Made by a program: the position numbers and the translations under genes. Of a stretch of 64,000 nucleotides of DNA, positions 1 to 64,000 are shown piece by piece. The notes below the pieces were generated by a model. It had not been told where the DNA came from and did no database searches. It saw only the letters and a list, made by a program, of their open reading frames with translations. This DNA is from Escherichia coli (lineage in GTDB: Bacteria; Pseudomonadota; Gammaproteobacteria; Enterobacterales; Enterobacteriaceae), in NCBI RefSeq assembly GCF_003991155.1, contig NZ_CP031293.1. One strand, 5' to 3'. Every line of letters begins with the position of its first letter. Position 1 is the first letter of the stretch.

Positions 1-1961
1 ACCGCCTTATTTTAATCCATAGCAAAGATAATCCTTGCTTATCGATTGGCTCAGGTATAGCGGATATCGATATGTTCCGCGGTAATTTCAGCATTAAAGA
101 TAAATTGCAGGAGAAAATTGCGCTTACCGACGCCATCGTCAGCCAGTCACCGGATGGCTGGTTAATCCATTTCAGCCGTGGTTCTGACATTAGCGCCACG
201 CTGCGTATCTCTGCCGACGATCAGGGCCGTTTATTGCTGGAACTACAAAACGACAACCTTAACCACAACCGTATCTGGCTGCGCCTTGCCGCTCAACCAG
301 AGGACCATATCTACGGCTGCGGTGAACAATTCTCCTACTTTGATCTGCGCGGCAAACCGTTCCCGCTATGGACCAGTGAACAAGGCGTTGGTCGCAACAA
401 GCAAACCTATGTCACCTGGCAGGCCGACTGCAAAGAGAACGCGGGCGGCGACTATTACTGGACTTTCTTCCCGCAGCCTACGTTTGTCAGCACGCAGAAG
501 TATTACTGCCATGTTGATAACAGTTGCTACATGAACTTCGACTTTAGCGCCCCGGAATACCATGAACTGGCGCTGTGGGAAGACAAAGCAACGCTGCGTT
601 TTGAATGTGCTGATACATACATCTCCCTGCTGGAAAAATTAACTGCCCTGCTGGGACGCCAGCCAGAACTGCCCGACTGGATTTATGACGGGGTAACGCT
701 CGGCATTCAGGGCGGGACTGAAGTGTGCCAGAAGAAACTGGACACCATGCGTAACGCGGGCGTGAAGGTCAACGGCATCTGGGCGCAGGACTGGTCCGGG
801 ATCCGTATGACCTCGTTTGGTAAACGTGTGATGTGGAACTGGAAGTGGAACAGCGAAAACTATCCGCAACTGGATTCGCGTATTAAACAGTGGAACAAAG
901 AAGGCGTGCAGTTCCTCGCCTACATCAACCCGTATGTTGCCAGCGATAAGGACCTCTGCGCCGAGGCGGCTTCACACGGCTATCTGGCAAAAGATGCCTC
1001 TGGCGGTGACTATCTGGTGGAGTTTGGTGAGTTTTATGGCGGCGTTGTCGATTTGACCAATCCTGAAGCCTATTCCTGGTTCAAAGAAGTCATCAAGAAA
1101 AACATGATCGAATTGGGCTGCGGCGGCTGGATGGCAGATTTTGGCGAATACTTGCCGACCGATACGTATCTGCACAACGGCGTCAGTGCCGAAATAATGC
1201 ATAACGCCTGGCCTGCGCTGTGGGCGAAATGTAACTACGAAGCCCTTGAAGAAACGGGCAAGCTCGGCGAGATCCTCTTCTTTATGCGCGCCGGTTCTAC
1301 CGGTAGCCAGAAATACTCCACCATGATGTGGGCGGGCGACCAGAACGTTGACTGGAGTCTGGACGATGGCCTGGCGTCTGTCGTCCCGGCGGCGCTGTCG
1401 CTGGCAATGACCGGACATGGCCTGCATCACAGTGATATTGGCGGTTACACCACCCTGTTTGAGATGAAGCGCAGCAAAGAGCTGCTGCTGCGCTGGTGCG
1501 ATTTCAGCGCCTTCACGCCGATGATGCGCACCCACGAAGGCAACCGTCCTGGCGACAACTGGCAGTTTGACGGCGACGCGGAAACTATCGCCCATTTTGC
1601 CCGTATGACCACAGTCTTCACCACGCTGAAACCTTACCTGAAAGAGGCCGTCGCGCTGAATGCGAAGTCCGGCCTGCCGGTTATGCGCCCGCTGTTCCTG
1701 CATTACGAAGACGACGCGCAGACCTACACCCTGAAATATCAGTACCTGTTAGGCCGCGACATTCTGGTCGCTCCGGTGCATGAAGAAGGCCGTAGCGACT
1801 GGACGCTCTATCTGCCGGAGGATAACTGGGTCCATGCCTGGACGGGTGAAGCGTTCCGGGGCGGGGAAGTTACCGTTAATGCGCCCATCGGTAAACCGCC
1901 GGTCTTTTATCGCGCCGATAGCGAATGGGCGGCACTGTTCGCGTCGTTAAAAAGCATCTAA
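1..1961 (+). CDS. yihQ: Sulfoquinovosidase / GH31 alpha-glucosidase, 5' end truncated by window edge
   Basis: ORF 72..1961; reading frame stays open back to position 3; protein matches GH31 YihQ as recalled; followed by yihP and yihO as in K-12. Confidence 0.85.
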   Translation, partial: RLILIHSKDNPCLSIGSGIADIDMFRGNFSIKDKLQEKIALTDAIVSQSPDGWLIHFSRGSDISATLRISADDQGRLLLELQNDNLNHNRIWLRLAAQPEDHIYGCGEQFSYFDLRGKPFPLWTSEQGVGRNKQTYVTWQADCKENAGGDYYWTFFPQPTFVSTQKYYCHVDNSCYMNFDFSAPEYHELALWEDKATLRFECADTYISLLEKLTALLGRQPELPDWIYDGVTLGIQGGTEVCQKKLDTMRNAGVKVNGIWAQDWSGIRMTSFGKRVMWNWKWNSENYPQLDSRIKQWNKEGVQFLAYINPYVASDKDLCAEAASHGYLAKDASGGDYLVEFGEFYGGVVDLTNPEAYSWFKEVIKKNMIELGCGGWMADFGEYLPTDTYLHNGVSAEIMHNAWPALWAKCNYEALEETGKLGEILFFMRAGSTGSQKYSTMMWAGDQNVDWSLDDGLASVVPAALSLAMTGHGLHHSDIGGYTTLFEMKRSKELLLRWCDFSAFTPMMRTHEGNRPGDNWQFDGDAETIAHFARMTTVFTTLKPYLKEAVALNAKSGLPVMRPLFLHYEDDAQTYTLKYQYLLGRDILVAPVHEEGRSDWTLYLPEDNWVHAWTGEAFRGGEVTVNAPIGKPPVFYRADSEWAALFASLKSI

Positions 1962-2006
1962 TCACATCCGCCCGTGGGGAAACTCACGGGCAAAGGGAGA
2001 ACAACG

Positions 2007-3392
2007 ATGAGTCACATCACAACGGAAGATCCAGCAACTTTACGCCTGCCCTTTAAAGAGAAACTCTCTTACGGTATTGGCGACCTGGCCTCTAACATCC
2101 TGCTGGATATTGGTACGCTTTATCTTTTGAAGTTTTATACCGACGTTCTGGGGCTGCCTGGCACCTATGGCGGCATTATCTTTTTGATTTCAAAATTCTT
2201 TACCGCCTTTACCGATATGGGTACCGGCATTATGTTGGATTCCCGACGCAAGATCGGTCCAAAAGGTAAGTTCCGTCCTTTTATTCTGTATGCGTCATTC
2301 CCAGTCACCTTACTGGCGATCGCCAACTTTGTCGGCACACCGTTTGATGTCACCGGTAAAACGGTGATGGCCACCATCCTGTTTATGCTTTACGGACTGT
2401 TTTTCAGCATGATGAACTGTTCCTACGGCGCAATGGTGCCTGCCATCACCAAAAACCCCAACGAGCGCGCATCGTTGGCGGCATGGCGTCAGGGCGGCGC
2501 TACGCTGGGCCTGCTGCTGTGTACGGTGGGATTCGTGCCGGTTATGAATCTTATCGAGGGTAATCAGCAACTTGGCTATATCTTCGCCGCCACGCTGTTT
2601 TCACTGTTCGGCCTGCTGTTTATGTGGATCTGCTATTCGGGCGTGAAAGAGCGTTATGTCGAAACCCAACCTACCAATCCGGCGCAAAAGCCTGGCTTGT
2701 TGCAATCTTTCCGTGCGATTGCCGGTAACCGCCCGCTGTTCATTCTGTGCATTGCCAACCTCTGCACTTTAGGGGCATTTAACGTCAAGCTCGCCATTCA
2801 GGTCTATTACACCCAGTACGTGCTCAACGATCCCATCCTGTTGTCATATATGGGATTTTTCAGCATGGGCTGTATTTTCATCGGCGTGTTCCTGATGCCC
2901 GGCGCAGTCAGACGTTTTGGTAAGAAGAAGGTCTATATCGGCGGCCTGCTGATTTGGGTGCTTGGCGATCTGCTCAACTATTTCTTTGGCGGCGGTTCGG
3001 TCAGCTTCGTGGCGTTCTCCTGCCTGGCATTCTTCGGCTCAGCGTTTGTTAACAGCCTGAACTGGGCGCTGGTTTCCGACACCGTCGAGTACGGCGAGTG
3101 GCGCACCGGTGTGCGTTCGGAAGGTACGGTCTACACCGGTTTCACCTTCTTTCGCAAAGTATCTCAGGCGCTGGCAGGTTTCTTCCCAGGCTGGATGCTG
3201 ACGCAAATCGGCTATGTGCCAAACGTCGCCCAGGCTGACCACACTATCGAAGGGTTGCGCCAACTGATCTTCATCTACCCAAGCGCACTGGCAGTAGTCA
3301 CCATCGTGGCAATGGGTTGCTTCTACAGTCTGAACGAGAAGATGTACGTCCGCATTGTTGAAGAGATAGAAGCCCGTAAACGCACGGCGTAA
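2007..3392 (+). CDS. yihP: GPH-family sugar:cation symporter
   Basis: ORF 1974..3392; start moved to ATG at 2007 (MSHITTED), preceded by GGGAGA RBS; clear paralog of the next ORF. Confidence 0.85.
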   Translation: MSHITTEDPATLRLPFKEKLSYGIGDLASNILLDIGTLYLLKFYTDVLGLPGTYGGIIFLISKFFTAFTDMGTGIMLDSRRKIGPKGKFRPFILYASFPVTLLAIANFVGTPFDVTGKTVMATILFMLYGLFFSMMNCSYGAMVPAITKNPNERASLAAWRQGGATLGLLLCTVGFVPVMNLIEGNQQLGYIFAATLFSLFGLLFMWICYSGVKERYVETQPTNPAQKPGLLQSFRAIAGNRPLFILCIANLCTLGAFNVKLAIQVYYTQYVLNDPILLSYMGFFSMGCIFIGVFLMPGAVRRFGKKKVYIGGLLIWVLGDLLNYFFGGGSVSFVAFSCLAFFGSAFVNSLNWALVSDTVEYGEWRTGVRSEGTVYTGFTFFRKVSQALAGFFPGWMLTQIGYVPNVAQADHTIEGLRQLIFIYPSALAVVTIVAMGCFYSLNEKMYVRIVEEIEARKRTA

Positions 3393-3434
3393 TTATAATA
3401 AACAACGCCCTGCGGGGCGTTATAAGGAGTGATT

Positions 3435-4838
3435 ATGTCTGACCATAATCCACTGACATTAAGACTGAATCTGCGGGAAAAAATCGCCTATGGTATGGGC
3501 GACGTCGGTTCGAATTTAATGCTCTGCATCGGTACTCTGTATCTCCTCAAATTTTATACCGATGAATTAGGGATGCCTGCTTACTATGGCGGGATTATCT
3601 TTCTGGTGGCGAAGTTTTTTACCGCATTTACCGATATGCTCACCGGATTTTTACTCGACTCGCGGAAAAATATTGGGCCTAAAGGCAAATTTCGTCCCTT
3701 TATTTTATATGCAGCGGTTCCGGCGGCGTTAATTGCAACGCTCCAGTTTATCGCCACCACCTTTAGTTTGCCGGTTAAAACGACGATTGCCACCGCACTG
3801 TTTATGATGTTTGGACTTTCATACAGTCTGATGAACTGCTCGTATGGTGCGATGATCCCGGCCATTACCAAAAACCCCAATGAGCGCGCGCAGCTCGCGG
3901 CTTACCGCCAGGGTGGTGCAACCATAGGGCTATTGATTTGTACCGTGGCGTTTATTCCGTTGCAGTCGCTTTTTTCTGACTCAACCGTCGGTTATGCCTG
4001 TGCGGCACTGATGTTCTCCATTGGCGGCTTTATTTTTATGATGCTGTGCTACAGAGGCGTCAAAGAGCATTATGTGGACACGACGCCAACCGGACATAAG
4101 GCCAGTATTCTCAAATCATTTTGCGCGATATTTCATAATCCACCTTTGCTGGTATTGTGCATTGCTAACCTGTGTACTCTGGCGGCATTTAATATCAAAC
4201 TGGCGATTCAGGTCTATTACACCCAGTATGTGCTAAATGATATTAATTTATTGTCGTGGATGGGATTCTTCAGTATGGGATGCATCCTCGTCGGCGTATT
4301 ACTGGTGCCATTAACTGTAAAATATTTTGGTAAAAAACAGGTTTATTTAGCTGGCATGGTGCTGTGGGCGGTTGGTGATATCCTGAATTATTTCTGGGGA
4401 AGTAACTCTTTCACTTTCGTCATGTTCTCTTGTGTCGCCTTTTTTGGCACGGCCTTTGTAAACAGCCTGAACTGGGCACTGGTGCCAGATACCGTAGATT
4501 ACGGTGAATGGAAAACCGGTATTCGTGCCGAAGGTTCTGTTTATACCGGTTATACCTTCTTTCGTAAAATTTCTGCCGCACTTGCTGGCTTCTTGCCAGG
4601 CATTATGCTGACGCAAATAGGTTATGTTCCCAACATCGCGCAAAGTGATGCGACATTACAGGGTTTGCGTCAGCTCATTTTTATCTGGCCTTGTGCACTG
4701 GCAATTATTGCTGCATTGACGATGGGATTCTTTTACACACTCAATGAAAAACGGTTTGCACTGATTATTGAGGAAATTAACCAACGCAAAAATAAAGAAA
4801 TTGAGACAGAAGAAAAAACGGCTTCCGTAACGTTATAA
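3435..4838 (+). CDS. yihO: GPH-family transporter (sulfoquinovose importer in K-12)
   Basis: ORF 3429..4838; ATG at 3435 preceded by AAGGAG; paralogous to yihP. Confidence 0.85.
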   Translation: MSDHNPLTLRLNLREKIAYGMGDVGSNLMLCIGTLYLLKFYTDELGMPAYYGGIIFLVAKFFTAFTDMLTGFLLDSRKNIGPKGKFRPFILYAAVPAALIATLQFIATTFSLPVKTTIATALFMMFGLSYSLMNCSYGAMIPAITKNPNERAQLAAYRQGGATIGLLICTVAFIPLQSLFSDSTVGYACAALMFSIGGFIFMMLCYRGVKEHYVDTTPTGHKASILKSFCAIFHNPPLLVLCIANLCTLAAFNIKLAIQVYYTQYVLNDINLLSWMGFFSMGCILVGVLLVPLTVKYFGKKQVYLAGMVLWAVGDILNYFWGSNSFTFVMFSCVAFFGTAFVNSLNWALVPDTVDYGEWKTGIRAEGSVYTGYTFFRKISAALAGFLPGIMLTQIGYVPNIAQSDATLQGLRQLIFIWPCALAIIAALTMGFFYTLNEKRFALIIEEINQRKNKEIETEEKTASVTL

Positions 4839-4904
4839 ATGTCAATAGCCGCTATTTCCATCCTGGTGGGTGGCGGCCTCCCTACGCTTAAAAATGGACT
4901 TATT

Positions 4905-5597
4905 ATGAAAAAGATTAATGCAATAATTCTATTATCCTCTCTGACCTCTGCCTCGGTATTTGCTGGCGCATACGTCGAAAACAGGGAGGCATATAATCTC
5001 GCCTCCGATCAGGGCGAGGTTATGCTACGTGTGGGTTATAACTTCGATATGGGCGCGGGTATTATGTTAACCAATACCTACACCTTTCAGCGAGAAGATG
5101 AACTCAAACATGGATATAACGAAATCGAAGGTTGGTATCCGTTATTCAAACCAACCGATAAATTAACCATCCAGCCCGGTGGCTTAATTAATGATAAGAG
5201 TATCGGTTCGGGTGGTGCTGTTTATCTGGATGTTAACTACAAATTTACTCCATGGTTTAACCTGACGGTACGTAATCGTTTTAACCATAATAACTATAGC
5301 TCAACCGATTTGAACGGTGATCTGGATAATAATGACAGCTACGAGATTGGCAACTACTGGAACTTTATTATTACCGATAAGTTCTCATATACCTTTGAAC
5401 CGCATTATTTTTATAACATTAATGATTTCAATAGCAGCAATGGTACGAAGCATCACTGGGAAATCACTAACACCTTCCGTTATCGCATTAATGAACACTG
5501 GCTCCCTTATTTCGAATTACGCTGGTTAGATCGTAATGTCGAACCGTACCACCGCGAGCAAAACCAGATTCGTATCGGGACGAAGTATTTCTTCTGA
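4905..5597 (+). CDS. ompL: Outer membrane porin OmpL
   Basis: ORF 4839..5597; true start likely MKKINAIILLSS (signal peptide) at 4905; ends in the aromatic C-terminal residue typical of beta-barrel porins. Confidence 0.85.
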   Translation: MKKINAIILLSSLTSASVFAGAYVENREAYNLASDQGEVMLRVGYNFDMGAGIMLTNTYTFQREDELKHGYNEIEGWYPLFKPTDKLTIQPGGLINDKSIGSGGAVYLDVNYKFTPWFNLTVRNRFNHNNYSSTDLNGDLDNNDSYEIGNYWNFIITDKFSYTFEPHYFYNINDFNSSNGTKHHWEITNTFRYRINEHWLPYFELRWLDRNVEPYHREQNQIRIGTKYFF

Positions 5598-5605
5598 TGT
5601 AAAAC

Positions 5606-5683
5606 TGCCGGATGAGGCGAAAACGCCTTATCCGGCCTACGGTTGATACGGTTTTCGTTGGCCGGATTAAGCCACATCCGGCC
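5606..5683. repeat. REP/BIME elements (two REP units)
   Basis: gccggatgaggcgaaaacgccttatccggcctac and ggccggattaagccacatccggcc: canonical REP palindromes. Confidence 0.75.
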
Positions 5684-5688
5684 ATTAA

Positions 5689-6954
5689 TTAAGCTTCAGC
5701 CGCCAGCATCTCTTTCTTACGTTGGCTAATACGCTTAACCAGCATTACGGAAACCACCGCACCACAGAATGCGAAGCAGGCCATAATGCCAAACACGATT
5801 TTGTAGCCAATAATCCCCGGATTTAAATCCAGAATGTAGCCATACAGACTGAAGCAGAACATCGCCGGGGCGTAACCAATAAAGCTACCCAACGCCATCG
5901 CCGCGCCTGTTTTATTTTCAGCAATTTTTGCTTCGCCGATAGGTGCAAAAAATACGGCTCGCTGTGTAAAGACTATCGCGCCAAAGCCCAGCGTACATGC
6001 CATCCCTAAATAGACCGGCATACTTTCGTGCGGCAGCATAATCAACAGTACGAGCGCAGCGGTACTGATGATAAAGGTGTAGCATAGATATTTACTCGGC
6101 GATTTCAGGATCTTATCTGAAATCATGCCACCAATCGGTCCACCAATCATTTTCAGACAGTATTGGTTAATGATGCCGTAAGCCCCCACCAGCGCAACGG
6201 GCAATAGATAGATGTTTTTCAGGAATGGAATGAAGAATGTCAGGCCACAGTAAACCGCGTAAACGAAGAAGACGTTAAAAGCGATAAGCCAGATGGTTTT
6301 GTCTCTCAGCACCGAGGTCATACTGGTGTTTTGCGATGCTCCGTCTTCTTTTTTCACCTCAACGGACGGTGCCTCTTCTTTGTCATTCAGGACAAAGAAA
6401 ATAATAATGCCTACGGCAATCACAATAAGGGAATAGAACCAGATGCCTGCTTTAAAACCCAATAAGCCACTGCCAAACCAGGTAAATACTGCCAACGCAG
6501 AAAATGCCACCACGGTATCGACAATGCCACGCCCTGTTTCGAAGAAGCCAAACAACCGACCTTGTTGTTCGCTATTGCCCAATCGACTTACCGACTTGAG
6601 CAAGACCGGCCAGTTCATCATGTCGCAAGTAACGCCAAATAGCGCCCAGACAAAGAGGATGCCCCAATACCCCGGCATTGTCGTCAAATAAACACCCAGT
6701 AATCCTGTCGCAATGAGTGAGAATGACATGGTGTATCTGCGCGGTAGTTTATCGGCAAAATAAATAGACAGAAAAAAACCCACTGTCGTGACAAATGAGT
6801 TTACCGACATAGCATTACCAATTTGACCATTGGTCAAATGGAAATATTCCTGCATCGGGATATAAAACGCATCTTTCAGCGACGGTAATTTATAAATTGT
6901 ACCGCCACACAATGTTAATAGACTAAATAACGCCCATTTCTTTTTCGTGAGCAT
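5689..6954 (-). CDS. yihN: MFS transporter
   Basis: 421-aa ORF, hydrophobic multi-TM protein; position between ompL and yihM as in K-12. Confidence 0.85.
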   Translation of the reverse strand: MLTKKKWALFSLLTLCGGTIYKLPSLKDAFYIPMQEYFHLTNGQIGNAMSVNSFVTTVGFFLSIYFADKLPRRYTMSFSLIATGLLGVYLTTMPGYWGILFVWALFGVTCDMMNWPVLLKSVSRLGNSEQQGRLFGFFETGRGIVDTVVAFSALAVFTWFGSGLLGFKAGIWFYSLIVIAVGIIIFFVLNDKEEAPSVEVKKEDGASQNTSMTSVLRDKTIWLIAFNVFFVYAVYCGLTFFIPFLKNIYLLPVALVGAYGIINQYCLKMIGGPIGGMISDKILKSPSKYLCYTFIISTAALVLLIMLPHESMPVYLGMACTLGFGAIVFTQRAVFFAPIGEAKIAENKTGAAMALGSFIGYAPAMFCFSLYGYILDLNPGIIGYKIVFGIMACFAFCGAVVSVMLVKRISQRKKEMLAAEA

Positions 6955-7055
6955 AACATCCCCTAAGCGATTTTTAAAATCACTGTTTTAAAGGCAATAA
7001 GATACCGACCATTCATATGGAATGGTTTTATTAACTGCGTATGAGTTAAAACTTA

Positions 7056-8036
7056 TTAGTGGTTCAGAAGATGGTTTGCCTCTTGTTTGATTTGTTGTAG
7101 TACGTTACGCACATGATTTATCTGATTAATTGCATCTTCTTTTTCTTTACGTAACCGCGCATCCAGTAAATGATTTTCTGGCAATGGTGTTTCACTCATC
7201 TGGCGATAAGGGATCCACGGATTATCATCTTCGTCTTCAAAGCGGAACGCCGGCGCATAGTAATCAACCTCTTCTTCCAGGCCATATGCCGTCACCTGCG
7301 GCTCATCATCACCCAGGCATATAAGGTGCGTTAATAACGCTTTGAACGGCATATCACCCTGACCTGAAATACAGGCTTTATGACCCAGGCCACCCGGTTC
7401 TTTAACGATCAAGGCATCTTTGATATGGACCTGGGTAATATGCGGTGCCATCGTTTTTAAAGCGTCGATGGGATGCTCATTTGCATTGATCATGTTCGCA
7501 AAATCAAACAGTAAGGAAAGAGATTCCATCTCACTTTCTTTGACCAGCGACACCAGCTCATGACTTTTTAAATCTTCATGCTGCTCGATCGTAAAAGTCA
7601 GGCCGCTGTCCTGATACGTTTCCCGTACATAGGCAATGTCGTTAGCGATAATCGATAATACATCGCGCAAATTACCTTCATAACGCGGATAAAAACGTAC
7701 GGAGGATGCCCCAGTTTTCAACGCGATGGCGACGGCTTCGTCAATAGATTTTTTATCTGAGGCGCTGGTTTCAATATGAATATCAAGGTTCAGACGGCGG
7801 GCTTTATCCCCAAAGGCAGAGAGTTCTTTATCGTCCATATTACCAAGAGAAAAACGCTCTCCATCCAGAACATGGATTTTGACGCCACGTAGATTATTTT
7901 CACTTGCGATATCAAGTAAATCAGCAGGCAACACTCTTTCCAGTCGCATATTTAAATGAAAGGCATAAGCATGTAAATAAAGAGGAAGAGTGTCGACACG
8001 TTGTAGAATCTTTCTTGCGTTATTTATTGTCACCAT
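7056..8036 (-). CDS. yihM: Sugar-phosphate isomerase/epimerase-like (TIM-barrel) protein
   Basis: 326-aa ORF; conserved synteny with yihL and yihN. Confidence 0.8.
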   Translation of the reverse strand: MVTINNARKILQRVDTLPLYLHAYAFHLNMRLERVLPADLLDIASENNLRGVKIHVLDGERFSLGNMDDKELSAFGDKARRLNLDIHIETSASDKKSIDEAVAIALKTGASSVRFYPRYEGNLRDVLSIIANDIAYVRETYQDSGLTFTIEQHEDLKSHELVSLVKESEMESLSLLFDFANMINANEHPIDALKTMAPHITQVHIKDALIVKEPGGLGHKACISGQGDMPFKALLTHLICLGDDEPQVTAYGLEEEVDYYAPAFRFEDEDDNPWIPYRQMSETPLPENHLLDARLRKEKEDAINQINHVRNVLQQIKQEANHLLNH

Positions 8037-8043
8037 AAAACAC

Positions 8044-8754
8044 CTACAGATTAATGATGAGGTCTACGGCCTCAAATCGCCAATATTCAATATCTATCTG
8101 GACAATATTGCCCTGCTGGTCGGCGCGATGCTTTTCAATTAAGATCGCTGGCATACCCGCAGAACCGCCAAGATACTTGCTGATATCGCCCGGCATTCTG
8201 ACGGGTTTGAAAATCAATTTTTTTACTACCGTCTCTTTTTGGTAGCACTTTTCCCAGACTGCAGAAAATGAGTGGTTTTCAAGTTGTTCAATAAAACCCG
8301 GGGCAACTTCAGGATTAATATATGTTTCGTGATAGAAAACTTTATGTCCTTCCAGCGCCCCCCAGCCGGTGATGCGATAGAGTTCAGTTGATGGTGTCAC
8401 TGCAATCAGTGGCGCGAGCGTCTCGGGAATATCGCTGGTACGGTTTTTCTCGGTAAACCCCCAGGAAGGCTCTCGTCCTTGCTCAATTGCGGCCCGCTGA
8501 AAGCTCGCTGACAGCTCCGGACTGTAATTAAATCGCGGCTGGGTCACGAACCACCCCTTACGATCCTTACGGAAGATTTTGGATTCTGCCTCGAGGTTCA
8601 ACAACGCCTGGCGCAGCGTCATACGTTTAATGCCCAGCAGTTCTCCCAGCTCTCTTTCTGAAGGGAGTTTTCCACCCGGCGTGGTGATGCCATCTTTCAA
8701 CCACCGATCCAGTTTCTCTTTTGCATTTTCTACGGTGGATTGATTCTCCGCCAT
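8044..8754 (-). CDS. yihL: GntR-family transcriptional regulator
   Basis: 236-aa ORF with N-terminal wHTH motif (ERELGELLGIKRMTLRQAL) and C-terminal effector domain. Confidence 0.85.
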   Translation of the reverse strand: MAENQSTVENAKEKLDRWLKDGITTPGGKLPSERELGELLGIKRMTLRQALLNLEAESKIFRKDRKGWFVTQPRFNYSPELSASFQRAAIEQGREPSWGFTEKNRTSDIPETLAPLIAVTPSTELYRITGWGALEGHKVFYHETYINPEVAPGFIEQLENHSFSAVWEKCYQKETVVKKLIFKPVRMPGDISKYLGGSAGMPAILIEKHRADQQGNIVQIDIEYWRFEAVDLIINL

Positions 8755-8932
8755 TGTTTAATCCTTTTGGTTTAAACCAGATGAAGCATCTTACGCTTAC
8801 GCCAAAAAAGAAAGCAATTAACGGTGTATGACTTTGCAGATAATTGTGACAAAGCTCTCTATTGACGTAATCACAGACTTATAAGGGAGATACTCGCATT
8901 GGTGTGCGCTCACGACAGGTAAAAAAAAACCT

Positions 8933-8944
8933 GCCAGCGATGGC
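8933..8944. repeat. Target-site duplication (left copy), gccagcgatggc
   Basis: Exact 12-bp direct repeat flanking the IS at 8933-8944 and 10371-10382. Confidence 0.8.
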
Positions 8945-10370
8945 TAATGCCAGTCAGTTAAGCAACTGACTGGCTCTTTTTCGGGGCTGTGGGGTATTTC
9001 CAGGGCCTCTCCTTTACCACTCTCGGGAAGGCCCTTTCCCTTCTTGTCGGTAATTTCACAAGTTGTCCCATACTTGCAAGATCGCGCATCAGCTCCGGTA
9101 TACGTCCCGGTGAAGCGCCCTGCAATGTCATCAGCATTCTCATCACCATTCCGCATGATTCTGAGAAACTCAGTTGATTCGGCCAGTAACCTTTCAGATG
9201 TTCCGCCATTTTAATCATCTGATATCTCACCAGATTATAAGCCAGTAAGACACCCCACAGCTCTTGCTCCACAAGCTCCGGTTTTTTACTTCTCAGCGTC
9301 AGCCTGCTCAGTTGCATCGTCTGTTTTATCTCCCTGTATCCCAGTTCGATTTCCCAGCGATGACTGTACAGATCCGCCATTTCTCCTCCGGGGAAGCGCA
9401 TGGCGTCCGTCATCGACGTCAGCAGATGGCAGACTTTTCCTTTGCGCGTCACGGTCAGCAGGCGGGCTGTCACTTCATTTCCCAGTCCCGGCCACTTTTT
9501 TCGTGCCTGCGGGCTGGTTTTCAGCTTCACCAGATGATCGCCTTTACCCAGTTTTCTGATCTCTTCATATTGCGCTCCCTTTCTGAGAGGTATCATCCAG
9601 TGGCGGTGTTCTCCCGCCAGGCTCCAGGCATTTAACAGTCCCAGTGAGTAATAACCTTTATCCATTAACGTCAGAGTGTTATCGCCGGTTTGTTCTATAA
9701 GTTGCTCAGCAAGCTCATTTTCGCTGTTCTTCATCGTGCCGAAGGCTGCAGCCGTCAGCAGATGGCTGGTCAGTTCCATCTGGCAGACCATTTTGACCTG
9801 CGGGTAGAGCGCCGGGTTCCCGGCATGTGTCTGGCGGGGGAAGGCTGCATCGTTCTCTGGTGTATCCGGTGTGCGCCAGAACACACCATCGATGGCCAGC
9901 AAGGTCAGGCCGCACCAGTGCGGATGCGGCGTGGCGTTATGCCAGAGCTGCGCTGTTTTCGTGAACACGCGGCGGACAGCCTCACTTCCCAGGCGCTGGC
10001 GGGCCTGAATAACGGCACTGGGGGCAACGAAGGGGCGATTGCCCGGCAGCATGATGTCCAGGCGATTCACAATCTGGTGAAGAGGTTCTTTACGCTCAAG
10101 CGCCATGCCAACAATACACCAGACCATCATTTCGAGGGGAAGACGGCGCTTGCGTAGCGTTACAGTACCTGATTCGGCAAGGCAACGAGAGATGAGTTCG
10201 GGGTCGAGGTAATCCCCCAGAGAAGTCAGTGGGTTACGCAGAGAATCGTAACGGGATACCAGATCAAGAGCCTGTCCAATGTGCATAAAAAAATCCGGAA
10301 ACAAGTGAGCGTTTCCGGATTCTTACACAGCCACTGGATCGGTCAACTGATCCTTAACTGATCGGCATTA
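8945..10370 (-). mobile_element. IS4-type insertion sequence, 1426 bp, apparently intact
   Basis: Single long transposase ORF; imperfect terminal inverted repeats TAATGCCAGTCAGTTAAG (left) and CTTAACTGATCGGCATTA (right, i.e. TAATGCCGATCAGTTAAG in reverse complement); flanked by 12-bp direct repeat; length matches IS4 as recalled. Confidence 0.85.
8958..10286 (-). CDS. insG: IS4-family (DDE) transposase, 442 aa
   Basis: ORF 8958..10304 (track start is TTG); first ATG gives [16 protein letters not shown]...; sequence recognised as the E. coli IS4 transposase. Confidence 0.85.
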
Positions 10371-10382
10371 GCCAGCGATGGC
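10371..10382. repeat. Target-site duplication (right copy), gccagcgatggc
   Basis: Identical to 8933-8944. Confidence 0.8.
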
Positions 10383-10408
10383 AGGTTTTTTATAACTAAA
10401 AAACGAAA

Positions 10409-12232
10409 TTAATCGTCTTTCGGTGCGCGGTTGGCGCGACGACGATCGTTTTCCGTCAGGTGACGTTTACGAATACGGATAGAGGTCGGAGTCACTTCTA
10501 CCAGTTCGTCATCATCGATGAACTCCAGAGCTTGTTCCAGAGTCATGCGGATAGGCGGAACCAGAACAACGGCTTCGTCAGTACCGGAAGCACGCATGTT
10601 GGTCAGTTTCTTACCGGTCAGGCAGTTTACAGTCAGGTCGTTAGAGCGGCTGTGAATGCCGATAATCTGACCTTCGTAAACTTCTGCACCGTGACCGAGG
10701 AACAGCTTACCGCGGTCCTGCAGACCGAACAGCGCGAACGCTACCGCTTTACCCTGACCGTTAGAGATCAGTACGCCGTTCTGACGCTGACCCACTTCAC
10801 CCGGACGTACGTCGTCGTAGTGGCTGAAGGTGGAGTACAGCAGACCAGTACCGGAAGTCATGGTCATGAACTCAGAACGGAAGCCAATCAGACCACGGCT
10901 TGGGATCACGTAGTCGAGACGTACGCGGCCTTTACCGTCTGGATTCATGTTTTTCAGGTCGCCTTTACGTTCGCCCAGCGCCTGCATCACAGAACCCTGA
11001 TGCTGTTCTTCAACGTCCAGCGTCACGTTTTCATACGGCTCTTGTTTACGACCGTCGATTTCACGGAAGATTACTTTCGGACGGGATACCGCCAGTTCGA
11101 AACCTTCACGACGCATGTTTTCAATAAGAACAGACAGGTGCAGTTCGCCACGACCAGAAACGCGGAACGCATCGGCGTCTTCGGTTTCTTCTACGCGCAG
11201 CGCAACGTTGTGTACCAGTTCTTTGTTCAGACGATCCAGGATCTGACGAGACGTTACGAACTTACCTTCTTTACCGCAGAACGGCGAGGTGTTAACGCAG
11301 AAGAACATAGAAACGGTCGGCTCATCAACGGAGAGTGCCGGCAGCGCTTCAACGTTTTGCGTGTCGCAAACGGTGTCAGAAATGTTCAGTTCGCCCAGGC
11401 CCGTGATCGCCACGATATCGCCAGCTTCCGCCAGATCGGTTTCAATACGTTCCAGACCGAGGTGGCCCAGCACTTTACCGACTTTCGCGTTACGGGTTTT
11501 GCCTTCGCTATCGATGATAGTGACCTGCTGGTTCGGCTTCACTTTACCGCGCTTGATGCGGCCAATGCCGATAACGCCAACATAGCTGTTGTAATCGAGC
11601 TGAGAAATCTGCATCTGGAACGGACCGTCAAGGTCAACGTCCGGCGCAGGAACGTGGTCAACAATCGCCTGATACAGCGGGGTCATGTCTTCCGCCATAT
11701 CTTCGTGGTCCAGACCCGCGATACCGTTCAGCGCAGAAGCGTAAACGATCGGGAAGTCCAGCTGCTCGTCGGTCGCGTCGAGGTTAACGAACAGATCGAA
11801 TACCTGATCCACAACCCAATCAGGACGCGCGCCAGGGCGGTCAACTTTGTTGATAACAACAATCGGCTTCAGGCCGTAAGCAAACGCTTTTTTGGTTACG
11901 AAGCGCGTTTGCGGCATCGGGCCGTCAAATGCGTCAACCACCAGCAGCACTGAGTCTACCATGGACATTACACGTTCAACTTCACCACCGAAGTCGGCGT
12001 GCCCCGGGGTATCAACGATGTTGATACGGTAATCATTCCATTTGATAGCGGTGTTTTTCGCGAGGATGGTAATCCCACGCTCTTTCTCCAAATCGTTGGA
12101 GTCCATCACGCGCTCTTGGGTTTCGGCACGAGAGTCGAACGTACCGGATTGTTGGAGCAGCTTGTCTACCAGGGTGGTTTTACCATGGTCTACGTGCGCG
12201 ATGATGGCGATATTACGCAATTTTTCGATCAC
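10409..12232 (-). CDS. typA: Ribosome-associated translational GTPase BipA/TypA
   Basis: 607-aa ORF, N-terminal G-domain [13 protein letters not shown]-like domain architecture. Confidence 0.95.
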
Positions 12233-12383
12233 AACTTTGCCTCAGGCATTAGAAATAGCGCGTTATTGTACACGGATTAATCGCACTACAAAACAGGATC
12301 ACAAACATCCTCCGCAAACAAGTATTGCAGAGTCCCTTTGTGATCGCTTTCACGGAGCATAAAAAGGGTTATCCAAAGGTCAT

Positions 12384-12462
12384 TGCACCAACATGGTGCT
12401 TAATGTTTCCATTGAAGCACTATATTGGTGCAACATTCACATCATGGTGCAGCCCTTTTGCA
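12384..12462 (+). promoter_or_regulatory. NtrC (NRI) enhancer sites upstream of glnA
   Basis: TGCACCAacatGGTGCt (12384-12400), GCACtatatTGGTGCA (12417-12433) and a third GGTGCA..TTGCAC element, matching the TGCACC-N5-GGTGCA consensus. Confidence 0.75.
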
Positions 12463-12505
12463 CGATGTTAAGCATGATAACGCCTTTTAGGGGCAATTTA
12501 AAAGT

Positions 12506-12521
12506 TGGCACAGATTTCGCT
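12506..12521 (+). promoter_or_regulatory. glnAp2 sigma-54 promoter (-24/-12)
   Basis: TGGCAC-agatt-TCGCT about 85 nt upstream of the glnA ATG; matches recalled glnAp2 sequence. Confidence 0.8.
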
Positions 12522-12604
12522 TTATCTTTTTTACGGCGACACGGCCAAAATAATTGCAGATTTCGTTACCACGACGACCATGACCAATCCAGGAGAGTTA
12601 AAGT

Positions 12605-14014
12605 ATGTCCGCTGAACACGTACTGACGATGCTGAACGAGCACGAAGTGAAGTTTGTTGATTTGCGCTTCACCGATACCAAAGGTAAAGAACAGCACGTC
12701 ACTATCCCTGCTCATCAGGTGAATGCTGAATTCTTCGAAGAAGGCAAAATGTTTGACGGCTCCTCGATTGGCGGCTGGAAAGGCATTAACGAATCCGACA
12801 TGGTGCTGATGCCAGACGCATCCACCGCAGTGATTGACCCGTTCTTCGCGGATTCTACCCTGATTATCCGTTGCGACATCCTTGAACCTGGCACCCTGCA
12901 AGGCTATGACCGTGACCCGCGCTCTATTGCGAAGCGCGCCGAAGATTACCTGCGTTCCACTGGCATTGCCGACACCGTACTGTTCGGGCCAGAACCTGAA
13001 TTCTTCCTGTTCGATGACATCCGTTTCGGATCATCTATCTCCGGTTCCCACGTTGCTATCGACGATATCGAAGGCGCATGGAACTCCTCCACCCAATACG
13101 AAGGTGGTAACAAAGGTCACCGTCCGGCAGTGAAAGGCGGTTACTTCCCGGTTCCGCCGGTAGACTCTGCTCAGGATATTCGTTCTGAAATGTGTCTGGT
13201 GATGGAACAGATGGGTCTGGTGGTTGAAGCCCATCACCACGAAGTAGCGACTGCTGGTCAGAACGAAGTGGCTACCCGCTTCAATACCATGACCAAAAAA
13301 GCTGACGAAATTCAGATCTACAAATATGTTGTGCACAACGTAGCGCACCGCTTCGGTAAAACTGCGACCTTTATGCCAAAACCGATGTTCGGTGATAACG
13401 GCTCCGGTATGCACTGCCACATGTCGCTGTCTAAAAACGGCGTTAACCTGTTTGCTGGCGACAAATACGCAGGTCTGTCTGAACAGGCGCTGTACTACAT
13501 TGGCGGCGTAATCAAACACGCGAAAGCGATTAATGCCCTGGCAAACCCGACCACCAACTCTTACAAGCGTCTGGTCCCGGGCTACGAAGCACCGGTAATG
13601 CTGGCTTACTCTGCGCGTAACCGTTCTGCGTCTATCCGTATTCCGGTGGTTTCTTCTCCGAAAGCACGTCGTATCGAAGTACGTTTCCCGGACCCGGCGG
13701 CTAACCCGTACCTGTGCTTTGCTGCCCTGCTGATGGCCGGTCTTGACGGTATCAAGAACAAGATCCATCCGGGCGAAGCGATGGACAAAAACCTGTATGA
13801 CCTGCCGCCGGAAGAAGCGAAAGAGATCCCACAGGTTGCTGGTTCTCTGGAAGAAGCACTGAACGAACTGGATCTGGACCGCGAGTTCCTGAAAGCCGGT
13901 GGCGTGTTCACTGATGAAGCGATCGATGCGTACATCGCTCTGCGTCGCGAAGAAGATGACCGTGTGCGTATGACTCCGCATCCGGTAGAGTTTGAGCTGT
14001 ACTACAGCGTCTAA
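12605..14014 (+). CDS. glnA: Glutamine synthetase (type I)
   Basis: 469-aa ORF; adenylylation-site context NLYDLPPEE present. Confidence 0.97.
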
Positions 14015-14074
14015 TAGTTGAAGTTGTACTACCCGGCGCAACAACGCCGGGATTTAGTTGCCGTGGAAACTTTC

Positions 14075-14100
14075 AGCCCATCTCTGCATGGGCTTTTTTC
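14075..14100 (+). terminator. Rho-independent terminator after glnA
   Basis: Hairpin agcccatctctgcatgggct followed by TTTTTT. Confidence 0.7.
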
Positions 14101-14140
14101 TCCGTCAATTCTCTGATGCTTCGCGCTTTTTATCCGTAAA

Positions 14141-14166
14141 AAGCTATAATGCACTAAAATGGTGCA
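14141..14166 (+). promoter_or_regulatory. glnL promoter region with overlapping NtrC operator
   Basis: -10-like TATAAT at 14145-14150 immediately followed by palindrome TGCACTAAAATGGTGCA (14150-14166). Confidence 0.7.
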
Positions 14167-14187
14167 ACCTGTTCAGGAGACTGCTTT

Positions 14188-15237
14188 ATGGCAACAGGCA
14201 CGCAGCCCGATGCTGGGCAGATCCTCAACTCGCTGATTAACAGTATTTTGTTAATTGATGACAATCTGGCGATCCATTACGCCAACCCCGCCGCGCAACA
14301 ACTGCTCGCCCAAAGCTCCCGCAAATTGTTTGGTACGCCGTTACCGGAACTGTTGAGCTACTTCTCATTAAATATCGAGCTGATGCAAGAAAGTCTGGAG
14401 GCGGGGCAAGGTTTTACCGATAACGAAGTGACGCTGGTCATCGACGGGCGCTCGCATATCCTTTCTGTGACGGCCCAGCGTATGCCGGACGGCATGATCC
14501 TGCTGGAGATGGCTCCGATGGATAACCAGCGCCGCTTAAGTCAGGAACAGCTACAGCACGCCCAGCAGGTTGCTGCCCGTGATTTAGTGCGCGGCCTGGC
14601 ACATGAGATTAAAAATCCGCTTGGCGGTTTACGTGGCGCGGCGCAGCTGCTCAGCAAAGCGTTACCTGACCCATCACTACTCGAATATACCAAAGTGATT
14701 ATCGAACAGGCGGACCGGCTGCGAAATCTGGTCGACCGTCTGTTGGGGCCGCAGCTGCCCGGTACGCGCGTTACCGAAAGTATTCACAAAGTGGCTGAAC
14801 GCGTGGTAACGCTGGTGTCGATGGAACTGCCGGACAACGTGCGGTTGATTCGTGATTACGATCCCAGCCTGCCGGAACTGGCGCACGACCCGGATCAAAT
14901 TGAACAGGTCTTGCTGAATATTGTGCGCAATGCGCTACAGGCGCTGGGGCCGGAAGGCGGTGAAATCATTCTGCGTACCCGCACCGCGTTTCAACTGACC
15001 TTACACGGCGAGCGCTACCGGCTGGCGGCGCGGATTGATGTGGAAGATAACGGGCCGGGCATTCCGCCTCATTTGCAGGATACGCTGTTTTACCCGATGG
15101 TCAGCGGCCGCGAAGGTGGCACCGGGCTTGGCTTATCCATCGCTCGTAATTTGATTGATCAGCATTCAGGCAAAATTGAATTTACCAGTTGGCCAGGGCA
15201 TACCGAGTTCTCGGTTTACCTGCCTATCAGGAAATAA
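14188..15237 (+). CDS. glnL: Nitrogen regulation sensor histidine kinase NtrB (NRII)
   Basis: 349-aa ORF; H-box [11 protein letters not shown]; ATPase G-boxes. Confidence 0.95.
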
Positions 15238-15248
15238 AGGTGACGTTT

Positions 15249-16658
15249 ATGCAACGAGGGATAGTCTGGGTAGTCGATGACGATAGTTCCATCCGTTGGG
15301 TGCTTGAACGTGCGCTCGCTGGGGCAGGTTTAACCTGTACGACGTTTGAGAACGGCGCAGAAGTGCTGGAGGCGCTGGCGAGCAAAACGCCGGATGTGCT
15401 GCTTTCAGATATCCGTATGCCGGGAATGGACGGGCTGGCGCTGCTCAAGCAGATTAAACAGCGCCATCCAATGCTTCCGGTCATCATTATGACCGCACAT
15501 TCCGATCTTGATGCTGCCGTCAGCGCCTATCAACAAGGGGCGTTTGATTATCTGCCCAAACCGTTTGATATCGACGAAGCCGTGGCGCTGGTTGAGCGCG
15601 CCATCAGTCATTACCAGGAACAGCAGCAGCCGCGTAATGTTCAGCTTAACGGCCCAACGACCGATATCATCGGCGAAGCGCCAGCCATGCAGGACGTGTT
15701 CCGTATTATCGGTCGGCTTTCGCGTTCTTCTATTAGCGTGCTGATTAACGGCGAATCCGGCACCGGTAAAGAACTGGTCGCTCATGCCCTGCATCGCCAC
15801 AGTCCGCGAGCCAAAGCGCCGTTTATCGCGCTGAATATGGCAGCTATCCCAAAAGATTTGATCGAATCAGAACTGTTTGGTCACGAGAAAGGCGCGTTTA
15901 CCGGCGCGAATACCATTCGTCAGGGGCGTTTTGAACAGGCTGATGGCGGTACATTATTCCTCGATGAAATTGGCGATATGCCGCTGGATGTGCAGACGCG
16001 TTTGCTGCGCGTGCTGGCAGACGGTCAGTTTTACCGCGTTGGCGGCTATGCGCCGGTGAAAGTGGATGTGCGGATTATCGCTGCCACTCACCAGAATCTT
16101 GAACAGCGGGTGCAGGAAGGTAAGTTCCGTGAGGATCTGTTCCACCGCCTGAACGTTATCCGCGTTCATCTGCCGCCACTGCGTGAGCGTCGGGAAGATA
16201 TTCCCCGTCTGGCACGCCATTTTTTACAGGTTGCCGCGCGAGAGCTGGGCGTAGAAGCGAAGTTGCTGCATCCGGAAACCGAAGCCGCGCTGACGCGTCT
16301 GGCGTGGCCAGGCAACGTGCGCCAGCTGGAAAACACCTGTCGCTGGCTAACGGTGATGGCCGCCGGGCAGGAAGTGTTGATTCAGGATTTGCCCGGTGAA
16401 CTGTTTGAATCAACGGTTGCGGAGAGTACTTCGCAAATGCAACCGGACAGTTGGGCGACACTTTTAGCGCAGTGGGCAGATCGGGCGCTACGTTCCGGTC
16501 ATCAAAATCTGCTTTCCGAAGCGCAGCCTGAGCTGGAGCGGACGTTACTGACGACCGCGTTGCGACATACGCAGGGGCATAAACAGGAAGCAGCGCGGCT
16601 ACTTGGCTGGGGCCGTAACACCCTGACGCGTAAGTTAAAAGAGCTGGGAATGGAGTGA
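15249..16658 (+). CDS. glnG: Nitrogen regulation response regulator NtrC (sigma-54 enhancer-binding protein)
   Basis: ORF 15189..16658; start at [12 protein letters not shown] (15249) gives 469 aa; receiver domain, AAA+ GESGTGKE and GAFTGA motifs, C-terminal HTH. Confidence 0.95.
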
Positions 16659-16769
16659 TTCACGGCTTGTGTGTAAAGATTGATTATTGAGCGCAAATTG
16701 CTGGTATTTTGCGCTTTACTGTTCCGATAAGTTCAGTATGATCTTGCCCGGAAAACGGGGAGAGTCATT

Positions 16770-16880
16770 ATGCTGGAATCAATAATTAATCTGGTATCGA
16801 GTGGCGCAGTTGACAGCCACACACCACAAACTGCCGTTGCTGCCGTGCTGTGTGCCGCGATGATTGGGCTGTTTAGTTGA
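16770..16880 (+). CDS. yshB: Small hydrophobic protein (36 aa)
   Basis: ATG at 16770 preceded by GGGGAGAG; translation MLESIINLVSSGAVDSHTPQTAVAAVLCAAMIGLFS; not in the supplied ORF track (too short); corresponds to annotated K-12 yshB as recalled. Confidence 0.6.
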   Translation: MLESIINLVSSGAVDSHTPQTAVAAVLCAAMIGLFS

Positions 16881-16912
16881 GTTTCAGATTGCTGATGAAG
16901 TGCTCTTTGTTC

Positions 16913-17000
16913 ATGCCGGATGCGGCGTGAACGCCTTATCCGGCCTGCAAAAGCAATATTTTCAACAGGTTTTGTAGGCCTGATAAGCGTAGCGCATCAG
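16913..17000. repeat. REP/BIME elements
   Basis: gccggatgcggcgtgaacgccttatccggcctgc and aggcctgataagcgtagcgcatcaggc. Confidence 0.75.
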
Positions 17001-17069
17001 GCAATCTTGTTCTCAGCACATTGATGGCGCTTTCGTTTTCTACTTTGTAAACGAAGCGCCATTCACTAT

Positions 17070-18443
17070 TTAAATCACCCGTGAGAACTGCTGCATCCGC
17101 GCTTTCTGGCGCAGATAGGTATCAAAGCACATGCAAATGTTGCGGATCAGCAAGCGACCTTTCGCCGTCACTTGAATCCCCTTCTCATCCACATCCACCA
17201 GCCCATCTTTTGCTAACGGGGCGAGCAGCTTGAGATCTTCCGCAAAGTAATCAGCGAAGTGCAAATCCCACTGTTGCTCAATGGGAGCGTAATCCAGACG
17301 GAAGTTGCAGATGAGCGACTTAATCACATCGCGGCGAATACAGTCATCACGCGTTAGCGCAATACCACGCCACAGCGCATTGCCTTGTTCATCCACTTGC
17401 TGATAGTACTGCTTCAACTCTTTCTGGTTCTGCGCGTAGCAGTCGCCAATCATGCTGATGGCGGAAACGCCCATCCCCAGCAAATCGGTATCGCCCTGAG
17501 TGGTATAGCCCTGGAAGTTACGATGCAACACGCCTTCGCGCTGGGCCACTGCCAGCTCGTCATCAGGGCGAGCAAAGTGATCCATACCGATAAACTGATA
17601 GCCCGATTGTGTCAGGAAGGCGATGGTTTCCTGCAAGATATCGAGTTTTTGTTGCGGACTCGGCAAGTCAGCATCTTTGATTTTGCGTTGGGCGGCAAAA
17701 ATAGTTGGCAGATGCGCGTAGTTAAAGACGCTCAGACGATCGGGGTTCAGCTCCGCCACACGTTTCAGGGTAAAGGCAAAACTTTCCGGCGTCTGTTTCG
17801 GCAGACCGTAAATCAGGTCGATGTTGGTGGAGGTAAAGCCAATCTCACGCGCATGGTTAAGCAGTGCAAAGATGAACTCTTCATCCTGCTCGCGGTTAAC
17901 CAGACGTTGCACTTCTTTGTTGAAGTCCTGCACGCCCATGCTCAGGCGATTAAAGCCCTCGGCGCGTAAATGATCGAGTACATCCAGTTCGATTTCGCGC
18001 GGATCGACTTCGATCGAAATCTCCGCATCGGCATTGAACTGGAAGTTTTCGCGCAGCAGCTTCATCAGACGGCTGATTTGCGCTTTGTTCAGATACGTCG
18101 GCGTACCACCGCCCCAGTGCAGCTGGCTCACCTTGCGCCCGGCAAAAAGCGGTGCACGATGGACGATTTCTTGCTCCAGCGCGTCCAGATACTGATCGGC
18201 CTTGTGCTGCTGGCGAGTAACTATCTTATTGCAACCGCAGAAGTAACAAAGCTTATGGCAGAACGGAATATGTACGTAGAGAGATAATGGACGCTCAGGA
18301 TAGCGCGCCACGGCTTGTAAAAACGCCTGTTCGCCGAAGTCTTCTGAAAACTCCAGCGCGGTCGGGTACGAGGTGTATCGTGGCCCGGAATAGTTATATT
18401 TCTGGATCAGGGCCAGATCCCAGTCGATTTGCTGTACAGACAT
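17070..18443 (-). CDS. hemN: Oxygen-independent coproporphyrinogen III oxidase (radical SAM)
   Basis: ORF 17070..18449; start MSVQQIDW; CxxxCxxC radical-SAM motif HIPFCHKLCYFCGC. Confidence 0.95.
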   Translation of the reverse strand: MSVQQIDWDLALIQKYNYSGPRYTSYPTALEFSEDFGEQAFLQAVARYPERPLSLYVHIPFCHKLCYFCGCNKIVTRQQHKADQYLDALEQEIVHRAPLFAGRKVSQLHWGGGTPTYLNKAQISRLMKLLRENFQFNADAEISIEVDPREIELDVLDHLRAEGFNRLSMGVQDFNKEVQRLVNREQDEEFIFALLNHAREIGFTSTNIDLIYGLPKQTPESFAFTLKRVAELNPDRLSVFNYAHLPTIFAAQRKIKDADLPSPQQKLDILQETIAFLTQSGYQFIGMDHFARPDDELAVAQREGVLHRNFQGYTTQGDTDLLGMGVSAISMIGDCYAQNQKELKQYYQQVDEQGNALWRGIALTRDDCIRRDVIKSLICNFRLDYAPIEQQWDLHFADYFAEDLKLLAPLAKDGLVDVDEKGIQVTAKGRLLIRNICMCFDTYLRQKARMQQFSRVI

Positions 18444-18631
18444 GCTCACTCCTTCCGATGGCGTCTCTGGCGGCTACGGCGTACCGGCGGATGCCCGTTT
18501 CGGGTCATCAGCCGGTTGCGCAGCCACTTTTGTCGCCGCGACAACCGCTGTAGTTTAACGAATAACCACACCAGATAACATATAACCGGAAGGGTTATCA
18601 GCAGAACGGGAAGGCCCACGGCGGCAATCCG

Positions 18632-19141
18632 TTAGTTGCCCCGCAGCAGACGCATCATGTCTTCTTGCTTCTCGTCTTCTTCCTCTTCTTCGTCATCGTC
18701 ATAAGAGAGGCCGAGTTTCTGCATCAACTCATCAATACGATCCAGTTTAGCATCCACCCAGGATTGCTCTTCGGCGCTCAGGGTTTCGCCTGCTTCCAGA
18801 CGTTCCAGCAGCGCATCCAGACGCTCATCCGTTTCCAGTAATTCCAACTCCGCCTGCGGTGAAAGCATAGGTTTCTCACTCTTCGGTTTGTGCTGTTTGG
18901 TGACTTTTTCAGTCACGCCCAATGGAATAGGGGTTTTACTGCCAATACGTGGATCTTTTGGTGCGTTCTGGCCTTTGCTGCCTGACGAGGTGTTACCGCC
19001 CGCTGCGCGGCTGCCCGGCGCATGACCACGACGTTTTTTCTGACGCTTACGGTCACGAGCTTCCTGATCCAGCTCCTCGCGTGTTTTTCGACGCGCTTTT
19101 GCATGACCTTTGCTGCGTGAGTTTGAAGATGATGGTTTCAT
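18632..19141 (-). CDS. yihI: Der GTPase-activating protein YihI
   Basis: ORF 18632..19204; start MKPSSSNSR (169 aa); highly basic N-terminus and acidic C-terminus. Confidence 0.9.
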
Positions 19142-19207
19142 AATGGTTCGTCTTTTAGCCGTTTTATTCAGTATAGATTTGCGGCGGAATCTAACAGAAA
19201 GCAAGCA

Positions 19208-19452
19208 AAGAAAAAAGGCGACAGATTACTCTGTCGCCTTTTTTCCTGACTCATAACCCTTAACGGGTCTTACAATCCTTGCAGGCCGCCAACACACCCT
19301 GTTTTTCCATTAGCCGGAACAATCCGTGTTGATTCCATTTCCGTTTAATTACGTCTCCGGACGTTTGTCTTCCTGACAATCCTCTGTCTTCGCCTCCTGG
19401 CGCTCCTGACCCTCATCCTGAGTCATTGTTCCTGTTAGCGTCCTCGCTCTAT
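19208..19452 (-). ncRNA. csrC: CsrC sRNA (CsrA-sequestering RNA)
   Basis: Minus-strand sequence ATAGAGCGAGGACGCTAACAGGAACAATGACTCAGGATGAGGG... with many GGA motifs, ending in hairpin ggcgacagagtaatctgtcgcc plus U-run; lies in the yihI-engB spacer as in K-12. Confidence 0.75.
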
Positions 19453-19722
19453 GGGTGCTACTTTACGCCTTTGCTTTAAACAAACAATCAACCGCCATCA
19501 GTATTTGCACATTTTCAGAGTTTTATATAAAAGCAATTAACTGATTTATATAGCTTATTTGACATGCATCGCAGAATTTTCTCTGCTATTTCGCATAAAG
19601 ACTATCGGCAATGTCTCACAAAGCGTATGGCTTTTACTTACAACGCTCACGCCGAAAAATCCGCCTTTTATTATGGTTCAGGTATAATCGCCGCAAAGCT
19701 TTGACTGACGGAGACGACCGCT

Positions 19723-20355
19723 TTGACTAATTTGAATTATCAACAGACGCATTTTGTGATGAGTGCGCCTGATATTCGCCACCTACCTTCCGATACCGGA
19801 ATTGAAGTGGCTTTTGCAGGCCGTTCCAACGCAGGTAAATCCAGCGCGCTGAACACGCTGACTAACCAGAAAAGCCTGGCGCGGACCTCAAAAACCCCAG
19901 GGCGCACCCAGCTTATCAACCTGTTTGAAGTGGCTGACGGCAAGCGTCTGGTTGACTTGCCTGGGTACGGTTATGCGGAAGTCCCGGAAGAGATGAAGCG
20001 CAAATGGCAGCGCGCGCTCGGCGAGTACCTCGAAAAACGTCAGAGCCTGCAAGGTCTGGTGGTGCTAATGGATATTCGCCATCCGCTGAAAGATTTGGAT
20101 CAGCAGATGATTGAGTGGGCGGTAGACAGCAATATCGCCGTGCTGGTGCTGCTGACCAAAGCGGACAAACTGGCAAGCGGCGCACGTAAAGCGCAATTGA
20201 ATATGGTGCGTGAAGCGGTGCTGGCGTTTAACGGTGATGTGCAGGTTGAAACCTTCTCTTCACTGAAGAAACAAGGCGTGGACAAGCTGCGGCAGAAACT
20301 GGATACCTGGTTTAGCGAGATGCAGCCTGTAGAAGAAACGCAGGACGGCGAATAA
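19723..20355 (+). CDS. engB: Ribosome biogenesis GTP-binding protein EngB/YsxC
   Basis: 210-aa ORF with TTG start; G1 motif GRSNAGKSS. Confidence 0.93.
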
Positions 20356-20374
20356 TTTTCTTGCCTTAATGCTT

Positions 20375-20460
20375 GTGCCGGATGTGGCGTATCCGGCCAG
20401 TAAATTCAATAGATTACACTTCTACCGTTGGCCTGATAAACATGGCGCATCAGGCATTAC
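20375..20460. repeat. REP elements
   Basis: gccggatgtggcgtatccggcc and ggcctgataaacatggcgcatcaggc. Confidence 0.7.
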
Positions 20461-20480
20461 GGATCTTTTCTTTCGCCCAA

Positions 20481-20589
20481 TAAAAAACGCCCCAGTCATT
20501 ACTGACTGGGGCGGCTAAAATATTCAGCCAAATCCGATTACGTGAAGTAAAAGGTCTGAAAGATAGAACATCTTACCTCTGTACCCTAC
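20481..20589 (-). ncRNA. spf: Spot 42 sRNA
   Basis: Reverse complement reads GTAGGGTACAGAGGTAAGATGTTCTATCTTTCAGACCTTTTACTTCACGTAATCGGATTTGGCTGAATATTTTAGCCGCCCCAGTCAGTAATGACTGGGGCGTTTTTTA (109 nt), the Spot 42 sequence with its terminator. Confidence 0.9.
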
Positions 20590-20736
20590 GCGACTAACTT
20601 TACTCTTTTTTGTTCAGTTCAGAAAGCATTTTTTGTAATTTTTTTTCAGTTGTTGCATAGGAATTTCTAATAGCCATCACAAAACGTGACAGCTTATGTT
20701 GCTTACTTACGAAAAAAGGGCATGTTCAGGCGAATC

Positions 20737-23523
20737 TTAGTGCGCCTGATCCCAGTTTTCGCCACTCCCCACTTCCACCAGCAACGGCACATCCAGACGG
20801 GTACAGTTTTCCATCAGTTGATGAATCTGCTTCGCGACGGCATCGACATCATCTTTATGAACTTCAAATACCAGTTCATCGTGTACCTGCATGATCATAC
20901 GTACACGCGGTTGCTCAGCCTGTAGCCACGCATCAACGGCAATCATCGCCCGTTTGATAATGTCGGCGGCGGTTCCCTGCATTGGCGCGTTAATGGCTGC
21001 ACGTTCAGCCGCTGCACGACGAGCACCATTGCTGGATTTGATATCCGGCAGATACAGACGGCGTCCGTCCAGCGTTTCAACGTAGCCCTGCTCTTTCGCC
21101 TGAGCACGGGTGCGTTCCATATACTCCAGCACGCCAGGGTAGCGTTCGAAGTAAAGGTCCATGTACTTCTGCGCTTCTTTACGTGGAATGTTCAATTGCC
21201 GCGCCAGGCCGAAAGCACTCATGCCATAAATCAGACCAAAGTTGATCGCTTTCGCGCTACGGCGTTGCTCGCTGGTTACGGTTTCCAGTGGTAAACCAAA
21301 CACTTCTGCCGCCGTAGCCCGGTGGATATCTTTTCCTTCCGCGAATGCGGTCAGCAAGCCTTTGTCACGCGAGAGATGCGCCATAATGCGCAGTTCAATC
21401 TGCGAGTAGTCCGCCGAGACAATCACATAATCCTCTGGCGCAATAAACGCCTGGCGGATACGACGACCTTCTTCATTACGCACCGGAATGTTTTGCAGGT
21501 TAGGATCGGTTGACGATAAACGTCCCGTTGCGGTTACTGCCTGGTGATAAGAGGTATGTACACGCCCGGTTTTCGGGTTGATCATCAACGGCAGCTTGTC
21601 GGTGTAGGTCGATTTCAGCTTCGCCAGACCACGATACTCCAGAATCACTTTTGGCAACGGATAGTCCAGCGCCAGTTCTTCCAGTACCTCTTCCGACGTT
21701 GACGGCGCGCCACCCGGCGTTTTCTTCAGCGGTTTAATGCCCTGTTTTTCAAACAGAATGGTTTGTAACTGCTTGGTGGAAGAAAGGTTAAATTCTTCAC
21801 CTGCAATTTCATGCGCTTTCTTTTCCAGCTCAGCCAGACGCAAGGTGAGCTCTTCAGAGTGATTGTGCAGCACTTTCGGATCGATCTTCACACCGTTACG
21901 TTCAATGCGTGAAAGCACCGGCACCAGCGGCATTTCGATATTCTCGAAGACGTTCAACGGCCCTTTGTGTTTTTGCAGATCCGGCCACATTTTCAGATGC
22001 AACTGCAAGGTGACATCTGCATCTTCGGCGGCGTAACGTCCGGCTTCTTCGAGGGCAATCTGGTTAAAGGTCAGTTGATTTTTGCCTTTACCCGCAATCT
22101 CTTCAAAAGTGATGGTTTTGTGCTTCAACCAACGTTCCGCGAGGCTGTCCATATCGTGACGCCCGGCAACGCTATTGAGAATGTAGGACTCCAGCATGGT
22201 ATCAAACGCAATCCCACGTAGTTCAATGCCGTAGTTCGCCAGAATACCGCGATCGTATTTCAGGTTTTGCCCGACCTTCAGCGCCTTTTCATCTTCCAGC
22301 AGCGGTTTTAGCAACTCGAGTGCACGCTCGCGAGAGATTTGATCGGGCGCATCAAGATAATCATGAGCAACCGGAATATATGCCGCTACGCCTGGCTCGA
22401 TAGCAAAAGAAAGCCCGACCAGGTTAGCAGAGATGTTATCAAGGCTGTCGGTTTCGGTATCAAATGCAAATACCGGCGCTTTTTCCAGCTTCGCAATCCA
22501 CTCTTTCAGTGTTTCTTCATCAAGGATGGTGACGTAGTTGTCATAAGAAATCACCGTTGCCGTCACTTCTGGCGCTTCGTCTGCAACACTGGTTTCCTGC
22601 GGCCTGGCTGCGGGTTTCACCCCTTTAGCCTGTAGCCATTTGCCCGCTTCGACATCAGCAGTCCAGCGTTTGAACTCATACTTTTTGAACAGCCCTAACA
22701 ACTCTTCCGCCGCCGGTGGCTGCACTTCCAGTTGTTCACAGGTCAGCTCCAGTTCAACGTCGGTTTTAATCGTCGCCAGCTGGTATGAGAGATAAGCAAC
22801 TTCTTTGTTTTGCTCGAGCTTCGCTGCCATTGTTTTCGCGCCACGGAAGCTCAACCCAGCAATTTTTTCTGGCTCGGCATACAGCGTATCCAGCCCGCCA
22901 AGACCTTGCAGCAATGCCTGCGCGGTTTTTTCACCGACGCCCGGTACGCCAGGAATGTTATCAGAGGAGTCACCCATCAGCGCCAGGAAATCGATGATCA
23001 GTTCTGGCGGCACGCCGTACTTATTCACCACCTCTTCCGGTCCGAGGATGGTATTCGTCATGGTGTTGATAAGCGTGATATTTGGTGTCACCAGCTGCGC
23101 CATATCTTTATCGCCAGTGCTGATCAGCACCGGACGCCCGGCTTTTTCGGCTTCGCGCGCCAGAGTACCAATAACGTCGTCCGCTTCTACGCCAGAAACC
23201 GCCAGCAGCGGCAGTCCCATCGCTTTAACCATCGCGTGCAGAGGTTCGATTTGTGCTCGCAGATCGTCCGGCATTGGCGGGCGATGTGATTTGTAATGTT
23301 CAAACAGTTCATCACGAAAGGTTTTTCCCTTGGCGTCAAAGACCACCGCTGCATGCGTCGGTTTATATTGCATGATCAGACTGCGCAGCATGTTGAGGAC
23401 ACCATACATCGCACCAGTCGGCTCGCCTGCGCTGTTAGTCAGCGGGGGAAACGCGTGATATGCGCGATAAAGATAAGATGAACCATCTACAAGGATAAGT
23501 GGATTTTGGGGGATCTGAACCAT
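20737..23523 (-). CDS. polA: DNA polymerase I
   Basis: 928-aa ORF; 5'-3' exonuclease, 3'-5' exonuclease and polymerase domains. Confidence 0.97.
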
Positions 23524-23646
23524 AATGTCCGTGCCTGTTTATCAGATTATGGGTAAAGGATGCCACAGACAGGATGAAAACATGAGTTTTTCACCGCTTT
23601 TCGTGAAAATCTTTTGTAGATCTTCTGGATCGCTCGCAAATCGTCA

Positions 23647-23655
23647 TGTGGATAA
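23647..23655 (+). promoter_or_regulatory. DnaA box in the polA promoter region
   Basis: TGTGGATAA is the reverse complement of the consensus TTATCCACA, about 125 bp upstream of the polA ATG; a second near-match TGTGGATAG lies at 23788-23796. Confidence 0.6.
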
Positions 23656-23886
23656 CTTTGTGCATAAATTATTTACATCACTTTTAATTTATTATCATGC
23701 TTTTTACAGCATGATGTTTATCTTTGTTTTTCATGCAGTTAAAAATAAAGCCATCCCTAATAATTGAGATAATGGGATTTTTTCTAATGTGGATAGATAT
23801 GAATTATTTTTCTCCTTAAGGATCATCCGTTATTTGGGTCGTTTTCTGCTAAAATCTGCGCCTTGCGCTTCTTTAGCGCACTGTCT

Positions 23887-24819
23887 ATGGCTAACCTTTT
23901 GAATAAATTCATTATGACGAGAATACTCGCTGCGATAACCCTTTTGCTGAGTATCGTATTGACCATTTTGGTCACTATTTTTTGTTCCGTCCCGATCATC
24001 ATTGCCGGGATTGTAAAACTATTGCTACCTGTGCCAGTCATTTGGCGAAAGGTTTCGCGTTTTTGTGATTTTATGATGTATTGCTGGTGTGAAGGTCTGG
24101 CGGTATTACTGCATCTGAACCCACACCTGCAATGGGAAGTTCACGGGCTGGAAGGGTTAAGTAAGAAGAACTGGTATCTGCTTATTTGTAACCACCGTAG
24201 TTGGGCAGATATTGTCGTACTGTGCGTGCTGTTTCGTAAGCACATTCCGATGAATAAATATTTCCTCAAGCAGCAGCTGGCCTGGGTGCCATTTCTTGGC
24301 CTGGCGTGCTGGGCGCTGGATATGCCGTTTATGAAGCGTTATTCCCGCGCTTATTTATTACGTCATCCGGAGCGACGTGGTAAAGATGTTGAAACCACTC
24401 GGCGTTCTTGTGAAAAGTTTCGCCTGCATCCCACCACCATTGTCAATTTCGTTGAAGGCTCCCGTTTCACGCAAGAAAAACATCAGCAAACCCACTCCAC
24501 TTTTCAAAACTTGTTGCCACCAAAGGCGGCAGGCATTGCGATGGCGCTAAATGTACTGGGTAAACAATTCGATAAACTGCTTAATGTTACGCTGTGTTAT
24601 CCGGACAATAACCGTCAGCCGTTCTTCGATATGTTAAGCGGTAAACTGACGCGGATTGTCGTACATGTGGATTTACAGCCTATTGCCGATGAGTTACATG
24701 GCGACTACATCAATGACAAAAGCTTTAAGCGCCATTTTCAGCAATGGCTGAACTCATTGTGGCAGGAAAAAGACCGGCTTCTGACATCGTTGATGTCATC
24801 ACAGCGGCAGGAAAAGTAA
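23887..24819 (+). CDS. yihG: PlsC-family lysophospholipid acyltransferase
   Basis: ORF 23863..24819 (TTG in track); probable ATG start MANLLNKF at 23887; acyltransferase HxxxxD-type motif NHRSWADI. Confidence 0.85.
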
Positions 24820-24823
24820 GTTT

Positions 24824-24852
24824 TACTCGCCTCTGAATGAGCAGAGGCGAGT
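24824..24852. terminator. Bidirectional hairpin between convergent yihG and yihF
   Basis: tcgcctctg-aatga-gcagaggcga perfect 10-bp stem with T-rich flanks. Confidence 0.6.
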
Positions 24853-24859
24853 GAGTATT

Positions 24860-26290
24860 TTAATGAACAAAACGTCCGGCACGAGACATAAATTCTTCTT
24901 CGCTCATCTCCTGTCCGTTAAAAACAACTTTACCCGGTGTATAACGCAGTTGCAGCGAGGCGGTATTGTTGTCAATCGTGATTAACTGCAACATCTGACC
25001 TAATGTCATCATCCCGCTGATTTGTTTATCAGCCTGCTTTTGCGCTTTTTCAGCATCCATCCCTTCAGATAAATTAAGCTGTTTTGCGGTTTCTGTGACG
25101 ACATTAAGCGGTAACTTCACATCAAAATTGAGCGATTTAATATCTTTGTTTGTGGATGATGAAGATTTGGCTGGGTCGGCAATACTGATATCCAGATTGG
25201 CATTTAGTTCGCCGAGTGCGTTCTTCCATCTTACCGGTTGTTTAATGGTCGGCTCACTTTTTTGTAATAACGGTAAATACTCTTTGAACAATGCAGCATT
25301 CACTTCTTGCAGAGCAACTTCATCGTTTGCTAACTCAGGGTGTGCAGCAAGGTGCTTCTGCATCGCAATGTTATACTGGATGATAAATTGGCGCACCGCT
25401 GAGGGATCAATAGATTCAGCAATCAATGACCACTCACCACTACCGAGTTGCTGATTCCCTTTTGTTAACTTATCAAGTTCGTAGGTCAGATTGACATTGA
25501 TATAATCTTTGTCTTTAACGCGATCCAGCATGGTTTTTGCAACGAAAGCATCGATTTGGGCAACGTCTTCCCCGTGATTGATAATGTTAATCTGATTAAA
25601 TTTCGACTCGCTTTCACCAACCGGAAATTTCTTTTCTTCTAATCGCGCCAGAGAATCAATGGTAAAACTTTTTGCCGTTACTTTGTTCATTGGTGATAAT
25701 TGCAGAACAATATCTTCGACTTTGCCTTCAATATCCAGGTTAGACAATGAACTACCATCACCATTAAAAGTAAACTGGCCCTCACCAAAAGAAAACTTTC
25801 CATACTCTGCAGGGGCAACATCTAATGTCGTAGAGAATGAGCCACCAAACGCGAATCGCAATGTCGCTTCCACGGGCGATTTATTTTTCGCGGCGATAAA
25901 TAGCGGTTGTGTCAGTTCATTATTCACTAAGTTCACTTTTGCCGCTGCCAGTGCTGGGATGACATTACCATGCATTAACATTGTGATGGGCAACGGACCG
26001 TGCTCAACATCCACATCAAATACAACTTTCTGGCCTGGCTTGATATTGAGATCGGGTGCACCGTTATCGAATGTCATTTGCATTTGAAAACGGGAATTAA
26101 AAAAGCCTTTGTCAAAGTTTTTATAACTTAACGTCATATCGTAGGCATGTTCACCTTTCTTTTTCGCATCGTTAAAATCTTTAATAAACTTTTCGACACC
26201 AGGCTGAATTTGCGTACCTGTGTACCATGTGCCACCACCCCAGATTACGGCTAACGCAACAATAACACCTGTAGCTGACTTATGTATCAT
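24860..26290 (-). CDS. yihF: DUF945-family exported protein
   Basis: 476-aa ORF with N-terminal signal/anchor sequence. Confidence 0.85.
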   Translation of the reverse strand: MIHKSATGVIVALAVIWGGGTWYTGTQIQPGVEKFIKDFNDAKKKGEHAYDMTLSYKNFDKGFFNSRFQMQMTFDNGAPDLNIKPGQKVVFDVDVEHGPLPITMLMHGNVIPALAAAKVNLVNNELTQPLFIAAKNKSPVEATLRFAFGGSFSTTLDVAPAEYGKFSFGEGQFTFNGDGSSLSNLDIEGKVEDIVLQLSPMNKVTAKSFTIDSLARLEEKKFPVGESESKFNQINIINHGEDVAQIDAFVAKTMLDRVKDKDYINVNLTYELDKLTKGNQQLGSGEWSLIAESIDPSAVRQFIIQYNIAMQKHLAAHPELANDEVALQEVNAALFKEYLPLLQKSEPTIKQPVRWKNALGELNANLDISIADPAKSSSSTNKDIKSLNFDVKLPLNVVTETAKQLNLSEGMDAEKAQKQADKQISGMMTLGQMLQLITIDNNTASLQLRYTPGKVVFNGQEMSEEEFMSRAGRFVH

Positions 26291-26395
26291 ATAAATATTC
26301 CCTGATAAAACAGCAAAACTTTAAATATCCGCTTATGCTGAAATAATGTCCAGCGGCAGGACGCATTATCAGAATGTATTTATATTTATTAAATA

Positions 26396-26425
26396 ATAAA
26401 AAAAACCCGTGAATATTCACGGGCC
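26396..26425 (-). terminator. Rho-independent terminator of dsbA
   Basis: cccgtgaatattcacggg hairpin followed by U-run on the minus strand (A-run 26396-26405 on plus). Confidence 0.75.
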
Positions 26426-26444
26426 TTATGTAATTTACATTGAA

Positions 26445-27071
26445 TTATTTTTTCTCGGACAGATATTTCACTGTATCAGCATACTGCTGAACAAAAACAT
26501 CCATATTGCTGGTATCCATACCCTGCGGATTCAGCTGATATTTACCGTTAACAAACATCGCCGGAACGCCACGCAATTGCACGTCAGCTGCAGCTTTTTC
26601 CTGCTGAGCGACCAGAGATTTGACCACGAAGCTGTTCCACGCCGCGTCGTACTCTTCACCTTTAATACCTGCGTTGATAAATACATCGCGGATATCAGAT
26701 GCTGAACGAATGGTCTGGGTTTTCTGTACGCCTTCAAACAGCGGAACAGTGACTTTGTCTTCCACGCCCAGCGCCATCGCCACAGCCCATGCCTGAGTCA
26801 GATCTTTGCCCAGGTCACCACCCATGAAGTTGACGTGGTATTTAGTCATCTTCACGCCTTCCGGCAGTTTTTTCTTCACATTATCAGAAATATGCAGAAC
26901 TTCTTCAAACTGATAGCAGTGCGGACAGAAGAAAGAGAAAAACTCCAGCACTTGCGGCGCGCCAGCTACCGGTTTTTCCAGGGTAGTGTACTGTTTACCA
27001 TCTTCATACTGCGCCGCCGATGCGCTAAACGCTAAAACTAAACCAGCCAGCGCCAGCCAAATCTTTTTCAT
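26445..27071 (-). CDS. dsbA: Periplasmic thiol:disulfide oxidoreductase DsbA
   Basis: 208-aa ORF; signal peptide; active site CPHC. Confidence 0.97.
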
Positions 27072-27087
27072 GATCTACTCTCTCCGA

Positions 27088-28074
27088 TTAATACATAGGT
27101 GTTAATTGTAAAGGGGGTTCTTGTAGAACTTTTGCCTGTTCTATAAAAGTCGCCGTTTGTCGCAGCCAGTAATCTTCCCCGGTTAACCACGGGAAATTTT
27201 TCGGGAACGCGGGATCAGCCCAACGCCGCATTAGCCAGGCAAGATAATAAACCAAACGCATGGCGCGTAAAGGTTCAATCAGTCCGATTTCAGCGGTGTC
27301 GAACTCGCTAAATTCTTCATAAGCTTCAATAATAGTTTCCAGTTGCATCCGCTGCTCGGCTTTATCGCCATTGAGCAACATCCACAAATCCTGAACGGCT
27401 GGACCATTACGTGCATCATCCAGATCAACAAACATTGGACCATCGCGCCAGAGAATATTCCCGGCGTGGCAGTCTCCATGTAGCCGCAGAACGGTGAAAT
27501 CTTCCCGCCAGTGTGCTGTAACGGCGGCGATCAGCTCATCTGTCGCTTTCAGAAATGCCGCTTTCAACCCGGAAGGTATCAGTGTAGCGTCCTCAAACAG
27601 CTTGCGAGGCTCAATGAGATATTCATTCAGACCGATGGTCGGGCGATGGATAAAAAGCTGTTTGCGCCCCGTCTGGTGCATACGCCCTAAATAACGCCCA
27701 ACCGCTTCCATCTGATCGATATTATCAGCTTCGAACTGGCGACCACCGACGCCTGGAAAAACAGCGAAATAAAATCCCTGATGATTCAATAAAGTCTGAC
27801 CGTTAAAGGCCACAGGTGCTGCGACCGGAACTTCATCATTTACCAACTGCAACGCAAATTGATGTTCTTCGAGGATTTGATCGGCTGTCCAACGTTCAGG
27901 ACGATAAAATTTGACGACAAAACGTCGACGATCTTCGTCCTGAAATTGATAGACACGGTTTTCATAGCTGTTAAGCGGGGTAAGACCGGAATCCACCCGG
28001 ATCCCTTGCTCAAACAGAGCATCCATGATGGTATCCGGGTGTAGTGTCTGGAAAGTAAAAGCGCTGTTGTTCAT
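27088..28074 (-). CDS. srkA: Stress-response Ser/Thr protein kinase SrkA (YihE/RdoA)
   Basis: 328-aa ORF; kinase-like catalytic motif HGDCHAGNILW and DLDD. Confidence 0.93.
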   Translation of the reverse strand: MNNSAFTFQTLHPDTIMDALFEQGIRVDSGLTPLNSYENRVYQFQDEDRRRFVVKFYRPERWTADQILEEHQFALQLVNDEVPVAAPVAFNGQTLLNHQGFYFAVFPGVGGRQFEADNIDQMEAVGRYLGRMHQTGRKQLFIHRPTIGLNEYLIEPRKLFEDATLIPSGLKAAFLKATDELIAAVTAHWREDFTVLRLHGDCHAGNILWRDGPMFVDLDDARNGPAVQDLWMLLNGDKAEQRMQLETIIEAYEEFSEFDTAEIGLIEPLRAMRLVYYLAWLMRRWADPAFPKNFPWLTGEDYWLRQTATFIEQAKVLQEPPLQLTPMY

Positions 28075-28150
28075 CCCATCATCCGGAAAACATTACGAAT
28101 GATGAAGGATATCATTTCACGATGATTTTGGTGGCACCGCTTACAAGCTT

Positions 28151-28420
28151 TTACTCTTTAATTACGCCGCGAGCGCGTAACAGCGCCGTTTTGAAGTCTT
28201 CTTCATAATCTTTTTGCAAACCCGGGATCACCGCATCTTTCGCGGAATCACGCATTTTCAGGTGATAGATCAGAATGTCATCCGTCAAATCCGCCAGTTC
28301 GCCGTCAAAACCTGACTCTTTCGCCAGTTTCTGCAAAAATTGCAGCAGGTTAAGGTCTGGCTCTTTTTGCCAGGCTGGCTGGAGGAGTTCAATAACTTCA
28401 TTCAGACGTTTACATTTCAT
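28151..28420 (-). CDS. yihD: DUF1040-family protein YihD
   Basis: ORF 28151..28450; start at [13 protein letters not shown] gives 89 aa. Confidence 0.85.
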
Positions 28421-28489
28421 AGTAATGCTCCTTACTCTTGAGACAGACACGTTAGCAGGGTCAATCCCACAATAAAAGAGGCGATATCG

Positions 28490-29074
28490 GTGAATCTGAT
28501 GACGACGATAACAGGCGTTGTGCTGGCGGGCGGTAAAGCCAGACGAATGGGCGGCGTAGATAAAGGATTGCTTGAATTAAACGGCAAACCATTATGGCAA
28601 CATGTCGCTGATGCGCTTATGACGCAGCTTTCTCACGTCGTGGTTAATGCTAATCGTCATCAGGAAATCTATCAGGCAAGCGGTCTGAAAGTGATTGAAG
28701 ATTCACTGGCGGATTACCCAGGCCCTCTGGCAGGAATGCTTTCAATAATGCAGCAGGAAGCGGGTGAGTGGTTTTTGTTTTGTCCGTGCGATACGCCTTA
28801 CATTCCCCATGATTTAGCCTCCCGGCTTACTCATCAGCGCAAAGATGCGCCTGTCGTGTGGGTCCACGACGGTGAACGCGATCACCCGACTATTGCTCTG
28901 GTAAACCGCGCAATTGAGCCTTTATTACTGGAATATCTGCAAGCAGGAGAACGCCGGGTTATGGCATTTATGCGTCTGGCTGGCGGTCATGCGGTTGATT
29001 TCAGCGATCGTAAAGAGGCATTTATAAACGTGAATACGCCAGAGGAGCTTGCCCGATGGCAGGAAAAACGATGA
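28490..29074 (+). CDS. mobA: Molybdenum cofactor guanylyltransferase
   Basis: 194-aa ORF with GTG start; [11 protein letters not shown] nucleotide-binding motif. Confidence 0.93.
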
Positions 29075-29583
29075 TACCGTTACTCGCCTTTGCCGCGTGG
29101 AGTGGTACTGGAAAAACTACACTGCTGAAAAAACTGATCCCGGTATTATGCGCCAGAGGGATCCGTCCGGGGCTGATTAAGCATACGCACCATGATATGG
29201 ATGTTGATAAACCGGGCAAAGATAGCTATGAGCTGCGCAAGGCTGGCGCGGCGCAAACCATCGTTGCCAGCCAGCAGCGATGGGCCTTGATGACGGAAAC
29301 ACCAGGCGAAGAAGAGCTGGATCTACATTTTCTCGCAAGTCGAATGGATACCTCAAAGCTGGATTTGATTCTGGTCGAAGGGTTTAAGCATGAAGAGATC
29401 GCAAAGATTGTGCTGTTTCGCGATGGAGCCGGACATCGACCGGAAGAATTAGTGATAGACAGGCATGTTATTGCTGTAGCCAGTGATGTGCCGCTTCATC
29501 TTGATGTCGCGTTACTGGATATTAATGATGTTGAGGGGCTGGCTGATTTTGTGGTGGAGTGGATGCAAAATCAGGACGGATAA
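29056..29583 (+). CDS. mobB: Molybdopterin-guanine dinucleotide biosynthesis adapter protein
   Basis: 175-aa ORF; P-loop GTGKTT; overlaps the mobA 3' end by 19 nt. Confidence 0.9.
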
Positions 29584-29640
29584 GCAAGAGTAGGCTGGAT
29601 AAGACGCGCCAGCGTCGCATCCGGCATTTTTTTGCACCAA
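29584..29640. repeat. REP element
   Basis: ggataagacgcgccagcgtcgcatccggc. Confidence 0.65.
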
Positions 29641-29642
29641 CG

Positions 29643-29672
29643 CAAAAAAGGCCATCCGTCAGGATGGCCTTT
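29643..29672 (-). terminator. rrn operon terminator (T1-type)
   Basis: Minus strand aaggccatcctgacggatggcc followed by TTTTTT immediately 3' of the 5S gene. Confidence 0.85.
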
Positions 29673-29683
29673 CGCTTAATTTG

Positions 29684-29803
29684 ATGCCTGGCAGTTCCCT
29701 ACTCTCGCATGGGGAGACCCCACACTACCATCGGCGCTACGGCGTTTCACTTCTGAGTTCGGCATGGGGTCAGGTGGGACCACCGCGCTACGGCCGCCAG
29801 GCA
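29684..29803 (-). rRNA. rrfA: 5S ribosomal RNA (120 nt)
   Basis: Reverse complement reads TGCCTGGCGGCCGTAGCGCGGTGGTCCCACCTGACCCCATGCCGAACTCAG...GGAACTGCCAGGCAT. Confidence 0.97.
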
Positions 29804-29896
29804 AATTCTGTTTTATTAACCCGCTTGTCGCCGGTTAATTTAATCTGTATCAGGCTGAAAATCTTCTCTCTTCCGCCAAAACACCTTCGGCGTTGT

Positions 29897-32800
<2,904 letters not shown>

Positions 32801-32982
32801 TCACAACCCGAAGATGTTTCTTTCGATTCATCATCGTGTTGCGAAAATTTGAGAGACTCACGAACAACTTTCGTTGTTCAGTGTTTCAATTTTCAGCTTG
32901 ATCCAGATTTTTAAAGAGCAAAACTTCGCAGTGAACCTTTGCAGGTACACTCTGAAGTATTTTTATTTAATCACTACAGAGA

Positions 32983-33058
32983 TGGTGGAGCTATGCGGGA
33001 TCGAACCGCAGACCTCCTGCGTGCAAAGCAGGCGCTCTCCCAGCTGAGCTATAGCCCC
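32983..33058 (-). tRNA. alaT: tRNA-Ala (UGC), spacer tRNA
   Basis: Reverse complement GGGGCTATAGCTCAGCTGGGAGAGCGCCTGCTTTGCACGCAGGAGGTCTGCGGTTCGATCCCGCATAGCTCCACCA (76 nt). Confidence 0.97.
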
Positions 33059-33100
33059 ATAACATGTAGTTAAAACCTCTTCAAATTTGCGGTGCAAATT

Positions 33101-33177
<77 letters not shown>

Positions 33178-33245
33178 GTAGAGGTTTTACTGCTCATTTT
33201 CATCAGACAATCTGTGTGAGCACTGCAAAGTACGCTTCTTTAAGG

Positions 33246-34787
<1,542 letters not shown>

Positions 34788-34959
34788 AAAAGTTTGATGC
34801 TCAAAGAATTAAACTTCGTAATGAATTACGTGTTCACTCTTGAGACTTGGTATTCATTTTTCGTCTTGCGACGTTAAGAATCCGTATCTTCGAGTGCCCA
34901 CACAGATTGTCTGATAAATTGTTAAAGAGCAGTGCCGCTTCGCTTTTTCTCAGCGGCGC

Positions 34960-35140
34960 GGGGTGTGCATAATACGCTTTCCCGCTACAGAGTCAAGCAT
35001 TTTTTTGCTTTTCTCTGTTGAGATTCTCAGGAGAACCCCGCTGACCCGGCGGCGTGTTTGCCGTTGTTCCGTGTCAGTGGTGGCGCATTATAGGGAGTTA
35101 TTCCGGCCTGACAAGAGGAAATTTAAAATAATTTTCTGAC
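34960..35140 (-). promoter_or_regulatory. rRNA operon tandem promoters P2 and P1 with UP element
   Basis: Minus strand: P1 TTGTCAGGCCGGAATAACTCCCTATAATGCGCCACCACTG with upstream AT-rich UP element AGAAAATTATTTTAAATTTCCTC; P2 TTGACTCTGTAGCGGGAAAGCGTATTATGCACACC. Confidence 0.9.
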
Positions 35141-35163
35141 CGCGCATTTTTTATTCTTTATGC

Positions 35164-35709
35164 TTATTTCAGCGTCGGTTTGTCGGTTAAATGGGCGATT
35201 TCTCGGGCGAAATTCGCTACCTGCTCCCAATCGGTATAGACAACTTCTTTGCGCGTATCCGTTTCACCGCCTGACATCTTCATAATCAGTTTTATCATAA
35301 AGCGGTCGTACCAGCGGTAACGTGGATAACGCAGCGCCCCGGCAATAACCGCGCAGCGATCGGGACGCCATTGTGAACTCATCAGAAACTTCCGCGCGTA
35401 GCTGTTGGTCTGTGGAGTACGCTTCTCCGGTTTACGCGCCACAAGGTTTACGGAGTAAAAGGCGCTCGGCATCGAATTCAGCCGCGTCGCATGCTTTTTG
35501 ACAAATTCCTGGAACGCAGAGTGGTAGTGACCATAGCGAATAGAAGCACCAATGACCACACGGTCGTAGTTTTCCCACTGTGGTTCTTCAATGCGGTGCA
35601 CATTGGCGACATCCGCCTGGATCCCCAGTTCTTTCAGTTCCGAAGCCAGGTAGGAGGCAATCTCGCGCGTTTGTCCGTCCCTTGTTGAGAAAAGAATTAA
35701 TGTTTTCAC
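35164..35709 (-). CDS. hemG: Protoporphyrinogen IX dehydrogenase (menaquinone-dependent), flavodoxin-like
   Basis: 181-aa [17 protein letters not shown] flavodoxin start. Confidence 0.93.
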
Positions 35710-35720
35710 GTATTACTCCA

Positions 35721-37172
35721 TCATTCACGCCAGAAAGTCGGGGTAAAGAGCACCAGCAATGTAAAGACCTCGAGACGACCAAACAGCATGTTGGCAATCA
35801 GGATCCATTTAGCCACCGGGTTCATACTGGTAAAGTTATCAGCAACCACGCCAAGCCCTGGCCCCAGGTTATTCAATGTCGCAACAACCGAGGCAAAAGC
35901 AGAAAAGTCATCCACGCCCGTGGCGATAATCGCCAGCATACTGACAATAAACACCAATGCATAGGCGGAGAAAAATCCCCAAACGGCTTCGAGGATACGT
36001 TCCGGCAGTGCGCGATTCCCCAGCTTAATGCTATAGACGGCGTTCGGATGCACCAGTCGTTTCAGCTCACGGTTCCCCTGCTTAAACAGCAGCAGGATGC
36101 GGATCACTTTCAGGCCACCGCCCGTTGACCCGGCGCAACCGCCGATAAAAGCTGAACATAAAAGCAGTACCGGCAAAAAGAGCGGCCAGCGGGCAATGCT
36201 GTCAGTTGTAAACCCGGCGGTTGTCGCCATCGACACCACCTGGAAAAACGCCTGGTTAATTGTCATCAGCGCCGAACTGTAGACATTATGAAACCACAGT
36301 ACGAGTGTACAAATAACCACCAGTGAAAACTGTACGCCGATAAACATGCGAAATTCCGGATCGCGCCAATAAACCTTCAGACTACGCCCACTTAACAGTG
36401 AAAAGTGCAGACCGTAGTTACAGCCAGAGATCAGCAGGAAGATAGCAATGATAGTGTTAATAGTCGGGCTGTCGAAATAACCGATACTGGCATCATGTGT
36501 CGAGAAGCCGCCAATAGCGATAGTCGCAAAGCTATGGCCGATGGCATCAAAGGCATCCATTCCAGCAAACCACAACGCCAGCGCACAGGCGACGGTCAGC
36601 AAGACATAAATCAACCACAGGGTTTTCGCCGTTTCCGCAATTCGCGGGCGCATTTTGTTATCTTTCAGCGGGCCGGGCATTTCTGCGCGATAGAGCTGCA
36701 TCCCACCCACGCCGAGGATAGGCAGTATCGCAACCGCCAGCACGATGATCCCCATACCGCCAAACCATTGCAGCATCTGGCGATAAAAGAGGATGGCATG
36801 AGGGAGCGAATCCAGCCCCACCAGCGTAGTGGCCCCCGTGGTGGTCAGGCCAGAGAAAGACTCAAAAAACGCATCGGTAATCGTGAGGTTCGGGCTTTCC
36901 GAGAAGATAAAAGGGAGCGCACCGACGCTACCCAGCACGGTCCAGAACAGCACCACTATCAGAAACCCCTCACGGGATTTCAGTTCGCCCTTCTCTTTGC
37001 GGTTCGGCCACCACAGCATAGAGCCAATGGCGAGGGCGACAAAAAAGGTCTGGGTAAAAGCGCGGCCCGCTCCATCCCGGTAGATGAGTGCTACCAGCCC
37101 AGGGATAATCATGGTCCCTGAAAATAAGATGACCAGTAGTCCAACGATTCGGGTAATGGCGCGAAAATGCAT
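35721..37172 (-). CDS. trkH: Trk-system potassium uptake protein
   Basis: 483-aa polytopic membrane ORF; K+ transporter-type repeats. Confidence 0.93.
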   Translation of the reverse strand: MHFRAITRIVGLLVILFSGTMIIPGLVALIYRDGAGRAFTQTFFVALAIGSMLWWPNRKEKGELKSREGFLIVVLFWTVLGSVGALPFIFSESPNLTITDAFFESFSGLTTTGATTLVGLDSLPHAILFYRQMLQWFGGMGIIVLAVAILPILGVGGMQLYRAEMPGPLKDNKMRPRIAETAKTLWLIYVLLTVACALALWFAGMDAFDAIGHSFATIAIGGFSTHDASIGYFDSPTINTIIAIFLLISGCNYGLHFSLLSGRSLKVYWRDPEFRMFIGVQFSLVVICTLVLWFHNVYSSALMTINQAFFQVVSMATTAGFTTDSIARWPLFLPVLLLCSAFIGGCAGSTGGGLKVIRILLLFKQGNRELKRLVHPNAVYSIKLGNRALPERILEAVWGFFSAYALVFIVSMLAIIATGVDDFSAFASVVATLNNLGPGLGVVADNFTSMNPVAKWILIANMLFGRLEVFTLLVLFTPTFWRE

Positions 37173-37210
37173 CTCTGCCGCTTCCTTAGTTCTGCAAAAC
37201 GAAGTGGGGA

Positions 37211-37825
37211 TTATTCTTCAATCGCTAACAATTGCAATGAACCACGGCTAAAATCCGCCAGCTTTGCGGAAAATTCAGCCACTTTCGCCGCCGGAAGCGC
37301 CACCCGCAGCAGAACGAATGCCTGATAATCACTGTTGATAATTTTGCCGTCACACTGCCCCAGCAACGCTTCAATGCCGGTTAACTGACTATATTCACAT
37401 TGCAAAGTATATTCGGTTAATGGCGTCTTGCGTTGGGTCGTTAGCTGGCGCAGCGCCTGATTCACGCCGCCGCCATACGCTTTCACTAACCCACCGGTAC
37501 CAAGCAATATGCCGCCGTAGTAGCGCACCACCACAGCGGTAATTTCCCCGACGCCGCTGCCCATTAGTTGGGCGAGCATCGGTTTACCGGCCGTTCCCGC
37601 CGGTTCCCCGTCGTCAGAGAAACCGAGCTGTTGAGAATCATCCGGCGCACCCGCCACCCACGCCACGCAATGGTGGCGGGCATCGGGGTGTTCTGCCCGT
37701 ACCGATTCAACAAACGCTTTCGCCGCCTCAACGCCATCGGTATGCGCTAACATCGTTATGAAGCGGCTCTTTTTGATCTCTTCAACGACCGTGACCGGTG
37801 CCGCAGGAATTAACCAGCTTTCCAT
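37211..37825 (-). CDS. yigZ: IMPACT-family protein YigZ
   Basis: ORF 37211..37828; start codon overlaps the pepQ stop (TGATG). Confidence 0.88.
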   Translation of the reverse strand: MESWLIPAAPVTVVEEIKKSRFITMLAHTDGVEAAKAFVESVRAEHPDARHHCVAWVAGAPDDSQQLGFSDDGEPAGTAGKPMLAQLMGSGVGEITAVVVRYYGGILLGTGGLVKAYGGGVNQALRQLTTQRKTPLTEYTLQCEYSQLTGIEALLGQCDGKIINSDYQAFVLLRVALPAAKVAEFSAKLADFSRGSLQLLAIEE

Positions 37826-39156
37826 CACGCCAGTTTCAGATCCCGGGTCATGTTTTCCACGTTGTTTTCGTGGATCACCACGTTGTCTTCGATACGAATG
37901 CCGCCGAACGGTTTCAGTGCTTCAATTTTCTGCCAGTTGAAGTGTTTGCTGAACTGCCCGTCACGCCACGGTGCCAGCAGCGATTCGATGAAGTAGATAC
38001 CCGGTTCGATGGTTAACACCATGCCCGGCTGGAGAATACGGGTGCAGCGCAGGTACGGATATTTTGCCGGTGCCGCGAGGTGCGTACCGCTATCATCTTG
38101 CATAAAGCCAGCTACGTCATGCACCTGCAGGCCCAGCGGATGACCGATACCGTGCGGCATAAACGGTCCGGTGAGATCGTTTTCGACCATCGCTTCTTCA
38201 CTCATATCGGTGATGATTTGATGTTTACGCAGCAGTTTGGCGATGCGCTGATGGAACTGGATGTGATAATCCACATAGCTGACGCCTGCTTTCATGGTGG
38301 CGATCAGCGCCAGTTGTTCATCATTTACGTCTTTCACCAGCTGTGCGTAGTCGTTGTCGCTTTTTGCCGACCAGGTACGGGTCAGGTCAGCCGCATAGCC
38401 GTTATATTCGGCCCCGGCATCCAGCAGGAAGCTGCGCATCTCTTCCGGTGCCTGGTGGTCCAGTTTGGTGTAATGCAACACCGCAGCGTGTTCGTTAAGC
38501 GCCACAATGTTGCTGTAAGGTACGTCGGTATCACGATGACCGGTCGCGGTCAGATAGGCAATGTTGATATCGAACTCGCTCATGCCAGAACGGAACGCTT
38601 CTTCTGCCGCGCGATGACCGTTGACCGCCATTTTCTGCGCTTCGCGCATACAGGCCAGTTCGTACTCGGTTTTGAAGGAGCGGTAGTAATGCAGGTAGTC
38701 GATCACCCCTTTCGGGTTGATGTTGCTGGCCTCAATACCCAGTTGCAGCGCACGTTCCGGCACCGGACCGATATAACCGATATTGCCGCGCGCAGCAGGC
38801 AGCAGGCTACCAATGCCATCGGCTTTCAGCAGCGCGATCACTTCCACATCTTCAGTCCAGAAGGAGTTCGGCAGCGGTTCGACGTTGTGCCAGTAATCAA
38901 CCGGCAGATAAAACCACAGTTTCGGCTTGTTCACGCCATCCACCAGCAGCCAGCAGTTTGGCACCTGAGTTACCGGCACCCACGCTTTGAATTGCGGGTT
39001 CACTTTAAACGGATAGGGATGATCGTCGAGAAAAACGTTGAACAGTTCGCCGGAGTGAATAAGTAACGCATCCAGCTTGAAGCGCGCCAGCGCATCGCGA
39101 GTCCGTTCTTGTAAGGTAGCTATATGATTTTTATAGAGTGAGGCCAGTGATTCCAT
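37825..39156 (-). CDS. pepQ: Xaa-Pro dipeptidase (prolidase)
   Basis: 443-aa ORF; M24 metallopeptidase fold, HGIGH motif. Confidence 0.95.
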
Positions 39157-39303
39157 TTTTTACCCTTCTGTTTTTTTGACCTTAAGTCTCCGCATCTTAG
39201 CACATCGTTCATCCAGAGCGTGATTTCTGCCGAGCGTGATCAGATCGGCATTTCTTTAATCTTTTGTTTGCATATTTTTAACACAAAATACACACTTCGA
39301 TTC

Positions 39304-39320
39304 ATCTGGTACGACCAGAT
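39304..39320 (+). promoter_or_regulatory. FadR operator in the fadBA promoter
   Basis: ATCTGGTACGACCAGAT perfect palindrome about 25 bp upstream of the fadB ATG. Confidence 0.85.
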
Positions 39321-39345
39321 CACCTTGCGGATTCAGGAGACTGAC

Positions 39346-41535
39346 ATGCTTTACAAAGGCGACACCCTGTACCTTGACTGGCTGGAAGATGGCATTGCCG
39401 AACTGGTATTTGATGCCCCAGGTTCAGTTAATAAACTTGACACTGCCACCGTCGCCAGCCTCGGCGAGGCCATCGGCGTGCTGGAACAGCAATCAGATCT
39501 AAAAGGGCTGCTGCTGCGTTCGAACAAAGCAGCCTTTATCGTCGGTGCTGATATCACCGAATTTTTGTCCCTGTTCCTCGTTCCTGAAGAACAGTTAAGT
39601 CAGTGGCTACACTTTGCCAATAGCGTGTTTAATCGCCTGGAGGATCTGCCGGTGCCGACCATTGCTGCTGTCAACGGCTATGCGCTGGGCGGTGGCTGCG
39701 AATGCGTGCTGGCGACCGATTATCGTCTGGCGACGCCGGATCTGCGCATCGGTCTGCCGGAAACTAAACTGGGCATCATGCCGGGCTTTGGCGGTTCTGT
39801 ACGTATGCCACGTATGCTGGGCGCTGACAGTGCGCTGGAAATCATTGCCGCCGGTAAAGATGTCGGCGCGGATCAGGCGCTGAAAATCGGTCTGGTGGAT
39901 GGTGTAGTCAAAGCAGAAAAACTGATTGAAGGGGCGATGGCGATTTTACGCCAGGCCATTAACGGCGACCTCGACTGGAAAGCGAAACGTCAGCCGAAGC
40001 TGGAACCGCTAAAACTGAGCAAGATTGAAGCCACCATGAGCTTCACCATCGCTAAAGGGATGGTCGCACAAACGGCGGGGAAACATTATCCGGCCCCCAT
40101 CACCGCAGTAAAAACCATTGAAGCTGCGGCCCGTTTTGGTCGTGAAGAAGCCCTAAACCTGGAAAACAAAAGTTTTGTCCCGCTGGCGCATACCAACGAA
40201 GCTCGCGCACTGGTCGGCATTTTCCTTAACGATCAATATGTAAAAGGCAAAGCGAAGAAACTCACCAAAGACGTTGAAACCCCGAAACAGGCCGCTGTGC
40301 TGGGCGCAGGCATTATGGGTGGCGGCATCGCTTACCAGTCTGCGTGGAAAGGCGTACCGGTTGTCATGAAAGATATCAACGACAAGTCGTTAACCCTCGG
40401 CATGACCGAAGCCGCGAAACTGCTGAACAAGCAGCTTGAGCGCGGCAAGATCGATGGTCTGAAACTGGCTGGCGTGATCTCCACGATCCACCCAACGCTC
40501 GATTACTCTGGTTTTGACCGCGTGGATGTTGTGGTAGAAGCGGTTGTCGAAAACCCGAAAGTGAAAAAAGCCGTGCTGGCAGAAACCGAGCAGAAAGTAC
40601 GCCCGGATACCGTACTGGCGTCTAACACTTCAACCATTCCTATCAGCGAACTGGCCAACGCGCTGGAACGTCCGGAAAACTTCTGCGGGATGCACTTCTT
40701 TAACCCGGTCCACCGAATGCCGTTGGTGGAAATTATTCGCGGCGAGAAAAGCTCCGACGAAACCATCGCGAAAGTTGTCGCCTGGGCGAGCAAGATGGGC
40801 AAGACGCCGATTGTGGTTAACGACTGCCCCGGCTTCTTTGTTAACCGCGTGCTGTTCCCCTATTTCGCCGGTTTCAGCCAGCTGCTGCGCGACGGCGCGG
40901 ATTTCCGCAAGATCGACAAAGTGATGGAAAAACAGTTTGGCTGGCCTATGGGTCCGGCATATCTGCTGGACGTTGTGGGCATTGACACCGCGCATCATGC
41001 CCAGGCTGTCATGGCAGCAGGCTTCCCGCAGCGAATGCAGAAAGATTATCGCGATGCCATCGACGCGCTGTTTGATGCCAACCGCTTTGGTCAGAAGAAC
41101 GGCCTCGGTTTCTGGCGTTATAAAGAAGACAGCAAAGGTAAGCCGAAGAAAGAAGAAGACGCCGTCGTTGACGACCTGCTGGCAGAAGTGAGCCAGCCGA
41201 AGCGCGATTTCAGCGAAGAAGAGATTATCGCCCGCATGATGATCCCGATGGTCAACGAAGTGGTGCGCTGTCTGGAAGAAGGCATTATCGCCACTCCGGC
41301 AGAAGCGGATATGGCGCTGGTCTATGGCCTGGGCTTCCCTCCATTCCACGGCGGCGCGTTCCGCTGGCTGGACACCCTCGGTAGCGCAAAATACCTCGAT
41401 ATGGCACAACAATATCAGCACCTCGGCCCGCTGTATGAAGTGCCGGAAGGTCTGCGTAATAAAGCGCGTCATAACGAACCGTACTATCCCCCGGTTGAGC
41501 CAGCCCGTCCGGTTGGCGACCTGAAAACGGCTTAA
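39346..41535 (+). CDS. fadB: Fatty acid oxidation complex alpha subunit (enoyl-CoA hydratase / 3-hydroxyacyl-CoA dehydrogenase)
   Basis: ORF 39220..41535; start at [12 protein letters not shown] (39346) gives 729 aa. Confidence 0.95.
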
Positions 41536-42708
<1,173 letters not shown>

Positions 42709-42711
42709 CCA

Positions 42712-42840
42712 CTTGCCGGATGCGGCGTGAACGCCTTATCCGGTCTACCGATCCTGCACCCATGTGGGTCTGATAAGAAGCGCCAGCGTCGCATCAGGCA
42801 TCGTGCACCGATTGCCGGATGCGACATAGATCTAAATGCC
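42712..42840. repeat. REP/BIME cluster (about three REP units)
   Basis: gccggatgcggcgtgaacgccttatccggtctac..., ctgataagaagcgccagcgtcgcatcaggc, gccggatgcgac. Confidence 0.75.
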
Positions 42841-42868
42841 ACTGTATAAAGTTTTAGTTGCCGTTCTT

Positions 42869-42893
42869 CCCGCCTGTCAGGGGCGGGTTTTTT
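42869..42893 (+). terminator. Rho-independent terminator (fadBA)
   Basis: cccgcctgtcaggggcggg followed by TTTTTTAT on plus strand. Confidence 0.7.
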
Positions 42894-42898
42894 ATATC

Positions 42899-43600
42899 TC
42901 AGATAAATGCAAACGCATCGCCAAACAGGCGATCTTCCCGCGCATTACGCTCGCTGCAAAACAGGTCACGGGCAATTTTCGCCATCTCAAAACGTCCGGC
43001 AATATAGATATCATGCTCTGCCAGCGTACCATGATCCTGCAATACCGCCGTTAACACGGTGCCAGTACGCCCACGCCAGCCCGCTTCCGGTTGTTCAACC
43101 ACCGGCACCACTTGTAGACCAGGATGCTTCAACGAAAGCGCCTCAAGCTCGCAGAGATCATACAGATGCTGCTCTTCACGCCCACCCCAGTAAATGGTGA
43201 TATCACGGTTTGGGTTACGCGCCAACGCTGTCAGCAAAATCGAGCGGGCATAAGAGAACCCGGTGCCGCCCGCAATCAAAATCATCGGACGCTCTTCATC
43301 ATCGCGCAGCCATGCCTCACCGTGCGGAATATCGACCACGATTTGATGATCTTTAAGAATGCGGTCCATGACTGCTTTCGCGTAAAGGTTGATTTCAGAA
43401 GCGCCAATATGCAGCTCGATGAAACCTTTTTCATCCGGCGTCGAAGCCATTGAGAACGGACGTTTGTCACGCTCATCCATCACTACCATCAAATACTGAC
43501 CAGCACGAAAAGAAAAGGCCGCGTCTGGTACGATTCGGACACGGTATACGGTATCCGTGATAGCTTCTACCGAGGTCACTTTACAGCTTAAGGTTGTCAT
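42899..43600 (-). CDS. fre: NAD(P)H-flavin reductase
   Basis: ORF 42899..43633; start at [15 protein letters not shown] gives 233 aa. Confidence 0.93.
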
Positions 43601-43645
43601 GCGCTTTCTCTGTCGGATCGATAAATAGGGCAAAACAAACGCGCA

Positions 43646-45139
43646 TCAGGCGCTTTTACCGTTGTTAAAAATAGCCAGTTCATCCCAAATGGCGTCAATA
43701 TGCGCGACAACATCTGGATCTTTTTTGATGGGACGTCCCCATTCACGCTGGGTTTCCCCCGGCCATTTATTCGTGGCATCCAGCCCCATTTTTGAACCCA
43801 GCCCGGAGACAGGCGAGGCAAAATCCAGATAATCAATAGGCGTATTTTCGACCAACACCGTGTCCCGCGCCGGGTCCATACGGGTGGTAATCGCCCAAAT
43901 CACATCGTTCCAGTCGCGTGCGTTGACGTCATCATCGCAAACGATCACAAATTTAGTGTACATAAACTGGCGTAAGAACGACCAGACGCCCATCATGACG
44001 CGCTTCGCGTGTCCGGCGTACTGTTTTTTGATCGTCACTACCGCCAGACGATAAGAACAGCCTTCAGGCGGCAGGTAAAAATCGACAATTTCCGGGAACT
44101 GTTTTTGCAGAATCGGCACAAACACTTCGTTCAACGCCACGCCCAGCACCGCAGGTTCATCCGGCGGACGCCCGGTATAGGTGGAATGATAAATCGCATC
44201 TTCACGCTGGGTAATATGCGTCACGGTAAATACCGGGAAACTATCGACTTCGTTATAGTAACCGGTGTGGTCGCCATACGGCCCTTCCGGCGCAGTTTCG
44301 CCTTGTTCGATATACCCTTCCAGCACAATCTCCGCACTGGCGGGCACTTCCAGGTCATTGGAGATACACTTCACCACTTCGGTCTTGGTGCCGCGCAGCA
44401 ATCCGGCAAACGCATACTCTGAAAGCGTATCCGGAACGGGGGTGACTGCGCCGAGAATCGTGGCGGGATCGGCACCCAGCGCCACAGAAACCGGGAAACG
44501 TTCGCCCGGATGCGCCGCACACCACTCCTGATAATCCAGCGCGCCACCGCGATGCGACAGCCAGCGCATAATCAGTTTGTTTTTACCAATCAGCTGCTGG
44601 CGATAAATGCCCAGATTCTGCCGCTCTTTATGCGGACCGCGCGTTACGGTCAGCCCCCAGGTAATCAGCGGCGCGGCATCTTCCGGCCAACAGGTCATAA
44701 TGGGAATGCGATTGAGATCGACGTCATCGCCAGAGACGATTTTTTGTTGGCAGGGCGCACCACGCAGTCGCTTTGTCGGCATGTTCAATACTTGCTTAAA
44801 CTGCGGCAGTTTATCAAACAGGTCGCGGAAACCTTTTGGCGGCTCCGGCTCTTTCAGAAACGCCAATAATTTACCAACTTCACGCAGCGCCGAAACATCT
44901 TCCTGCCCCATACCCATCGCCACGCGCTTTGGCGTACCGAACAGGTTGCACAGCACCGGCATTGAGTAGCCTTTAGGGTTTTCGAACAACAGCGCAGGCC
45001 CACCGGCACGCAAAGTACGGTCAGCAATTTCAGTGATTTCCAGATGCGGATCCACCGGGAGCGTGATACGTTTAAGCTCACCCTGCTGCTCAAGCAGCGT
45101 CAAGAAGTCGCGTAAATCGTTATATTTCATGGCGTCCAT
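43646..45139 (-). CDS. ubiD: 3-octaprenyl-4-hydroxybenzoate decarboxylase
   Basis: 497-aa ORF; UbiD family. Confidence 0.95.
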
Positions 45140-45260
45140 TGTAGCCTCTTAATCTGCGCCCATTATACGGCGTTCATCTTTGCGATGCTGTAAATTTGTT
45201 AAATTAGCGTGAACTCTGACGGTATAACGCAAACCGGGGAATATAATTAACTTAGCGTAA

Positions 45261-46573
<1,313 letters not shown>

Positions 46574-46614
46574 CCTGTACTCCATATGACAACCGCCCTG
46601 ACGGGCGGTTGAAT

Positions 46615-47391
46615 TTATTCTTCAGTTTTTTCGCTTTCTGCTTCAGCGTCGTTTTCCTCTTCCCGGTTTCGACCCTTACCAACGTAAAAGCGAGAGAAGA
46701 AGACACCGATTTCAAACAGGCAGTACATCGGGATCGCCAGCAGCGTTTGCGAGAAGACATCCGGCGGCGTCAGCAACATCCCGACAACGAATGCACCAAC
46801 CAGCACATACGGGCGTTTTTTGCGTAAGTCTTCTGGCGAGGTAATCCCCATCCAGCACAGCAGCACAATTGCCACAGGCACTTCAAAGGAGACACCAAAC
46901 GCCATAAACAGCGCCATAACGAAGCTTAAATAGCTGGCGATGTCGGTGGATACCTGTACCCCTTCCGGCGCGGTATTGGCAAGGAAGCCAAATGCCAGCG
47001 GAAAGACCACAAAGTAGGCGAACGCCATGCCGATATAAAACAACAGAGAGCTGGAAACCAGCAGCGGCACCACCAGGCGACGTTCATGCTTATACAGCGC
47101 TGGGGCGATAAACGCCCACACCTGATAGAGAATCACCGGCGCTGACAGAATCAGCGACACCATAAAGGTCAGCTTGATCGGCGTAAAGAACGGCGAGGCC
47201 ACGTCGGTGGCGATCATCGTTGAACCTTGCGGCAACTGCTTGATCAATGGCGCGGATACCAGGTGATAGATGTCATTGGCGAAATAGACCAGACACAGGA
47301 ATATCACGATCACCGCGATAATGCAGTTCAGCAGACGCTTACGCAGCTCAATCAGATGCGTGATAAGCGGTTGAGTATCTTCTACAGACAT
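46615..47391 (-). CDS. tatC: Twin-arginine translocase subunit TatC
   Basis: 258-aa six-TM ORF. Confidence 0.96.
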
Positions 47392-47393
47392 GT

Positions 47394-47909
47394 TTACGGT
47401 TTATCACTCGACGAAGGGGAAGGTGCAGCGGTTTTCGGTTCAGCGTCCGCAGCAGGTTTTACCACCGGCTCTGGCGTGGTTTCTGGCTTCTGTTCCGGCG
47501 AACTGGCCTGCGTTTGTGCAGCGGCAGGCGTTACGCCTTCATGCGCAGCTTCATTGTCTTTCACCACCGGGTTATGGATGGTGTGCGCTTCATCGCTCGC
47601 CTTTTCAGGATCGTTTGCAACGTAGGAACGCTTCATCGACTCCGCGGCCTGGCGTAATTCATCCATCGACGCTTTCAGTTCGGGTGTCAGGTTAGTGAGG
47701 CTCGCCTTTTCAACCTTTTTCAGACTGTCCTGAAACTCCTGGAGTTTTAACTCCTGGGTCAGTTCGTTCTGCACCGTTGTCGCCAGTGAACGCAACGCGC
47801 GAATCCAGCCCGCGACCGTTTTTACCGCCACAGGCAGTCGTTGCGGCCCCAGAACGACGAGGCCGATGATGAATACCAATAGCAGTTCGCTAAAACCGAT
47901 ATCAAACAC
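47394..47909 (-). CDS. tatB: Twin-arginine translocase subunit TatB
   Basis: 171-aa [16 protein letters not shown]-terminal TM helix plus amphipathic helix. Confidence 0.96.
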
Positions 47910-47912
47910 GGA

Positions 47913-48182
47913 TTACACCTGCTCTTTATCGTGGCGCTTCGCGTCTTCTGTTTTAGCCTGTTCCTGATTCGTATCCGCCTGCTTATCGGCGATAGTTTTC
48001 GCAGTAAAATCAGCATCCTGACTGGTTTTATCCTGCTTTGGTTCATCATCGCTCATTGCTTTTTTAAAGCCTTTGATCGACGCACCAAGATCGGAACCGA
48101 TGGAGCCGAGCTTTTTGGTGCCAAAAAGCAGTACAACGATGACGGCAATAATCAATAACTGCCAAATACTGATACCACCCAT
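47913..48182 (-). CDS. tatA: Twin-arginine translocase subunit TatA
   Basis: ORF 47913..48224; start at [12 protein letters not shown] gives 89 aa. Confidence 0.95.
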
Positions 48183-48260
48183 ACATGTTCCTCTGTGGTA
48201 GATGATGATTAAACAAGGCCGCATTATACGTTACACAGCCCGCCTTGAGCGATGAAAAAA

Positions 48261-50503
<2,243 letters not shown>

Positions 50504-50516
50504 TTCCGGTCTCCTG

Positions 50517-51272
50517 TCAGAACTTATAACCACGATGCAACGCCACAACCCCTGCCGTCAGATTGTAGTAGTCGACACTTTCGAATCCGGCATCCTGCAT
50601 CATGGCTTTCAGGGTATCCTGATCGGGATGCATACGGATGGATTCTGCCAGATAACGGTAGCTGTCGGCGTCGTTCGCGACCAGTGAGCCAATACGCGGC
50701 AGCACATGGAAGGAGTATGCATCATAGGCTTTGCTCAGCGGCTCGATAATTGGCTTCGAGAACTCAAGCACCAGCAGGCGGCCGCCGGGTTTCAGCACGC
50801 GATACATTGAACGCAGTGCTTTATCTTTGTCGGTGACGTTACGCAGACCAAACGAAATGGTGATGCAATCAAAGGTGTTATCCGGGAACGGCAGCGCCTC
50901 AGCGTTCGCTTGAACATACTCAACGTTGCCAATCACACCGATATTACGCAGCTTCTCGCGGCCCATTTTGAGCATGGATTCATTGATATCAGCAAGGACC
51001 ACTTTGCCAGTTTCTCCGACCAGGCGAGAGAATTTCGCTGTCAGGTCGCCGGTGCCACCAGCCAGATCCAGCACGGTCTGCCCACGGCGTACGCCGCTGC
51101 AATCAATCGTGAATCGCTTCCACAAACGATGAATACCGAATGACATCAAATCATTCATGACATCGTATTTTGATGCCACGGAATGGAAAACGTGGGCGAC
51201 CATATCCGCTTTTTGTTCCTTCGCGACGGTCTGAAAACCAAAGTGCGTCGTTTCTTGTGACTTATCCACCAT
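50517..51272 (-). CDS. ubiE: Ubiquinone/menaquinone C-methyltransferase
   Basis: 251-aa ORF; SAM-binding motif LDLAGGTGD. Confidence 0.96.
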
Positions 51273-51366
51273 CTCAATGCCTGCTCATCAAAAAATTGTT
51301 CCAGAAGTGTAACAGATTGGGCGTCGATGCCCTAGATTTCTACCCGGCTTAACTACCCCCAATGGG

Positions 51367-52794
51367 CTAGCGCGACTGCTGATTATATTCATCATCGCGT
51401 TGATAAGCTTCATCATTCGGCTGCTCCGGAACCGACCGCAGTCGATACTCTTCATCCTGGCTCACCGCTTGTTCAGCCAAATCCGGATTAATCTCGCGTT
51501 TAATTTCTACCCCTAAACCGCGAAACGCTTCTGCCTGCGCCAGCACATTTCCGCGACCTGAAGAGAGTTTTTTCATTGCCTGGCGGTAGTTATCCTGCGC
51601 TTTGTCGAGACTTTGACCAATCGCTGACATGTCATCGACGAACAAACGCATCTTGTCGTACAGCTTGCTGGCACGATCGGCGATTTGCTGGGCGTTGCGG
51701 CTTTGATGCTCATAACGCCACAGGTTGGCGATAGTGCGCAGCGCCACCAGCAGCGTAGTCGGGCTAACCAGCATGATATTGTTTTTCAACGCTTCGGTGA
51801 TCAGCTCCGGCTGGCGGTCAAGCGCCAGTAAAAAAGCGGGTTCAACGGGAATAAACATCAGAACGTAATCCAGGGTTCGCAGCCCCGGCAGCTGTTGATA
51901 ATCTTTGCGTCCCAGCAAACGGATATGGTTACGCACCGACGCGATATGTTCCTGTAGCGCGCTTTCGCGGGTGTAGTCATCTTCGGCGTTGAAATAGCGT
52001 TCATAGGCGACCAGCGTCATTTTGGCGTCGATCACCACATCTTTTCCCTGCGGCAACCGCACGATGACATCCGGCTGCATCCGCGAGCGGGCGTCATTTT
52101 CGATGCTGACCTGGGTTTCATATTCATACCCTTCACGCAGACCGGAAGCCTCCAGCACCCGCGTCAATACTACCTCGCCCCAGTTGCCCTGGGTTTTATT
52201 GTCGCCTTTCAGCGCACGCGTCAGGTTGATCGCTTCCTGGGCCATCTGGGCGTTGAGTTGCTGGAGGTTGCGGATTTCGTGAGTCAGGGTATGACGTTCC
52301 TGGGCTTCTTTACCAAAGCTGTCCTGGACCTGACGGCGGAAACCGTCCAGTTGTTCACGCAACGGCGACAACAGGCTGTTCAGGCTCTGACGGTTTTGCT
52401 CATCAACCCGGCGATTGCTGTGCTCAAAAATACGGTTGGCGAGGTTTTCAAACTGCTCACTGAGGCGCTGCTCGCTGTTAATCATCTGGCGAATTTTATC
52501 GTCAGCATGTTGCTGTGCAGCTTCCATCCGCGTGGTCACTTCACGCAGATCGGCCTCCAGCGAGGTGTTAATACTTTGCAGGCTGCGCACTTCGTTATTG
52601 AGTAACTCGCACTCAGCGCGCCAGTGCTCGCTTTGGGTAATTTGTTGTTTTGCCGCGCTTAACTCCGCGACCATCTCTTCACGTTCAGCTAATTGCTCGG
52701 CTTTTTGCTGCGCATGTTGATAACTGGCAAACAGCCAGCCAATTGCCACACCCACCAACGCAATAACTGCGTAAACCATGATTGAGAAATCCAC
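51367..52794 (-). CDS. rmuC: DNA recombination protein RmuC
   Basis: 475-aa ORF, N-terminal TM segment and long coiled-coil. Confidence 0.93.
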   Translation of the reverse strand: MDFSIMVYAVIALVGVAIGWLFASYQHAQQKAEQLAEREEMVAELSAAKQQITQSEHWRAECELLNNEVRSLQSINTSLEADLREVTTRMEAAQQHADDKIRQMINSEQRLSEQFENLANRIFEHSNRRVDEQNRQSLNSLLSPLREQLDGFRRQVQDSFGKEAQERHTLTHEIRNLQQLNAQMAQEAINLTRALKGDNKTQGNWGEVVLTRVLEASGLREGYEYETQVSIENDARSRMQPDVIVRLPQGKDVVIDAKMTLVAYERYFNAEDDYTRESALQEHIASVRNHIRLLGRKDYQQLPGLRTLDYVLMFIPVEPAFLLALDRQPELITEALKNNIMLVSPTTLLVALRTIANLWRYEHQSRNAQQIADRASKLYDKMRLFVDDMSAIGQSLDKAQDNYRQAMKKLSSGRGNVLAQAEAFRGLGVEIKREINPDLAEQAVSQDEEYRLRSVPEQPNDEAYQRDDEYNQQSR

Positions 52795-52913
52795 AACGCC
52801 TCCTGACGCAACAACTTACCCGCACAAAATAGAATTGTGCTGTACAAACGTCCAGTTTGAAAGAAGTTTCCTGCGAGGCGCTACGCAAAACGATCGTTAA
52901 TTTTCATTATTTT

Positions 52914-52949
52914 ATCCCACAATATGAGATGGAGTTTATATTGTGGGAT
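52914..52949 (+). promoter_or_regulatory. Perfect 12-bp inverted repeat, candidate IclR-type operator
   Basis: ATCCCACAATAT-(12 nt)-ATATTGTGGGAT, 62 bp upstream of the IclR-family gene start. Confidence 0.5.
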
Positions 52950-53010
52950 ATATCACCTTTTCCCCACGTCATTATGTGGAACACTTCAGCAATATCATCA
53001 GGAGAAACGT

Positions 53011-53778
53011 ATGGCAGAAACCTCTTCAACCACCGCAGGCGCACAAACGTTATTACGTGGACTGGCGGTTCTTAATGCTGTTTATAACGGCTGCCATGAC
53101 CTAAAAAGTATCGGCGAGTTCACCGGCACGACCCGGAGCACAACCCATCGTTTAGTCACCGTTCTGGTGGAACAACGCTACCTGCGCCATGTCCCAACGC
53201 AGGGCTACCAACTGGGTGCCAAACTGATCGAATTCGGTGCCAGAGCACTGGAAAGCACCTCGCTGTACGAAATTGCCCAGCCCGTTTTGCAACGCCTTGC
53301 CCGTTACACCCTGGACACCGTGCATCTGGGGATCGTTGAAGGCGACGAAGTGCTGTATCTGGAGAAGATCAACAGTCAGCGCGGGCTGGAAATGCGCTCA
53401 CGCCCAGGCCATCGCATGCCACTGGCAATCACCGGCATCGGCAAGGCATTGATCCTCAACCGAACAGAAGAAGAGTGGCGCACGCTGTTTAAGACCTGTG
53501 GTGATGAAACAAAACTGGGCGCATTTATTCAGAACATGCGTCGTTATGCCGCCAGTGGTTTTGCTTTTGATCTGGAAGAGAACGAGCCGACTATCCGTTG
53601 CGTTGCAGCGCCGGTTTACAACGCCCGGGATGAAATTGTGGCGGCTATTTCTGTCGCCAGTACCACCACGTATATGTCGCTGGCGCGTCTGGAAGAACTG
53701 GCACCTTACGTCAAATCCTGTGCAGAAGAGATATCCGCTGAACTGGGCTGGGGTAAGCACGTCCGCAAAGATAAATAA
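53011..53778 (+). CDS. IclR-family transcriptional regulator
   Basis: ORF 52924..53778; ATG at 53011 preceded by AGGAG; N-terminal wHTH (LRGLAVLNAV...) and C-terminal effector domain typical of IclR. Confidence 0.8.
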   Translation: MAETSSTTAGAQTLLRGLAVLNAVYNGCHDLKSIGEFTGTTRSTTHRLVTVLVEQRYLRHVPTQGYQLGAKLIEFGARALESTSLYEIAQPVLQRLARYTLDTVHLGIVEGDEVLYLEKINSQRGLEMRSRPGHRMPLAITGIGKALILNRTEEEWRTLFKTCGDETKLGAFIQNMRRYAASGFAFDLEENEPTIRCVAAPVYNARDEIVAAISVASTTTYMSLARLEELAPYVKSCAEEISAELGWGKHVRKDK

Positions 53779-53801
53779 ACCATGATTAAAGGAAACGACT
53801 A

Positions 53802-54806
53802 ATGCCGGGAGCACCCTCATTTATTGCCCTGGACTGGGGAACGTCATCGCTTCGGGCATGGCGTTTTGGCGAATCACCAAATCCACAAGAAAAACGTGAA
53901 TTCCCCTGGGGGATCATGAAATTACCCTCCCAGGCAGCAACACGTGAGGACGCTTTCCACGATACGTTTTTACGTGTCTGCGGCGACTGGCTGGCACAAA
54001 CCCCATGCCCGGTACTGGCTTGCGGCATGCTCGGCAGTGCGCAAGGGTGGCAACCAGCAGCTTATTTACCTTGCCCGGTCACTCTCGAGGGTCTGGCGAA
54101 GCAGTTGACGCCTGTTATCCACCAGCAGCAGACAATGCTGCACATCATTCCTGGCGTGATTAAAGAAGGTGAAATGCCCGAAGTGATGCGTGGCGAAGAG
54201 ACACAAATCTTCGGTGCTATCTCGATGGAACCGGCCCTGCAAAACGCGATCCATCAGGGTATGCCAGTGCTGATAGGCTTACCCGGCACACATGCGAAAT
54301 GGGCAGTAGTTGAAAACAACACCATTACCGATTTCCGAACCTTTATGACGGGCGAGTTATTTGATGTTTTATCCCGCCATTCGATTCTCGGTGCCACCAT
54401 GCATCCTGGAGATGAACCGCACTGGGATGCCTTCACCCACGGGCTGACAGCAGCACAAGAGCATCATCAGACCGGATTATTATCGACGCTGTTTTCGACC
54501 CGTTCGCGCCTGCTGACCAGTAATCTTACGTCGTCCTCGCAGGGGGATTACCTTTCCGGATTACTGATAGGCCATGAATTATGTGGTCTGGCATCCAGTT
54601 TGCTACGTGATTTACCCGCCACAACACCGATCGCCTTAATCGGTAGCGCAAATCTGAACAGCCGCTATTCACAAGCATTCAACCACGTTTTTCCCGACAG
54701 ACAGATACACGCCATTCCCAATGCCACTGAACAGGGATTATGGCGAATCGCCCACGCTGCCGGGTTACTGTCCACCAACGCCAGGGAATGTACCCATGCC
54801 ATTTAA
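53802..54806 (+). CDS. 2-dehydro-3-deoxygalactonokinase (DgoK)-family sugar-acid kinase
   Basis: 334-aa ORF; motifs shared with DgoK as recalled: IALDWGTS-LRAW, VMRGEETQ, PGTHAKW, DFRTFMTGEL, LSGLLIG; RBS AAAGGAAA upstream. Confidence 0.7.
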   Translation: MPGAPSFIALDWGTSSLRAWRFGESPNPQEKREFPWGIMKLPSQAATREDAFHDTFLRVCGDWLAQTPCPVLACGMLGSAQGWQPAAYLPCPVTLEGLAKQLTPVIHQQQTMLHIIPGVIKEGEMPEVMRGEETQIFGAISMEPALQNAIHQGMPVLIGLPGTHAKWAVVENNTITDFRTFMTGELFDVLSRHSILGATMHPGDEPHWDAFTHGLTAAQEHHQTGLLSTLFSTRSRLLTSNLTSSSQGDYLSGLLIGHELCGLASSLLRDLPATTPIALIGSANLNSRYSQAFNHVFPDRQIHAIPNATEQGLWRIAHAAGLLSTNARECTHAI

Positions 54807-55425
54807 TACGCTTTTGCAAAAAACCGGTTTAGTCGCCATTTTACGCGGTGTGAAACCGGATGAGATTGTCGCCATCGGTGAAAAACTGTACGCCGCCGGA
54901 TTCCGCCTGATTGAGATTCCTATGAACTCGCCGGAGGCGTTGCAAAGTATCAGTTTACTGCGCGACGCCCTGCCTAAGGACTGCCTGGTCGGAGCCGGAA
55001 CTGTGCTTTCGGTAGAGCAGGTGGTTGCGGTTAAAGAGGCTGGGGGCCAGATTATCGTGATGCCGCATTGCGATACTGCGGTGATCCGTCGCGCCCGTGC
55101 GCTGGGTATGTATTGTGCGCCTGGCGTCGCCACGCCCACCGAAGCCTTTGCTGCCATTGAACATGGTGCTAATGCCATCAAGCTGTTCCCAGCTGAACAA
55201 ATTACGCCAGAAGTTACCAAAGCCTGGCGTGCGGTTATTCCACAATCCGTTCCGATGTTACCGGTTGGCGGTATCACACCGGAAACCATGGCGCGTTATC
55301 TGAGCCACGGCGCAAACGGCTTTGGCCTCGGTTCTGCGCTATATCACCCCGGCATGACGCCAGAGCAAGTCTATGAAAATGCAGTACTGTTTATGAACGC
55401 ATGGAACAATTTAAATAGCAACTAA
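54796..55425 (+). CDS. KDPG/KDPGal (DgoA/Eda)-family class I aldolase
   Basis: ORF 54721..55425; probable start MPFNTLLQKTGLVAILRGV at 54796, overlapping the kinase 3' end by 11 nt; aldolase-family motifs (IEIPMNSP, GAGTVL, PGVATPTE, VGGITPE). Confidence 0.7.
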   Translation: MPFNTLLQKTGLVAILRGVKPDEIVAIGEKLYAAGFRLIEIPMNSPEALQSISLLRDALPKDCLVGAGTVLSVEQVVAVKEAGGQIIVMPHCDTAVIRRARALGMYCAPGVATPTEAFAAIEHGANAIKLFPAEQITPEVTKAWRAVIPQSVPMLPVGGITPETMARYLSHGANGFGLGSALYHPGMTPEQVYENAVLFMNAWNNLNSN

Positions 55426-55449
55426 CTGATAAATAAGGATATAAAAGCA

Positions 55450-56424
55450 ATGATAAAACATCTTACCTTACCGAAAAAAATGGCTGCAATGGTACTTCTT
55501 GCAGGCGCTGCCCTCAGCATTGCGCCTGTACAGGCAGCCTCCTACCCAACCAAACAGATCGAGTTAGTCGTTCCCTACGCTGCCGGAGGCGGTACGGATC
55601 TGGTTGCCCGTGCCTTTGCTGATGCCGCCAAAAACCATTTACCCGTCAGCATCGGGGTTATCAATAAACCTGGCGGAGGCGGTGCTATCGGCCTGAGTGA
55701 AATCGCCGCTGCCCGCCCTGGCGGTTACAAAATTGGTTTAGGCACAGTTGAACTGACCACCCTTCCCAGCCTCGGAATGGTGCGTTTTAAAACCAGCGAC
55801 TTTAAACCCATTGCCCGTCTGAATGCGGATCCGGCTGCTATCACAGTCCGTGCCGATGCGCCGTGGAATAGCTATGAAGAATTTATGACTTACGCCAAAG
55901 CGAATCCCGGAAAAGTACGCATTGGTAACTCAGGCACCGGAGCTATCTGGCATCTGGCGGCAGCTGCACTGGAAGACAAAACGGGCGCAAAGTTTTCTCA
56001 TGTCCCGTATGACGGCGCAGCCCCTGCCATTACAGGCCTGTTAGGCGGGCACATTGAAGCGGTTTCCGTAAGCCCAGGAGAAGTTATCAACCATGTGAAT
56101 GGCGGCAAGCTGAAGACACTGGTAGTGATGGCGGATGAGCGAATGAAAACCATGCCTGACGTCCCGACGTTAAAAGAGAAAGGCGTTGATCTCTCCATCG
56201 GCACCTGGCGCGGCCTGATTGTGTCGCAAAAAACGCCGCAGGATGTGGTGGATGTTCTGGCAAAGGCAGCAAAAGAGACGGCTGAAGAGCCTGCATTCCA
56301 GGATGCACTGCAAAAGTTGAATCTCAACTATGCATGGCTTGACGCTGCCAGCTTCCAGACCCAAATCAGCGAACAGGAAAAGTACTTTGACGAGTTGCTG
56401 ACTCGCCTGGGCCTGAAAAAATAA
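55450..56424 (+). CDS. tctC: Tripartite tricarboxylate transporter (TTT) periplasmic substrate-binding protein, TctC/Bug family
   Basis: 324-aa ORF; signal peptide; resembles TctC/Bug proteins. Confidence 0.8.
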   Translation: MIKHLTLPKKMAAMVLLAGAALSIAPVQAASYPTKQIELVVPYAAGGGTDLVARAFADAAKNHLPVSIGVINKPGGGGAIGLSEIAAARPGGYKIGLGTVELTTLPSLGMVRFKTSDFKPIARLNADPAAITVRADAPWNSYEEFMTYAKANPGKVRIGNSGTGAIWHLAAAALEDKTGAKFSHVPYDGAAPAITGLLGGHIEAVSVSPGEVINHVNGGKLKTLVVMADERMKTMPDVPTLKEKGVDLSIGTWRGLIVSQKTPQDVVDVLAKAAKETAEEPAFQDALQKLNLNYAWLDAASFQTQISEQEKYFDELLTRLGLKK

Positions 56425-56437
56425 ACCTGAGGTACGG

Positions 56438-56947
56438 TTGATGAACACAAAACAGTCTGTTGCTCAACTCGCCGTACCGCACCGCAAGCGCCTTTCATCA
56501 ACGATGGTGGTGGCGCTGTTACTTTGTGTGGTTGCTGGCGCGGTGATGATTAATGCCGCTGATTTTCCAGCAACGGCCATTGAAACGGATCCCGGTGCAA
56601 GTGCCTTCCCTACTTTCTATGCCTGCGCTCTGATTGTGCTCGCTGTCTTGCTGGTGATACGCGATCTTTTGCAGGCAAAACCAGCCTCTTGCGCCAACGC
56701 ACAGGAAAAACCGGCATTCAGGAAAACGGCAACAGGAATTGCGGCAACCGCGTTTTATATTGTGGCGATGAGCTACTGCGGTTATCTCATTACTACTCCT
56801 GTTTTCCTCATCGTCATTATGACGTTGATGGGCTACAGGCGATGGGTACTCACACCGGGTATTGCGCTGCTGTTAACGGCAATCCTCTGGTTGCTGTTTG
56901 TCGAAGCGTTACAGGTGCCATTGCCTGTCGGCACATTTTTCGAATAA
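56438..56947 (+). CDS. tctB: TTT small membrane subunit TctB
   Basis: 169-aa hydrophobic ORF between tctC and tctA. Confidence 0.7.
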   Translation: MMNTKQSVAQLAVPHRKRLSSTMVVALLLCVVAGAVMINAADFPATAIETDPGASAFPTFYACALIVLAVLLVIRDLLQAKPASCANAQEKPAFRKTATGIAATAFYIVAMSYCGYLITTPVFLIVIMTLMGYRRWVLTPGIALLLTAILWLLFVEALQVPLPVGTFFE

Positions 56948-56959
56948 CAGGGGCCAGCA

Positions 56960-58450
56960 ATGTTTGAAAGTGAACTTTTAACTCAGGGTTTTTCGACATT
57001 ACTCAATAATCCTCAGGCGCTGCTGTTTGCCACTTTTGGGGTGATGCTGGGTATTGTGATTGGCGCTTTGCCTGGTCTGACAGCGACCATGGGTGTGGCG
57101 ATTTTGCTGCCTTTCACCTACGGCATGGAGCCTGTTTCTGGCTTGTTGATGATTTGCGGCGTCTTTTTTGGTGGCGTCTACGGTGGTTCTATCACCGCAA
57201 TTTTGCTCAAAATTCCCGGAACGCCTGCCGCCGCAGCCACCGCTATTGATGGTTATGAGCTGACGAAACAGGGAAAAGCAGGGCTGGCATTGAGTGCCGC
57301 CACGTTCTCTTCCTTTAGTGGCGGAACGCTCAGCATTATCGTGCTGATGTTTCTCTCTCCGGTACTTGCCAGTTGGGCGCTGAAATTTAGTGCCTCGGAG
57401 TCCTTCGCCCTGGCAACCTTCGGACTGAGCATTATTGCCAGTATTTCCGGTGAGTCGCTGATTAAAGGGCTGATTGCCGGGGTTGGCGGATTGCTGATCG
57501 CAACGATAGGCCTTGATCCAATGGGCGGTTTTCCACGGTTTACAGGTGGATTTGTGGAGCTGATGAATGTGCCATTTATCCCGGTGATGATTGGTTTATT
57601 TGCTGCTTCAGAAGCATTCCGCTCTATGGAGCAAAACCAGCAAATTCGTCAGGGGGCGAAGGTGGCTATCGGCAGTCTGTTACTGCCCTGGCAAACACTA
57701 CGCCGCATTGCATTAACCATTTTGCGCTCATCAGGATTAGGGGTTTTTATCGGCATGATCCCCGGTGCGGGGGCGGATATTGCAGCTTTTGTTGCCTATA
57801 ACGAAACTCGTCGTTTCAGTAAGACACCAGAAAACTTTGGTAAGGGTGAAATTAAAGCTGTGGCCTCCTGTGAGGCAGGCGCGAATGGCTGCACCGGTGG
57901 CGCATTGTTACCTATGCTGACGCTGGGGATCCCTGGCGATGCGGTAACCGCCATCATGCTGGGCGCGTTAACGTTACAGGGAATGCAACCAGGCCCGCTG
58001 ATGTTTACCGACCACGGCGATATGGTTTATACACTGTTTGTCGGCATGATCTTTTGTTACTTCATGCTGCTAGTTCTTGGACTGCTCTCTTTGAAAGTCA
58101 TCGGTAACGTGGTGAAGATCCCCGGCAATATTCTCACACCGATGATCCTCGCACTTTGTGTGGTCGGGACTTATGCGTTGAACAATAGCCTGTTTGATGT
58201 TGGCATTATGCTGATTGCAGGCGTGGTGGGCTATTTCATGCAGAAAGGAGGATATCCGGCATCACCCGTAGTGCTGGCATTGATTATGGGCCCGATGGCA
58301 GAAAGTAATTTTCGCCGTGCGCTGTCGCTTTCAGGGGGTTCACTGGACTTTCTGTATACCCGACCGGTCACTCTGGCATTGCTAACTCTGGCAGCCTTTA
58401 CGCTACTGACGCCAATAATCCGCAAAATAATGCGTTTACGGCGTCAGTAA
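56960..58450 (+). CDS. tctA: TTT large permease subunit TctA
   Basis: 496-aa polytopic membrane ORF with Gly-rich TM segments. Confidence 0.8.
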   Translation: MFESELLTQGFSTLLNNPQALLFATFGVMLGIVIGALPGLTATMGVAILLPFTYGMEPVSGLLMICGVFFGGVYGGSITAILLKIPGTPAAAATAIDGYELTKQGKAGLALSAATFSSFSGGTLSIIVLMFLSPVLASWALKFSASESFALATFGLSIIASISGESLIKGLIAGVGGLLIATIGLDPMGGFPRFTGGFVELMNVPFIPVMIGLFAASEAFRSMEQNQQIRQGAKVAIGSLLLPWQTLRRIALTILRSSGLGVFIGMIPGAGADIAAFVAYNETRRFSKTPENFGKGEIKAVASCEAGANGCTGGALLPMLTLGIPGDAVTAIMLGALTLQGMQPGPLMFTDHGDMVYTLFVGMIFCYFMLLVLGLLSLKVIGNVVKIPGNILTPMILALCVVGTYALNNSLFDVGIMLIAGVVGYFMQKGGYPASPVVLALIMGPMAESNFRRALSLSGGSLDFLYTRPVTLALLTLAAFTLLTPIIRKIMRLRRQ

Positions 58451-58457
58451 CTGATAT

Positions 58458-58487
58458 CGCTCCCCGAAGTTGGGGAGCGTTTTTTTA
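58458..58487 (+). terminator. Rho-independent terminator ending the accessory operon (abuts the udp stop)
   Basis: cgctccccgaagttggggagcg followed by TTTTTTT. Confidence 0.8.
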
Positions 58488-59249
58488 TTTCAGCAGACGA
58501 CGCGCCGCTTCCACCACGATTTTCACCGCATGGCTTTCGGTTTGTTTCATCGTCTCAGCATTCGGGATCTCTTGCTGGGTGCGGTTAACGATAACCCCCG
58601 CTACCATACCGGCACGCAGGCCCTGACTTGCACACATGGTCAGCAGGGTTGCAGATTCCATTTCATAGTTCATTACGCCCATCGCCTGCCACTCTTCCAT
58701 AGAACCTTTAAAGTGACGAACTACGCGACCAGAGTAAGTATCGTAACGTTCCTGACCAGGGTAGAAGGTATCAGAAGAAGCTGTCACGCCAACGTGAGTC
58801 GTCGCGCCAATGGATTTCGCAGCTTCAACCAGCGCAGTCGTACATTCGAAATCAGCGACAGCCGGGAATTCCAGCGGTGCGAAGTGCAGGCTCGCACCAT
58901 CCAGACGAACAGACGCCGTGGTAACCAGGACATCGCCAACATTAATATGCGGCTGAATAGCGCCCGTTGTGCCGATACGCAGGAAGGTGCGAATGCCCAG
59001 CTGTGCCAGCTCTTCAACAGCAATAGAGGTAGACGGGCCGCCGATACCGGTAGAGCAGACGATAACAGGTTTACCATCCAGCTCTGCACGCCAGGTGGTG
59101 AATTCGCGATGAGATGCCAGCTTAACCGGCTTATCCATCAGCGCGGCGATCTTTTCCACACGATCCGGGTCGCCAGGGACGATGGCAAGCGTAGCCCCTT
59201 GTAAATCGTTTTTAGTGAGGCCGAGATGAAAAACATCAGACTTGGACAT
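58485..59249 (-). CDS. udp: Uridine phosphorylase
   Basis: ORF 58485..59255; start [11 protein letters not shown]. Confidence 0.96.
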
Positions 59250-59374
59250 ATACAACTCCTCTGTGAATCGGTTTAGTCAGAAGAAGCAAAAAGACACTTT
59301 ACCGAAGGGTTTAACATTTTTTCGTGATACTCATCACCATGACGAAAATGCGTTGCATAAATTTACCCGCCAAA

Positions 59375-59390
59375 AGTGATGCAAATCACA
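59375..59390. promoter_or_regulatory. CRP-binding site in the udp promoter region
   Basis: AGTGA-tgcaaa-TCACA matches TGTGA-N6-TCACA; a TGTGA half-site lies at 59445-59449. Confidence 0.6.
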
Positions 59391-59510
59391 TAAATCACTC
59401 TTCATTCTGCAGGACTGCATAAAAGATGAGCCGATTCAGGCAATGTGATTTGTTGCATGCTGACTATAGTTAACATTGCGCAACATTTTTATAAGGGTAC
59501 GGAGAATACC

Positions 59511-60320
59511 ATGGCAACAACACAACAATCTGGATTTGCACCTGCTGCATCGCCTCTCGCTTCGACCATCGTTCAGACTCCGGACGACGCGATTGTGGCG
59601 GGCTTCACCTCTATCCCTTCACAAGGGGATAACATGCCTGCTTACCATGCCAGACCAAAGCAAAGCGATGGCCCACTGCCAGTGGTCATTGTAGTGCAGG
59701 AAATTTTTGGCGTGCATGAACATATCCGCGATATTTGTCGCCGTCTGGCGCTGGAGGGGTATCTGGCTATCGCACCTGAACTTTACTTCCGCGAAGGCGA
59801 TCCGAATGATTTTGCCGATATCCCTACGCTGCTTAGCGGTCTGGTAGCAAAAGTGCCTGACTCGCAGGTGCTGGCCGATCTCGATCATGTCGCCAGTTGG
59901 GCTTCCCGCAACGGCGGCGATGTTCATCGTTTAATGATCACCGGATTCTGCTGGGGTGGACGTATCACCTGGCTGTATGCCGCGCATAATCCACAGCTAA
60001 AAGCCGCAGTGGCGTGGTACGGCAAACTGACGGGCGATAAGTCGCTGAATTCACCGAAACAACCTGTTGATATCGCAACCGATCTTAACGCGCCGGTTCT
60101 CGGCTTATATGGCGGCCAGGATAACAGCATTCCGCAAGAGAGTGTGGAAACGATGCGCCAGGCGCTGCGGGCAGCAAACGCGAAAGCAGAGATTATCGTG
60201 TACCCGGATGCAGAGCATGCGTTCAACGCTGATTATCGCCCGAGCTATCATGCCGAATCTGCGAAAGATGGCTGGCAGCGAATGTTGGAATGGTTTACAC
60301 AGTATGGTGTTAAAAAGTAA
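59511..60320 (+). CDS. ysgA: Dienelactone hydrolase-family protein
   Basis: ORF 59445..60320; start at MATTQQSGF preceded by GGAGAA; alpha/beta hydrolase. Confidence 0.85.
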   Translation: MATTQQSGFAPAASPLASTIVQTPDDAIVAGFTSIPSQGDNMPAYHARPKQSDGPLPVVIVVQEIFGVHEHIRDICRRLALEGYLAIAPELYFREGDPNDFADIPTLLSGLVAKVPDSQVLADLDHVASWASRNGGDVHRLMITGFCWGGRITWLYAAHNPQLKAAVAWYGKLTGDKSLNSPKQPVDIATDLNAPVLGLYGGQDNSIPQESVETMRQALRAANAKAEIIVYPDAEHAFNADYRPSYHAESAKDGWQRMLEWFTQYGVKK

Positions 60321-60576
60321 CGCCATAGTCGCTAAATCTGATGATTAAGCTCACGCAATTTCAACGATTTTTTTAATCTCAAAACCATACAGCATCAAAA
60401 AATTTGTTGCTGTATGCCACTCTTTGACTCCCTTCACATTCGTCATCACACCACCTGCTGAATGCAAAAATTTCGTTGCTGTGCGGCAAACTTTTTTCCT
60501 GTTTTGTGCCGCTTTTCTCCTGAATACTCGTTCTCAGAACAACTGGATCGTTTAAACATCAGACAGGAGATTTACC

Positions 60577-61245
60577 ATGACGCAATCCATTTTTCAGGCT
60601 CAACCCTTTGAATTACCTTTTGATCCGCGCACAACTGCACTGGTCATGATCGACATGCAGCGTGACTTTGTCGAAGCAGGGGGCTTCGGTGAGGCACTGG
60701 GCAATGATGTTTCACTGGTACGCACGGCTATCGCACCATGTACAGAGGTGCTGGCAGCCGCACGTCAAAAAGGAATTATGGTTATTCATACTCGTGAAGG
60801 CCATCGTGCAGACTTAAGCGACTGCCCGCCAGCCAAACTGACGCGCGGCGGAAAAACCTTTATTGGTGAACCAGGACCGATGGGACGCATTCTGGTCAGA
60901 GGTGAAGCAGGTCATGACATCATTCCTGAACTGTACCCGGTGGCAGGCGAACCGGTGATTGATAAGCCTGGCAAAGGCGCGTTTTATCAAACCGACTTAC
61001 ATCTGATTTTGCAAAACCACGGTATCAAGACGCTGATAGTTTGTGGTGTTACAACCGAAGTTTGCGTAACCACCACCGTGCGCGAAGCAAATGATCGTGG
61101 CTATGAATGCATTATCCCGGAAGATTGTGTCGGCTCCTATTTCCCGGAATTCCAGAAATACGCCCTCGAGATGATCAAAGCACAAGGTGCCATTTTCGGT
61201 TGGGTTACTGATTCCAAAGCCATTATTGCAGGCCTGGAAGGCTAA
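60577..61245 (+). CDS. Isochorismatase-family cysteine hydrolase (amidase-like)
   Basis: 222-aa ORF; Asp in MIDMQRDF, Lys in KPGKGAF, Cys in VCGVTTEVCV: the D-K-C triad pattern of this family. Confidence 0.75.
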   Translation: MTQSIFQAQPFELPFDPRTTALVMIDMQRDFVEAGGFGEALGNDVSLVRTAIAPCTEVLAAARQKGIMVIHTREGHRADLSDCPPAKLTRGGKTFIGEPGPMGRILVRGEAGHDIIPELYPVAGEPVIDKPGKGAFYQTDLHLILQNHGIKTLIVCGVTTEVCVTTTVREANDRGYECIIPEDCVGSYFPEFQKYALEMIKAQGAIFGWVTDSKAIIAGLEG

Positions 61246-61250
61246 CACCG

Positions 61251-62111
61251 ATGGTACAGGTTACGCTTTGCGCATCGTCGTTGGGATATCTTTTCCCGCA
61301 GAATGAAACGCAAGATTTACGTCTACATAGCGCTTTTAAACATGCGGTAAATCTGTATTCAGACGCGGGAACATTCATCACTCTGTTGTGTGCGCAAACG
61401 TATCTGAATCTCCCTGATGCAGCCAGAGTCTGGCTACCTGAATGTTGGGACTGGCGAAGAGAGATTGCCCATTCAGATCCCATTCAGTTAACCCCAGGCT
61501 TACTGCGGACACCTCGATTTTGTGTGGCGCTCGAAAACGCAACGCTCTGGCAGTCGCCATTTGTGGGGGGAATGCTGACACTTGAGGCATTCCCTTTGGT
61601 TTTCCAGCACTACCCAACGATGGCATCGCAACGGCTTTTATTTTGTCTGGAACATAACGTTCAAAGCACATTGCACCTGCCGGATAGTCTCACGCACCAG
61701 GGATTAGCGATTATGGAGCATCCAGATGCGCTGGAACGCCAGGTGCCACAACTGATCGGCTTTGGTAAAGGCTTAACGCCCGATGGAGATGACTATTTGT
61801 TGGGCTATCTGGCAGCACTCTGGTTATGGCAACTCCCTGCACCACTTGCCGATCATCAATACCGGTTGCAGCAGGTAATTGATCAACATGCGCACAACAC
61901 CACGGATATCAGTCGTCATTATCTGGAGCGTGCGCTTCAGGGACATTTTTCAGAACCGATTTGCCAGTTACTCGCACAACTGGTTGGGAGTGCATCGGCA
62001 ATGACAATCGCATCCTGTGCAGAACAGGTCATGCAATTTGGCGCAACGTCAGGAGTAGATTGCCTTGCAGGAATGCTGCATGGCTTTCGAACCCTGAACA
62101 CCATAAATTGA
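61251..62111 (+). CDS. Conserved hypothetical protein, possibly DUF2877 (YahE/YlbF-like)
   Basis: 286-aa ORF starting 5 nt after the hydrolase stop; GFGKGLTPDGDDYLLGY motif; assignment by position next to the FdrA-like gene, not verified. Confidence 0.45.
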   Translation: MVQVTLCASSLGYLFPQNETQDLRLHSAFKHAVNLYSDAGTFITLLCAQTYLNLPDAARVWLPECWDWRREIAHSDPIQLTPGLLRTPRFCVALENATLWQSPFVGGMLTLEAFPLVFQHYPTMASQRLLFCLEHNVQSTLHLPDSLTHQGLAIMEHPDALERQVPQLIGFGKGLTPDGDDYLLGYLAALWLWQLPAPLADHQYRLQQVIDQHAHNTTDISRHYLERALQGHFSEPICQLLAQLVGSASAMTIASCAEQVMQFGATSGVDCLAGMLHGFRTLNTIN

Positions 62112-62205
62112 TTTCAACCTTTTCTCCCGTAGCCCGTTTATGGGGCTACACGGGGATGCTTTGCCCGAATTTTGCTATCGGGCGGAATGAAACAGGCGTA
62201 ACAGC

Positions 62206-63765
62206 ATGAAAGTTAAATATAAAGTTTTCAGTAATCTTTATCAGGACTCAGTTTCTCTGATGCAGATTTCCGCGCAAATCAGCAAGTTGCCCGGTATTCA
62301 ACAGGCCTCGGTCGTCATGGGAACACCCAATAATCTCGAGCAATTGAGCGATGCGGGTCTGGGTAACGAAATCAACGCCAGTCCCAATGATTTAGTGATT
62401 GCAGTCATGGGTGAAGAAGATATTTGCAATGAAGCACTGGTACTGGCCCAGCAACGTCTGACCAGCAAACCCGATGATGAAACGGATAGTGGCATTAAAA
62501 CACCGGAAAAGGTCAGCCTGGAAATGGCACTGGAAGCCGAGCCCGAAGCCAACCTGGCACTCATTTCTGTACCGGGAGACTACGCCGCCGCCGAAGCAAT
62601 TAAAGCGTTAAACCTCGGAATGAACGTGATGATGTTCAGCGATAACGTCAGTATCGTGCAGGAAAAATCCATCAAAACGCTTGCCCGAGAACGTCAGCGC
62701 ATCGTAATGGGACCTGACTGTGGAACCGCCATTGTTAACGGCATTCCGTTAGGCTTCGCTAATGTGGTGAAACGCGGAGCAATTGGTGTTATTGGCGCGT
62801 CAGGCACCGGGCTACAGGAAGTGACTTGCCGAATCGACCAGCTCGGAGCGGGTATTTCTCAGGCGTTGGGAACAGGCGGACATGATCTCAGTGAAGAGAT
62901 TGGTGGAATATCGATGCTCTTCGCTTTAGATGCGCTGGCGCAAGACGATGAAACTCGCGTGATTGTGCTTATTTCAAAACCGCCTTCACCGATCGTTGCC
63001 CGGACTATTCTGGAGCGTGCCGAGGCTTGTGGAAAACCCGTGGTGGTGAATTTCCTCGGTGCGAATCCGCATGATCTGGCACGTCCCAATATCACCGCGG
63101 CCACCACACTTGCCAGCGCCGCAAATATCGCCGTGGCGTTACTGAATGATCAACCACTTCCGACTATCGAGACCGAAATTTCCTGCGACGATCTCACAAT
63201 GTTACAAAACGCCTGCCAGCGCCTGCCAGCCCATCGCCAGGCGATACGCGGTGTTTTCGCCGGAGGAACCTTCTGCTACGAAGCGCAACTTATCTGCCAA
63301 CAAAAGGGATTCAGCGCAGCCTCCAATACGCCAGTTGCGGGTAATCGTGCTCTGGCAAATATCTGGCAAAGCGAAGATCACACGTTGATCGATATGGGCG
63401 ACGATGATTTCACCCGTGGCAAACCGCATCCAATGATCGACCCGACTCTGCGCAATCAACGTCTGCTCAACGAACTCAACGACTCACACACTGCCGTCGT
63501 GTTATTCGACCTGGTACTTGGTTATGGCGCTTCCACGACGCCTGCCAGCGAATTACTGGACCAACTTTCACACATCGACATGAATAACGCACCGTTGCTG
63601 ATTGCGCACGTTTGCGGAACGGAAGCTGATCCGCAAATACGCAGTCAGCAGATAAGCGCACTACAAAATGCAGGGGTCATCATCGCCAGCAGCAATGCAC
63701 AGGCGGCGTTATGGGCCAGCACCGTTGCACAGACTCAGTTGCAGAAAAAGGGGCTAAACGCATGA
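62206..63765 (+). CDS. FdrA-family protein (CoA-binding, succinyl-CoA synthetase alpha-like fold)
   Basis: 519-aa ORF; motifs recalled from FdrA: QDSVSLM, VMGTPNN, NVMMFSDNV, MGPDCGT, IGVIGASGTG, PHPMIDPTLRNQ. Confidence 0.75.
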   Translation: MKVKYKVFSNLYQDSVSLMQISAQISKLPGIQQASVVMGTPNNLEQLSDAGLGNEINASPNDLVIAVMGEEDICNEALVLAQQRLTSKPDDETDSGIKTPEKVSLEMALEAEPEANLALISVPGDYAAAEAIKALNLGMNVMMFSDNVSIVQEKSIKTLARERQRIVMGPDCGTAIVNGIPLGFANVVKRGAIGVIGASGTGLQEVTCRIDQLGAGISQALGTGGHDLSEEIGGISMLFALDALAQDDETRVIVLISKPPSPIVARTILERAEACGKPVVVNFLGANPHDLARPNITAATTLASAANIAVALLNDQPLPTIETEISCDDLTMLQNACQRLPAHRQAIRGVFAGGTFCYEAQLICQQKGFSAASNTPVAGNRALANIWQSEDHTLIDMGDDDFTRGKPHPMIDPTLRNQRLLNELNDSHTAVVLFDLVLGYGASTTPASELLDQLSHIDMNNAPLLIAHVCGTEADPQIRSQQISALQNAGVIIASSNAQAALWASTVAQTQLQKKGLNA

Positions 63766-64000
63766 ATACCTTATTTAATCAGCCTTTGAAGGTTGTGAAC
63801 GCGGGACTACACAGTTTTGCTGACAATATTCAACATGCCGGGGGAAGCGCAATTGCACTCAACTGGCAGCCACCAGCACAAGGCGATATTGACGCTGGAT
63901 TGGATCTGGCATCGTTGCTACGTCATCCCCTGGTAGAAAATGCCAACCAAATCGCCATGACACGTTATCTCGAAGCACAGCCCGTGCTGGTGGATGTCAT
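63762..64000 (+). CDS. Downstream ORF translationally coupled to the FdrA-like gene (DUF1116 YlbE/YahG-like by position), 3' end beyond window
   Basis: ATG overlaps the FdrA-like stop (ATGA); frame open to the window end (MNTLFNQPLKVVNAGLHSF...); family inferred from gene order only. Confidence 0.45.
   Translation, partial: MNTLFNQPLKVVNAGLHSFADNIQHAGGSAIALNWQPPAQGDIDAGLDLASLLRHPLVENANQIAMTRYLEAQPVLVDV

Follow-up and report, generated by a model that had tools for sequence, protein, structure and literature searches.

The window, that is, the whole analysed stretch of 64,000 nucleotides, is E. coli DNA that differs from the genome NZ_CP081881 by 1 base in 18.7 kb. Its end carries the first part of an accessory gene cassette with the following features:

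60310–64000, plus strand: left part of the accessory cassette, ~8.55 kb in total, inserted between ysgA and metE
60386–60416, no strand assigned: palindrome CATACAGCATCAAA-aaa-TTTGTTGCTGTATG within the 256-nt leader, with 14-nt arms that are 93% complementary
60465–60494, no strand assigned: degenerate second copy of the palindrome motif (direct repeat D1, 77% identity over 30 nt)
[quoted passage not shown]
61251–62111, plus strand: AllH-like (DUF2877) subunit, 286 aa (Pfam AllH PF11392, 6.5e-27, residues 168–278)
62206–63765, plus strand: AllF/FdrA-like subunit, 519 aa, succinyl-CoA-synthetase-alpha-like (NCBIfam NF004760, FdrA subfamily, 496 bits, cut-off 433)
63762–64000, plus strand: AllG-like (DUF1116/YlbE family) subunit, first 79 codons of a gene that continues off the window (474 aa in full)

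Downstream of ysgA, where a sequence-only reading of this DNA had placed a four-gene array, there are three complete genes and the 5′ part of a fourth; the AllG-like frame starts at 63762 and overlaps the FdrA-like stop as ATGA, in line with the translational coupling proposed there. That reading also expected the operon to extend downstream with a carbamate kinase and a transporter, and both were found, together with a regulator. The layout of the whole unit of ~8.5 kb was taken from genomes 100% identical across window positions 60300–64000, and its order is hydrolase, AllH-like, AllF/FdrA-like, AllG-like, carbamate kinase, AH_C protein, NCS1 permease and LysR regulator, the part from the remaining AllG-like gene onwards being read past the window end from the gene list of NZ_CP081881. 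The intergenic gaps across the eight genes are 5, 94, −4, −8, 16, 25 and 77 nt, so that the genes make up an operon-like array.

In K-12, metE follows ysgA directly, as the sequence-only reading stated: the two are 39 bp apart in MG1655, which does not carry the cluster at this site. K-12 homology ends within the final codons of ysgA (window position 60309, L001 15010) and picks up again ~8.55 kb further on, at the metE stop (L001 23563). We found the array in 1559 of 5426 complete E. coli genomes; it is a real conserved gene cluster rather than a chance arrangement.

The locus has long been known and is not new to the literature; what we offer for the cassette is a functional prediction. It is included in the 'tkt1 genomic island' of ExPEC (PMC3349570), where it is enriched in B2 strains, and likewise in GR29 of BEN2908 (PMC12928451); APECO1_2632–2639 of the APEC O1 island, between metE and ysgA, are the eight cassette genes. 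The B2 ExPEC island spans 16 kb and additionally carries tkt1, a PTS IIBC gene, a sugar isomerase and an RpiR regulator, whereas the window strain has the 8.5-kb cassette alone. The cassette also occurs on IncF plasmids, and 28 of the 46 host-labelled records are avian. Published work on the island deals with tkt1 and the structure of c4763 rather than with the pathway of the cassette, and beyond that crystal structure (5C5Z) we found no published experiments on the cassette genes.

The domain match of the first gene product (PF00857, 7e-48, residues 20–213) places it in the IHL fold, and its best PDB matches are the Herbaspirillum triuret hydrolase TrtA structures 6XIX and 6XJE (58.7% identity, 271 bits for 6XIX), followed by the biuret hydrolase BiuH (6AZO, 53.5%, 238 bits). 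The catalytic triad D26, K130 and C163 is complete, and the substrate-binding residues F31, E74, K133 and Q203 are those of TrtA (F29, E72, K132 and Q202). Six positions discriminate TrtA from BiuH (F35, N41, A134, E160, Y187 and I205 versus Y, Y, S, D, T and V; PMC7948467), and all six are TrtA-type here (F37, N43, A135, E161, Y188 and I206). This signature is kept in the hydrolases of orthologous cassettes and was seen in 78 of 80 related genes among the matches listed. In a neighbour-joining tree without bootstrap, the hydrolase falls within the TrtA clade, sister to genes of the classical TrtA+BiuH(+AtzF) loci L014 and L019.

These comparisons point to a predicted TrtA-type triuret hydrolase that would convert triuret to carboxybiuret and NH3. 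It should be noted that identity to the sole characterised TrtA is only 59%, which weakens the substrate call, and that IHL specificity is a second-shell effect, single mutations having failed to interconvert specificities (PMC7948467). BiuH itself was rejected as an identity on its NCBIfam score (NF050097, 279.8 bits against a cut-off of 370) and on the signature residues. An EntB-type isochorismatase was likewise set aside: the neighbours are AllHFG, carbamate kinase and permease genes, the top family and PDB matches are ureide amidohydrolases, and there are no siderophore neighbours.

The sequence-only reading had named RutB-type enzymes as an example of the ureido/carbamoyl amidohydrolases in this family. 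The kinship of the hydrolase with ureide amidohydrolases holds, through TrtA and BiuH, but closeness to RutB does not, since RutB scores only 105 bits in the PDB comparison, far under both; because the triuret and biuret hydrolases are closer, the presumed N-carbamoyl substrate narrows to triuret-type ureides. Rut-like pyrimidine scavenging, in which the CodB-like permease imports a pyrimidine and the hydrolase frees carbamate for the kinase, has been proposed on 31.8% identity to RutB and 26.5% identity of the permease to CodB (PMC12928451). The NCBIfam RutB model does match the hydrolase (TIGR03614, 111.9 bits), but against a cut-off of 378 and far under the BiuH and TrtA scores (280 and 271 bits); the cassette has no rut genes, no RutA/RutF-type ring-opening or dihydropyrimidinase gene occurs in the cassette of any host, and AllHFG would be left without a role. 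The CodB-like permease could indicate a nucleobase-like substrate, which counts against a triuret route; we regard the scavenging scheme as very improbable.

The next three genes encode AllH, AllF and AllG family subunits together, with a carbamate kinase gene (arcC) directly 3′ of the AllG-like gene (8-nt overlap; TIGR00746, 364.4 bits, cut-off 358.25). The AllH-like protein contains the GxGxGLTPDGDD motif described from the letters alone (GFGKGLTPDGDD, residues 170–181, nt 61758–61793), and the DUF2877 assignment was borne out by the Pfam AllH match; it had no NCBIfam match. The AllG-like gene is annotated as 'YlbE family protein' by RefSeq in identical genomes. The resemblance to yahEFG and fdrA-ylbE-ylbF (now allFGH) was correctly perceived, the middle three genes being paralogous to both at 26–48% identity: AllH-like, 26% to YahE and 33% to AllH over the domain; AllF-like, 40.5% to K-12 AllF and 41.7% to YahF; AllG-like, 48% to AllG and 46% to YahG. 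With 40/48/33% identity, the subunits are no nearer to K-12 AllFGH than to YahFGE, which does not support orthology. In trees, the TrtA-linked AllF, AllG and kinase group as one lineage to the exclusion of K-12 AllFGK and YahFGI; on this phylogenetic evidence, the cassette carries a third AllFGH/carbamate-kinase lineage, apart from K-12 allFGHK and yahEFGI.

AllFGH catalyses oxalurate + Pi ↔ oxamate + carbamoyl phosphate, with AllK as the partner kinase (PMC11326118). Sequence does not show which substrates members of this family accept, and for the K-12 enzyme only oxalurate/oxamate is known. A second oxalurate/oxamate system has to be considered, in which the AllHFG-like enzyme is an oxamate carbamoyltransferase using oxalurate (or parabanate) taken up by the cell and the hydrolase deamidates leftover oxamate (or an oxaluramide precursor), regaining nitrogen lost by K-12 in excreted oxamate. 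In its favour, the three subunits have their homologues in AllFGH and the kinase in AllK, the second-best NCBIfam match of the cassette LysR is AllS, RefSeq already labels the AllH-like gene 'oxamate carbamoyltransferase subunit AllH family', and such clusters have been interpreted as oxalurate degradation (PMC12625717). However, the module is separate from K-12 AllFGK at 33–48% identity, the gene list has no allECD or other all genes (allB, allC, allD, allE) near the cassette, and the hydrolase retains all residues that bind the long triuret chain and groups with TrtA genes of TrtA+BiuH+AtzF loci. Also, the core allFGHK is expected in most island-positive E. coli. The coupling to a TrtA-type hydrolase, AH_C and a permease without allECD makes carboxybiuret/allophanate rather than oxalurate the probable substrate, and we hold the oxalurate system, in both its parts, to be unlikely.

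The AH_C protein (129 aa, Pfam AH_C 1.8e-41) corresponds to the C-domain of allophanate hydrolase and is 100% identical over 129 residues to PDB 5C5Z, c4763 of UPEC CFT073. A full allophanate hydrolase (AtzF or DUR1,2) was excluded: the protein covers only profile positions 472–595 of 600 and aligns to residues 497–619 of PDB 4GYR, and the amidase-signature N-terminal domain is missing. From the homology to that C-domain, c4763 might be thought to replace allophanate hydrolase in a urease-independent urea pathway during urea use in urine, and a passage in PMC7558591 cites the structure paper in this sense. Such a role is hardly credible for a 129-aa protein without the allophanate-hydrolysing amidase domain, in a cassette without urea carboxylase; the claim is based on structure similarity alone.

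The LysR protein shows 34% identity to YahB. The palindrome at 60386–60416 is a candidate operator of the T-N11-A type for this regulator, and in Budvicia, Photobacterium and Silvimonas an ATCAAA-N3-5-TTTGNT core likewise precedes the hydrolase orthologue. The second motif copy lies 69 nt downstream of the first; with a family of two members, it could have arisen by chance. No Rfam riboswitch was found in the leader.

The order IHL-AllH-AllF-AllG-kinase-AH_C-NCS1 is identical in Caballeronia, Silvimonas and Photobacterium, with unrelated flanks; the LysR gene follows this block in Caballeronia and Silvimonas and precedes it in Photobacterium. In addition, tblastn found the seven genes in unchanged order in Budvicia and Paraburkholderia. 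TrtA-type, AllF, AllG, kinase and AH_C genes occur together in three mycobacteria and Anaerobiospirillum; a search for AllH in the mycobacterial loci found none, and in two mycobacteria the kinase and AH_C are one fused ORF. The mycobacterial cassette has a nickel transporter nearby. An Erysipelotrichaceae variant (L080) has AllH, AllF, AllG and kinase genes 4 kb upstream of a TrtA-type gene, lacks AH_C, and shows an altered TrtA signature and Yah-like partners. In both Proteobacteria and mycobacteria, the cassette-type AllFGH/kinase lineage is found together with TrtA-type genes. Among the matches listed, BiuH and the AtzF amidase are missing from the 10 kb around each of the 10 cassette loci, whereas many of the other 70 loci have such genes next to TrtA. 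One locus, L024, has a standalone AH_C alongside TrtA+BiuH.

The cassette shares its first enzyme and the AH_C domain with the TrtA-(TrtB)-BiuH-AtzF pathway of Herbaspirillum sp. BH-1 and Rhizobium (PMC7948467) but lacks BiuH, TrtB and the AtzF amidase domain, in place of which it has the AllH/F/G-type carbamoyltransferase and carbamate kinase. Its AH_C is free-standing (129 aa) or, in mycobacteria, kinase-fused, unlike AtzF, and its route is predicted to be phosphorolytic and ATP-yielding, whereas that of Herbaspirillum and Rhizobium is purely hydrolytic. With K-12 allFGHK, the oxamate carbamoyltransferase and catabolic carbamate kinase of anaerobic allantoin degradation (PMC11326118, PMC9843812), it has in common the three-subunit-plus-kinase architecture and presumably the chemistry, namely transfer of an N-acyl-urea carbamoyl group to phosphate and then ATP formation. 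The order is H-F-G-K rather than F-G-H-K, the TrtA-type hydrolase, AH_C and permease are attached, and the allECD neighbourhood is missing.

The uncharacterised K-12 cluster yahEFG-yahI-yahJ has the cassette's order of DUF2877, FdrA-like, DUF1116 and carbamate kinase genes (26–48% identity), an adjacent LysR gene and the same design of hydrolase, H/F/G and kinase. Its hydrolase YahJ, however, belongs to the metal-dependent amidohydrolase superfamily and comes last, whereas the cassette hydrolase is an IHL and comes first; AH_C and the permease are absent, and the Yah set is a separate lineage in the trees. In comammox Nitrospira and ammonia-oxidising archaea (PMC12625717), trtA/biuH are co-located with allFGHK and sometimes codB, and trtB is absent where allFGHK is present; the authors see two separate pathways, for triuret and oxalurate. 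Those clusters retain biuH and an atzF or gatA-like amidase, whereas the E. coli-type cassette has neither, and this forces a functional link between TrtA and AllFGH.

From the gene content, family memberships, TrtA signature residues, module conservation and absence of BiuH and AtzF, we infer a substrate, its enzymatic steps and a role for AH_C. Triuret, or carbonyldiurea, is also a product of urea pyrolysis. It is present in human urine and arises from urate oxidation by peroxynitrite (PMC7948467). On balance, we favour with moderate confidence the combined reading that the cassette is a self-contained, horizontally mobile eight-gene operon, of which the window holds the promoter-proximal part, and that it catabolises a small poly-ureide, most likely triuret, making ATP via carbamoyl phosphate; the amide or N-carbamoyl hydrolase feeding an FdrA-type system that had been proposed from the letters is supported by this gene content.

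In the proposed route, the NCS1 permease would bring in triuret, and the hydrolase would take off one terminal amide nitrogen as NH3 to give 1-carboxybiuret, an anionic N-carbamoyl compound that resembles oxalurate in shape. The complex of AllH-, AllF- and AllG-like subunits, paralogous to oxamate carbamoyltransferase, would move the terminal carbamoyl group onto phosphate, first from carboxybiuret (leaving allophanate) and then probably from allophanate (leaving carbamate), and the kinase would convert the resulting carbamoyl phosphate and ADP to ATP and carbamate. AH_C may accelerate the decarboxylation of carbamate-type N-carboxy intermediates and so pull the reversible steps onward, although the scheme does not strictly need it; the LysR protein would induce the operon. 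The net yield per triuret would be 4 NH3, 3 CO2 and up to 2 ATP, and zero urea, an ending that would suit urease-negative E. coli. The decay of carboxybiuret to biuret, with a half-life of ~20 min (PMC7948467), counts against this pathway, since the cassette has no BiuH to rescue biuret.

The same enzymes might instead process another ureide (biuret, formylurea, acetylurea or another acyl-urea), or the route might end in urea, with AH_C as a carboxybiuret decarboxylase analogous to TrtB and the complex phosphorolysing biuret to carbamoyl phosphate and urea. Traces of activity on formylurea and biuret are known for TrtA, and one natural BiuH is a generalist (PMC7948467), but the cassette strictly retains the TrtA rather than the BiuH signature. 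The standalone AH_C beside TrtA+BiuH in L024 and the mycobacterial nickel transporter also speak for such variants. Fan et al. are said to have proposed in 2013 that AH_C decarboxylates N-carboxy compounds; its catalytic role is disputed even inside allophanate hydrolase. A urea-ending route would, however, cost E. coli half the nitrogen, as the species is usually urease-negative (PMC11326118), and we consider these variants together rather improbable. For the triuret route, it is a tentative suggestion that a phosphorolytic, energy-conserving poly-ureide pathway previously undescribed operates here, with an AllFGH-class carboxybiuret/allophanate:phosphate carbamoyltransferase after a triuret hydrolase and a free AH_C as a dedicated N-carboxy decarboxylase beside carbamate kinase.

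If true, this would assign a role to the genes that mark B2 ExPEC and avian ColV-type plasmids and have stood unexplained for more than a decade. It would extend the newly discovered AllFGH transcarbamylase family to a second class of substrates, offer a clue to the orphan yahEFGIJ, and provide an ATP-yielding, urea-free alternative end to the triuret/biuret/cyanuric-acid nitrogen branch, which may also run in comammox Nitrospira and ammonia-oxidising archaea. For urease-negative E. coli, each triuret would be worth four NH3 and up to two ATP, the compound being expected where urate is abundant, and bacterial fitness would be tied to a product of urate oxidation that occurs in human urine and is probably abundant in birds.

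Downstream of ysgA, the operon-like array proposed by the sequence-only reading is borne out by the ORF list, and the four cassette ORFs of the window lie on one strand (+), 3' of ysgA:

60577–61245, +, hydrolase ORF, 222 aa
61251–62111, +, AllH-like ORF, 286 aa
62206–63765, +, AllF/FdrA-like ORF, 519 aa
from 63762, past the window end, +, fourth ORF, its ATG overlapping the third ORF's stop (ATGA)

In K-12, metE follows ysgA directly, as the sequence-only reading stated: 39 bp separate the metE end and ysgA in MG1655, in place of the cluster. Homology to K-12 breaks within the last ysgA codons (window ~60310) and returns at the metE stop ~8.55 kb on. Because the island boundary falls within these codons, the 3' end of ysgA (window 60300–60320) is altered, reading ...QYGVKK* here vs. 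...QYGGKKSL* in K-12; the hairpin of the K-12 ysgA–metE spacer is also replaced. The G+C content is ~0.44–0.55 (500-nt windows), with no obvious step relative to the flanks.

Many complete E. coli chromosomes match the stretch 60300–64000 at 100% identity, and it was found in 1559 of 5426 complete E. coli genomes, 125 of the places being plasmid. Since the window and the NZ_CP081881 record (L001) differ by one base over 18.7 kb, this record was taken to read beyond the window end. The genes from ysgA to metE in an identical genome, under their RefSeq names, are as follows:

1, cysteine hydrolase
2, AllH-family protein
3, fdrA
4, YlbE-family protein
5, arcC carbamate kinase
6, 129-aa "allophanate hydrolase-related protein"
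7, "cytosine permease"
8, LysR regulator

All eight genes are co-directional, with spacers of 5, 94, −4, −8, 16, 25, and 77 nt, and the carbamate kinase and transporter looked for beyond the window are both present as arcC and the permease.

It should be noted that the window carries a second non-K-12 islet between rmuC and udp, which adjoin in K-12 (53011–58450, mapped from L001 with an offset of 45299). It encodes an IclR regulator, 2-dehydro-3-deoxygalactonokinase-like and KDPGal-aldolase-like proteins, and a TctCBA tripartite tricarboxylate transporter; a ~5-kb rmuC–udp islet was mentioned as uncharacterised by Li et al. 2012 (PMC3349570).

The first gene had been read as a ureido/carbamoyl hydrolase with RutB-type enzymes as an example. 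The general reading is supported and can be sharpened to the triuret hydrolase (TrtA) type, and the RutB example falls, with 111.9 bits against an NCBIfam cut-off of 378. The protein matches Pfam Isochorismatase at 7e-48, and its top NCBIfam model is the biuret amidohydrolase BiuH, with 279.8 bits, below the cut-off of 370. Among solved structures, Herbaspirillum TrtA (6XIX/6XJ4/6XJE) ranks first with 271 bits, followed by the BiuH of Rhizobium (238 bits), that of Rhodococcus (234 bits), and RutB (105 bits). In TrtA, the triad is D24/K129/C162 and the substrate is bound by F29, E72, K132, and Q202; six consensus positions set TrtA apart from BiuH: F35/Y, N41/Y, A134/S, E160/D, Y187/T, and I205/V (PMC7948467). 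In the alignment, the E. coli hydrolase keeps the triad and every binder and has the TrtA residue at 6/6 discriminating positions, with 58.7% identity to TrtA vs. 53.5% to BiuH. BiuH identity was therefore rejected, since the curated cut-off was not reached and the residues of the signature are of TrtA type.

The locus is GR29 in the BEN2908 genome paper, where the use of pyrimidine-derived nitrogen was speculated (PMC12928451). A Rut-like pyrimidine pathway conflicts with both the scores and the gene content and is highly improbable; the RutB reading was rejected for its low scores and because the ring-opening genes are missing from the cassette.

The second gene, picked out earlier for a motif, matches Pfam AllH (PF11392) at 6.5e-27 over residues 168–278, and the domain start coincides with this motif, GFGKGLTPDGDD (residues 170–181). 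The AllF-like protein scores above the cut-off of the NCBIfam FdrA subfamily model, and the kinase passes that of TIGR00746 (364.4 bits, cut-off 358.25). The AllF-like protein is 40.5% identical to AllF and 41.7% to YahF of K-12, the AllG-like protein 48% to AllG and 46% to YahG, the AllH-like protein 33% to AllH (partial) and 26% to YahE, and the kinase 38% to AllK and 48% to YahI. The suggested comparison with yahEFG and fdrA-ylbEF (allFGH) thus yields, judged by sequence, a third paralogous set of H/F/G/kinase genes that is a copy of neither All nor Yah. The permease belongs to the NCS1 family and is CodB-like, well under the NCBIfam cut-off; the regulator is of LysR type, and its top NCBIfam matches, PunR and AllS, are both under cut-off.

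The 129-aa protein is a free-standing allophanate-hydrolase C-domain (AH_C; Pfam 1.8e-41), and its match to allophanate hydrolase models is confined to their last ~125 positions. It is encoded at 20853–21242 of L001, beyond the window, and matches PDB 5C5Z at 100% identity; from a citation within PMC7558591, we take 5C5Z to be c4763 of UPEC CFT073. The structure was deposited as "Glutamyl-tRNA amidotransferase", a name shared by many database entries. No amidase or GatA domain was found in the 129-aa protein, and the label is a propagated misannotation. The literature on CFT073 locus tags yielded a coarse comparative table only. A urea pathway built on c4763 conflicts with the scores and the gene content, and we give it almost no credence.

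Close homologues of the hydrolase (79–88% identity) occur in Enterobacterales, Vibrionaceae, Shewanella, Pasteurellaceae, Burkholderiales, Neisseriales, and Xanthomonadales, and the 129-aa protein is spread over the same taxa at a size of ~130 aa throughout. The order hydrolase–AllH–AllF–AllG–kinase–AH_C–NCS1 is the same in Caballeronia, Silvimonas, and Photobacterium between unrelated flanks, with the LysR gene 3' of the module in the first two and 5' in Photobacterium; the module is conserved and mobile.

A context scan with one genome per species gave at least 80 loci of 61–89% identity, so that the context frequencies describe a sample and not a census. Among the matches listed, the focal gene is closer to TrtA than to BiuH in 80/80 loci, and the TrtA signature is present in 78/80, with A134S accepted as a neutral change (PMC7948467). 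AllF/AllG/kinase genes adjoin the hydrolase in 10 of these 80 listed loci: four proteobacterial (full cassette), three mycobacterial, one of Anaerobiospirillum, and two of Erysipelotrichaceae, one of which (L082) ends at a contig end with only the kinase visible. A BiuH or AtzF-type amidase (allophanate hydrolase) gene lies within 10 kb in none of these 10; among the other 70 listed loci, a BiuH paralogue is found in ~17 and an AtzF-like amidase in ~22.

In Mycolicibacterium sphagni and Mycobacterium sp. shizuoka-1, the kinase and AH_C form one continuous ORF (L018 13578–15002; L016 12648–14070), and in the third mycobacterium they stand in the same frame relation; the fusion is a Rosetta-stone link between both proteins. 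AllH was not found in the mycobacterial loci even at E = 1, and may sit elsewhere in the genome or be dispensable. A NicT nickel transporter gene ~2 kb 3' of a mycobacterial cassette (L018 16987–18234) could hint at a urease link or be a coincidence. In a Verrucomicrobia MAG locus (L024 10001–13765), TrtA occurs with a BiuH paralogue and a free-standing AH_C (61% identity to that of E. coli), and neither an AtzF amidase nor AllFG was detected there; standalone AH_C is thus not limited to the AllFG-type cassette.

An NJ tree (no bootstrap) groups the E. coli, Burkholderiales, and mycobacterial hydrolases together as the sister of genes from classical TrtA+BiuH(+AtzF) loci (L014 and L019) and places the hydrolases of Anaerobiospirillum and Erysipelotrichaceae beside characterised TrtA. 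By this placement, the hydrolase looks alike in both context types, and the difference between them is the downstream chemistry. In each of the AllG, AllF, and kinase trees, the TrtA-linked genes from Proteobacteria, mycobacteria, and Anaerobiospirillum share one lineage, and K-12 AllFGK and YahFGI fall outside it. The Erysipelotrichaceae AllF, AllG, and kinase cluster with the K-12 Yah set and not with the E. coli cassette. In their TrtA-like genes (L080 ~10001–10660; L082 ~8584–9228), two TrtA-specific positions are changed, E160H and Y187F; substrate specificity may differ, and these variants may hold a clue to what yahEFGI does. In the Anaerobiospirillum and Erysipelotrichaceae variants, a ~505–525-aa membrane protein takes the place of the NCS1 permease (L029 14894–16471; L080 8484–10004 and 10674–12191). 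Its N-terminus reads ...W[VW][KA]GD[IL]N[AG]FFGLF[ST]N..., no significant match was obtained in Pfam or NCBIfam, and the protein may represent a new family of transporters with the same substrate.

TrtA converts triuret to 1-carboxybiuret and NH3 (PMC7948467), and AllFGH, whose partner is a catabolic carbamate kinase, carries out the reaction oxalurate + Pi <-> oxamate + carbamoyl phosphate, a route stressed as ureide-nitrogen recovery in urease-negative enterics (PMC11326118). Carboxybiuret (H2N-CO-NH-CO-NH-COO-) and allophanate (H2N-CO-NH-COO-) are taken as close analogues of oxalurate (H2N-CO-NH-CO-COO-). Since TrtA is kept, BiuH and the AtzF amidase are missing, and an AllFG-type enzyme and a kinase are always present, carbamoyl stripping is the simplest reading. 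The AllHFG-like complex would transfer carbamoyl groups to phosphate from the product of TrtA, and the resulting carbamoyl phosphate would yield ATP through the kinase; all four triuret nitrogens would be accounted for, with no urea made. AH_C may act as a decarboxylase, pulling the reversible steps forward, which is its favoured role and the weakest link of the scheme; the kinase–AH_C fusion suggests that AH_C acts on what the kinase makes or on a similar N-carboxy compound. A related but different ureide as substrate, or a route ending in urea, is an unlikely alternative to this triuret scheme, and a second oxalurate/oxamate system, built on the reaction of the AllFGH relatives, is also unlikely. 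Carbamoyl stripping in the E. coli cassette also fits the comammox contigs with trtA, which have no trtB but do have allFGHK (PMC12625717).

The 256-nt leader contains a 14+14-nt palindrome at 60386–60416, with a weaker second copy 69 nt 3', and the core ATCAAA-N3-5-TTTGNT also occurs 5' of the Budvicia, Photobacterium, and Silvimonas orthologues. The palindrome and the recurring core fit a LysR T-N11-A box and thus LysR control of the cassette, likely by the linked LysR protein. No riboswitch was found in the leader with Rfam (guanidine and other N-metabolite classes), the sole match (E = 0.17) being irrelevant; a sigma-70 promoter scan of the + strand gave nothing above chance, and no sigma-54 spacing in the leader was convincing by eye. 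Terminator-like hairpins at 60475–60487 and 61922–61941 were set aside as no more than expected by chance.

In APEC O1, a "tkt1 genomic island" of 16 kb was described at the metE–ysgA site (Li et al. 2012, PMC3349570) as strongly associated with B2 ExPEC and, within group B2, complete in 70% of APEC, 81% of UPEC, and 94% of NMEC. Its ORF table closes with APECO1_2632–2639 (PMC3349570), which are exactly the eight cassette genes. Unlike APEC O1, the strain of the window has the 8.5-kb cassette only, without the tkt1/PTS module, which indicates that the island is modular. A ~95% identical copy is carried by 82 conjugative plasmids (PLSDB); this plasmid allele of the whole cassette occurs in E. 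coli and Klebsiella, e.g., on pEC5931-1 (L009 7001–15179). The plasmid inspected is IncFIA/FIB/FIC, with the cassette near iron-uptake (ABC-transporter) and colicin-immunity genes. Sixty plasmid records were listed; a host is named in 46, and in 28 of these it is chicken, duck, or another bird.

No experiment on cassette function was found in the literature. The locus itself is known already, and the predicted pathway would be a new combination of a TrtA entry step with an AllFGH/carbamate-kinase exit. Triuret is present in human urine and arises when peroxynitrite acts on urate (PMC7948467); the enrichment of the cassette in uropathogenic and avian strains fits this triuret ecology, a match that is suggestive only.

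Follow-up and report, generated by a model that had tools for sequence, protein, structure and literature searches.

Stem-loops within polycistronic messages are known to stabilise or process the transcript between cistrons, as in the REP hairpins of malE-malF, the RNase E processing of papB-papA and the intercistronic hairpins of the Rhodobacter puf operon. RNase E prefers to cleave at RN↓WUU (the arrow marks the cut) in single-stranded RNA beside a stem-loop. In the stabiliser of the ompA-type 5' untranslated region, a 5' stem-loop is followed by a second hairpin just upstream of the ribosome-binding site. We describe here a 94-nt spacer between an AllH-like and an FdrA-like gene of Escherichia coli that invites comparison with these systems. 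It resembles the intercistronic stabilisers in holding a stable stem-loop that lacks a U-tract, inside a polycistronic operon and at a junction where unequal expression is plausible, and in the way structure outweighs sequence in the first of its hairpins. Unlike the REP stabilisers, the element is single-copy, locus-specific and made of two hairpins, the second of which is conserved in sequence and tied in position to the start codon of the next gene. The arrangement recalls ompA in its pair of hairpins ahead of a single-stranded ribosome-binding segment, with a hairpin abutting the ribosome-binding region. Unlike the primary 5' end of ompA, however, the spacer element is internal, and its second hairpin could act as a 5' end only after cleavage or from an unmapped start.

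Three further classes were considered for comparison. A GC-rich hairpin 3' of a stop codon is typical of Rho-independent terminators, but the spacer has no U-tract, and the next gene on that strand belongs to the same pathway. Like the cis-regulatory leaders and riboswitches of Rfam, the spacer shows a covariation-supported structure directly 5' of a coding sequence and conserved across genera; unlike them, its loops are unconserved, no expression platform was detected and Rfam 15 gives no match. The operon shares the families FdrA/AllF, DUF1116/AllG, DUF2877/AllH and carbamate kinase with the K-12 clusters allFGH-allK and yahEFG-yahI. Unlike the genes at the junction studied here, however, yahE and yahF of K-12 overlap by 11 nt, and allF is the first gene of its operon. 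A covariance model of the element found nothing at either K-12 cluster, so that the element is absent from these paralogues. The K-12 paralogue allFGH encodes oxamic transcarbamylase (PMC11326118).

The host operon and its distribution

The window, that is, the whole 64-kb stretch of DNA that was analysed, is in this region identical to E. coli chromosomes including that of SMS-3-5. The operon is an accessory one, inserted in the interval between ysgA and metE. Its genes up to and including the one that follows the spacer are listed below.

60577-61245, + strand: cysteine hydrolase (isochorismatase family), first gene of the operon
61251-62111, + strand: DUF2877/AllH-like protein, 286 aa, second gene of the operon (Pfam PF11392 AllH, E 4e-27)
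62112-62205, + strand: intergenic spacer, 94 nt, between the TGA of the allH-like gene and the ATG of the fdrA-like gene
62206-63765, + strand: FdrA/AllF-like protein, 519 aa (Pfam CoA_binding and Ligase_CoA; fdrA in identical E. coli loci)

The genes after the fdrA-like gene are, in order, those for a DUF1116/AllG-like protein, a carbamate kinase, an allophanate-hydrolase-related protein, a cytosine-type permease and a LysR regulator. In the annotation of the identical SMS-3-5 locus the AllH-like frame, which stops with TGA, is a DUF2877 protein. A preliminary description of this DNA had reported a 94-nt spacer within an otherwise tightly packed operon, and this was borne out: only 5 nt separate the hydrolase gene from the allH-like gene, and the annotation of the identical locus has overlaps at fdrA/DUF1116 and at DUF1116/arcC. 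The operon is presumably co-transcribed as one mRNA.

The operon is carried by 1559 of 5426 complete E. coli genomes (~29%), among them Nissle 1917, ABU 83972 and ST131 strains, and by a further 125 plasmid records that include APEC ColV plasmids. Extraintestinal and probiotic strains of E. coli are enriched for it. The entire operon is present on pAPEC-O2-211A-ColV (4678-12521), beside IS66 and relaxase fragments, and also on a K. pneumoniae plasmid, in both cases with ~96% identity to the chromosomal copy. The island has been described as GR29 of strain BEN2908, with speculation on a role in pyrimidine or nitrogen catabolism (PMC12928451). Upstream of the operon, a terminator-like hairpin with a T-run lies at 60475-60487, 3' of ysgA, and a sub-threshold Rfam match to Mu-gpT-DE (E 0.34) lies at 60518-60579, immediately 5' of the hydrolase start.

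The spacer itself belongs to the island alone. A search of the 5426 E. coli genomes matched it to a single copy per island, at a median of one place per genome, which rules out a REP, BIME or MITE repeat, and no match to the 94 nt was found in the 3867 E. coli genomes without the island, even at E up to 10. No Rfam 15 family overlapped 62112-62205 at E up to 10, ruling out a known RNA family; neither in the window nor in any of five orthologous loci did the spacer match a family at the gathering score. Elsewhere in the window, RNAs at the gathering score fall within 12314-50149 on the - strand; they comprise an rrn operon with two tRNAs and 5S, together with CsrC, Spot 42, Erse, ES222 and StyR-44, all far from the spacer. 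A search of the literature for an RNA element at fdrA/DUF1116/DUF2877 returned nothing.

Anatomy of the spacer and its orthologues

The preliminary description had called a perfect 7-bp stem, GTAGCCC/GGGCTAC, with a 7-nt loop at 62129-62149. Its position and letters proved exact and the inner stem is correct, but an outer helix that extends it to 12 bp, as well as a second hairpin, had been overlooked. Folding gave the following parts.

62112-62122, + strand: unpaired 5' segment, from the stop codon to hairpin 1 (minimum free energy structures)
62123-62156, + strand: hairpin 1, 12 bp, RNAfold domain energy -18.5 kcal/mol
62123-62127 / 62152-62156, + strand: outer helix of hairpin 1, TCTCC/GGGGA, with C62128 unpaired
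62129-62135 / 62143-62149, + strand: inner helix of hairpin 1, GTAGCCC/GGGCTAC, 7 bp, with loop GTTTATG at 62136-62142
62150-62151, + strand: AC bulge in hairpin 1, which with C62128 makes a 1x2 internal loop
62157-62159, + strand: linker TGC between the hairpins, 3 nt
62160-62168 / 62178-62186, + strand: hairpin 2, 9 bp, TTTGCCCGA/TCGGGCGGA, RNAfold -11.4 kcal/mol
62169-62177, + strand: A/U-rich loop of hairpin 2
62187-62205, + strand: A-rich single-stranded tail with a weak Shine-Dalgarno (SD)-like CAGG (62193-62196), then TAAC

The 3' end of hairpin 2 lies 19 nt from the ATG in the E. coli window. A 78-nt core of the spacer folded at -31.7 kcal/mol, with z = -3.7 against dinucleotide shuffles; for a 111-nt stretch the folding z was -2.0. 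Two short reading frames are seen in this sequence: a 17-codon frame at 62156-62209 (+), which starts at an ATG in the linker and whose TGA overlaps the ATG of fdrA (ATGA), and a 4-codon mini-ORF at 62187-62201 in E. coli. Their starts are specific to E. coli, with ATG replaced by ATC in other genera, and a leader peptide was therefore ruled out.

We collected orthologous loci from an alignment of DUF2877 homologues (48 loci, one genome per species) and by exact-protein look-up (12 further loci), which provided 39 spacers. Forty loci had the same operon type, hydrolase-allH-fdrA-allG-arcC, in which allH and fdrA never overlap. All 27 Enterobacterales loci with a long spacer kept the order hydrolase-allH-[spacer]-fdrA-allG-arcC, and the spacer was the sole long gap of the operon. 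Across these loci the AllH-like protein is only 35-62% identical to that of E. coli and evolves far faster than its operon neighbours, the corresponding identities being 81-92% for the hydrolase, 71-87% for AllG, 66-86% for ArcC and 62-80% for FdrA. One contig labelled Chryseobacterium sp. 18061 is identical across the operon to the locus of Citrobacter sp. 18056, probably through cross-contamination or mislabelling in a co-culture study. In E. coli strain HH45 (L002, ~4240-4360), the island appears to end at a point that corresponds to ~62150 in the window, just past hairpin 1; this was traced to a poly-G assembly artefact, and a deletion or recombination junction was rejected.

The junction took three forms. 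In the first, found in Enterobacterales, a spacer of 77-122 nt holds two hairpins; it occurs in Escherichia, Citrobacter, Salmonella Newport, Buttiauxella, Edwardsiella, Rahnella, Serratia, Chania, Budvicia and Limnobaculum, and in several metagenomic relatives. The second, of 124-183 nt, belongs to the Caballeronia/Burkholderia group and has its own conserved hairpin and further structure. In the third, spacers of 32-60 nt carry no comparable hairpins; this form is that of Paraburkholderia, other Caballeronia, Dyella, Silvimonas, Amantichitinum and two enterics. Since such operons do without the hairpins, the element would be a tuning device that the operon can dispense with.

In the enteric two-hairpin form, hairpin 1 has 9-16 bp (mostly 11-15) and hairpin 2 has 4-13 bp (mostly 6-11), joined by a linker of 0-10 nt (mostly 3-7). 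The linker consensus is AUCGC, after which comes UUUGCC. Hairpin 2 ends 16-22 nt before the AUG (mostly 18-21, with one outlier at 28). Hairpin 1 begins anywhere from ~6 to ~31 nt past the stop codon. Conserved nucleotides sit at the hairpin bases and in the linker (GGGGAUCGCUUUGCC...GGCAGUAAGAAACAGG); the base of the hairpin 2 stem is conserved in sequence as UUUGCC...GGCRG, and an ACAGG(Y)A block in the tail is kept in all alignments. Both loops and the inner stem are free to vary in sequence and length. An interruption of the hairpin 1 helix 4-5 bp from its base recurs, in Burkholderiaceae spacers too. Individual copies have decayed, with hairpin 2 degraded in Salmonella Newport and the 3' arm of hairpin 1 lost in Serratia Ag1. 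Hairpin 2, the A-rich tail and the weak SD thus form a block of fixed geometry to which hairpin 1 is tethered by a short linker. The conserved unit is both hairpins together, and hairpin 1 alone is half of it. With this block fixed near the AUG and the distance to the allH stop free, the anatomy points to the downstream gene.

The Burkholderiaceae hairpin resembles enteric hairpin 1 in layout, with an outer helix, a 2-nt 3' bulge and an 8-bp inner helix. This element may be distinct from, or distantly related to, the enteric one, homology being suggested by layout only. This Burkholderiaceae hairpin, of 11 bp, lies ~90 nt upstream of the fdrA ATG in ten Burkholderia/Caballeronia loci (L012, L014, L015, L018, L022-L024, L029, L037 and L066), and a helix predicted in the spacers of this group, UCUGG/CCGGA, touches the SD. 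In one metagenomic spacer of 183 nt, the hairpin is preceded by 8-mers of the GGAATCGA/GTAATCGA type in tandem (L066:2880-2960).

A leaky intrinsic terminator or attenuator, in which hairpin 1 and the UGCUUUG after it would stop part of the transcripts and leave less downstream mRNA, is suggested by the GC-rich 12-bp hairpin followed by 4 U in 7 nt, and by a CUUUUG after the second hairpin in three Burkholderia/Caballeronia loci (L012, L014 and L015). The stem, however, is followed by UGCUUUGCC, and a pattern scan for terminators called nothing in the spacer (fewer than 5 T in 8), in line with the missing U-tract of the preliminary description. The UUU is moreover the paired 5' base of hairpin 2, and the U-run is broken or missing in Citrobacter and Salmonella (CUGUACC). 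We consider partial termination very unlikely.

Covariation and strand assignment

Covariance models were used to collect and align the enteric copies. A model built from five seed sequences and the E. coli fold (R1) recovered orthologues outside its seed at E 4e-9 to 1e-5 and had no other match in the window; a scan of the 64 kb with filters off gave a single match. A second model from eight seed sequences (R2) matched eight further orthologues at E 6e-17 to 3e-8, E-values from such models being rough. Since the E. coli-clade models reached the Yersiniaceae copies weakly (E 0.01-0.4), that clade was given its own MAFFT alignment.

In the R2 alignment of 19 distinct sequences, 14 of 21 pairs showed changes on both sides, and 9 of the 12 pairs of hairpin 1 had double, compensatory changes. 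Compensatory cells numbered 56, against 20 +/- 4 in shuffles. The covariation score was 0.401, as compared with at most 0.117 when partners were slid by 1-3 columns, and none of 500 shuffles reached it; the aligned sequences are related by phylogeny, and shuffle counts here and below are therefore not probabilities. A covariance-model alignment leans toward its own structure, and the count was for this reason repeated on plain MAFFT alignments. For the Escherichia coli/Citrobacter/Buttiauxella clade (12 sequences), 76% of cells were paired against at most 49% in slid controls, with a score of 0.362; for the Rahnella/Serratia/Chania/Limnobaculum clade (9 sequences), 88% were paired against at most 60%, with a score of 0.320. 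None of 500 shuffles reached the score in either clade. RNAalifold, run on an 18-sequence MAFFT alignment, independently recovered hairpin 2, in which columns 89 and 103 read CG in 7 sequences, UA in 7, UG in 3 and AU in 1.

Folding energies and divergence gave a similar picture. Orthologous spacers had a mean folding z of -2.4, against ~-1.0 in length-matched coding controls from the same loci (Wilcoxon p ~4e-4). Fourfold-degenerate sites of the flanking genes are saturated between genera (28-44% identity), and the 3' 55 nt of the spacer are up to 76% identical between genera. The allele on the ColV plasmid, with 96% overall identity, has one change in the spacer, outside the stems, and the divergent allele of E. 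coli E69 maintains a 14-bp hairpin 1 by paired changes. These alignments indicate that the structure of the spacer is under purifying selection. The spacer holds an RNA motif that is peculiar to this operon family, supported by covariation and not yet catalogued; it is absent from Rfam, and its operon is present in ~29% of complete E. coli genomes.

A functionless origin, as a chance palindrome or the decayed remnant of an old terminator or repeat element, would fit with the absence of the element from some orthologous operons. However, compensatory changes are kept across genera whose synonymous sites are saturated, and the element is single-copy with no repeat family. Covariation effectively refutes this explanation, which we regard as hardly credible.

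The preliminary description had named conservation in homologous operons as a check, and hairpin 1 passes it. At least nine genera retain both hairpins at the same spacing, with compensatory changes, and this conservation lends good support to a functional element that probably acts on the differential expression of the upstream and downstream genes. The greater sequence conservation of hairpin 2 and its position locked near the start codon shift the emphasis to the downstream gene.

We then considered which strand or molecule carries the function. The minimum free energies of the sense and antisense strands are the same (-23.6 kcal/mol), and the two cannot be separated thermodynamically. Exchanges of U.G with U-A and of U.G with C-G are neutral on the sense strand only. 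Among 17 well-supported pairs there were 237 Watson-Crick, 43 G.U and 8 A.C cells, and several pair positions alternate between U.G and U-A or between U.G and C-G. This wobble asymmetry, together with the direction of the operon, led us to assign the structure to the sense strand, and a functional sense-strand RNA structure is in our view very probable. An antisense promoter-like site, CTGATA-17-TATATT, at 62244-62216 (-) within the opening codons of fdrA would direct transcription through the spacer; such sites were no more frequent than in shuffles.

The preliminary description had also raised a protein-binding site. As a DNA-level feature, the spacer could be an operator bound by the LysR-type regulator of the cluster or by some other dimeric protein, or it could hold an internal promoter of the fdrA block. 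Inverted repeats have the classic shape of an operator, a LysR gene closes the cluster, and the equal folding energies of the two strands would agree with such a role. The inner-stem arms of close relatives, however, read GUAGCCC, GUAGUGC, CGUGGCA, UGCAGAG, UGCCGGA and UGCUGAAA, with pairing kept throughout; sequence that is free while pairing is kept argues against a sequence-specific DNA operator, and no conserved half-site was seen in alignments of the orthologous spacers. The excess of G.U over A.C (43 to 8) also speaks against it. A pattern scan found no sigma-70 promoter on the + strand of the spacer, and no sigma-54 spacing could be fitted to it by eye. The DNA-level reading is thus disfavoured, and we consider it extremely unlikely.

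The downstream start and candidate mechanisms

The ribosome-binding site of the FdrA-like gene is weak, as had been described; its strongest pairing with the anti-SD reaches -2.5 kcal/mol. Orthologues that carry the hairpins all have a weak SD (-2.5 to -4.9 kcal/mol). In short spacers without hairpins (L026-L028, L030, L032, L034-L036, L038, L040 and L042) the median is -5.4, down to -10.1 kcal/mol (Mann-Whitney p = 4e-4, with phylogeny a confounder). Partition-function folds of the orthologous spacers left the SD and AUG ~50% unpaired on average, with no consistent pairing partner for either. Sequestration of the SD, or a thermometer-type switch, was ruled out by this half-open SD and the lack of a consistent partner.

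The structure could be part of an undescribed family of cis-regulatory RNAs, in which a factor, in response to the substrate of the pathway, gates downstream translation or stability, and with it the energy-yielding module of FdrA, AllG and carbamate kinase apart from the hydrolase/AllH pair. The factor might be a pathway metabolite or other small molecule, a protein encoded in the operon or acting globally, or a small RNA, and the structured spacer of Burkholderiaceae may be a second branch of the family. The covariation-supported structure, the conserved hairpin bases and linker, and the recurring interruption of hairpin 1 that extends to the Burkholderiaceae would all suit such an RNA, which would be new in view of the lack of a match to any known family. 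Its loops and inner stem vary, however. No conserved loops or junctions that could form a ligand pocket were found, conservation being placed instead at the helix bases and linker. As to an expression platform, we found no conserved alternative pairing that hides the SD and no terminator pattern. The element is also intercistronic, away from the 5' end of the operon. A CsrA site in particular was rejected: the conserved GGA is base-paired, within the 3' arm of the outer helix, whereas CsrA sites carry theirs in loops; the loops here have no GGA, and the SD contains GGA in some genera only. Factor-responsive gating is therefore, in our judgement, improbable; if true, it would give a handle on the substrate of the pathway.

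Translation could also be tuned without any cleavage. The hairpins would block ribosomes that terminate on allH from scanning and re-initiating, so that fdrA uses its own weak ribosome-binding site, and the A-rich tract presented by hairpin 2 would serve as a standby site or as a landing site for S1. This would account for the placing of hairpin 2 at a fixed 18-22 nt from the AUG, for the co-conservation of the unpaired A-rich tract and weak SD with the hairpins, and for the stronger SDs of hairpin-less orthologues. The overlap of yahE and yahF in K-12, where no spacer exists, would then make coupling and uncoupling alternative designs. For this purpose, however, hairpin 2 alone would be enough, and the fixed short distance of hairpin 1 is left unexplained; the SD comparison, as noted, is confounded by phylogeny. 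A purely translational leader appears rather unlikely to us, if less so than gating by a factor.

We tentatively favour, as a possibility short of a probable one, an intercistronic element that acts by processing or stabilisation, one of the roles that the preliminary description had raised. This is preferred over insulation because it explains the joint retention of both hairpins and the short linker. A stable stem-loop in a co-directional, packed operon, with gene order and spacing conserved over 40 loci and compensatory changes that no shuffle equalled and that slid controls fell far below, is what would be expected of an intercistronic stabiliser. As proposed, the spacer would be a structured segment of the polycistronic sense mRNA that serves as intercistronic punctuation, uncoupling the upstream pair (cysteine hydrolase and AllH-like) from the downstream block (FdrA-like, AllG-like, carbamate kinase and the following genes). 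An endonucleolytic cut would fall within the conserved linker, which is short, or beside it (AUCGC↓UUUGCC). The upstream message would be left with hairpin 1 as a 3'-terminal barrier to exonucleases, and hairpin 2 would become a 5'-terminal protective stem at a fixed 18-22 nt from the start codon, where it could keep the weak ribosome-binding site open and shielded from upstream sequence. Cleavage would in this way change the ratio of upstream to downstream products.

We compared the linker with the RNase E preference given above. About half of the orthologues fit RN↓WUU, with GC↓UUU in E. coli, Buttiauxella and Edwardsiella. The fit is poor for CUGUA in Citrobacter and Salmonella and for CC↓UUU in Rahnella, and at the foot of the hairpin 2 stem the UUU forms weak U.G pairs.

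The element might also serve synthetic biology as a compact part for intercistronic insulation. The operon family offers three designs of this junction: a weak SD behind a structured spacer, a stronger SD behind a short one, and the overlapping genes of the yah paralogue. Together they make up a natural comparison set for the post-transcriptional setting of subunit ratios.
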